Positions 1 to 32,000 of a DNA stretch of 32,000 bases are shown one piece after another (within the stretch, counting starts at the first letter, position 1; each line of letters begins with the position of its first letter). Source of the stretch: Nitrososphaera viennensis EN76 (GTDB lineage: Archaea > Thermoproteota > Nitrososphaeria > Nitrososphaerales > Nitrososphaeraceae); NCBI RefSeq assembly GCF_000698785.1, contig NZ_CP007536.1, forward strand, positions 1,860,001 through 1,892,000, in the 5' to 3' direction. The notes below the pieces were generated by a model. The model did not search any database, was not told where the DNA came from, and worked only from the letters and a program-made list of their open reading frames with translations. The position numbers and the translations under genes are program-made.

Positions 1-112
1 CTATCGCCTCGCCGGCAGAGTAGCCGGCGACCCACTTTTTTGCGACACGGAAAAGCAGCCTCTCCATGAGGGTCGAGTCGTAGCTGTGCGAGTGGAGCGC
101 CTGCGCAGTCAT
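1..112 (-). CDS. 5' end of a CDS running off the left edge (first 37 codons); product unknown
   Basis: Own translation of the minus strand gives ATG at 112-110, then an open frame to position 1: MTAQALHSHSYDSTLMERLLFRVAKKWVAGYSAGEAI. A TATA-like box (revcomp of 138-149 = AATAATTATATC) lies about 30 nt upstream. The ORF is too short for the ORF track. It weakly resembles proline-dehydrogenase-family N-termini. Confidence 0.4.
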   Translation of the reverse strand, partial: MTAQALHSHSYDSTLMERLLFRVAKKWVAGYSAGEAI

Positions 113-383
113 GGTACACATCATCTACCCTTTTCATTGATATAATTATTCGTCAGTGTCGGCGGAAGGAGGAGGAAGGGAGGGGCGTGCTTCCAGTGGA
201 ACAGCCGCTTGCTTTAAAGAATTAATTGCATCTGTCTTTTCAGACGCATACACTGAATATTATTATTTGGCGGCTACTATCTGGTCACCTGCTTACGTGG
301 CCAGTTTGGTAGGATGGGAAAAACACAGAGAGATGTTGAACAAATGCCAGGCTGTTGCAGCGCGATTGCCGCTCTGACAGCAG

Positions 384-863
384 TCACTTCATAGAGGATT
401 GTCTTTGCAGACTCAGTTTTTTTGATTCCTCGTGTGTCAGCTCTACAGTCTTTGTCACTGCGTCAAGCAGGAAAGCCAGTTCACTGTCAGAGTATGAAGA
501 CAAGAGTTTTTGCATTCTTTCATGTAGAGGCATAAAGATCATTTCAATTTTCCTTTCCAATTTCTTGTTCCTGATAGGCTCGACAATGGTTCGACGCCTG
601 TCCTTTGGATCGTCCATCCTTCTTACATAGCCAGCTTTTTCCAAGCGGTCAATAATTCCTGTTACCGCACCGGTGGTCAAGCCAGTAAGCTCGGCAAGCC
701 TGCCGGCTGGCATGGCTCCAAAACGGTGAATAAAATGCATGCATTTATGGTCAGTAATATGCAAGCCAACTATATCCGCCACGGCTTGGTGGAACAGTAT
801 TGTCTCAGTTGACATTTCTGTAAACTTTTCGCCAATAGCTTCAATGATTTCTTCCCTCTTCAT
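384..863 (-). CDS. MarR-family winged-helix transcriptional regulator
   Basis: This corresponds to track ORF 384..872, which opens with TTG. I prefer the in-frame ATG at 863 (MKREEIIEAIG...). The wHTH core is typical of MarR: AGRLAELTGLTTGAVTGIIDRLEKAGYVRRMDDPKDRRRTIVE. An AT box at 887-900 lies about 30 nt upstream. Confidence 0.85.
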   Translation of the reverse strand: MKREEIIEAIGEKFTEMSTETILFHQAVADIVGLHITDHKCMHFIHRFGAMPAGRLAELTGLTTGAVTGIIDRLEKAGYVRRMDDPKDRRRTIVEPIRNKKLERKIEMIFMPLHERMQKLLSSYSDSELAFLLDAVTKTVELTHEESKKLSLQRQSSMK

Positions 864-903
864 GGTTAACAATCAAGAAAGAAACAGATAAATATATTAG
901 TCT

Positions 904-920
904 ATCACTATCTTAGTGAT
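904..920. promoter_or_regulatory. Perfect inverted repeat ATCACTA-tct-TAGTGAT, candidate MarR operator
   Basis: Read directly: 904-910 ATCACTA, and 914-920 TAGTGAT is its reverse complement. It sits between the shared AT-rich box (887-900) and the start of the divergent membrane gene (ATG 928). Confidence 0.4.
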
Positions 921-927
921 TAAGATA

Positions 928-1494
928 ATGACCGAACAAGTGAAAGCCATGGCAAACGCAAGACGCGTATTGTCAGTAGGGCTGGCCGCGGCAACGCTTG
1001 CCGTGGTCTTGACTTATGTGCTGGGCGCTCAGGCGTTGCTGCAGACCCCTCAGGCGGAGGAAGGCCACAACCTGTTTATGTCAATGTTTACGCCACTGGT
1101 TCAAGCAGTAACCGGCGGCCACTCGTCGATGTCACAGTTGCACGGCGTCCCCCCAGCGTCGCAGTCACAGATGCAAGGAACGATGGGACTAATAGGGAAT
1201 AACATCCTAGGCAGCCCGGCGGGGATGGCGGCAGGAGGGCTTGCGGCGGTGGTCGTCATGGGTGCAATCGCACTTGCGGCAGCGGCATTTGTTGTGTCGT
1301 GGAAGCAGAGGTCGTTTGTGGTGGCAGGATTGCTGGCAGTAGGTGGCGTCATCCTTATGATACTCCCTCTAGCGAACATGAACTTTGTGATTCCTGGTCC
1401 CATAATTGGAGTCGTCGTTGGGCTTGTGATTCTCGGGCTTGGTGTGGCAAAGGGCATTACATCGGCGGGACTGGCAGTGGCAGCCGCCAGATAA
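928..1494 (+). CDS. Gly/Ala-rich integral membrane protein (about 4 TM), function unknown
   Basis: This corresponds to track ORF 916..1494, which has a GTG start; the first ATG is at 928. It has four long hydrophobic stretches (e.g. VLSVGLAAATLAVVLTYVLGA, GPIIGVVVGLVILGLGVA). It is divergent from the MarR gene. Confidence 0.6.
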   Translation: MTEQVKAMANARRVLSVGLAAATLAVVLTYVLGAQALLQTPQAEEGHNLFMSMFTPLVQAVTGGHSSMSQLHGVPPASQSQMQGTMGLIGNNILGSPAGMAAGGLAAVVVMGAIALAAAAFVVSWKQRSFVVAGLLAVGGVILMILPLANMNFVIPGPIIGVVVGLVILGLGVAKGITSAGLAVAAAR

Positions 1495-1752
1495 CCCCGT
1501 TTCCTTTTTTATTTACTTTAAAAGCACCGACCGACTGACTGACCAGATACATCTTGCACCAAAACGACCCTTTAATTATAATACGTGTTAAATTGTGAGC
1601 CAAGGACCGGTTCTGATTTTTCAAAATGAACATGATTGGGGCGGCGGAACTTTTGCGCGCTCGTGTGAGCATCATCACGCGTGAATTTGAAAGCAAAAAG
1701 CCGTCAATAATTTTAAATTCATTCTGTGGATATTTGTCGTAGTAAGTAGAAC

Positions 1753-2844
1753 ATGACGCCAAAAAACGCACAACTTGCAGCCGCAACGGAAAGCGACCCT
1801 CGCTGGGCATCTGTCGTCGCCCGTGATCACAGGGCAGACGGCGCGTTTTATTTCTCGGTCAAAACCACTGGCGTGTACTGCCGTCCTTCGTGCGCCGCTC
1901 GCCGGGCACGGCCGGAGAACGTCAGCTTCTTTACGACGCGCAAGGACGCCGAGAAGGCCGGCCTCCGCCCCTGCAAGCGCTGCAAGCCCGACCAGGCCTC
2001 TCTTGCCGAACAGCACGCGGCAAAAGTCACGCAAGCCTGCCGGCTCATCGAGGAGTCAGAGAACGCGCCGAGCCTTGAAGAGCTGGCAAAGCACGCGGGG
2101 ACGAGCGCGTATCACTTTCACCGCGTGTTCAAGGCTGTCACTGGACTCACCCCAAGAGAGTACGCGCTGGCGCACCGTGCAAAGCGCGTCCGGAACGAGC
2201 TCGGCCAAAGCGAGACGGTGACAGAAGCCATTTACGGAGCAGGATACAGGTCGAACAGGCGGTTCTACGATACGTCAAACGATGTGCTTGGCATGACGCC
2301 TTCAAGCTATCGCGCCGGCGGCGCAAGGACGGAAATACGTTTTGCCGTGGGAGAGTGCTCCCTCGGGTCGATTCTTGTCGCCCAGAGCGAGCGCGGCGTT
2401 TGCGCCATCCTTCTGGGCGACGACCCTGGCGAACTGGCGCGCGATCTGCAGGACAGGTTCCCCCGCGCAAATCTGATTGGAGGTGACGCAAAGTTCGAGC
2501 AACTCGTCTCAAAAGTGGTCGGCTTTGTAGAAGCGCCGGCGCTCGGGCTCGACTTGCCACTGGACGTTCGCGGAACTGCGTTCCAGCAGCGCGTCTGGCA
2601 GGCGCTGCGCGAAATCCCGGCCGGCTCCACGGCAAGCTACGCCGATATCGCAAACCGCATCGGCTCCCCGAAATCGGTCAGGGTCGTGGCCCAGGCGTGC
2701 GCGGCAAACGCCCTTGCGGTGGCAATTCCGTGCCACCGCGTGGTGAAAAACGACGGCGCGCTGTCGGGTTATCGCTGGGGCGTGGAGCGCAAGCGCGCCC
2801 TGTTGAATATGGAGGCACCACATGCGCACGAGCGCACGGATTAA
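1753..2844 (+). CDS. ada: Bifunctional Ada: Zn-Cys4 methylphosphotriester acceptor + AraC-type HTH + O6-alkylguanine-DNA methyltransferase
   Basis: The N-terminal Ada Zn domain reads FYFSVKTTGVYCRPSCAARRARPENVSFFTTRKDAEKAGLRPCKRCKP. The AraC HTH reads LEELAKHAGTSAYHFHRVFKAVTGLTPREY. The C-terminal MGMT active site is AIPCHRVV. Confidence 0.95.
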   Translation: MTPKNAQLAAATESDPRWASVVARDHRADGAFYFSVKTTGVYCRPSCAARRARPENVSFFTTRKDAEKAGLRPCKRCKPDQASLAEQHAAKVTQACRLIEESENAPSLEELAKHAGTSAYHFHRVFKAVTGLTPREYALAHRAKRVRNELGQSETVTEAIYGAGYRSNRRFYDTSNDVLGMTPSSYRAGGARTEIRFAVGECSLGSILVAQSERGVCAILLGDDPGELARDLQDRFPRANLIGGDAKFEQLVSKVVGFVEAPALGLDLPLDVRGTAFQQRVWQALREIPAGSTASYADIANRIGSPKSVRVVAQACAANALAVAIPCHRVVKNDGALSGYRWGVERKRALLNMEAPHAHERTD

Positions 2845-2903
2845 AAAAGAAGAAGAAATAACCGTTTAATTATCAGGGTGCGGCAGGTGCCGTATATAAT
2901 ATC

Positions 2904-3707
2904 ATGACAACGATGATGATAGGCGCCCTGAAGGATGCCTGCCGGGAGGTCCATGCCCGCACGCGGGGCATCGCCGGGACTGCCCGGGGCAACAGGCAGA
3001 CAGGCAGGAGGGGGGCAGGAGGTGATGTCTCCCGCCGGATTGACCTCTTGGCCGAAAAAACGGTCATTGAAGTCTTGAAAAAGCGCGGCATAGGCGCCAC
3101 GATAATCGGTGAAGAGTGCGGAAGGATTGAAGGGAAAGAAAAAAAGGGTTTTGTCGTCATGGACGCAATCGACGGCACGACAAACGCGTCGCGCCAGCTG
3201 CCGTTCTACTGCTGCTCGCTTGCCTATGCCGACGAGTTCAGGCTGGGCGCAGTCAAGGATGCCGCGATTATTAATCTTGTAAATGGCGACCTCTATTACG
3301 CGTCAAAGGGCAAGGGGGCGTTCTGCAACGGCAAAAGGATCAGAGTCAGAGAAGCAGGCGACGACGTTGTAATTGGCATGAACGTCTCTGGCATCAACGA
3401 CCGCACAATCAAGAGGCTGGCGCCGGTGATGTCAAAGGCAAACCACGTCAGGCAGCTCGGCTCGCTTGCGATGGAACTGTGCCACCTTGCAAAAGGGTCG
3501 CTTGACGCGTCGATTGACTTCCGGGGAAAGGTCCGGCCGGTGGATATTGCCGCCGCGTGCCTGATAGTACGGGAGGCAGGCGGCCAGGTTTACTCGGACA
3601 AAGGGGTGGAGCTTGACTGCGAGCTTGGAGTAGAGACGCGCATGTCGTTTGTCGCGACGGCACACGAAAAGGTATTCCGGGATTTGTCGGCCGACTTGTT
3701 TGGCTAG
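2904..3707 (+). CDS. Inositol-monophosphatase family phosphatase (archaeal IMPase/FBPase type)
   Basis: Metal-binding motifs of the family are present: EECG, VVMDAIDGTTNA (the DPxDGT motif) and VDIAAACLIVREAGG (the WDxAA motif). The length is 267 aa. Confidence 0.85.
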   Translation: MTTMMIGALKDACREVHARTRGIAGTARGNRQTGRRGAGGDVSRRIDLLAEKTVIEVLKKRGIGATIIGEECGRIEGKEKKGFVVMDAIDGTTNASRQLPFYCCSLAYADEFRLGAVKDAAIINLVNGDLYYASKGKGAFCNGKRIRVREAGDDVVIGMNVSGINDRTIKRLAPVMSKANHVRQLGSLAMELCHLAKGSLDASIDFRGKVRPVDIAAACLIVREAGGQVYSDKGVELDCELGVETRMSFVATAHEKVFRDLSADLFG

Positions 3708-3812
3708 CCATTTTTTAATAGAAATTATCATGTGGTTGCTGTTTGTCCGAGTCATCGGCAACATGCACTTCTTATAGTTGCAAGCCCCTATACCTGCCAA
3801 GACGAGGGACAA

Positions 3813-5150
3813 ATGGCAGAATATGGCGCAAGAATGGAAGAGTTTGACCGAGGTGTAGGGGCAGCCCAGCAGGCTGACATCGAGTACGAGCGGTCCGGGG
3901 GCGAGCCAATAGTCCTTGCAAGGTACATCACTTTCAGGGAGTTCCTATCAAGCTATATGGACTGGCGCGACAAGGCGCTCAACGAAGGGCTGGAGATCCT
4001 AAAGTACGAATCGACCTCTGCCACCGCAAGCCAGCAGCAGAGCAAGTGGTCGGATTATTATTCAAGCCAGGGCCAGCAGGCCTTCCAAAAAATCACCGAC
4101 TTTGTCAAGTCGGACAAGGCCCCAAACCTGCGCAAGTTCGGAGAAGAGGTCGCGTCGCAAGAGTCCCAGTTCTTCAGCCTGATCTCCCGCGCTCCCCTTG
4201 CATGGTTCCAGGGGCAGGTCCAGCAGTACACCTATGAATTTTACACAGAGATGAACAGCCTCGAGGGAAAATGGAAGGCGATGTTGGAGCAGGACAGGTC
4301 GGTGGACGACAGGGCCAGGAACACCTCAATTCAGGTGCTCAGGCTTTTTGATGAAGTTGTAAGAGAGCTGGTGGCTGAAAGGCGCTCGGGAGAGGAGAAT
4401 GTGAGGTACATCGTAGGTCAGGCAAAAAAGGTGCCGGGGGTTCCACTTCCGATAAAGGTCCTCCTCGTTGCAGTGGACAAGATGCTGGAGCTTGCCGGCA
4501 GGCTGAAGAAGAGCGGGGAGGAGCTTGCCCGGGGCTACATGGATGCCTACAAGCTTGAAGAAAGCATAGTCATCGTCTTTACCCAGACCCGCCAGGGCGT
4601 GAGGGAGTTTCTGGCAAAGACAAACCTCGATTCTGCGATTAAAGAGTTCAACGCCATAAACGAGAACAGCAAGGGCCTGGCCGACCAGTGCCCCACTCCA
4701 AGGCAGAAGGAAGACGCCAAGAAGTTCATGGAAAAGGCTGCCGGCCTCGTGTCTGGGTTCCTCGAGAAATTCAGGCAAGAGTACAATGAATTTGTCAGCG
4801 ACAACCGTGGCATCTTTGTCGGGCCCGTCAGCGACAAGACGCTTGACGAGCTTTTAGAGGTCCGGGACTGGCAGAAGTCCTGGGACGACATCGAGCGTTT
4901 CAACATACAGTCCAAGCTGAAGGAGGTCTATGACGACTGCGTCAAGACGTGGCAGGTCGACCTTGACGGGCTGACGGACGAGCAAAAGAAGGAGCTGAAG
5001 GAATTCTGGGACATGGAACTGCGGCGCCTGCACGACGGCCTCTATGAAGTGATAGAAGGCTCCCTGTGGGACAGGATCAAAAGGTCGCACCTTGACGACC
5101 GGCGCCAACTGAATGATACTACAAAGAATTCCAAGGGAGGGCTGGAATAA
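3813..5150 (+). CDS. Hypothetical protein, about 445 aa, predicted mostly alpha-helical, no recognised domain
   Basis: The track ORF starts at 3732. I prefer ATG 3813 (MAEYGARMEEF...), which is preceded by GAGGG 7 nt upstream. Composition is protein-like (K/E/D/W-rich, no TM). The stop lies 6 nt before the next gene. Confidence 0.75.
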   Translation: MAEYGARMEEFDRGVGAAQQADIEYERSGGEPIVLARYITFREFLSSYMDWRDKALNEGLEILKYESTSATASQQQSKWSDYYSSQGQQAFQKITDFVKSDKAPNLRKFGEEVASQESQFFSLISRAPLAWFQGQVQQYTYEFYTEMNSLEGKWKAMLEQDRSVDDRARNTSIQVLRLFDEVVRELVAERRSGEENVRYIVGQAKKVPGVPLPIKVLLVAVDKMLELAGRLKKSGEELARGYMDAYKLEESIVIVFTQTRQGVREFLAKTNLDSAIKEFNAINENSKGLADQCPTPRQKEDAKKFMEKAAGLVSGFLEKFRQEYNEFVSDNRGIFVGPVSDKTLDELLEVRDWQKSWDDIERFNIQSKLKEVYDDCVKTWQVDLDGLTDEQKKELKEFWDMELRRLHDGLYEVIEGSLWDRIKRSHLDDRRQLNDTTKNSKGGLE

Positions 5151-5156
5151 TATAGC

Positions 5157-6785
5157 ATGTCTGTAGAACTGGTCCGCACGGATAACAGCAGCCTGCTCAC
5201 GGGCATCAAGACGGATGCCGTGCTGTATTCCGAGACCCCGGGGTTCCGGGTGACCTGGATCGAGTGGGACAGCGATTTCCGGAACAGCGGCCTGCAGATA
5301 CAGGACCTTGTGGTAAGCGTGGACGGCAATTCTCTCGACCCTTTCTTAAAGCCCGGCAAGATGTCGCCCGGGATAGGCCAGTATGGCGAGTACATGTACT
5401 GGCAGCAGGTAGGGGCCAAGCCCGACCAAGAAATCACACTTGGCGTGCTGCGCAACGGAGGGGAAAAGGTGGAGATAAAAGGCAAGATCCATGCCTCCCG
5501 CTTTTATTATGACAGACAGGGCCGGCCTGCCATGGCGCCCGGCGGCCCTGCGCGCCTGTTCCCCAAGGATGATTTTTCCGACGCGTGGAGCAGCTGGTAC
5601 GAAAAGTTTGTCTGGAAGCTGTCCTACCTGCTTGACGGCGCCTGGGACAGGCATAACATCAACAGCAGGCAGGAGCTCAAAGAGCAGGAGGAGCACAAAG
5701 GGCGGATCGACTTTCTGCTCAAAAACTATCCCGGCCCGTTTGCGGATGCAGTCCTTGCAGACTGGACTGCGGCGATAAACCTCCTCAAGGGGAAAAAGGC
5801 AGATGATGTAGACCTGGAGTACAAGGAGCTTGGGGCAAAGCGCGTCGAGCTGGTAAAGCAGGAGGCTGCAAAAGCATGGAACGCCTTCAAGGGCGAGATT
5901 TCTGCTCAAACCATCCCCGTGTTTCCAGCCGCCAGGATAGACAGCCGCGACCAGTTCGCAGGCAAGATAGTAGAGCTTCCGTGGATAACCCCGCGTGACA
6001 ACATAATCAACGACCTTGGCAAGACGTACGCGGTGGTCGGCTCTCAGTATGACGGGTATTATTTCGTGCTGCTTTCGTCTCCCGAAGTGTACCGCTTTTA
6101 CGATGCGATGTACAGGTACAAGGCGCAGGTGAACCCGCGGCTTGGCGAGCGCTACCAGTACGTCGGCAGGATAACTGACGAACCGAGGATGATCACCTTT
6201 CGCGGGAGCCCTGTCAGCGGGCTTTTGGTACGGGCCCTTGCCGGCCGCGCGGGAGACGAAGAGCTTTTCGTGGACATGCGCAAGACAAACGAGAAGGGCA
6301 AGAGCGATTTTGCAGGAGAAGCCGCGATAAAGCCCAGCGCCGCAAGCATGCCCGGCGATGGCGCCTCGCCCGCGCAGGTCATGGGAGAAATGATCCGCGC
6401 AGTCAAGTTTGCAGACGAGGATTCGTGGAAAAAGCTGTTTGCAGGCTGGCGCGCAATAACGTACGACGACGGGCATTCCGTACTCGATTCGTCGTATGCT
6501 CCTTCGTCGTACTCGCTTTCCTCGGAATGGGAAAGGTCGCGGCAGGCCATAACAGGAAGCGTCTATGACGTGCGCGTGGACAAGGTCGGCCGCGTCAGGA
6601 GGATAATCAAATCAGACCCAGAGACCAACCTCCCAAGCGTCGATGAAGTCACCGTGTTTCTGGATCATTACGGGCTGTTTGATGGCGAGTACAGGACGTT
6701 TCTCAACCTCAATGTACACAGAAGGTGGACACTCCAGCGGCTCAACGAAGGGCCGTGGAAGATAACCAGCGTGCAGAGCATCTAA
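5157..6785 (+). CDS. Hypothetical protein, 542 aa, with an N-terminal PDZ-like segment
   Basis: This is a long ORF with ordinary soluble-protein composition. Residues about 40-110 (GLQIQDLVVSVDGNSL...ITLGVLRNGGEKVEIKGKI) have a PDZ-like pattern. There are no catalytic motifs, TM segments or signal peptide. The antisense ORF 5346..6476 has an implausible composition. Confidence 0.8.
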   Translation: MSVELVRTDNSSLLTGIKTDAVLYSETPGFRVTWIEWDSDFRNSGLQIQDLVVSVDGNSLDPFLKPGKMSPGIGQYGEYMYWQQVGAKPDQEITLGVLRNGGEKVEIKGKIHASRFYYDRQGRPAMAPGGPARLFPKDDFSDAWSSWYEKFVWKLSYLLDGAWDRHNINSRQELKEQEEHKGRIDFLLKNYPGPFADAVLADWTAAINLLKGKKADDVDLEYKELGAKRVELVKQEAAKAWNAFKGEISAQTIPVFPAARIDSRDQFAGKIVELPWITPRDNIINDLGKTYAVVGSQYDGYYFVLLSSPEVYRFYDAMYRYKAQVNPRLGERYQYVGRITDEPRMITFRGSPVSGLLVRALAGRAGDEELFVDMRKTNEKGKSDFAGEAAIKPSAASMPGDGASPAQVMGEMIRAVKFADEDSWKKLFAGWRAITYDDGHSVLDSSYAPSSYSLSSEWERSRQAITGSVYDVRVDKVGRVRRIIKSDPETNLPSVDEVTVFLDHYGLFDGEYRTFLNLNVHRRWTLQRLNEGPWKITSVQSI

Positions 6786-6918
6786 AAGTAAAAGAATATG
6801 CGAATATGAAAGGATTGAGCTTTACATTACTGCGAAGAAGAAGCTTTTGTAATGGTTATAGTAGTCTCCTTGAAATACTCGTGGGAAATCTTTTAAGTTC
6901 TCGTGCGGCCGGGAATGC

Positions 6919-7095
6919 ATGGGCTCGAACTCACGAAGCGAAGCCTTTGCTATTCCGCTGGAGATCGACGATCATTACAAACGGTACAGGAAGGAGCCGT
7001 GGGAGGTTGAATATGGTCAGTTTGGATACTGCGATCTGTGCAATTCTAGAATAGACGAATTCGGCTACTGTGCTTGCGGAGGCGCTGCTGACTAG
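6919..7095 (+). CDS. Candidate small Cys4 (CxxC...CxC) zinc-ribbon-like protein, 58 aa, not in the ORF track
   Basis: Own translation: MGSNSRSEAFAIPLEIDDHYKRYRKEPWEVEYGQFGYCDLCNSRIDEFGYCACGGAAD*. A TATA-like TTTTAAG (6891-6897) is centred about 25 nt upstream of the ATG. It ends 20 nt before the HExxH ORF. Confidence 0.4.
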   Translation: MGSNSRSEAFAIPLEIDDHYKRYRKEPWEVEYGQFGYCDLCNSRIDEFGYCACGGAAD

Positions 7096-7115
7096 CGCGC
7101 AAAATCGATCCATCA

Positions 7116-7802
7116 TTGTTGTTGTTTCTGACACGTTCTCTGGGGAGCGTTGATGATGTCGCTTTGATCTCCTCCAAGTATTTGACAGGGAAATATGGCG
7201 ACCCAGATTGGTTTGGACCCGTAAAATCATTGCTGGAGAAATCCTACGCTGCGGTACTTGATTCGCTAAACGATAAATCTCGGCTTCCATATCATCCCAG
7301 TATCTACCTCATTCCCTTTATGCTGTCAAGAAAATACAAGATAGGACACGATCTTGTGAGCTCATTTTTCTATAGTCTTTCATACCCGGATGCGACTGAC
7401 TTTAGCAAATACTCTACCTACATAGTCGCAAGCCTTGCAGAAAAGTTTCCGCAGCATATGACAGGTATCATCGCGCACGAGATCGCGCATATTATTGCAG
7501 CAAAGGGTGAAGTCAAAATAACCGAGGAAGACCTGCTGCTCATTTTAAAAAATAGGATCGAGTTCCTTAAAGCCAAAGAAACTATTGCTGAACATTACTA
7601 TTCATATTTTTCAGAACCAGTATCATCCAGCATCAAAAAATGGAACGAGATGGCCCTGTTGCCAGAGACTGAAAGAGAAGTATCTGAGAAGATGATAATA
7701 GTGGATCAGAAACAGTTCGATGCGCTGATCTTTGAAGAACGGCTACCTCAGTTCAGGGAATTTGTAAGGACAAAGCTTGAAAATATCAAAACGAGCTTCT
7801 AG
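7116..7802 (+). CDS. Hypothetical protein with an HExxH zinc-metalloprotease motif
   Basis: The motif reads GIIAHEIAHIIAAKG. The start is uncertain: TTG codons at 7116/7119/7122, first ATG only at 7320. The gene is AT-rich (hand count of line 7561-7620 = 19/60 GC). Confidence 0.6.
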   Translation: MLLFLTRSLGSVDDVALISSKYLTGKYGDPDWFGPVKSLLEKSYAAVLDSLNDKSRLPYHPSIYLIPFMLSRKYKIGHDLVSSFFYSLSYPDATDFSKYSTYIVASLAEKFPQHMTGIIAHEIAHIIAAKGEVKITEEDLLLILKNRIEFLKAKETIAEHYYSYFSEPVSSSIKKWNEMALLPETEREVSEKMIIVDQKQFDALIFEERLPQFREFVRTKLENIKTSF

Positions 7803-7934
7803 CATAGAATTATTTAGGATAATCAAGCATTTACTTAAAGCAAGCCTAACGAAAGCTAGATACGTTGTCCATTAACCGAGCATCTGCCTACTACTATCGC
7901 AGTATTTCTTTGAAAACCAGAAAAGATGTGTAAG

Positions 7935-8043
7935 CGCCCGGGCCGGGATTCGAACCCGGGTCGGAGGAGTGACAGTCCCCCATACTGGACCGGACTGTAC
8001 GAGGCCAGCTACTAATAGCCGGGCTTCTCTATACTACCCGGGC
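7935..8043 (-). tRNA. tRNA-Asp (anticodon GUC) with a roughly 34-nt insertion (intron) in the D-loop; CCA not encoded
   Basis: Hand fold of the minus strand: GCCCGGG-UA-GUAU-[45 nt]-GUAU-G-GGGGA-CUGUCAC-UCCUC-CGAC-CCGGG-UUCGAAU-CCCGG-CCCGGGC-G. The acceptor stem is a perfect 7 bp. U33 and A37 flank GUC, and the T-loop is canonical. TTTTAATT (revcomp of 8073-8080) lies about 30 nt upstream. Confidence 0.85.
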
Positions 8044-8111
8044 GCAGGTAAGGCAAACACTTTGGGGAAGCAATTAAAACGTTTTGGTCATTGTTGACAA
8101 GAAGAGTGGGG

Positions 8112-9983
8112 TCATGCCGCATTGCTTTCATTCCTCTCGTTCCTCTTTACAATGGCTGCCGAACTGGGGTCCATGCTCTGCCACACCACATCATAGCCAA
8201 GCTTTGACACAAGCTCCGCATGGCACGATTCCGGGATTTCGTTTTGGGCAAGGGCCGCGCATGCGTCAGTGAACTTGCTGACGTCTGCCAGAAGGGGCCT
8301 CAGCCTGCCTGCCTTTGCCTTTGATACCAGGTGCGTCCCTGCCACCTCGATGTACTTGTCGCCATGATCCCGCAGCGCTATTTTCATTGCAACTTCTGGA
8401 GGCAAGGAAGGATTGCTGTCTTTACCCTGCCTCTTGACATCAACAATAACAATCTCGTCGATCGAGATGACGTCCTTGGCGCGATCAAGCTCTGCCTTCA
8501 AGTCGGGGTTGCTGACGCTCCGTTCCACGGTTTCTTTGTCGATGGATTTCAAATAATCCAGTATGGGCCTTACAGGCACCGCATCGCTTCCGTAAAGTAT
8601 CAGCCTGTCTTTTGGAATCAGGTGGATGGAAAGCGATGACAGCACTGCATTGGAGCACGCCAGGTCCTTGTTCAATGCGATGAACAATTCTGTCGCTGGC
8701 GTTGTTGTTGATGATGCTGCCGCATTGTAATTGCCGATGATGATGTCTGCCAGCTTCTTTAGCTTTCTTTCCAGGTATTCTGGAGTCCAGAATCCGACGA
8801 TTTCGAGATAGACCCTTCTGCCGTATTTTTCAAACATGAAATCCGGGATAAGGGCCCTGCCATCAGACACGATCAAAGGATCAGGCTCCCTGATAAGCTT
8901 CCAGCCTGCTGTTGCCGCAGCTTCGAACCTGCGCGCAAATTTTTCTTCAACAACGCTGTCAAAATAATCTGGAGCAAGTCTAGACCGCTGCTGTTGTCCT
9001 TCTTCTCTTCTGCTGCTTTCATCACCATTATTATTGTTGTAATAGAATGGATCCGTCAGCAGCAGCGGAGCTTCGGAATCCGACAGCTTGAACTCGTACA
9101 GCGTCTTTTTCCCTTCCATCGTCCTTCGCATGATCCACGCGTCGATGCTCCATTCGCCTCCCTTGGACAGGAAGACGATCGATGGAAGCAACTTGGCAAG
9201 GGCAGTTCCGTACCTGTCGGTCAGCCTGAAAAGGCTCAGGGGTCCTTCAATCGAGCAGACAACTCTGCTTCTCTCTCCATCTTTACTTTCTTGCTGCTGC
9301 AGAAGATAATACATCAGGCCGAGCCTTTTCACCTTCCTCAAAATGCGCTTCCAGTTCAGCCCGCCGGAAACAGAAAACTCCAGCTTTGTGCAATTGAAAA
9401 GCAAGGTCTGCACCAGCGCAAGGTTGTACCATCCGACCAGCGATTTTGCGTCAATCGTATCGAACTTCTCAAGGACCAGGTTGTCGTCCAGGTCGCTCCA
9501 CATGATGCTTGCAATGGCATCGGCAGAGAGATGCAGTCTTGATGCAACCAGATCGATAATCTCCTTTCTTTCCAGATCGGTTAGCGCAAACCCGCGCCTT
9601 GACGATTCTTCAAACAACGCTTTTCTGACTGTGGCCGGATCGCCAAGTGTGATGCTAGTGACGGCGTCGGCGCCAATGCTATTCTTGACAAACGACGACG
9701 ATGATGACGATGGCGATGACGACGTGATTGCACTTCCAAAAGTGCATCTCCTTTCAAGGAGCGCGCACAGCCCTCTTACGAGCTTGAAGTCTCTGTTGTG
9801 TTCCGATTCTATGTCGGATATCCTGCCGTCAAGTTCGGCCTTGCTTTCCCTGTTTTTCCACGACGCTTCAAACTCCTGAATCAGCCTTCCTGCAAGCTCT
9901 ATCTCTTCATCCCGGGTGCAAAACAGCGGGATGATGGACCCGTTTCTTGTCGTCCTGGCCCTGAGCAAAGGCGCGGCTAGCAT
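8112..9983 (-). CDS. bax1: Bax1 (DUF790) endonuclease, partner of XPB
   Basis: It lies immediately downstream of XPB and overlaps it by 7 nt. A PD-(D/E)xK-like nuclease core is present: ALIPDFMFEKYGRRVYLEIVGFWTPEYLERKLKKL. It is 623 aa and contains low-complexity S-, N- and T-rich inserts. Confidence 0.85.
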   Translation of the reverse strand: MLAAPLLRARTTRNGSIIPLFCTRDEEIELAGRLIQEFEASWKNRESKAELDGRISDIESEHNRDFKLVRGLCALLERRCTFGSAITSSSPSSSSSSFVKNSIGADAVTSITLGDPATVRKALFEESSRRGFALTDLERKEIIDLVASRLHLSADAIASIMWSDLDDNLVLEKFDTIDAKSLVGWYNLALVQTLLFNCTKLEFSVSGGLNWKRILRKVKRLGLMYYLLQQQESKDGERSRVVCSIEGPLSLFRLTDRYGTALAKLLPSIVFLSKGGEWSIDAWIMRRTMEGKKTLYEFKLSDSEAPLLLTDPFYYNNNNGDESSRREEGQQQRSRLAPDYFDSVVEEKFARRFEAAATAGWKLIREPDPLIVSDGRALIPDFMFEKYGRRVYLEIVGFWTPEYLERKLKKLADIIIGNYNAAASSTTTPATELFIALNKDLACSNAVLSSLSIHLIPKDRLILYGSDAVPVRPILDYLKSIDKETVERSVSNPDLKAELDRAKDVISIDEIVIVDVKRQGKDSNPSLPPEVAMKIALRDHGDKYIEVAGTHLVSKAKAGRLRPLLADVSKFTDACAALAQNEIPESCHAELVSKLGYDVVWQSMDPSSAAIVKRNERNESNAA

Positions 9984-11569
9984 ACGCTGTCGTCGTACAC
10001 CTCCTTCTTTGCGGTGTCATCATCATGGTTCTCCTGGATTCTCTTGAGGGCCCTCTTTCTCTTTGCGCTCGTGATGGTCTCTTCCCTGGTCGCAGAGGAA
10101 ACTATCTCGATTAACCTTGCCTTTTTGCTCCTGCTATTATCATTATCATCGTCGCCTTTTGATCCCAGCCCGCCTAGCTTTGGCCGGAGCAGCCTTCCAA
10201 GCCTCTGTATGAACTCTCTGGCGCTTCCGGTCCCGCTGACAATTATGCCAAGCTCTGCATCCGGCACGTCCACGCCTTCGTCAAGGACCTTTGACGTGAC
10301 GATGGCCATGTAGCGGCCCTCTTTAAAGCCCCTCAGGACGTCCTGCCTTTCGTCCTTGCCCGTCTTGTGGGTGATGAACGGTATGAGAAACCTGTTGGAA
10401 ATCTCGTAGACCATGTTGTTGTGCTGCGTGAAAATAATCGTCTTGGCGCCCTTGTTCTCTGCAAGGATCTCTTTCAGCTCTTCCAGCTTGGACTTGCTGT
10501 TTAGCGCAACGTTCGTGGCCCTGTTCCTTGCCAGCAGGGCTTCCCGCGCCAGCGGGTTTCTCCCGGACATCATTATCAGCTTTTCAAGCGAAATCGTATA
10601 GTATGTTGTTGTAGTCCCAATGCCTCCCAGCCTGTTCAGGCATTCGTGGTACCTTTGCATGCATGCCCTGTACTCGGCAAGCTCTTCCGGCAAGAGCTCG
10701 ACCCTTCTTCTTTCAACCTCGTACCGGGCAAGATGCTTTTGCCTTGCAAGCGCGTCGGGACTCACCTGAAACACAACGTCGCCCACGAGCCTTGGCAAAT
10801 CCCTGTGAAGATAGTCCTCGCGCTCAATCGTCGCGGTGAGCCCCAGCCTGAAAGGGGCGGCCATCTGCTCGGCTATCGTCCTGTAGCCGGGCGCCGCCAG
10901 GTGGTGCACCTCGTCAAACACGACAAGCGTGAATTTGTTGCCAAGAAACGCCGCGCGCAGGTACGCCGAGTCGTACGTTGACACCGTGATTGGCTGTATG
11001 TCCTCCGATCCGCCGCCCAGGTTTCCTATCTTCTTTTTTATCGTCGCGCCCGTAGCGGCAGCAGCAACAACAAAATATTTTGAAAGGACAGCCGTCCACT
11101 GGTCCACAAGGTCCAGCGTCGGGACGACCACCAGAGACGCGGCGTTTGCCTTTTCTATCGCCTTGACGCCGACGAGGGTCTTGCCGGAGCCGGTCGGCAA
11201 AACAACGCATCCTCTCAGGCCGGCGTTCACCCAGCTGTCAAATGCCTTTTGCTGATAGTCACGCAGTGACAGTAGTGGAGGCAATGGTGATGGTGGTGAT
11301 GCTGACGGTCGAGATGGCGAAAGGTCATTATTGTTATTGTCATTATTATAATGACGATCAAGCGGCAAGGTCATCATCACCGCATCTGAAAAAAAGACGC
11401 GGTCGTCGTACTCTATGCCGCTCTGTTTCAGGTACCCTACAATATTTGGATAGTACAGGGCTTGCGCTCGCAGCGCGTTTATCCTTGGGTCGCGTGTTGC
11501 AAACGGGATATGAGCAAGGCCCTCGATCACTATGGTGCCTCTGTCATACCTCAGTACGGCCTTGGGCAC
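9977..11569 (-). CDS. xpb: XPB/Rad25-type SF2 DNA repair helicase
   Basis: Helicase motifs are present: LPTGSGKTLVG (I), VVFDEVHHL (II), GLTATIERED (III plus the XPB-specific RED motif), TSKVLDEGVDVPDA (V) and EFIQRLGRLLR (VI). The start is GTG at 11569 (MPKAVLRYDRG). Confidence 0.95.
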   Translation of the reverse strand: MPKAVLRYDRGTIVIEGLAHIPFATRDPRINALRAQALYYPNIVGYLKQSGIEYDDRVFFSDAVMMTLPLDRHYNNDNNNNDLSPSRPSASPPSPLPPLLSLRDYQQKAFDSWVNAGLRGCVVLPTGSGKTLVGVKAIEKANAASLVVVPTLDLVDQWTAVLSKYFVVAAAATGATIKKKIGNLGGGSEDIQPITVSTYDSAYLRAAFLGNKFTLVVFDEVHHLAAPGYRTIAEQMAAPFRLGLTATIEREDYLHRDLPRLVGDVVFQVSPDALARQKHLARYEVERRRVELLPEELAEYRACMQRYHECLNRLGGIGTTTTYYTISLEKLIMMSGRNPLAREALLARNRATNVALNSKSKLEELKEILAENKGAKTIIFTQHNNMVYEISNRFLIPFITHKTGKDERQDVLRGFKEGRYMAIVTSKVLDEGVDVPDAELGIIVSGTGSAREFIQRLGRLLRPKLGGLGSKGDDDNDNSRSKKARLIEIVSSATREETITSAKRKRALKRIQENHDDDTAKKEVYDDSVC

Positions 11570-11601
11570 TGAGAAATTTTTGGCAAAAAAGCGTTAAAAG
11601 C

Positions 11602-12195
11602 CTATCCTGCGCGCCGCCCTTTTCCCTTTCTATCTATCCCTCGTCCGCTGTGCCCCCTTTCCTCTTCCAAGAGCGGGATTATCGGGTGCGCTATCCTGCC
11701 CTCGATGAATTCCGACACGCCTGTCTCGATCAGCTGCAGCGTGACTTTTGGGTCGCTTCGAAACCAGGCAAGCACGGACTCGTAAAAGGGAAACTCGCCT
11801 GGATTTGCGGTAGCCTTGGATGCCAGGCACTTTTCCACCATCTCTACCCTTTTCTCAAGCTCCAGTTCGTCCAGCGAAGCGGCAACTAGCATGCCCGCGT
11901 CGGTAAGGCGGAAGGACGGTATCCCAGACTCTTGCAGGGCCCGCGGCCCCATCTTTGTCTTTTTGCGGCCTGACTCTTGCACGATCCCGTTTGGCACGAG
12001 GCACTCTTCAAGCTCCTTAAAGACATAGCCGTACGAGTTGGAAAACGGCAGGCCAAGCTCGCGCGCCATGTCCTTTGCCACCGAGTTCCTAGTCTGGTCC
12101 GGAACCCTGGCCAATGACCTGATTATGCACCTTTCCTTTATTCCTCTAGAACAGATTCTGTTGCTGTTCTTGTACCTGGAGTTGATGCGGGGCAT
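11602..12195 (-). CDS. Uncharacterised basic protein with a putative wHTH, paralog A of 14109..14702
   Basis: The track ORF runs to 12213 with a TTG start; the first ATG is at 12195. It is clearly homologous to the ORF on the other side of amt, sharing the blocks AKxMARxxG, GIV, GPR, GxPxFRLxxxGMLxAxxLDE and TLxLxxxGxSxxxEGxxxHP. Confidence 0.7.
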   Translation of the reverse strand: MPRINSRYKNSNRICSRGIKERCIIRSLARVPDQTRNSVAKDMARELGLPFSNSYGYVFKELEECLVPNGIVQESGRKKTKMGPRALQESGIPSFRLTDAGMLVAASLDELELEKRVEMVEKCLASKATANPGEFPFYESVLAWFRSDPKVTLQLIETGVSEFIEGRIAHPIIPLLEEERGHSGRGIDRKGKGRRAG

Positions 12196-12490
12196 TGCAA
12201 GCGGCGCTTGCAAGACAGGTCAGTGCTAGTGTGTACTCGCATCTCGCTTTAATGAGTTTTGCATCCGGGCTGCCGTGATGCCAAAATTGTTATTGATTTC
12301 TGGAGAAAAACACAGAAAAGTCGTAAAATTGTTTCATTATCCTGAAAATAACGCTGATATCCGCTATGCAAAAACAAAGTGATCAGACTGCATACAAGAT
12401 TAAGATATTTTCATGGCTCTTTGTACAAATAATTATCATAACGCCTTCAAATAGGTCTATTATCAATTATTTATCATAAAAATTAAAGAA

Positions 12491-12500
12491 TTTTTTATAT
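12491..12500 (+). promoter_or_regulatory. TATA box of the amt promoter (TTTTTTATAT)
   Basis: It is centred about 27 nt upstream of the amt ATG (12523), at the end of a 309-nt AT-rich spacer. This spacing fits a leaderless or short-leader archaeal transcript. Confidence 0.5.
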
Positions 12501-12522
12501 GCCTTGGTGAAATAACGCAAAT

Positions 12523-14031
12523 ATGTCTAAACCAGACTGGCATCGTCTGTATACAATCGCCATCGTAGCGGTTGCATTCCTGGTGGTTTTAGGACTTTTA
12601 CAACAGCAACACGCCTTTGCGTACGCGCCCGACGACCCGGCCGTGCCATATCACTGCTGGCAGACAAACGAGGACGGCACCTTCAAGATTGTCGTCGATA
12701 ATAGTACTGGAGCCCAAAGCCTGGTTCCATGCGAGATCAATCATGGAGACAACGCATGGATGCTGACATCTGCGGCGCTCGTGCTTATGATGACTCCTGC
12801 AGGGCTGGCAATGTTCTATGCCGGGCTCTCAAGGCAAAAGAACGCAGTAAACACCCTTCACATGACGTTCATCACCACAGGCGTCATTGCCGTGCAATGG
12901 GCGCTCTGGGGATACAGCCTTGCATTCGGCCCTGACGCAGGCGGCTATGGCTTTATCGGGACGCTTGACTGGGCAGGCCTGCAGAACGTGCTCCACGACG
13001 TGCCCTCAGACGCGTACGGCGGCATAACGGGCTTTACAATTCCGCACATGACGTATATGGTGTTTCAGATGATGTTCGCCATCATCACGCCAGCGCTTAT
13101 CGTGGCGTCGATGGCGGAGCGCATGAAGTTCAGCGCCTTTATCATATTCATAGTGATATGGGCGACCTTCGTCTACGATTTTGCAGCGCACTGGACGTGG
13201 GAGATTACTGCGCCGGACAACTATGGGCGAAACCCCGGCTACTGCAACTTTGGATGGGGCGGATGCCTTGGCGCGCTCGACTTTGCAGGCGGAACTGTCA
13301 TCCACATCACGTCAGGCTGGTCCGGGCTTGTCATTGCCCTCATGCTCGGACGCAGGCTGGGCTATGGCAAGGTCCCGATGGAGCCGCACAACATCTCACT
13401 TGTGGTGCTCGGTGCAGCCCTGCTCTGGGTAGGCTGGTTCGGCTTTAACGCAGGCTCGGCAGCAGCCGCTGCAACAAACGCGACGAGCGCATTTGTGGCA
13501 ACGCAGATCGCTACAGGCATGGCCGCAGTCACATGGTCGCTCATATCGTGGGCCCACACTGGCAGGCCTTCGACAGTCGGAGCAGCGTCCGGCGCAGTGG
13601 CAGGCCTGGTGGCCATCACGCCTGCTTCAGGATTCGTGTCGCCCATGTCTGCAATAATCATAGGCATACTGGCCAGCATAGTCTGCTACGCTGCAGTAGC
13701 CTTCAAGAACAGGCGCAAGTGGGATGACGCACTTGACACTTGGGGCGTGCACGGGATTGGTGGCCTTGCCGGCGCGCTTTTGACTGGCATCCTTGCAGAA
13801 AAGAGGTTCACCCCGTGGGGAGACAACGGTCTTGCATTTGGCAACCCTGCCCAGCTCTACGAAAACGCGGCCGGCGCGTTTGCCGCAGTCGCATGGGCTA
13901 TGGGCCTGACGGCTGCCATCATCAAGATCATGGACCTGGTCTGGCCCGGTGGAATCCGCGTGACGCCAAAGGAAGAGGAAGTCGGCCTCGACCTTTCGCA
14001 GCACGGCGAGAGGGCGTACGTGACAGAGTAA
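12523..14031 (+). CDS. amt: Ammonium transporter (Amt/MEP family)
   Basis: The 502-aa protein has 11-12 TM segments and family signatures: DNAWMLTSAALVLMMTPGLAMFYAG, FQMMFAIITPALI, LDFAGGTVIHITSGWSGL, GWFGFNAGS and VHGIGGLAGALLTG. Confidence 0.97.
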   Translation: MSKPDWHRLYTIAIVAVAFLVVLGLLQQQHAFAYAPDDPAVPYHCWQTNEDGTFKIVVDNSTGAQSLVPCEINHGDNAWMLTSAALVLMMTPAGLAMFYAGLSRQKNAVNTLHMTFITTGVIAVQWALWGYSLAFGPDAGGYGFIGTLDWAGLQNVLHDVPSDAYGGITGFTIPHMTYMVFQMMFAIITPALIVASMAERMKFSAFIIFIVIWATFVYDFAAHWTWEITAPDNYGRNPGYCNFGWGGCLGALDFAGGTVIHITSGWSGLVIALMLGRRLGYGKVPMEPHNISLVVLGAALLWVGWFGFNAGSAAAAATNATSAFVATQIATGMAAVTWSLISWAHTGRPSTVGAASGAVAGLVAITPASGFVSPMSAIIIGILASIVCYAAVAFKNRRKWDDALDTWGVHGIGGLAGALLTGILAEKRFTPWGDNGLAFGNPAQLYENAAGAFAAVAWAMGLTAAIIKIMDLVWPGGIRVTPKEEEVGLDLSQHGERAYVTE

Positions 14032-14033
14032 GA

Positions 14034-14082
14034 GGAGGTGTGCCTCCAACCTCTCTCTCTTTTCCTCCTTTCTTTTTTTCTT
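14034..14082 (+). terminator. Putative amt terminator: short hairpin followed by a pyrimidine/T-rich tract
   Basis: GGAGG (14034-14038) pairs with CCTCC (14043-14047) directly after the stop codon. About 35 nt of almost pure pyrimidine follows, including T7 at 14073-14079. Confidence 0.45.
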
Positions 14083-14108
14083 GGTGGAAATAGTGGACAT
14101 ATACAGGC

Positions 14109-14702
14109 ATGCTAGCTACAACAACCCCTCCTCCATGCAGGAAGAAGAAGGTCTGGATCTTTCCATCAGGCGCCAGAGGGACGCTAAGGAAGAGGGGGGC
14201 CTACCAGCGCTTCATCGTCGCCTGCATGGCGCAGCAGGTGTCCAGCATCACCAAGAGGGTCCTGGCAAAGCAGATGGCCAGGAGATTCGGCATGTCGCTT
14301 CGCAACGCGTACACCCACACGTACACGGAGCTTAACGAAAGCCTGATCCCCGGCGGCATTGTAGAGCAGGACGGAGCGGTGCCGGCAACAAGGGGCCCGC
14401 GGATATTCCAGCTCGACGGCGTGCCGTGTTTTCGCCTGTCAGGACTTGGCATGCTGCTGGCCTGCTGCCTAGACGAAATCGACATCGACAGGAGGGCGCT
14501 GCTGTTCCGGCAGTACCTTGATTCTGACAGGTCGTGGCGGCGGGACCCTAGAAAGGATGAGCTGCTCTCCCACCTCAAGGCATACCCCGAGTTCACGCTG
14601 GAGCTCCTAAAGCACGGCGCCTCGCAGTACCTGGAAGGCAAGGCGGACCACCCGCTGTCAGCCTTTCCGACGCGAAAAAGAAAAAGCCCGGCCTCGACTT
14701 GA
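14109..14702 (+). CDS. Uncharacterised basic protein with a putative wHTH, paralog B of 11602..12195
   Basis: The 197-aa product aligns with paralog A over about 150 aa. In one hand-aligned block (VAKDMAREL...GIVQESG vs LAKQMARRF...GIVEQDG), 17 of 38 residues are identical. The antisense ORF 14201..14740 is rejected. Confidence 0.7.
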   Translation: MLATTTPPPCRKKKVWIFPSGARGTLRKRGAYQRFIVACMAQQVSSITKRVLAKQMARRFGMSLRNAYTHTYTELNESLIPGGIVEQDGAVPATRGPRIFQLDGVPCFRLSGLGMLLACCLDEIDIDRRALLFRQYLDSDRSWRRDPRKDELLSHLKAYPEFTLELLKHGASQYLEGKADHPLSAFPTRKRKSPAST

Positions 14703-14787
14703 CGTCGTGTCGCAGTTACGGTTGCGGCTACCGTGGGCACGGCCTGTTGTAGTCGGCCGTCTTTGAGAACGCCGCCCTGCCCTGCCG

Positions 14788-15615
14788 CTACGGCCTTGCT
14801 TTTATCTGCCTTATGTCAAGCGTGTATTCGCTCCCGCCAGCTGCGAGGTAGAGCTTGTCGCCGGGCAGCACCTCAAAGTGGAGCACGTCGCCCTCGAGCC
14901 CCCTTGAATCAACGATGTGCCCGTCTATGCACTCCCTTGCATCCGGGCTCTTGCACTGCGCCTCTGTGGGTGTAAAGCGCGCAATCGCCATCTTGGTGGT
15001 GATTATTGAGTCGCGGCTCAGAATTACAAGCGTGCCCTTTTCGTTCTGGAGGTTCCACCCGGAAATTGCGGCCACGTTATTGCTGCCGCTGCTGCTGGCT
15101 ACTGCCTTAACGTACACCCTGGCCGAGTTTGCGGCTGCCTTGGAAACTACTAGGGTTGCCACATAGTCCTCCGGCTCTGTCTGGTTCGTGCTCACAGGAT
15201 ACGGCTCCAGGCTTGCCATCCTGACCGAATATTTACCATCACCAAACACCGCCGACGGTTTTTCATTGGCTCCGATAGTCAGCACGAACTGCCCCGCGTC
15301 GGTGCCGTTTACCTCGGCAGAAACCCTGATGCTGGCCTGCCCCTGCCATATGCACACCACGTCTGACGGGCATCTTGAATCCTCGGTGACGTTGAGAAAG
15401 CTGATGGCGATCTTTTCAGAATCGATAACTGCCTGCTGGCCTGTCTTCAGCTCAAACGGCTTGTCAAGCTTGGCAGGTATGATGGCGCTCTGCGCGTGAG
15501 CAGCAGAGAACGCGGACAGCATAACCAATGATGCGGCTATGATAAACGCTACTGATCTCAACAACAATGTTTCAGTACTCTCCTTCCATATAGGCCGTAT
15601 GGAGAAAAACTCCAC
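14788..15615 (-). CDS. Secreted or membrane-anchored protein of unknown function
   Basis: The N-terminal hydrophobic segment is signal-peptide-like (LLLRSVAFIIAASLVMLSAFSAAHA-QS). There is a Cys-containing block, FLNVTEDSRCPSDVVCIWQG. No catalytic motif was recognised. Confidence 0.7.
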   Translation of the reverse strand: MEFFSIRPIWKESTETLLLRSVAFIIAASLVMLSAFSAAHAQSAIIPAKLDKPFELKTGQQAVIDSEKIAISFLNVTEDSRCPSDVVCIWQGQASIRVSAEVNGTDAGQFVLTIGANEKPSAVFGDGKYSVRMASLEPYPVSTNQTEPEDYVATLVVSKAAANSARVYVKAVASSSGSNNVAAISGWNLQNEKGTLVILSRDSIITTKMAIARFTPTEAQCKSPDARECIDGHIVDSRGLEGDVLHFEVLPGDKLYLAAGGSEYTLDIRQIKARP

Positions 15616-15666
15616 CTGAAGGAGATAAGAAAAAAAGAAAAGAAAAGGATGGGGAGAGCAGGGTTG

Positions 15667-16233
15667 TTACTGCTGCTGCCCTTCCTCGTCTGGCGTTGCG
15701 GCTGTCACGCTAAAGGCCTTGACTGCCGGCGCAAAGAAAGTGCCCCGGCCGCTTATCTCCGACATTATGTCTGCAGGGAACCCTTCAGACGTGTGGAGCA
15801 CCTGGCCGTTTCCTGCGTCGACGATGACCGTTTTTGCCTGGTCGCCAGAGAGCACCCTGAAGCTGTATACAAGGTAGCCCTGCTCGACGGCGAGGTTGCC
15901 TCCTATCACGGTGCCACTTGCTGCGTCAGCGGCTGTCTTGGCAGCGTCTGAAAAGCTGACCTGCACCTTTGACATGAGCTCGTCGCCCGCGTTGACCGAG
16001 CCCTTGATGTCCGGGATTGGCGCGAACTTTTGGTACAGCATGTCTGCCGCTGATGATGCCTTGAACGCGACGACGTTTGCCTTTGTTGCAGCGTTTTCGT
16101 TATCGGGTGCTGCAGTCTGTGCAGATGCAAAAGAAACAGACGCTGCTGCTATCGATCCGACAGCGGCCGCAACTGCAAGCGCCCCGAGCACGAGCGCATA
16201 AAACGTTCTTTTGTTGTTGTCGTTGTTTTCCAT
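15667..16233 (-). CDS. Secreted PepSY-like domain protein
   Basis: I prefer ATG 16233 (MENNDNNKRTFYALVLGALAVAAAVGSIAAASVSFASAQ, signal-like) over the track start at 16302. The C-terminal part (AAKTAADAASGTVIGGNLAVEQGYLVYSFRV...VIVDAGNGQVLH) matches the PepSY pattern. Confidence 0.7.
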   Translation of the reverse strand: MENNDNNKRTFYALVLGALAVAAAVGSIAAASVSFASAQTAAPDNENAATKANVVAFKASSAADMLYQKFAPIPDIKGSVNAGDELMSKVQVSFSDAAKTAADAASGTVIGGNLAVEQGYLVYSFRVLSGDQAKTVIVDAGNGQVLHTSEGFPADIMSEISGRGTFFAPAVKAFSVTAATPDEEGQQQ

Positions 16234-16395
16234 CGATGCTAAGCAAGTCCAAGGAACAAAAAGCATTGCCAAACCATCAAAAGCGTCAATGTTAGCTAAC
16301 AATGTTACCTTAAACTTAATTTGCGCAGGGCTTGCGCGGTTGTGCGGCGGTTAGCAACGGCTATTGGCAAGCACGCGCGGTAGACATGAACAGGA

Positions 16396-16692
16396 TTGAC
16401 CCATGAGTACAGGGACCGGATCTATATCCGGAAGGACATCATACTAAAGCTGACCGAAGTCGGCGAGCTGAACCAGACGAAACTATTGAGCTATTGCGGC
16501 CTCAACATCGTCAAGCACAAGGAGATCCTCGACGACCTTGAGGCCAAGGGCTTTATAGAAAAGTTCGCAGAAGAGTGGGGCAGCAAGTCCGTGACAAAAT
16601 ACCGCGTGACTGAAAAGGGCCGGCAGTTTTCAAAGATGATTTTAGAACCGTACGAAGAGATGTTTCCGCGCAGAGGTAACAAAGTTAGCTAA
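16396..16692 (+). CDS. Small winged-helix DNA-binding protein
   Basis: The wHTH pattern is KDIILKLTEVGELNQTKLLSYCGLNIVKHKEILDDLEAKGFIEK....TKYRVTEKGRQF. The start codon is uncertain (TTG at 16396, no N-terminal ATG). Confidence 0.65.
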   Translation: MTHEYRDRIYIRKDIILKLTEVGELNQTKLLSYCGLNIVKHKEILDDLEAKGFIEKFAEEWGSKSVTKYRVTEKGRQFSKMILEPYEEMFPRRGNKVS

Positions 16693-16730
16693 AGGTTTTA
16701 AGAAAAATTTCGCCCGATCCCACTAACAAT

Positions 16731-17411
16731 ATGTCTGCTGACGATTCTTTACCTGCCGACGCGCCAAAGAAGGAAAGCGTCCTTGGAATAATGGACGACC
16801 TGCTGTCGCACCTCAACCGCACAAAGAAATTCTTCATGGCGCTGGTGATATCCTCCTTTGTAGTCGCGCCGCTTACGATCGTGCTTTCCATACTGATGCT
16901 TACACCCCAGTTTCTCGTCGGCGTGGGCCAGCCGCAGGACGTGGTGTTCTCCCCAAAGGCCGTCTTTTCCAAAGCTGCTGCCGTCCCCGCGACCGGACTG
17001 CAGACCGGTCAGCCAGCGATGATAACCGTCAAAATAATGCCCGGAGGCGAGATGAAAACGTTCAACATCACCGGCCTGCAGCAAGTGGACAAGGGGTCGT
17101 TTATCGTGGACAAGGAGCAGATCCACGTCGATTATGTGCCAGCAAACATGGCCGGTTTTGCAGTCTCGGCAGAAGGAGAGGTCAAGCCTTTGCCGCCCCG
17201 CTTTATGTACGTCAGCAGCGCGCCTGCCGCCTCTCCCTTTGACGTGACGTGGGTGATAGTGGCAGTGATAGCGGTGTCGGCGGCCGTGGCCGGCGCGTGG
17301 CTCCTCATCGGCATCAAAGAATATCGCTTTTTCTCGCACTGGAACAGCCGCTATGCAAACTACAAGGCGATGCAGGAAAAAGTAGACAAGGAGCTTGATG
17401 GCTCTAGCTAG
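16731..17411 (+). CDS. Membrane protein (2 TM with an extracytoplasmic loop), function unknown
   Basis: TM segments are FFMALVISSFVVAPLTIVLSILMLT and VTWVIVAVIAVSAAVAGAWLLIGI, with charged termini. The competing minus ORF 16749..17441 is His/Arg-rich and implausible. Confidence 0.6.
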   Translation: MSADDSLPADAPKKESVLGIMDDLLSHLNRTKKFFMALVISSFVVAPLTIVLSILMLTPQFLVGVGQPQDVVFSPKAVFSKAAAVPATGLQTGQPAMITVKIMPGGEMKTFNITGLQQVDKGSFIVDKEQIHVDYVPANMAGFAVSAEGEVKPLPPRFMYVSSAPAASPFDVTWVIVAVIAVSAAVAGAWLLIGIKEYRFFSHWNSRYANYKAMQEKVDKELDGSS

Positions 17412-18121
17412 ATGAGGTTGCCTGCATTGACCCTGAGCCACTCTATCCTTTTTTCATAGCTTGGCATGAACTTGTGGAGCAGGTTCCAAAAGTGGTGAGA
17501 GTGATCCTTTATCTCGAAATGGCATAATTCGTGCAAGACAATGTAATCAATGACATCCTGCGGCGCCTTTAACAGGTTTACGTTGAGGTTGACCGTGCCC
17601 GATTTGGTCGCGCTGCCCCACCTGTTCTTCAGGTCCTTGATTATCACTCTCTGCGGCTTTACTCCAAGCCTGTTTGCATAGAACTTGACCGAGTCTCTCA
17701 TGATCGGCATGGCGCTTTTCATGAGCCATTCCTGGTACAGCTTTCTGATCGCTTTTTCTGACGGGTTTTGAGACTTGGTCGTCGCCAGAAACTCGCCATT
17801 GACGAAGCGAAGCTTGTCCTGGCTGCGCCCGCCCATTATGTAGAGTGGATAATTCTTGCCCAAATATGGCAGGGTAGAGTCGGGCTTGAACGTGGGCCTG
17901 GCAATCTGGTGGGCCAGGCGCTTGTACTCCTGCTGCTTTTTGAGTATCCATTCCGCCTTTTTCTGGATTATTTTTTCAATCTCTTCCAGAGGCTTGTCAG
18001 GTGGCGTGCGGATTACCACCTTGCCTTTCTCGATGATTATCTCGGAGGTCTTGATCCGCTTGCCCCTGATCACCGTGTATGTAATGGTCGATTTGCCGTG
18101 CCTCGTTTTGAGCATCATCAT
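17408..18121 (-). CDS. DUF45/YgjP-like (M48-type) zinc metallopeptidase linked to the type I RM operon
   Basis: Motifs: RWGSATKSGTVNLNVNLLKAPQDVIDYIVLHELCHFEIKDHSHHFW (HExxH). Its ATG overlaps the hsdR stop by 4 nt. Confidence 0.85.
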   Translation of the reverse strand: MMMLKTRHGKSTITYTVIRGKRIKTSEIIIEKGKVVIRTPPDKPLEEIEKIIQKKAEWILKKQQEYKRLAHQIARPTFKPDSTLPYLGKNYPLYIMGGRSQDKLRFVNGEFLATTKSQNPSEKAIRKLYQEWLMKSAMPIMRDSVKFYANRLGVKPQRVIIKDLKNRWGSATKSGTVNLNVNLLKAPQDVIDYIVLHELCHFEIKDHSHHFWNLLHKFMPSYEKRIEWLRVNAGNLI

Positions 18122-21099
18122 AAGAGCCTCTTTGCCAGCTCCAGGACCTTGCGGATCAATTCATCGACCTTGTCCTCGGGAAACTTGTTGTCCGTCAAGA
18201 CATCGTATATTGCAGCACTCATCAGCCTTTCAGAGCTGCTTTTGCTTTTCCACCCGACAAGTTCTGTCTCGGGCTCGATCTGCTTGTAGATGGCCGCGGT
18301 AACCTGCTTGGCCGCCTCGTCATCTCCTTTTATGGGCTGGAGCTCGCCGTACACGGCAAACTCAAAGGGCGTTGAAAAGCCGAGCTTTTTGCGCTCCTGC
18401 TCTTCGTTGAGGGCGTCTTCAAGTATCTCCTTGTACAGGTCGAAAAAGTTTGCCATTTCCTTCCTGCGCAAGGCTTCTTCCTGTATCAGCTTTTCAAGGC
18501 GCTCCCGGAGCTTTTCATAATAGGCGGGATTGTACGCGGAAAACTCCTCTATTACCTGGCGCGCCTTGTTCTTGACAAGCGCAGTCCGGGCCCTCTCGTT
18601 CTTGAACTTGGCAACGTAACTGAGGAAATTGTGGTAGGTTATCTCCCTCGGGTCCAAAAGCTCTGATATGCCCGTTGCCCTGATGTGGTCGTCTATCAGC
18701 TGCTGGACCTTCTTGCCGTACTCGCGCAGGCTCGTTCCTGCGCCCTCGTAGTAGGTCCGTATCAGCTGCCGGACCTTTGACGCGTACTTGAAATCGTCGA
18801 TAAAGGGATCAGCTTCTTTCTTTGGCAGTATTGCGTCAAGGGCGCTTGAGAACGCCTTAAAGTCGTACTCGAACTTGTCCCTTGCTGCCGCCGGCTCGAA
18901 CTTTACTATAATTGCGTTGTCGTCTTTTTTGTCAATCTCGGTAAAATACGACATGACCTCCAGATGGCGCAGGCGCAGTTCCTCCAGCTCTTTTTCTGAT
19001 GGCTCTAGCGCTCCCTTGACGTCTTCTTCCTCAAATACTGCCAGCGCCTTCTGCAGCTCTTTCGTTATGCCGCAATAGTCCACGATGAGGCCATAGGTCT
19101 TGTTTGCGTCATACGGCCTGTTCACCCTGGCTATTGCCTGCAAGAGGTTGTGCTCTCTCAGTCCCTTGTCAAGGTACAGGACCTGCACGATGGGCACATC
19201 GTACCCTACAAGCAGCATGTCCACCACTATCAGGATCTTTGTCGGGTCGCCTGGGTCCTTGAACTTCTCTGACTCTTGCTCCCTCTGCTCTGGCGTAAGG
19301 TAGTACTGGTCCCAGCTGATGCCATCCTTGCCTTTTTCGCCAAGCTGCGATGTCATTATGATCTTGGAAGGCGGCGCATTGAGCTTGTCAAGCTCCTTCT
19401 TGTACGTGACTGCTGCTTCTCTTGATGAAGCGACGACCATCGCCTTGTAGCCGTTAGGCAAAATGTGCGTAGTGTAGTGTTTGACAAGGTCAAGGCAGAT
19501 CCTCTTTATTCTGGCCGGGGCCTCGGCTATCTTTTCTCTGGTCACGTACTGCTTTTTCAGCCTGTCCTTTGCCTTCTCGTCAAGGTCGATAAAGACGCGT
19601 TCAAATATCTGGTCGATGGTTGCGCCCCCTTCTACGAACAGTTCTGGCAGCCTCTCCTCGTACAGGATCTTGAGGGTCGCCCCGTCAGCCTTGGACTCTT
19701 CAAAGCCGTACTTGTCAAGGGCCGGCCCAAAGACGCGGTACGTGCTCTTATTCCTCTTGTCTATCGGCGTGCCCGTGAAGGCAAAGAACACGGCATTTGG
19801 CATCGCAGAGCGCATCGCCTCCGCGTTGAACTTGTACTGGGTGCGGTGCGCCTCGTCGACCAGCACGATCACCTTCTCGTCAGTGTGGATGTGGCTGGAC
19901 GAGGTGCCGAATTTCTGGATCGTAGTCATCACGGTCTTGCCTTTTGCGCTTTTCAAGAGCGACTCAAGGTGCCTGATGCTCTTTGCCCTGATCGGGTCCG
20001 GAAAGCCGCATACCTTGAACGTCTTTTCAATCTGCTCGTCAAGCTGCTTTCTGTCAGTTACTATCACTATGGGCGGGTTGCCGAACTTGTGCATGAGCTG
20101 CGTCGCAAACCACATCATGGTAAGCGACTTGCCGGAGCCCTGTGTGTGCCAGATGACTCCTCCCTTGTCGGAAATGTCCTCCTTGAGGTGGTTGAGCCTG
20201 CCTACTGCCTTGGTTACTGCCCTGTACTGCTGGTGCTTGGCTATCTTCTTGATTTTCTTGCTGTTTATGACCTCGTAAGTGACATAGTTTTTCAGCAGGT
20301 CAAGCAGGTGCGCTTTGTCAAGCATTCCGGCGATGAGGAACTCCTGCTCCCTTGGGGTTCGCTCGCACAGTTTTTGCACCTTTTCTGGCGTAAGCGGGTA
20401 GGATTCGGACCACCTGGCGTACTGGTTCACGCTTGCGCCGATGGTCCCGTGCCTTGCAAGCGTGCCGCAGGTGGCGATGAGAAAGTGGTTGTAAAAGAAC
20501 AGCCTGTCGTAGCCAAGCTCCCTGTCCTGGTACTTTTGAAAGTTCTTTGTAATCGCCTGCTCTATCGGGCTTGGGATGGATGGCGCCTTGCATTCGATTA
20601 TCACGAGCGGAAAGCCGTTTACGAATATCACGATGTCTGGAAAGATGGGCTGCTTGTAGCCGTCAAGCTGGAACTGGTTTGTGACGATAAAGTCGTTGTT
20701 TTCCGGGTTGTCAAAGTCAAAGAACCTGACCGTCTTTTCCTCCGGGCCGTTGCCAAAGTTCTGTGTTACTGTGATAGGTTCCAGCCCGCCGGACCTTGAA
20801 AGGCCGACAAGCTTGGCGCGGATCTTTTCGTTGGTGTCAGCGTGGTCAAGGTTGTGGGGAAAGTTTTCTTCTTCTATCTTGTGCAGGGCGTCCTTTACGC
20901 CGTCTTCGTCAAGCTCCGGGTTTAGTTTTCTGATTGCTTTTTCAAGTCTGTCATAGAGCAAGACTTGGCGGTAATCCTTTCTGGTTTTGTTGAGGTCTCT
21001 CTGGCTCAGGTACTGGTAGCCCATCCTGACAAGCTGCTCCAGGGCCGGGAGCTCCGACTTTACTGCCTCTTCATTGTTTTCCTTTACGTCAAAGGTCAA
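18118..21099 (-). CDS. hsdR: Type I restriction enzyme R subunit
   Basis: The 993-aa protein has an N-terminal nuclease region, helicase motif I (WHTQGSGKSLTM), the DEAH box (VLVDEAHRTQ) and motif VI (QAIARVNR). Confidence 0.97.
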   Translation of the reverse strand: MTFDVKENNEEAVKSELPALEQLVRMGYQYLSQRDLNKTRKDYRQVLLYDRLEKAIRKLNPELDEDGVKDALHKIEEENFPHNLDHADTNEKIRAKLVGLSRSGGLEPITVTQNFGNGPEEKTVRFFDFDNPENNDFIVTNQFQLDGYKQPIFPDIVIFVNGFPLVIIECKAPSIPSPIEQAITKNFQKYQDRELGYDRLFFYNHFLIATCGTLARHGTIGASVNQYARWSESYPLTPEKVQKLCERTPREQEFLIAGMLDKAHLLDLLKNYVTYEVINSKKIKKIAKHQQYRAVTKAVGRLNHLKEDISDKGGVIWHTQGSGKSLTMMWFATQLMHKFGNPPIVIVTDRKQLDEQIEKTFKVCGFPDPIRAKSIRHLESLLKSAKGKTVMTTIQKFGTSSSHIHTDEKVIVLVDEAHRTQYKFNAEAMRSAMPNAVFFAFTGTPIDKRNKSTYRVFGPALDKYGFEESKADGATLKILYEERLPELFVEGGATIDQIFERVFIDLDEKAKDRLKKQYVTREKIAEAPARIKRICLDLVKHYTTHILPNGYKAMVVASSREAAVTYKKELDKLNAPPSKIIMTSQLGEKGKDGISWDQYYLTPEQREQESEKFKDPGDPTKILIVVDMLLVGYDVPIVQVLYLDKGLREHNLLQAIARVNRPYDANKTYGLIVDYCGITKELQKALAVFEEEDVKGALEPSEKELEELRLRHLEVMSYFTEIDKKDDNAIIVKFEPAAARDKFEYDFKAFSSALDAILPKKEADPFIDDFKYASKVRQLIRTYYEGAGTSLREYGKKVQQLIDDHIRATGISELLDPREITYHNFLSYVAKFKNERARTALVKNKARQVIEEFSAYNPAYYEKLRERLEKLIQEEALRRKEMANFFDLYKEILEDALNEEQERKKLGFSTPFEFAVYGELQPIKGDDEAAKQVTAAIYKQIEPETELVGWKSKSSSERLMSAAIYDVLTDNKFPEDKVDELIRKVLELAKRLL

Positions 21100-22397
21100 A
21101 CTTTCACCCTGATTTGGCCCGTGAGGAGTTTCTGCATTAGACCTTTCTTTAACAACTCTAATTGTGATTTATGGTTTAGTTCTTGTTTGACCTTCGCAGT
21201 GATAGTATCCAAAATATCTGCAATTTTTCTTTGTTCCTCGATTGGCGGCATTAATAATGGAAGATGCGAATACTGCTCTGCGTTAACGTTAGGCTGAACG
21301 CCTTGCGTGAAGTTAGAAAGCAGCCATCTCCAATAATTATCCGAGTGTGTATAGTGGAATAGAAATTTTGCATCCAGTTTTGTCTCATCAGGTGTGAACT
21401 TAATTAGATAACCTGCAAAGGCGCATAAGCCATCCTCTTTGTTATACAAATATGTCTTTCCAACAGTTGCTCCTGTTCTGGCGAACAATATTTCGCCCTC
21501 TGACATTAGATAGCCATTAGCATCCTCTTCTGTTATTGAAACAGCCTCTGAGTTTAGTGATCCCTCATTGGTGATATCGGTGATTCTGATGTATCTTGGC
21601 AATGATGGATCGTATTTGACGGCAGCCACCGCGGCTCCGTACTGTGGTTTCTCTTTGCACAGGTTGATAAGCTTTGCAACATTCCATTCCATAGGCATTT
21701 CAAATTTCTTGCCAAAAAGAAACTTGATTGGTTTGAACTCCTGATGTCCAATCCCCTTTGTCAACAGCCTCTGCATCAGACCTTTCTTGAGCCGTTGAGT
21801 CTGTTCGATAATCTCATCTGTTTTCTGGATGAGGTCATCAACTTTGGAGAGGATTAGAGTGATTTTTTGCTGTTCAGGTATAGATGGAAGCCATATTCTT
21901 AATCTCTTGAGTTCATGTTTACCTATTCCAGATTGTCCAACATGCGTATTGCAAATTGATTTAAAGACTGATCTTTCTCTGTATCTTAGTAGGATCAAAT
22001 ATAGCCAATAGGGAATAACCTTGTTCTTATCAACCCGGATTCTTGTGATATGATTGGAAAATGTATATTCCAAGTCATCTCGGGCTATTGCAGTCTTGCC
22101 GATAAGATCTAGACTATTAGTATTATTGAAAAGGATGTCATCTTTCTTTATATCATATTCAGCCAAATCCGGTGGTTTTGGCACCTTAAGTAATTCCTCA
22201 AAGTTAAGCTGTCCATCTGAAGTAATGTTATTCATTCTCATTTGGACAACTCCGTTCGGATCTCTTTCTCCCGAAGCAAACCCTGATTGTATATTGGTTA
22301 TTACCGAATCTATATCGGTGACTAGCCAATCATGCGGAAGATCATAGATTCCAGTTGAAGTAAGATATGGGTATACAATTTCCTTTATCACTGTCAT
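21096..22397 (-). CDS. hsdS: Type I RM specificity subunit (two target-recognition domains)
   Basis: The conserved helical spacer is duplicated: LPSIPEQQKITLILSKVDDLI...LKKGLMQRLLTKGI and LPLLMPPIEEQRKIADILDTI...LKKGLMQKLLTGQI. There are 4-nt overlaps with both hsdM and hsdR. Confidence 0.9.
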   Translation of the reverse strand: MTVIKEIVYPYLTSTGIYDLPHDWLVTDIDSVITNIQSGFASGERDPNGVVQMRMNNITSDGQLNFEELLKVPKPPDLAEYDIKKDDILFNNTNSLDLIGKTAIARDDLEYTFSNHITRIRVDKNKVIPYWLYLILLRYRERSVFKSICNTHVGQSGIGKHELKRLRIWLPSIPEQQKITLILSKVDDLIQKTDEIIEQTQRLKKGLMQRLLTKGIGHQEFKPIKFLFGKKFEMPMEWNVAKLINLCKEKPQYGAAVAAVKYDPSLPRYIRITDITNEGSLNSEAVSITEEDANGYLMSEGEILFARTGATVGKTYLYNKEDGLCAFAGYLIKFTPDETKLDAKFLFHYTHSDNYWRWLLSNFTQGVQPNVNAEQYSHLPLLMPPIEEQRKIADILDTITAKVKQELNHKSQLELLKKGLMQKLLTGQIRVKV

Positions 22398-23956
22398 ATT
22401 CTGAAACCCATCTGCTCAAGCTCACTCTTGACTTCCCTTTCGAGTAAGCTTCTTTCTTTTTCGAGTTTGCTTAGCTCATTTAGGGCCTTTTGAATATCGA
22501 TTTCTTCTTCCGGTTCTGAAATATCCACATACCTTGGCACATTCAGGTTAAACTCATTTTCCTTGATTTCATCCAGCTCAGCAATATGGCAGTACCTGTC
22601 AATGTCTTTGTAATTCTTGAAAGCAGAGGTTATCTTGTCAATGTCCCGCTGCCTCAGCTTGTTGCGGTTCTTTCCTTCTTCATAGTCCTTGGCCGCGTAG
22701 ATGAAGATTATCTTGTTCTTTCGCTCTTTTGGCTTGTCCTTGTTCAACAGCAGTATGCAGCCAGGAATTCCAGTTCCGTAAAACAGCTTTTCAGGCAATG
22801 CAACAATTCCTTCAATCACATCGCCCTGCAGGCCTTTCTGCGGGTCTCCAAGAATCATGTTCTTGCGTATTTCTTCCTCTTCTCCTCCCCTGAACAGAAT
22901 ACCCTGTGAACAGACGATTGCAGCCCGTCCTTTTTCATTCAGGCTTGCAAGCATGTGCTGGATAAATGCAAAATCTGCCTTGTCCTTGGCTGGCGGTATT
23001 CCATACCTGAACCTGCCGTACGGGTCTTTGGCTGCGCCGGCATTGTCCCAGTCCATGCTGAAGGGAAAGTTTGCAAGCACTCTGTCGTACGTCTTTAGCT
23101 TTCCGCCGTCTACAAGCTTTGGCTCGGCCAAAACGTCGCCATACTCTATGTTGAAATCTTCAATGTCGTGCAGCACCATGTTCATCTTGCACATGGCCAA
23201 GTTGCCATAGTTGCTCTCCTGACCTTCAAGAATCAGATTTCTAGCATTGCCCTTGTTATGCTCGACATACTTGGCAGACTGGATGAGCATGCCGCCGGAG
23301 CCGCACGTGGGGTCGCAGATGCTCATCTTTTCCTGCGGCTGGACAAGTTCCACCAAAAGCTTGACGACTTCTTTTGGAGTAAAGAACTCGCCGCCCTTTT
23401 TCTTTGTCTCATCGGCGAACTGCTCAAGCAGGTATTCGTACGCGTCGCCAAAGATGTCCTCCTTCTCCAGATCAGAGTTCCGCAGCCGAGGAGAATTGAA
23501 ATGCGCAATCAGCTTTCGCAGCCTGTCGTCAGGATACTTTTTCTTGTCATTATACTTTGTATTGGTAAGAATGCCTTCTAGCTTCTTCGGGTTCTCTTGC
23601 TCCAGAATCCTGCAGACATGATCAATCTTTTCGCCAATGTTTTCTGAAGCGCTAGCAAGTACCGACCATCTTGCCTCCTTTGGTACAAAGAACTTGTGGC
23701 CGAGCCTAAGCCGCTGGTCTTTTCCACCCTTTCCATTTTCCAAAAGCTTCTCCGCATTCTCCTCAAAAGTGTCATTCAGCCTTTTGAGAAACAACAGGGT
23801 CATGACCGGCTGGCGATACTCGCTTGCATCAAGCGATCCCCTCAGTATGTCAGCTGCGCTCCAGAGGTGGGACTTTAGGAATTCAAAAGTTACTTTCTGG
23901 TTGAATAACGTATGATTGACCCGCTGTTTTTCAGCAGCCGCATCTTTTCTTGCCAA
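22394..23956 (-). CDS. hsdM: Type I RM N6-adenine DNA methyltransferase subunit
   Basis: The N-terminal HsdM domain includes LWSAADILRG. The AdoMet motif is ICDPTCGSGGMLIQ, and the catalytic motif IV variant is LANFPFS. Confidence 0.97.
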   Translation of the reverse strand: MARKDAAAEKQRVNHTLFNQKVTFEFLKSHLWSAADILRGSLDASEYRQPVMTLLFLKRLNDTFEENAEKLLENGKGGKDQRLRLGHKFFVPKEARWSVLASASENIGEKIDHVCRILEQENPKKLEGILTNTKYNDKKKYPDDRLRKLIAHFNSPRLRNSDLEKEDIFGDAYEYLLEQFADETKKKGGEFFTPKEVVKLLVELVQPQEKMSICDPTCGSGGMLIQSAKYVEHNKGNARNLILEGQESNYGNLAMCKMNMVLHDIEDFNIEYGDVLAEPKLVDGGKLKTYDRVLANFPFSMDWDNAGAAKDPYGRFRYGIPPAKDKADFAFIQHMLASLNEKGRAAIVCSQGILFRGGEEEEIRKNMILGDPQKGLQGDVIEGIVALPEKLFYGTGIPGCILLLNKDKPKERKNKIIFIYAAKDYEEGKNRNKLRQRDIDKITSAFKNYKDIDRYCHIAELDEIKENEFNLNVPRYVDISEPEEEIDIQKALNELSKLEKERSLLEREVKSELEQMGFRI

Positions 23957-24053
23957 AAAATCAGTTCACCTGTTTTGCTATATCGCTATATTTTGCTTCT
24001 TTTTATCTTTTCATTAGTATCACTTTTTACCATCTAGATATTACATTGCAAAC

Positions 24054-24335
24054 GTGTGGCGCCTTGTAAAATACCTTGAAGAAAGCGACCCTGAATTCCT
24101 GTCAAAGAACCGCCAAGAGCTCGTACAAAAGCTGCACGAGATCTGGCCCGGTGACGAAAGCCCCTCAAGAGAACACGAGGAACTTGCGGCAGCAATCGCG
24201 TCCGCGCTGTGGCTTGGCAGGCGTGCTCAGCAGATAAAAGAAAAAACCGGCGGCAAGGGCGCCGAGCAGTTTTTCAGGGAAGCGATAATGGTGGCGTTTG
24301 AGACGGGCAGGCGCTCGGCGATAACCGCCCCGTAA
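24054..24335 (+). CDS. Hypothetical small helical protein (93 aa)
   Basis: This is a GTG-initiated track ORF with plausible composition (WRLVKYLEESDPEFLSKNRQELVQKLHEIW...). No motif was recognised and there is no clear TATA box. Confidence 0.4.
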   Translation: MWRLVKYLEESDPEFLSKNRQELVQKLHEIWPGDESPSREHEELAAAIASALWLGRRAQQIKEKTGGKGAEQFFREAIMVAFETGRRSAITAP

Positions 24336-24369
24336 ACTTTTATTAGTAAGTAGGTATTTCTTACCAGGT

Positions 24370-24765
24370 ATGTCTGAAACACCAGCAGCAGAGGCCAAGC
24401 CTGGCACTACGTGCGCGGTAATCGACATCTGGGAGGTCCTGGGCAAGCGCTGGTCGCTTCTCATCATAAAGAACCTCCGCACAAAAGAGACTATACGCTT
24501 TAACGAGTTAAAGAGGGCGTTATCGGGAATCAGCAGCACGGTGCTGTCAGAGCGCCTGCTGGAGCTAGAGCGCGAGGGCCTCGTAACGAAAAAGATCTAC
24601 CCCGAGGTCCCGCCCCGCGTGGAATACAGCCTGACCGCGCAGGCAAAAGAGCTTGAAGTGATAATAAAAGAGCTGGCGCACTGGGTAGGCCGCTGGAAGC
24701 GCCCCCAGAGCGTCGCCCAGACAGTGACGAAAAAGGAAGAGCCAAGTAGTACTACAGCTTCCTGA
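24370..24765 (+). CDS. HxlR-family winged-helix transcriptional regulator
   Basis: The HxlR/DUF24 core is typical: CAVIDIWEVLGKRWSLLIIKNLRTKETIRFNELKRALSGISSTVLSERLLELEREGLVTKKIYPEVPPRVEYSLT. Confidence 0.9.
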   Translation: MSETPAAEAKPGTTCAVIDIWEVLGKRWSLLIIKNLRTKETIRFNELKRALSGISSTVLSERLLELEREGLVTKKIYPEVPPRVEYSLTAQAKELEVIIKELAHWVGRWKRPQSVAQTVTKKEEPSSTTAS

Positions 24766-25420
24766 ACTTGCCCTCCTTTGCGGTCACCACCCCTGTCTCG
24801 ACGACAGGGCGCTCGCCAAGTGCCTTTTCTATTGCCCTGTTGCCCAGCTGGACAGCCTGCTCCACCGTCATGTCGGCGCTGTACTCGCGCTGGATGACGT
24901 CTAGCGCGCTGTCAGCCGACTGGCCTATCGCAAAGCCGGCCCCGCGGAAGTACGTGCCGCTTGGGTCCACCTGGTACATATGCACGCCCGTCTGGTCGGC
25001 GCCTGCGATTATCACCGACGCCGCCTGCGGCCTCACCGCGTAGATGGTGTAGTTGTGCAGGTAGCCCCCGAGGTGCTTTGTCAGCGAGCCGATGTCGATT
25101 GGGCTCTCAAATGAGAGCCTGTGCTTTTGCGCCTCAAGCCTCAGCTCGTCTATGAGCTGCAGTATGTCGCCGATGTATCCCGAGCCTGTCGCCCCCACGT
25201 GGCCGTCGACAGGGAACACCTTTTCGGTCGGCTCCATCAGCGGCCTTGCAGGCTTGATGTGGCTTGCAAGGAGCGCAAAGCTTGGCGTCTTGATCCCAAT
25301 TGTCGTCGAGCCCCTGTTCACTGCCTCTAGCGCGCTGTCCACCAGCACGAGCCTGCCTTCCGGCCCGTAGAAGGAGGGGTAACGGTTGCTGAACCCTGCG
25401 CCAGCACCAGCTTCTGCCAT
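24752..25420 (-). CDS. psmA: Proteasome alpha-type subunit, divergent
   Basis: The alpha N-terminal signature is recognisable but altered: SNRYPSFYGPEGRLVLVDSALEAVNRGSTTIGIK, versus the canonical YDRxxTxFSPxGRLxQVEYAxEAVxxGST. It starts 3 nt after the beta-subunit stop. Confidence 0.85.
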   Translation of the reverse strand: MAEAGAGAGFSNRYPSFYGPEGRLVLVDSALEAVNRGSTTIGIKTPSFALLASHIKPARPLMEPTEKVFPVDGHVGATGSGYIGDILQLIDELRLEAQKHRLSFESPIDIGSLTKHLGGYLHNYTIYAVRPQAASVIIAGADQTGVHMYQVDPSGTYFRGAGFAIGQSADSALDVIQREYSADMTVEQAVQLGNRAIEKALGERPVVETGVVTAKEGKFRKL

Positions 25421-25423
25421 ATG

Positions 25424-26041
25424 CTAGTACGACGCCTCCTTGCTGTTATTGTTGCTGCTGACAGTGGTAGCTGCCACTAGGTTTGGTATCACCATCGTGT
25501 CGATGCCGTTGCCAGAGCCCGGGTCGCGCTCCATCGCCGCGGCGACTGCCTTTGTCGCGATCTCTTTTGCCTCCTCGTTTGTGACGTCCTTGCGGTAGAG
25601 GCTCTCAAGCACACCGTACGCTATGGGCGAGCCCGAGCCGGAGGATGCAAAGTCCTCGCCGATGATTGCGCCGCTCATGTCTGCCGTGTACACGTGCCCG
25701 CCCTGCTCGTCGACTCCTGCCACCAGCAGCTCTACAAAATAGGGCTGGTAGTTCTTTAGCCCCGAGTACGTCAGGTTGGCTATCAGCCGCGCGGATTCCT
25801 TGACGGTGAGCGGAAAGCCCCTGCGAAGCTCCATCAGCTTGCGCTCGGCCTTGGCCACCTTTATCAGGTACTCTGCGTCTGACAGCTGGCCCGCTATTGC
25901 CACTGCCAGGGTGTCGTCTACCTTGGCTATCTTTTGCGTTATCTTGGACCCGATGAAAAAGCCCTTGCTCGCCCTCTTGTCGGAGCCGAGCACGACTCCT
26001 TCCCTGGTCTTGATGCCGACTATCGTTGTCATTTTCTTCAA
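25424..26041 (-). CDS. psmB: 20S proteasome beta subunit (catalytically competent)
   Basis: MKKM-TTIVGIKTREGVVLGSDKRAS...K places Thr1, Asp17 and Lys33 correctly after a 4-residue propeptide. The C-terminal RDPGSGNG block is also present. Confidence 0.95.
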   Translation of the reverse strand: MKKMTTIVGIKTREGVVLGSDKRASKGFFIGSKITQKIAKVDDTLAVAIAGQLSDAEYLIKVAKAERKLMELRRGFPLTVKESARLIANLTYSGLKNYQPYFVELLVAGVDEQGGHVYTADMSGAIIGEDFASSGSGSPIAYGVLESLYRKDVTNEEAKEIATKAVAAAMERDPGSGNGIDTMVIPNLVAATTVSSNNNSKEASY

Positions 26042-26259
26042 CTATAGTATGGAATGCAGGCGATTAATTGACCGCGGATGCGAAAATGTAGTCACATCCG
26101 CCGGTCCCTGAACAAGTGACCTCTTGTTTTCTTTTTGAGGCTGTCTCGTGTGACGCATCCCGGTGGATATAACCTGCGACACGAATCTCTGGCCGTATAA
26201 TCAGGACAGATAATCAGGGGCTGGAATCGCCTGCCCGCCTGATATACGGGATTTGCAAA

Positions 26260-26532
26260 ATGCCTTCCATGAGCAACGACGACAAGCAGCAGGATATTGA
26301 AAAGATGATCGGCCGCAGGGTCGAGAACATGAAGGGGATCTACATCCTTGGCTTTGCGCTGTGCTGGGCCGCGACCGCGGGCGGCGTTTACGTCGGGGTC
26401 ACCGTGTACCCGTGGGCATACCCGCTTCCGAGCGGGCTGTATGCATTATCAGTCCTGACAGTGATAGAGGCACTTGGGTTCTTTTTCATAATAAAGATAA
26501 CCGGAGAAAAACATCAGCAGCAGACAAGCTAG
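26260..26532 (+). CDS. Small 2-TM membrane protein (90 aa)
   Basis: Two hydrophobic helices (IYILGFALCWAATAGGVYVGVTVY and LYALSVLTVIEALGFFFII) follow a charged N-terminus. Its 3' end overlaps the convergent neighbour by 4 nt. Confidence 0.5.
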   Translation: MPSMSNDDKQQDIEKMIGRRVENMKGIYILGFALCWAATAGGVYVGVTVYPWAYPLPSGLYALSVLTVIEALGFFFIIKITGEKHQQQTS

Positions 26533-27290
26533 TTGTTCTGCTGCTGTTGCAGCGCGGGCTGGCGCAGCACGTACGCGTTTGCCGGCGCAAGCCGGTCCTG
26601 AAGGATTTTTGTTATCTGCTCGTATATCGCGTACGAGCCTACCATCGCCTGCAGCTTTTCCCGTTCTGACGCGGCGTTTGTCTCGATAACGACATAGTCG
26701 GACACCATCCTGAGGTTTATCTGGAACGAGCCGTCGTCGCTTGCCCACTGCAGGGTAAAGCCCGTGCCGCTTTCAATGAGCCCGACCCAGCGGAGGTTGC
26801 GGAACCACTTGCCTACAAGGGCGCGCACAATCTCTGCCGGCCTGATGTCCACGGGGATGTACGTCTGGAGCAGCTGCATGTACTCCCTGCCCTTTGGCAC
26901 TGCTATGACGCTCCTTCTTGTCCTTGCAGTTGCTGCTGCGGCAGCAGCTGTTGTCCCTCCAACCTTGCTCAGCCTGTAGCCTGCCTGCGCCCTTTCCACC
27001 AGGCCCATCTCTTCCAGTCTGTGGAGCGCCCTTGCGAGGCTCTGCTGGTGTATGTGGAGCTTGCGCATCATGCCCTTGAAAGAGTAGTTCGAGCCCTCTT
27101 CCTCGTTGAGGAGCGAAAGTATCTTGGTGTCGTTTCCGTGGAGGTCCTCTGCCGAGAATTCATTTTCGTTGTTCTGCACGAGAACCTGGGAATGCTTGCC
27201 GCTACTAGCGACGACCTCTCCCTTCTGGCTACTGCCTTCCTGCTCTAGCTTTTGTGCTATGGCGTCAGCGTCCTTTTCCACTTGTGACAT
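26529..27290 (-). CDS. wHTH-containing putative transcriptional regulator with an unknown C-terminal domain
   Basis: The wHTH reads YSFKGMMRKLHIHQQSLARALHRLEEMGLVERAQAGYRLSK. An Ala/Thr linker and a roughly 120-aa C-terminal domain follow. A TATA-like ATTTATAT (revcomp of about 27317-27326) lies about 30 nt upstream. Confidence 0.7.
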   Translation of the reverse strand: MSQVEKDADAIAQKLEQEGSSQKGEVVASSGKHSQVLVQNNENEFSAEDLHGNDTKILSLLNEEEGSNYSFKGMMRKLHIHQQSLARALHRLEEMGLVERAQAGYRLSKVGGTTAAAAAATARTRRSVIAVPKGREYMQLLQTYIPVDIRPAEIVRALVGKWFRNLRWVGLIESGTGFTLQWASDDGSFQINLRMVSDYVVIETNAASEREKLQAMVGSYAIYEQITKILQDRLAPANAYVLRQPALQQQQNN

Positions 27291-27415
27291 CTATAGAACA
27301 GATTGACGATATAAATGATAAAGTAGCCGGATTGCTAGCTGGTAAGTCGCGGAAAACTGCTTCTTTATAAAGAACCAGAGCAGGTCAGGTCAGACGGTAC
27401 AATGACATAATAAAA

Positions 27416-27568
27416 TCAGGTTTGTTGCCCCTCAATATCCTTCCCGTGTTCCTGGTTGTAATGGGACATGTACGCCGAGTCGCTGCTAAACGTCGCGTTG
27501 CATTTGCTGCAGACGACTGGTATGCCAGACCTGTCCCTGTCCTTTGGTATACTGCTATTGTCTTGCAT
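27416..27568 (-). CDS. Small classical C2H2 zinc-finger protein, 50 aa, not in the ORF track
   Basis: Own translation: MQDNSSIPKDRDRSGIPVVCSKCNATFSSDSAYMSHYNQEHGKDIEGQQT*. This gives C-x2-C-x12-H-x4-H with the conserved Phe. CTTTTAAT (revcomp of 27591-27598) is centred about 26 nt upstream. It replaces track ORF 27385..27582, which is in a different frame and Arg/Thr-rich. Confidence 0.6.
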   Translation of the reverse strand: MQDNSSIPKDRDRSGIPVVCSKCNATFSSDSAYMSHYNQEHGKDIEGQQT

Positions 27569-27610
27569 CGCGCGCTTTTCACAACAAAAAATTAAAAGAA
27601 TTACGTTATT

Positions 27611-27676
27611 GGTGCCTACCTGCTTTCCTATTAATGGATTTGAACCGGAAATTTAATGGGGCCAGCAGAGGCACCG
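27611..27676. other. Structured intergenic element: 7-bp + 4-bp closing stem around a roughly 40-nt interior
   Basis: GGTGCCT (27611-27617) pairs with AGGCACC (27669-27675). CTGC pairs with GCAG inside that, and an inner TTTCC/GGAAA stem is present. The minus strand contains the T-loop-like GGTTCAAATCC. Read on the minus strand, it is followed by a T-rich tract. Confidence 0.3.
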
Positions 27677-27715
27677 CGCCCGAAAAGGTCTAGGGCTTGC
27701 AATTTTGCCGTAATA

Positions 27716-27949
27716 TCAGTTGGGGATCTCGATGACGATCTTTCTGTCGTTCTTTGCCTGTTCTTCAAGTGTGTCCAAAACCAGCTGTATGGCTTCTGTC
27801 ATGTTGGCCTTCAGCTCTTCTATAGTCTCACCCTCGCTTATGGCTCCGGGCATCTCCACACACTGCCCCGTGTAGCCCCCCTCGGGTGCATTCTGCACCC
27901 TTATAGTGAACCTTCTGGAGCCGACGGTTTTCTTGACAGACATCTGCAC
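27716..27949 (-). CDS. hicB: HicB-family (UPF0150) antitoxin, short form without a DNA-binding domain
   Basis: The HicB fold pattern is typical: FTIRVQNAPEGGYTGQCVEMPGAISEGETIEELKANMTEAIQLVLDTLEE. The protein is only 77 aa and lies directly downstream of hicA. Confidence 0.85.
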   Translation of the reverse strand: MQMSVKKTVGSRRFTIRVQNAPEGGYTGQCVEMPGAISEGETIEELKANMTEAIQLVLDTLEEQAKNDRKIVIEIPN

Positions 27950-27984
27950 AAGATTATACTTGTATTCATTATAAAAGCATTGGA

Positions 27985-28200
27985 TCAGGCTTCCCGCAGG
28001 AACTCTTCGGTCGATATCTTTGCTTGGTCAAGTATGGACTTCAGGGTAGGTTCCTTGATGGGGTCGTGACGGGGCACTGTGGCGTATCTTCCGTCAGGGT
28101 GCATCAGGATGATGTGGCTGCCCCTCTGCCTCCTTACCACAAAACCGTGCTTGCGGAGAACCTTGAGGACCTCCCTGTATCCGTGGTTCCGCAGGCTCAT
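27985..28200 (-). CDS. hicA: HicA-family mRNA interferase toxin
   Basis: YREVLKVLRKHGFVVRRQRGSHIILMHPDGRYATVPRHDPIKEPTLKSILDQAKIS matches the YcfA/HicA pattern, including the GSH motif. A TATA-like ATTTTATAAT (revcomp of 28224-28233) lies about 28 nt upstream. Confidence 0.9.
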   Translation of the reverse strand: MSLRNHGYREVLKVLRKHGFVVRRQRGSHIILMHPDGRYATVPRHDPIKEPTLKSILDQAKISTEEFLREA

Positions 28201-28277
28201 CCGTTACACCCCCGTGATTCGAGATTATAAAATCCGCGCACGGATACCCTGAAGCGAAACTTGATAAATAATCACAC

Positions 28278-28291
28278 CCGAACTAGTTCGG
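28278..28291. promoter_or_regulatory. Perfect 14-nt palindrome CCGAACTAGTTCGG, candidate operator
   Basis: The sequence is self-complementary as read. It lies between a TATA-like ATAAATAAT (28264-28272) and the TTG start at 28295, in the hicA-divergent spacer. Confidence 0.4.
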
Positions 28292-28294
28292 ATA

Positions 28295-28555
28295 TTGAGA
28301 TACCGTATTGAGCTTGATACTGCCGTAGTATCAGTCTTGTTTCCAGAGAGGAAACTCCACTACCTTGACCTAAAGAGAAAAGCTGCACAGTTGTTGGAAA
28401 GGACCACTATACCTTCAGAGACGTTCAACATTCATGTAAAGAAACTAATCAACGACGGCATATTGAGAAAGGAAGACAGTGGCGGAAGAGGAAAACCCGT
28501 ATACTACTGGCTGACACCCCGTGCTATCAAAGAACATATACTCTGTCTATACTAG
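28295..28555 (+). CDS. Small wHTH protein, or the N-terminal part of a frameshifted larger gene
   Basis: TTG start. The wHTH and wing read HYLDLKRKAAQLLERTTIPSETFNIHVKKLINDGILRKEDSGGRGKPVYYWLTPRA. The region is AT-rich. Confidence 0.55.
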   Translation: MRYRIELDTAVVSVLFPERKLHYLDLKRKAAQLLERTTIPSETFNIHVKKLINDGILRKEDSGGRGKPVYYWLTPRAIKEHILCLY

Positions 28556-28584
28556 GCGGTCCGGAAAAGGAAAAGCTCAGGAAT

Positions 28585-29382
28585 TTGTACTATTTGTTAC
28601 TGTTCTATGAAACTAGGACAAGGTCTGAGGATATTCCAGAAGGCAAGCTGGACGAGTTCTTGGCATCGCTTCATAAAACGCGAGAGGATCTTGTTGTAGA
28701 TGAAAAGTCCATGAGGGCATATGATGAGGCGGCAATAGTCAAGACTATGAAGCTGACCCCATACATCCCAATCAATGGTGTGGAGATATGGCACATTAGG
28801 AGTTTCAATAAAGGACTTAGAAAATATGATGGCTTCAAGTATCGCCTTCCGGGTTTTTCAATAATGGAGTTTGTAAATCGCCGCAGATTTACATATGATT
28901 ATTTGGATTTTACCTTGGAAGAGGTAGAGAACTCATTCCGGAAATTGCAGAAGCTTGGTCTTATCGTAGAAAGCATGAAGTTCCGGGGCGAATCGCGTTT
29001 TGTAATCGCCGATGAACGTCTACGCGCGATGGTAAAGGAAATTGGGTTTATAGAACAGATTCAATGGAATAATATGCTCACTAGCTGGGATTATGTTAGG
29101 AGCCCCACTAACGAAGAAAGAGATTGGCTGAGAAAGTTTTACGGAAGGAACCAAGCCGACAAGCTGCTTGATGAAAAAGCTCTGAGCAGGAGGGAATTTC
29201 TTAAAAGAAAAGATGATGATATTTCTAAAGTCATCTTCAAGAAGCACATCAAAGAGCAGGAAAAAGAGATCAAGGATCGAATCAAAAAGTTAAAGGAAAC
29301 ATATGGCGATATACTGAACGAGTACGATTTTCTCCGTGAAATAATAAAAATCGTCTGCCCAAAGATATTTGAAGCAGCCTGA
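28585..29382 (+). CDS. Hypothetical protein, 265 aa, with a possible second wHTH and a K/E-rich C-terminal helix
   Basis: The track ORF begins at TTG 28585, and the first ATG is 42 codons further in. Its frame stays open upstream across the stop of 28295..28555. An internal wHTH-like stretch reads FTLEEVENSFRKLQKLGLIVESMKFRGESRFVIAD. A hand count of line 28801-28860 gives 22/60 GC. Confidence 0.55.
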   Translation: MYYLLLFYETRTRSEDIPEGKLDEFLASLHKTREDLVVDEKSMRAYDEAAIVKTMKLTPYIPINGVEIWHIRSFNKGLRKYDGFKYRLPGFSIMEFVNRRRFTYDYLDFTLEEVENSFRKLQKLGLIVESMKFRGESRFVIADERLRAMVKEIGFIEQIQWNNMLTSWDYVRSPTNEERDWLRKFYGRNQADKLLDEKALSRREFLKRKDDDISKVIFKKHIKEQEKEIKDRIKKLKETYGDILNEYDFLREIIKIVCPKIFEAA

Positions 29383-29484
29383 ATCCAAAAGGTAGAGCCC
29401 GCCGAACTTGAACAGCACGCTAAAGCTGTTTAGCTACTATTCAAGGTCCGGCAGATGTCAACGCTGCGAGTCATGCGGCCGTCA

Positions 29485-29799
29485 CTACATTACCTCGATC
29501 GAGTCCTCGCCAAAGCCCATCGAGACGAGCATGCTCTTGACTGTGTCCCTGTGGTCGCCCTGCAGTATTATCTGGCCGTCTTTGAACGTGCCGCCCGTCC
29601 CGATCCTTGTCTTTAGCTTTCTTGTGATCTCTGGCGCGTCCTTGCGGTCGTGCAGGCCCGAGATGACGGTGGTAGGTTTGTTCCATTTGCGGATGTCTTT
29701 TGATATTATTATCCGCGCCCGCTCCTTGTCAAGCTCTTTTACGAGCTCGTCCATAGAAAAATCGTCAGACACTGATTGTAATTCGTGCCCTTGACTCAA
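29485..29799 (-). CDS. Translation initiation factor aSUI1 (eIF1 family)
   Basis: The SUI1 core reads KPTTVISGLHDRKDAPEITRKLKTRIGTGGTFKDGQIILQGDHRDTVKSMLVSMGFGEDSIEV. Confidence 0.9.
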   Translation of the reverse strand: MSQGHELQSVSDDFSMDELVKELDKERARIIISKDIRKWNKPTTVISGLHDRKDAPEITRKLKTRIGTGGTFKDGQIILQGDHRDTVKSMLVSMGFGEDSIEVM

Positions 29800-29820
29800 A
29801 AACCTTTTTGAAAAAAGATG

Positions 29821-30762
29821 TCAGGAGGGGCGCTCGTCCACCTCCACGCCCACCTGGAACTGCCGCCCATAGCGGTTCACGGTCACCGCGATCCTGCTGC
29901 CAGGCTTTTTGCCCTTGACGTGCGACGCCACCTGCGACGGGTCGTCCACCGCGCTCCCGTCTATCTCCTCGATGATGTCGCCCCTCCTCAGCCCCGCGTC
30001 GTCTGCAGGGCTGTAGGGCTCCACTCCTGCGACCAGCGCGCCGGCAGAGCTTGGCGGAAGGCCAAAGTGCCGGGCAAGCTGCGGCGTCACCTTTACCGAC
30101 GCTATCCCGATCCACGGCCGGCTCACCCTGCCCTTTTCCACGAGCTCCTTCAGTATCGCCTTGGCGGTGTTGATGGGGACTGCAAAGCCGATCCCCTGCG
30201 CGTACGGCATGTTGGCGGTGTTTATCGCTATCACTTCGCCCTTGGTGTTGACAAGCGGCCCGCCCGAGTTGCCGGGGTTTATCGCAGCATCGGTCTGTAT
30301 CAGTTCAAGCACGCCCGTCCTTGCCTGTATGCTCCTCTTCAGCGAGCTGACGATGCCGGCGGTGACGGTCGGCCCGCCAGTCAGCCCAAATGGGTTGCCT
30401 ATCGCTATCACTATCTGGCCGGCCTTTAGAGCTGCCGAGTCGCCAAGCGGGGCCGCAGGCAGGGGACCATCTGACTCGACCTTTATCACCGCAAGGTCGG
30501 TCGCCTCGTCTGTCCCGACCACCTTGCCGCGGAGCACCTTGCCGTCTGCAAACGTCACCTTCAGCCGCTCTGCGTCGTCGATGACGTGGTTGTTGGTCAG
30601 GATGTAGCCCTGCTCGTCGATGACTACGCCCGAGCCGACTCCTTCTACTGGAAAGACGCGGAACAGCTGGTCGTGCATCATGCGCACGCTTGCAATGTTC
30701 ACGACGCTCTTGCTTACCTTGTCCACCGCGTTTACGAGTGTGTTTTCGTCAACTGGTATCAT
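29821..30762 (-). CDS. htrA: HtrA/DegP-family serine protease (trypsin-like domain + PDZ)
   Basis: The catalytic triad context is TNNHVI (His), DLAVIKV (Asp) and GNSGGPLV (Ser). The C-terminal PDZ includes GALVAGVEPYSPADDAGLRRGDIIEEIDG. There is no obvious signal peptide. Confidence 0.95.
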   Translation of the reverse strand: MIPVDENTLVNAVDKVSKSVVNIASVRMMHDQLFRVFPVEGVGSGVVIDEQGYILTNNHVIDDAERLKVTFADGKVLRGKVVGTDEATDLAVIKVESDGPLPAAPLGDSAALKAGQIVIAIGNPFGLTGGPTVTAGIVSSLKRSIQARTGVLELIQTDAAINPGNSGGPLVNTKGEVIAINTANMPYAQGIGFAVPINTAKAILKELVEKGRVSRPWIGIASVKVTPQLARHFGLPPSSAGALVAGVEPYSPADDAGLRRGDIIEEIDGSAVDDPSQVASHVKGKKPGSRIAVTVNRYGRQFQVGVEVDERPS

Positions 30763-30856
30763 ACTGCTGCTTCTACCACCTTGTTCCTCATGCAGTCTTA
30801 TTGTATAAAAGAGGCTAAATCGACCGGCTGTACAAAAACCCGGTCACATTTCTCTG

Positions 30857-31450
30857 CTAGCGGTAGCGCGCGGCAAACGTTTCGCTGTCGCTTCCTGCAA
30901 GGTCCTGCAGGAACTGGCCCCTGATCAGCCTGCCGTACGTGACAAGGTCGCGGCCCATCATGTTCAGCCTCTGCTCTATCCTCGGGTTTGACAGCTGGCC
31001 GGCGGAAAAGTCCTGCTCGCCGTTTATAGACACGCCGTAGGGCATGCTCCAGCCGTAGCACTGGCGCACAGCCGTGCGCATCTGGTCCATCACCGTCAGG
31101 CCCTTTTCGTGCGACGCGACGATATAGCCGAACACCTTGCCGGCAAACTCCTCGTAAAAATAGTCGAGGAAATTCTTTAGCGCGCCAGAGATCGAGCCGT
31201 GGAAGTCCGGAGACGCAAGTATGAACGCGTCGGCCCATTCCACGTCTGCCGCCACCTTGGCAAGCGCCGGCGACGAGCTCGCACCCGAAGAAGCGTACAT
31301 CGGGAGGTCTGCCTTGGCAAGTTCCAGCATGCGCACCTGCGCGCCGTGCTTCTTGGCGCTCTCTAGCGCCACCTTTAGCGCCCGCTTGCTGTACGAGCCC
31401 TCGCGCATGCTGCCCGCTACTCCGAGGATCTTAAGTTCATTTATTGACAT
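30857..31450 (-). CDS. NAD(P)H-dependent FMN reductase family oxidoreductase
   Basis: I prefer ATG 31450 (MSINELKILGVAGSMREGSYSKRAL...) over the track start at 31504. The family pattern is GSxRxxS plus ADAFILASPDFHGSISGALKNFLDY. The start overlaps the pirin 3' end by 14 nt. Confidence 0.85.
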   Translation of the reverse strand: MSINELKILGVAGSMREGSYSKRALKVALESAKKHGAQVRMLELAKADLPMYASSGASSSPALAKVAADVEWADAFILASPDFHGSISGALKNFLDYFYEEFAGKVFGYIVASHEKGLTVMDQMRTAVRQCYGWSMPYGVSINGEQDFSAGQLSNPRIEQRLNMMGRDLVTYGRLIRGQFLQDLAGSDSETFAARYR

Positions 31451-32000
31451 CGTATCTCCCCGGAAGGTCGACGAGTAAAATCTCTGCCGGCTGCTTGTTG
31501 TCATCAGCAGCCTTTATCAACACCTTGCTTTCGCCTTCAATCCTTGCGGCATCCTGTTTTTGCATCTTGTGGCCGTTTAAGGTAACAACGCCTCTGCCGT
31601 CGATGACAAAGACGTACGCCTTTCTATCCTGCGCAAGCACATGCTCCACCTGCTTGCCTGCGCCAAGCGACGACACGTGCATTGAGGCGTCCTGGTGTAT
31701 GTGCACCGCCCTGCCGGCGTTGTTTGCGCCTTCTGCGACCACTATCGGAAGCAGCCGGTCCCTGCGCTCGCTTGCGCCAAACTTTTGCTGCTCCCATGAC
31801 GGTTCAATGCCGCGCCTGTCTGCCTGCACCCACATCTGCAACAGCCTGAGCGGCTTTTCCTTCGAGTGGTTGTACTCCGAGTGCACGATGCCGGTGCCGG
31901 CAGTCATCCTCTGGATCTCGCCTGCAGAGATGACGCCGTGGTTTCCCTTGTCATCGCGGTGCTCCAGCTCGCCATCGATGACATAGGTGACTATCTCCAT
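31437..32000 (-). CDS. Pirin-family cupin protein, N-terminus beyond the window edge
   Basis: EIVTYVIDGELEHRDDKGNHGVISAGEIQRMTAGTGIVHSEYN is the conserved pirin cupin core. The frame is open to position 32000, so the apparent Met is internal. Confidence 0.9.
   Translation of the reverse strand: MEIVTYVIDGELEHRDDKGNHGVISAGEIQRMTAGTGIVHSEYNHSKEKPLRLLQMWVQADRRGIEPSWEQQKFGASERRDRLLPIVVAEGANNAGRAVHIHQDASMHVSSLGAGKQVEHVLAQDRKAYVFVIDGRGVVTLNGHKMQKQDAARIEGESKVLIKAADDNKQPAEILLVDLPGRYDVNK

Follow-up and report, generated by a model that had tools for sequence, protein, structure and literature searches.

A winged-helix-like protein family encoded head-to-head with glnK-less amt genes: a candidate regulator of ammonium uptake in ammonia-oxidising archaea

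Introduction

In methanogens, nitrogen metabolism is governed by the repressor NrpR, which combines a winged helix with NrpR domains, represses nif, glnA and amtB-glnK, is released by 2-oxoglutarate and is not encoded beside its own targets. To our knowledge, NrpR is the only well-studied archaeal precedent for the control of ammonium-uptake genes. Ammonia-oxidising archaea account for much of global nitrification, and their competitiveness has been attributed to a very high affinity for their substrate. Transcription of their amt genes responds to ammonium (PMC10432482, PMC11559005), and a recent review describes the regulation of ammonia uptake as underexplored (PMC10432482). In a search of the literature, no paper was found that names a regulator for these archaeal amt genes or describes the protein family analysed below.

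The amt locus and its flanking genes

The window analysed here is a 32,000-nt stretch of the Nitrososphaera viennensis EN76 genome. Its ammonium transporter gene amt (12523..14031, plus strand; NVIE_022100 by position; AIC16471.1) matches the Pfam family Ammonium_transp (PF00909) at 7e-117 over residues 78-499 of 502, and the Amt domain reaches the C-terminus with no extended tail. This gene is not the low-affinity amt3, which is NVIE_023840. In these archaea, a long tail together with an adjacent glnK is confined to the low-affinity Amt type (PMC9277239). An earlier note on this DNA had remarked that the window holds no glnK/PII gene, and this stands: tblastn searches of the window with two P-II probes, E. 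coli GlnK and an archaeal P-II, gave nothing better than E 0.9, and the GlnK probe works, since it recovered the P-II gene of locus L106 at 5e-10.

On either side of amt lies a gene, identified from the ORF listing, for a basic protein. The downstream gene (14109..14702, plus strand; 197 aa; NVIE_022110 by position) matches a hypothetical protein of N. viennensis at 100%. The upstream gene (11602..12213, minus strand) is NVIE_022090 by position, counted from bax1 (NVIE_022070) and xpb (NVIE_022080). Both ORFs lie where the earlier note had put them, except that the upstream start moves from the internal ATG at 12195 to the TTG at 12213, giving 203 aa; this TTG is the most likely start because the orthologs at L084 and L086 lack an ATG at that place and open at the equivalent TTG. 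The reported paralogy is borne out by BLASTP of the two 197-aa products, in which 55 of 157 residues are identical (35%, with 59% positives, E 8e-35), indicating that the genes on both sides of amt are true paralogs. Isoelectric points of 9.4 and 10.0 and Arg/Lys-rich tails in both products likewise agree with the earlier description.

The protein family and its predicted fold

Searches of Pfam, NCBIfam and PDB sequences returned no match for either paralog, in keeping with the earlier statement that the two proteins could be placed in no named family, and Pfam profiles gave no match of any kind on 27 family members. Among specific candidates, the PadR family (PF03551) was rejected at E up to 1 in these 27 members, and the MarR family (PF01047 / PF12802) matched none of the members tested, the same search having detected a genuine MarR-like protein at 26529-27290 of the window. 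Identity with P-II/GlnK was also rejected, as there was no match to PF00543 (~112 aa, trimeric ferredoxin-like fold) and the predicted fold is a winged helix. From 1.84 billion proteins, a family profile (alignment A1) retrieved 95 representatives at E <= 1e-3, of which 70 also pass E <= 1e-10, and every member whose origin was looked up comes from an ammonia-oxidising archaeon. The upstream paralog belongs to an ancestral "divergent partner" clade and the downstream paralog to a Nitrososphaerales-specific "downstream" clade. The family would merit its own Pfam or arCOG entry.

Both window proteins carry the family motifs N-x-Y, L-x-P-x-G-I-V and (R/K)-G-P-(R/K)-x-x-Q-x-x-G-x-P, with M replacing the first R/K of (R/K)-G-P-(R/K) in the upstream copy. 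Residues R34, T48, N66, Y68, G96, P97 and Q101 are near-invariant in all clades, and most members have a basic residue at positions (R/K)95 and (R/K)98. Averaged over 41 members, the net charge is +2.9 in the N-terminal arm, +6.6 in the winged-helix core and -2.9 in the C-terminal domain.

A helix-turn-helix-like segment had been noticed in the sequences, with AlphaFold modelling proposed as a check, and the AF2 models indeed give a winged helix-turn-helix domain in both paralogs, with core pLDDT above 90. The upstream copy (pLDDT 90.5, pTM 0.83) is modelled as H22-36, H42-53, H57-72, E78-84 and E98-103 followed by four long helices, and the downstream copy (pLDDT 86.3, pTM 0.80) as H28-42, H49-60, H64-79, E85-91 and E105-110 followed by helices. 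Both models show the topology H1-(short strand)-H2-H3-strand-wing-strand, so that each protein is predicted to consist of a basic winged helix-turn-helix domain and a helical C-terminal domain. Most top Foldseek matches against the PDB are winged-helix nucleic-acid binders (MarR/ZitR/AdcR, PadR/LmrR, Fur/Zur/Nur, ArsR/CadC, IclR, RTP and histone H1); because the similarity is weak (E 0.08 at best, whole-chain TM about 0.3), the term "winged helix" rests on the predicted topology. The conserved residues map to helix 3 and the wing, where winged-helix proteins usually contact nucleic acid. The basic charge of the core and N-terminal arm, the helix-3 N-x-Y and the wing (R/K)GP(R/K) point indirectly to nucleic-acid binding.

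Conservation of gene order

The conserved unit is a single gene of this family head-to-head with amt, not a bracket of two. In Nitrosopumilales, amt lies directly upstream of the family gene and divergent from it at 67 of 80 loci; at the other 13 the flank is shorter than about 430 nt, so the testable loci number 67 and all 67 are positive. These are not 67 independent observations, because Nitrosopumilales genomes are highly syntenic. The head-to-head pair also occurs in Cenarchaeum, L109 and a sponge-symbiont contig of 68% G+C, as well as in N. gargensis, L084/L085, L091-L093, L095-L097 and L100; loci L103, L104, L107, L109 and L110 are among those in which a family gene adjoins amt. Between the two genes lie 95-330 nt, whose conservation exceeds that of synonymous sites. 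Amt is the sole constant neighbour of the family gene, because the gene on the far side differs between lineages (A-type ATPase subunit C, PRPP synthase, XPB or an ABC transporter); XPB/Bax1 are the outer neighbours in the window and, besides it, at L084 and L089 only. The earlier note had proposed such a survey and named, as outcomes that would speak against its idea, a widespread family with no enrichment next to amt or membership of a known unrelated family. The survey found instead a family tightly linked to amt in nearly all ammonia-oxidising archaea examined, and the profile searches placed it in no known family.

At L106, a gene of the downstream type is found between a P-II gene and amt, in the opposite orientation and 1.6 kb away from amt. 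This family gene without direct amt adjacency counts against a dedicated amt regulator.

The two-sided arrangement has a narrower distribution. It is present in N. viennensis, N. gargensis and two metagenome contigs, and by locus tags in N. evergladensis, and a downstream-type gene directly follows amt at seven loci besides the window (L001, L082, L087/88, L091, L100, L103). Close relatives have no copy after amt (L084/L085, L104 and, as far as its contig reaches, L095). The downstream copy arose by a gene duplication confined to Nitrososphaerales. The proposal that the two genes bracketing amt form a module is therefore kept in one part, the link between family and amt, and set aside in the other, the bracket being limited to some Nitrososphaerales and absent in close relatives.

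Intergenic control regions

The region between the upstream gene and amt (12214..12522, 309 nt) is AT-rich, as had been described, with 33% G+C against 53% for the window, and it aligns with L084 and L086 in conserved blocks. One of these, TCTTTGTACAAATAATTATCATAAC on the plus strand (12417..12442; alignment A3, columns 101-125), precedes the amt ATG by ~80-105 nt and hardly varies among the window, L084 and L086, which represent three Nitrososphaera lineages; it is a candidate binding region for the regulator. Closer to amt, TTTTTTATAT (12491..12500, plus strand), centred ~27 nt upstream of the ATG, is kept in L084 and has a similar T-rich counterpart in N. gargensis; as a putative amt TATA box at this distance, it would imply a leaderless or very short-leader amt mRNA. 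An ATTAAAG box (12247..12253, minus strand), ~37 nt upstream of the TTG and at equal distance from the start in L084 and L086, is the putative TATA box of the upstream paralog.

A perfect 19-nt palindrome, TTGCAAGCG-G-CGCTTGCAA (12195..12213), spans the TTG start of the upstream gene plus its first six codons and is a candidate autoregulatory operator or 5' mRNA hairpin. It has one match in the window, a number reached by 3 of 100 shuffles, and no second copy was found near the amt promoter in N. viennensis. The palindrome is identical in L084 and L089 and imperfect in L086, where the changes still allow G-U pairs on the sense RNA; L090, L091 and L100 have another palindrome at the same place.

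In 37 Nitrosopumilaceae the equivalent spacer, of about 127 nt, has a mean pairwise identity of 0.73, compared with 0.47 and 0.69 at the four-fold sites of the two flanking genes, and contains three blocks with little or no variation. Of 67 Nitrosopumilales loci, 39 (0.03 of 67 in shuffles) carry an inverted repeat, GTAACAT-N14-ATGTTAC with variants, which overlaps the promoter of the regulator gene; it precedes the amt ATG by 116-119 nt in 38 of these 39 loci. This repeat is absent from Nitrososphaerales spacers, no operator motif common to both orders was found, which counts against a regulator of amt, and enrichment of TGATAA is limited to some lineages.

On the other side, the 77-nt spacer between amt and the downstream paralog (14032..14108, plus strand) contains a hairpin at 14034-14047 with a 5-bp GGAGG/CCTCC stem and, ~20 nt beyond, a T-rich tract (14069-14082). 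The terminator that the earlier note had placed here has its small hairpin and T-rich run, but a scan for bacterial-type terminators did not flag the spacer; it may possibly be an archaeal oligo-T terminator overlapping the promoter of the downstream gene. In four other lineages, too, the amt stop is followed by T-rich tracts; L001, L082 and L087/88 have 51-58 nt spacers that contain pyrimidine/T tracts, and L091 and L100 have similar ones.

Proposed function and alternatives

The family is the best current candidate for a regulator of ammonium uptake in ammonia-oxidising archaea. On balance, its members are probably local, DNA-binding and likely autoregulated regulators of the glnK-less amt, a reading that we infer from fold, charge, gene arrangement and intergenic conservation and in which DNA binding, the site, the direction of regulation, the sensed signal and the interplay of the paralogs are presumed. 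The basic N-terminal arm and winged helix would bind a site in the short common intergenic region, with contacts made by the N-x-Y that opens helix 3 and by the (R/K)-G-P-(R/K)-x-x-Q wing, and the helical C-terminal domain would probably serve dimerisation, sensing or both. Given the head-to-head arrangement of the regulator gene and amt, a single bound complex could autoregulate the regulator and set amt transcription by nitrogen status. The duplication in Nitrososphaerales, whose second copy usually lies just downstream of an amt copy, would have provided two related regulators for two glnK-less amt genes. A broader version, doubtful as a whole, would make the family an ammonium-responsive master switch of ammonia-oxidising archaea: a lineage-specific sensor-regulator, informed through its own C-terminal domain or by one of many P-II proteins, that sets expression of the glnK-less, highly transcribed Amt, with amo and ATP synthase genes as possible further targets, stands in for the GlnK and NrpR-type regulation of other organisms and, in soil lineages, forms homo- and heterodimers of the duplicated pair that give the two amt copies different set points.

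Other explanations have to be weighed against local control of amt. The proteins could be DNA-binding regulators not dedicated to amt, either acting in trans on many nitrogen or energy targets (such as amo, ure, glnA, P-II or ATP synthase genes) or controlling the gene on their other side; adjacency to amt would then mark only one target, or the regulator's own regulation. Such a role is rather unlikely, with several observations in its favour: the downstream type at L106 adjoins a P-II gene and not amt, an amoC copy follows the downstream copy in N. gargensis, and in about 75 Nitrosopumilales loci the family gene is followed, ~65 nt further on, by a same-strand ATPase subunit C gene. A published dataset on copper limitation in N. 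viennensis also shows a rise of about two-fold for NVIE_022090, in company with xpb and bax1, and the same paper reports presumed high-affinity transporters as unaffected, which counts against a regulator of amt. Against a non-dedicated role, the same-strand downstream neighbour varies between lineages and amt does not, and the invariant central spacer block sits between the two divergent promoters. It is unlikely that the adjacency is merely inherited gene order, with a function unrelated to ammonium. Strong Nitrosopumilales synteny does inflate the counts, but the pair persists across orders, from 18 to 68% G+C and with at least four different outer neighbours; the second copy produced by duplication again lies beside an amt, the rearranged L106 keeps its family gene between P-II and amt, and the spacer is under constraint.

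Two further alternatives dispense with DNA binding or move it to RNA. In one, quite improbable, the protein is a cytoplasmic partner of the Amt trimer, a GlnK substitute that gates transport through the conserved C-terminal tail. The lack of glnK at this amt type, as opposed to the low-affinity type, fits this idea, as does the tail itself, WPGGIRVTPKEEE(I/V)GLDL(A/S)QHGERAYV, which is acidic and almost identical in both orders and would face a basic partner; winged helices can also mediate protein contacts, and ScpB and MukE/F are among the fold matches. Yet divergently transcribed genes separated by a constrained spacer typify a regulator and its target, whereas stoichiometric partners are usually co-transcribed (amtB-glnK). 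Expression of NVIE_022090 is low (log2 about 4.5-5.6 vs 7.9 for amt1 in the same table), conserved residues lie on helix 3 and the wing, and the partner diverges quickly (40-50% identity) in comparison with Amt, at 83-86%. Post-transcriptional action, in which the winged helix would bind its own and/or amt mRNA, for example at the start-codon hairpin, is very improbable. Winged helices can bind RNA, the RNA stem-loop binder Roquin ROQ appears among the Foldseek matches, and start-codon palindromes in three Nitrososphaera lineages differ in sequence with G-U-compatible mismatches. Their folding energies are nevertheless not exceptional (z -0.6 to -1.3, with -1.2 in the window; L086, at -3.3, is the exception), no such hairpin was found in L093, L095 or Nitrosopumilales, and most fold matches are DNA binders.

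An unnamed family beside the glnK-less amt in both major orders offers a concrete gene for the question of how ammonium uptake is controlled, in organisms that include Nitrosopumilus, Nitrosopelagicus, Cenarchaeum, sponge symbionts and Nitrososphaera. It could also mark the glnK-less amt locus in metagenomes.

Relation to known systems

Like NrpR, the family is an archaeal, predicted winged-helix protein proposed to control ammonium-uptake genes according to nitrogen status. The two show no sequence relationship, however: the 27 members have no Pfam match and the window proteins no NCBIfam match, the proteins are much smaller (about 200-230 aa), and the C-terminal domain is a short helical bundle and not NrpR domains. 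The NrpR operator GGAA-N6-TTCC has no match in 12214-12522 and one in the window, at 22764, a number reached by about half of shuffles. GlnK/P-II resembles the family in having a gene conserved beside an ammonium transporter gene and likely tied to nitrogen status, but differs in fold and size; moreover, the family gene diverges from amt and is not co-transcribed with it, and glnK in these archaea accompanies the low-affinity Amt type (PMC9277239).

PadR/MarR-like regulators share the order of an N-terminal winged helix followed by C-terminal helices, which form dimers in PadR/MarR, and are often encoded beside their target gene. ZitR/AdcR (MarR), Rv1176c, LmrR and a Brachyspira PadR are among the best fold matches, but at E 0.08 or worse with whole-chain TM about 0.3 and no Pfam match at E up to 1, and two features are specific to the amt-linked family: a basic N-terminal arm and a long wing in which G-P and Q are invariant. 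The layout of the locus recalls bacterial divergent local regulators of the LysR type, in which the regulator gene lies head-to-head with its target and the site overlaps the regulator promoter upstream of the target promoter, as the candidate site does here. This resemblance is one of layout only, as the protein family, the domain of life and the promoter machinery (TATA/BRE) all differ.

Gene arrangement around amt

The ammonium transporter gene amt (12523-14031, plus strand; protein accession AIC16471.1) lies between two small open reading frames, an upstream one at 11602-12213 on the minus strand and a downstream one at 14109-14702 on the plus strand, from which it is separated by an AT-rich spacer of 309 nt and by 77 nt, respectively. 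The earlier note had taken the flanking products for paralogs with Arg/Lys-rich tails, and both points hold: 55 of 157 residues are identical (E 8e-35), and such tails are present on both proteins, both of which are basic. The 309-nt stretch, proposed as an AT-rich control region, indeed has a G+C content of 33% versus 53% for the window. What had been suggested as a terminator after amt consists of a weak hairpin with a T-tract behind it, and a terminator scan gave no call there. The probable start of the upstream gene is the TTG codon at 12213, because its orthologs in two compared loci, L084 and L086, possess that start alone.

The downstream product matches a hypothetical protein of N. viennensis with 100% identity. 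Since bax1 (8112-9983, minus strand) and xpb (9977-11569, minus strand) are NVIE_022070 and NVIE_022080 in a transcriptome table of N. viennensis (PMC7785015 supplement), the upstream copy, amt and the downstream copy correspond by position to NVIE_022090, NVIE_022100 and NVIE_022110. Three amt genes have been described in this organism, two presumed to be high-affinity and one low-affinity (amt3, NVIE_023840) (PMC7785015); the window gene, being NVIE_022100 and not amt3, therefore belongs to the two presumed to be high-affinity. A long C-terminal tail and a neighbouring glnK are features of the low-affinity Amt only in these archaea (PMC9277239); in the window protein, the Amt domain extends to residue 499 of 502. 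The lack of a P-II gene in the window, noticed earlier, was confirmed with a GlnK probe that detects the P-II gene of another contig, L106. No P-II gene is found in the window or the first 88 loci collected, and the sole one among all loci examined is that of L106; the flanking proteins and their relatives thus partner an Amt type without GlnK.

Tight packing on one strand (8112-12213, minus) characterises bax1, xpb and the upstream paralog, with a 32-nt gap followed by an overlap, and the three may form a single transcript in N. viennensis. The XPB and Bax1 proteins contain long low-complexity runs of Asn/Ser/Asp. XPB/Bax1 were also considered as real partners of the upstream copy and set aside, the adjacency being confined to the closest relatives, L084 and L089.

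A family of predicted winged-helix proteins

Searches of Pfam and NCBIfam gave no meaningful match for the two flanking proteins or 27 relatives, and the best match of the flanking proteins among PDB sequences was at E 0.25. A ClpB/ClpX-like D2-small domain (Pfam ClpB_D2-small, 7.7e-9) at the C-terminus of one family member from the profile search, P0041, is probably the product of a chimeric contig or gene call and not a genuine fusion.

AlphaFold models are confident for both copies (pLDDT 90.5 upstream, 86.3 downstream) and predict a common architecture, in which a short basic arm leads into a winged helix-turn-helix, predicted to comprise three helices and two strands with a long wing between them, and then into a helical C-terminal domain. 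Foldseek scores against the PDB were weak throughout (best E 0.08), and it is by predicted topology alone that the proteins belong to the winged-helix fold class; the top matches were mostly winged-helix proteins, chiefly DNA-binding regulators, the types matched being MarR/ZitR/AdcR, PadR/LmrR, Fur/Zur, ArsR/CadC, IclR, RTP and histone H1. Across 41 family members, mean net charge is +2.9 in the arm, +6.6 in the winged-helix core and -2.9 in the C-terminal domain, and two motifs are near-invariant, N-x-Y at the start of helix 3 and (R/K)-G-P-(R/K)-x-x-Q in the wing. When placed on the predicted fold, this charge pattern and these residues would be consistent with a nucleic-acid binder.

Distribution and pairing with amt

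When 1.84 billion representative proteins were searched exhaustively with a family profile (cut-off E <= 1e-3), only 95 family members were recovered; all those with a traceable source come from ammonia-oxidising archaea and carry the annotation hypothetical. At least 453 family loci were counted in a scan that used a single genome for each species, and the best 80 of these, all from Nitrosopumilales, were analysed. Among these 80, 67 have amt as the immediate upstream neighbour on the other strand, but are not independent cases because the Nitrosopumilales are strongly syntenic; in the remaining 13, the family gene is no more than about 430 nt from a contig end. The head-to-head pair is also present in L109, in Cenarchaeum, in N. 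gargensis, in a sponge-symbiont contig of 68% G+C, and in soil metagenome lineages, where the family protein shares 40-50% identity and Amt 83-86% identity with their counterparts in the window. The gene-neighbourhood survey proposed in the earlier note thus finds the pairing to recur across lineages of ammonia-oxidising archaea.

In the Nitrosopumilales (L002-L081, L109-L111), the pair is located inside or beside an A-type ATP synthase cluster (for example, L110 1-6005), and in L110 and L111 the gene for subunit I of this enzyme lies upstream of amt. In about 75 Nitrosopumilales loci among the matches listed, the family gene has the gene for A-type ATPase subunit C (AC39) about 65 nt downstream of it on the same strand.

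Duplication and possible exchange of flanks

A neighbour-joining, midpoint-rooted family tree separates a Nitrosopumilales clade from a Nitrososphaerales clade, the latter splitting into 'upstream' and 'downstream' subclades, a topology on which the duplication of the family gene appears to be specific to Nitrososphaerales. The full bracket of upstream copy, amt and downstream copy occurs in the window, N. gargensis and two further loci (L091, L100), as well as in N. evergladensis by locus tags (NTE_03343, NTE_03345).

The bracket is not universal. The order in L084 and L085 is Na+/H+ exchanger, amt, upstream copy and XPB, and in L087 and L088, from the same or sister samples, amt is followed by the downstream copy; the amt genes of the two pairs share 99.9% DNA identity, and the similarity stops 5 nt past the stop codon. 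In L104, from a relative near-identical to N. gargensis, the exchanger occupies the position that the downstream copy has in the genome strain (L103), and the exchanger and ogg are both present at the amt1 locus of N. viennensis (NVIE_002420; region NVIE_002410-002460). Near-identical amt genes are seen in two contexts, an exchanger/ogg side and a downstream-paralog side, with the flank differing between close strains. Repeated recombination or gene conversion, in which two amt copies exchange their flanks, would fit this pattern. In N. gargensis (CP002408.1; L103 1449-2012), an amoC copy (PF04896) directly follows the downstream-type gene, on the same strand as that gene and amt.

A different arrangement is found in L106, a Nitrososphaerales-like contig of 38% G+C, where a downstream-type gene has a P-II gene on one side and an amt gene, 1.6 kb away, on the other (5163-9689). 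It follows the P-II gene at a distance of 494 nt and is separated from amt by a 233-aa gene of unassigned function, and the Amt encoded there is more divergent (57% identity to that of the window). The same family gene, with a similar unknown neighbour, is found on two short contigs, L101 and L102, which end before the expected position of amt; their standing as exceptions lacking amt is largely resolved by L106.

The control region

In Nitrosopumilaceae, the start codons of the family gene and amt are about 127 nt apart. Over 37 loci, the spacer has a mean pairwise identity of 0.73, compared with 0.47 and 0.69 at four-fold degenerate sites of the family gene and amt, and contains three invariant or near-invariant blocks. 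One is compatible with a putative TATA box of amt, some 27 nt ahead of its ATG. Another overlaps the regulator's own promoter and carries the inverted repeat GTAACAT-N14-ATGTTAC and variants, which 39 of 67 loci possess, versus 0.03 of 67 in shuffles; all but one of these 39 have the repeat 116-119 nt ahead of the amt ATG. The central block, AAATATAAT.ATTTAC, is placed upstream of each of the two promoters.

The upstream gene of the window has its TTG start inside a perfect 19-nt palindrome (12195-12213), and related or different palindromes occupy the start-codon position in other Nitrososphaera lineages; the window amt spacer contains neither a second copy nor a half-site of it, nor an NrpR operator. 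A 25-nt block (12417-12442), about 80-105 nt upstream of amt, is common to three lineages. TGATAA was considered as a shared operator half-site and set aside: the window has three copies on one strand within 44 nt near the putative amt TATA box, L084 also has three, and a count over 24 lineages gave 20 against an expectation of 9, L091, L093 and L100 having none. No single motif common to Nitrosopumilales and Nitrososphaerales could be defined. A putative 50-aa ORF was called inside the spacer on the regulator's strand in L084 (7781-7933) and L085 (3995-4147).

Other genes in the window

A complete type I restriction-modification system lies within 17408-23956, all on the minus strand (hsdR, 18118-21099; hsdS, 21096-22397; hsdM, 22394-23956), adjoined by a gene for a YgjP-like metallopeptidase. 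It looks like an acquired island, since the related contig L082 runs from the HTH_45 gene in the direction of HxlR and the proteasome genes without it. G+C falls to 42% at 21-23 kb. The ORF at 1753-2844 joins an AraC-type HTH to an Ada zinc-binding domain and to the DNA-binding domain of a methylguanine-DNA methyltransferase, and is, judged by these domains, a predicted Ada-like adaptive-response regulator in an archaeon. ORFs of 472, 542, 228 and 275 aa in 3732-7802 and 14788-15615 have no Pfam match.

Functional interpretation

Paralogy, distribution, gene arrangement, spacer constraint and predicted fold are established here. On the most likely reading, which is somewhat probable, the family would regulate amt locally by binding DNA, probably as a dimer and with autoregulation. 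For such a protein, we infer that DNA is bound, and at which site, as well as the signal and whether it raises or lowers amt expression. The view in the earlier note that the paralog-bracketed amt forms a dedicated regulatory or accessory module for ammonium uptake is largely right, but its unit has to be redrawn: what is conserved is the divergent regulator-amt pair, not the bracket.

We consider a regulator with wider or other targets rather unlikely. The sole expression datum comes from copper limitation, under which the weakly expressed NVIE_022090 rises about two-fold together with xpb and bax1 (PMC7785015 supplement), and the presumed high-affinity transporters are reported as unaffected (PMC7785015); these data neither favour nor rule out the regulator model. 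Inheritance of the gene order without functional coupling is judged unlikely. The outer neighbour of the family gene varies by lineage (ATPase gene, PRPP synthase, XPB or ABC transporter) while amt is constant, which is a stronger argument for association than the 67-locus count.

It is quite improbable that the family acts as a GlnK-like protein partner of Amt. An RNA-binding role is considered very improbable; the start-codon palindrome, folded as an RNA hairpin, has an unremarkable energy.

Relation to known systems

The regulation of ammonium uptake in ammonia-oxidising archaea was termed underexplored by a 2023 review (PMC10432482), and no paper was found on these genes or this family in a literature search that included Nmar, Ngar and NTE locus tags. 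The flanking proteins and their relatives match none of the profile definitions of the known families compared. The family is new and unnamed, its general type, a small winged-helix regulator beside its target, is familiar, and its setting is ecologically important. The closest precedent by role is NrpR of methanogens, the closest by build are PadR- and MarR-like regulators, and the closest by layout are the divergent regulator-target pairs of bacteria.
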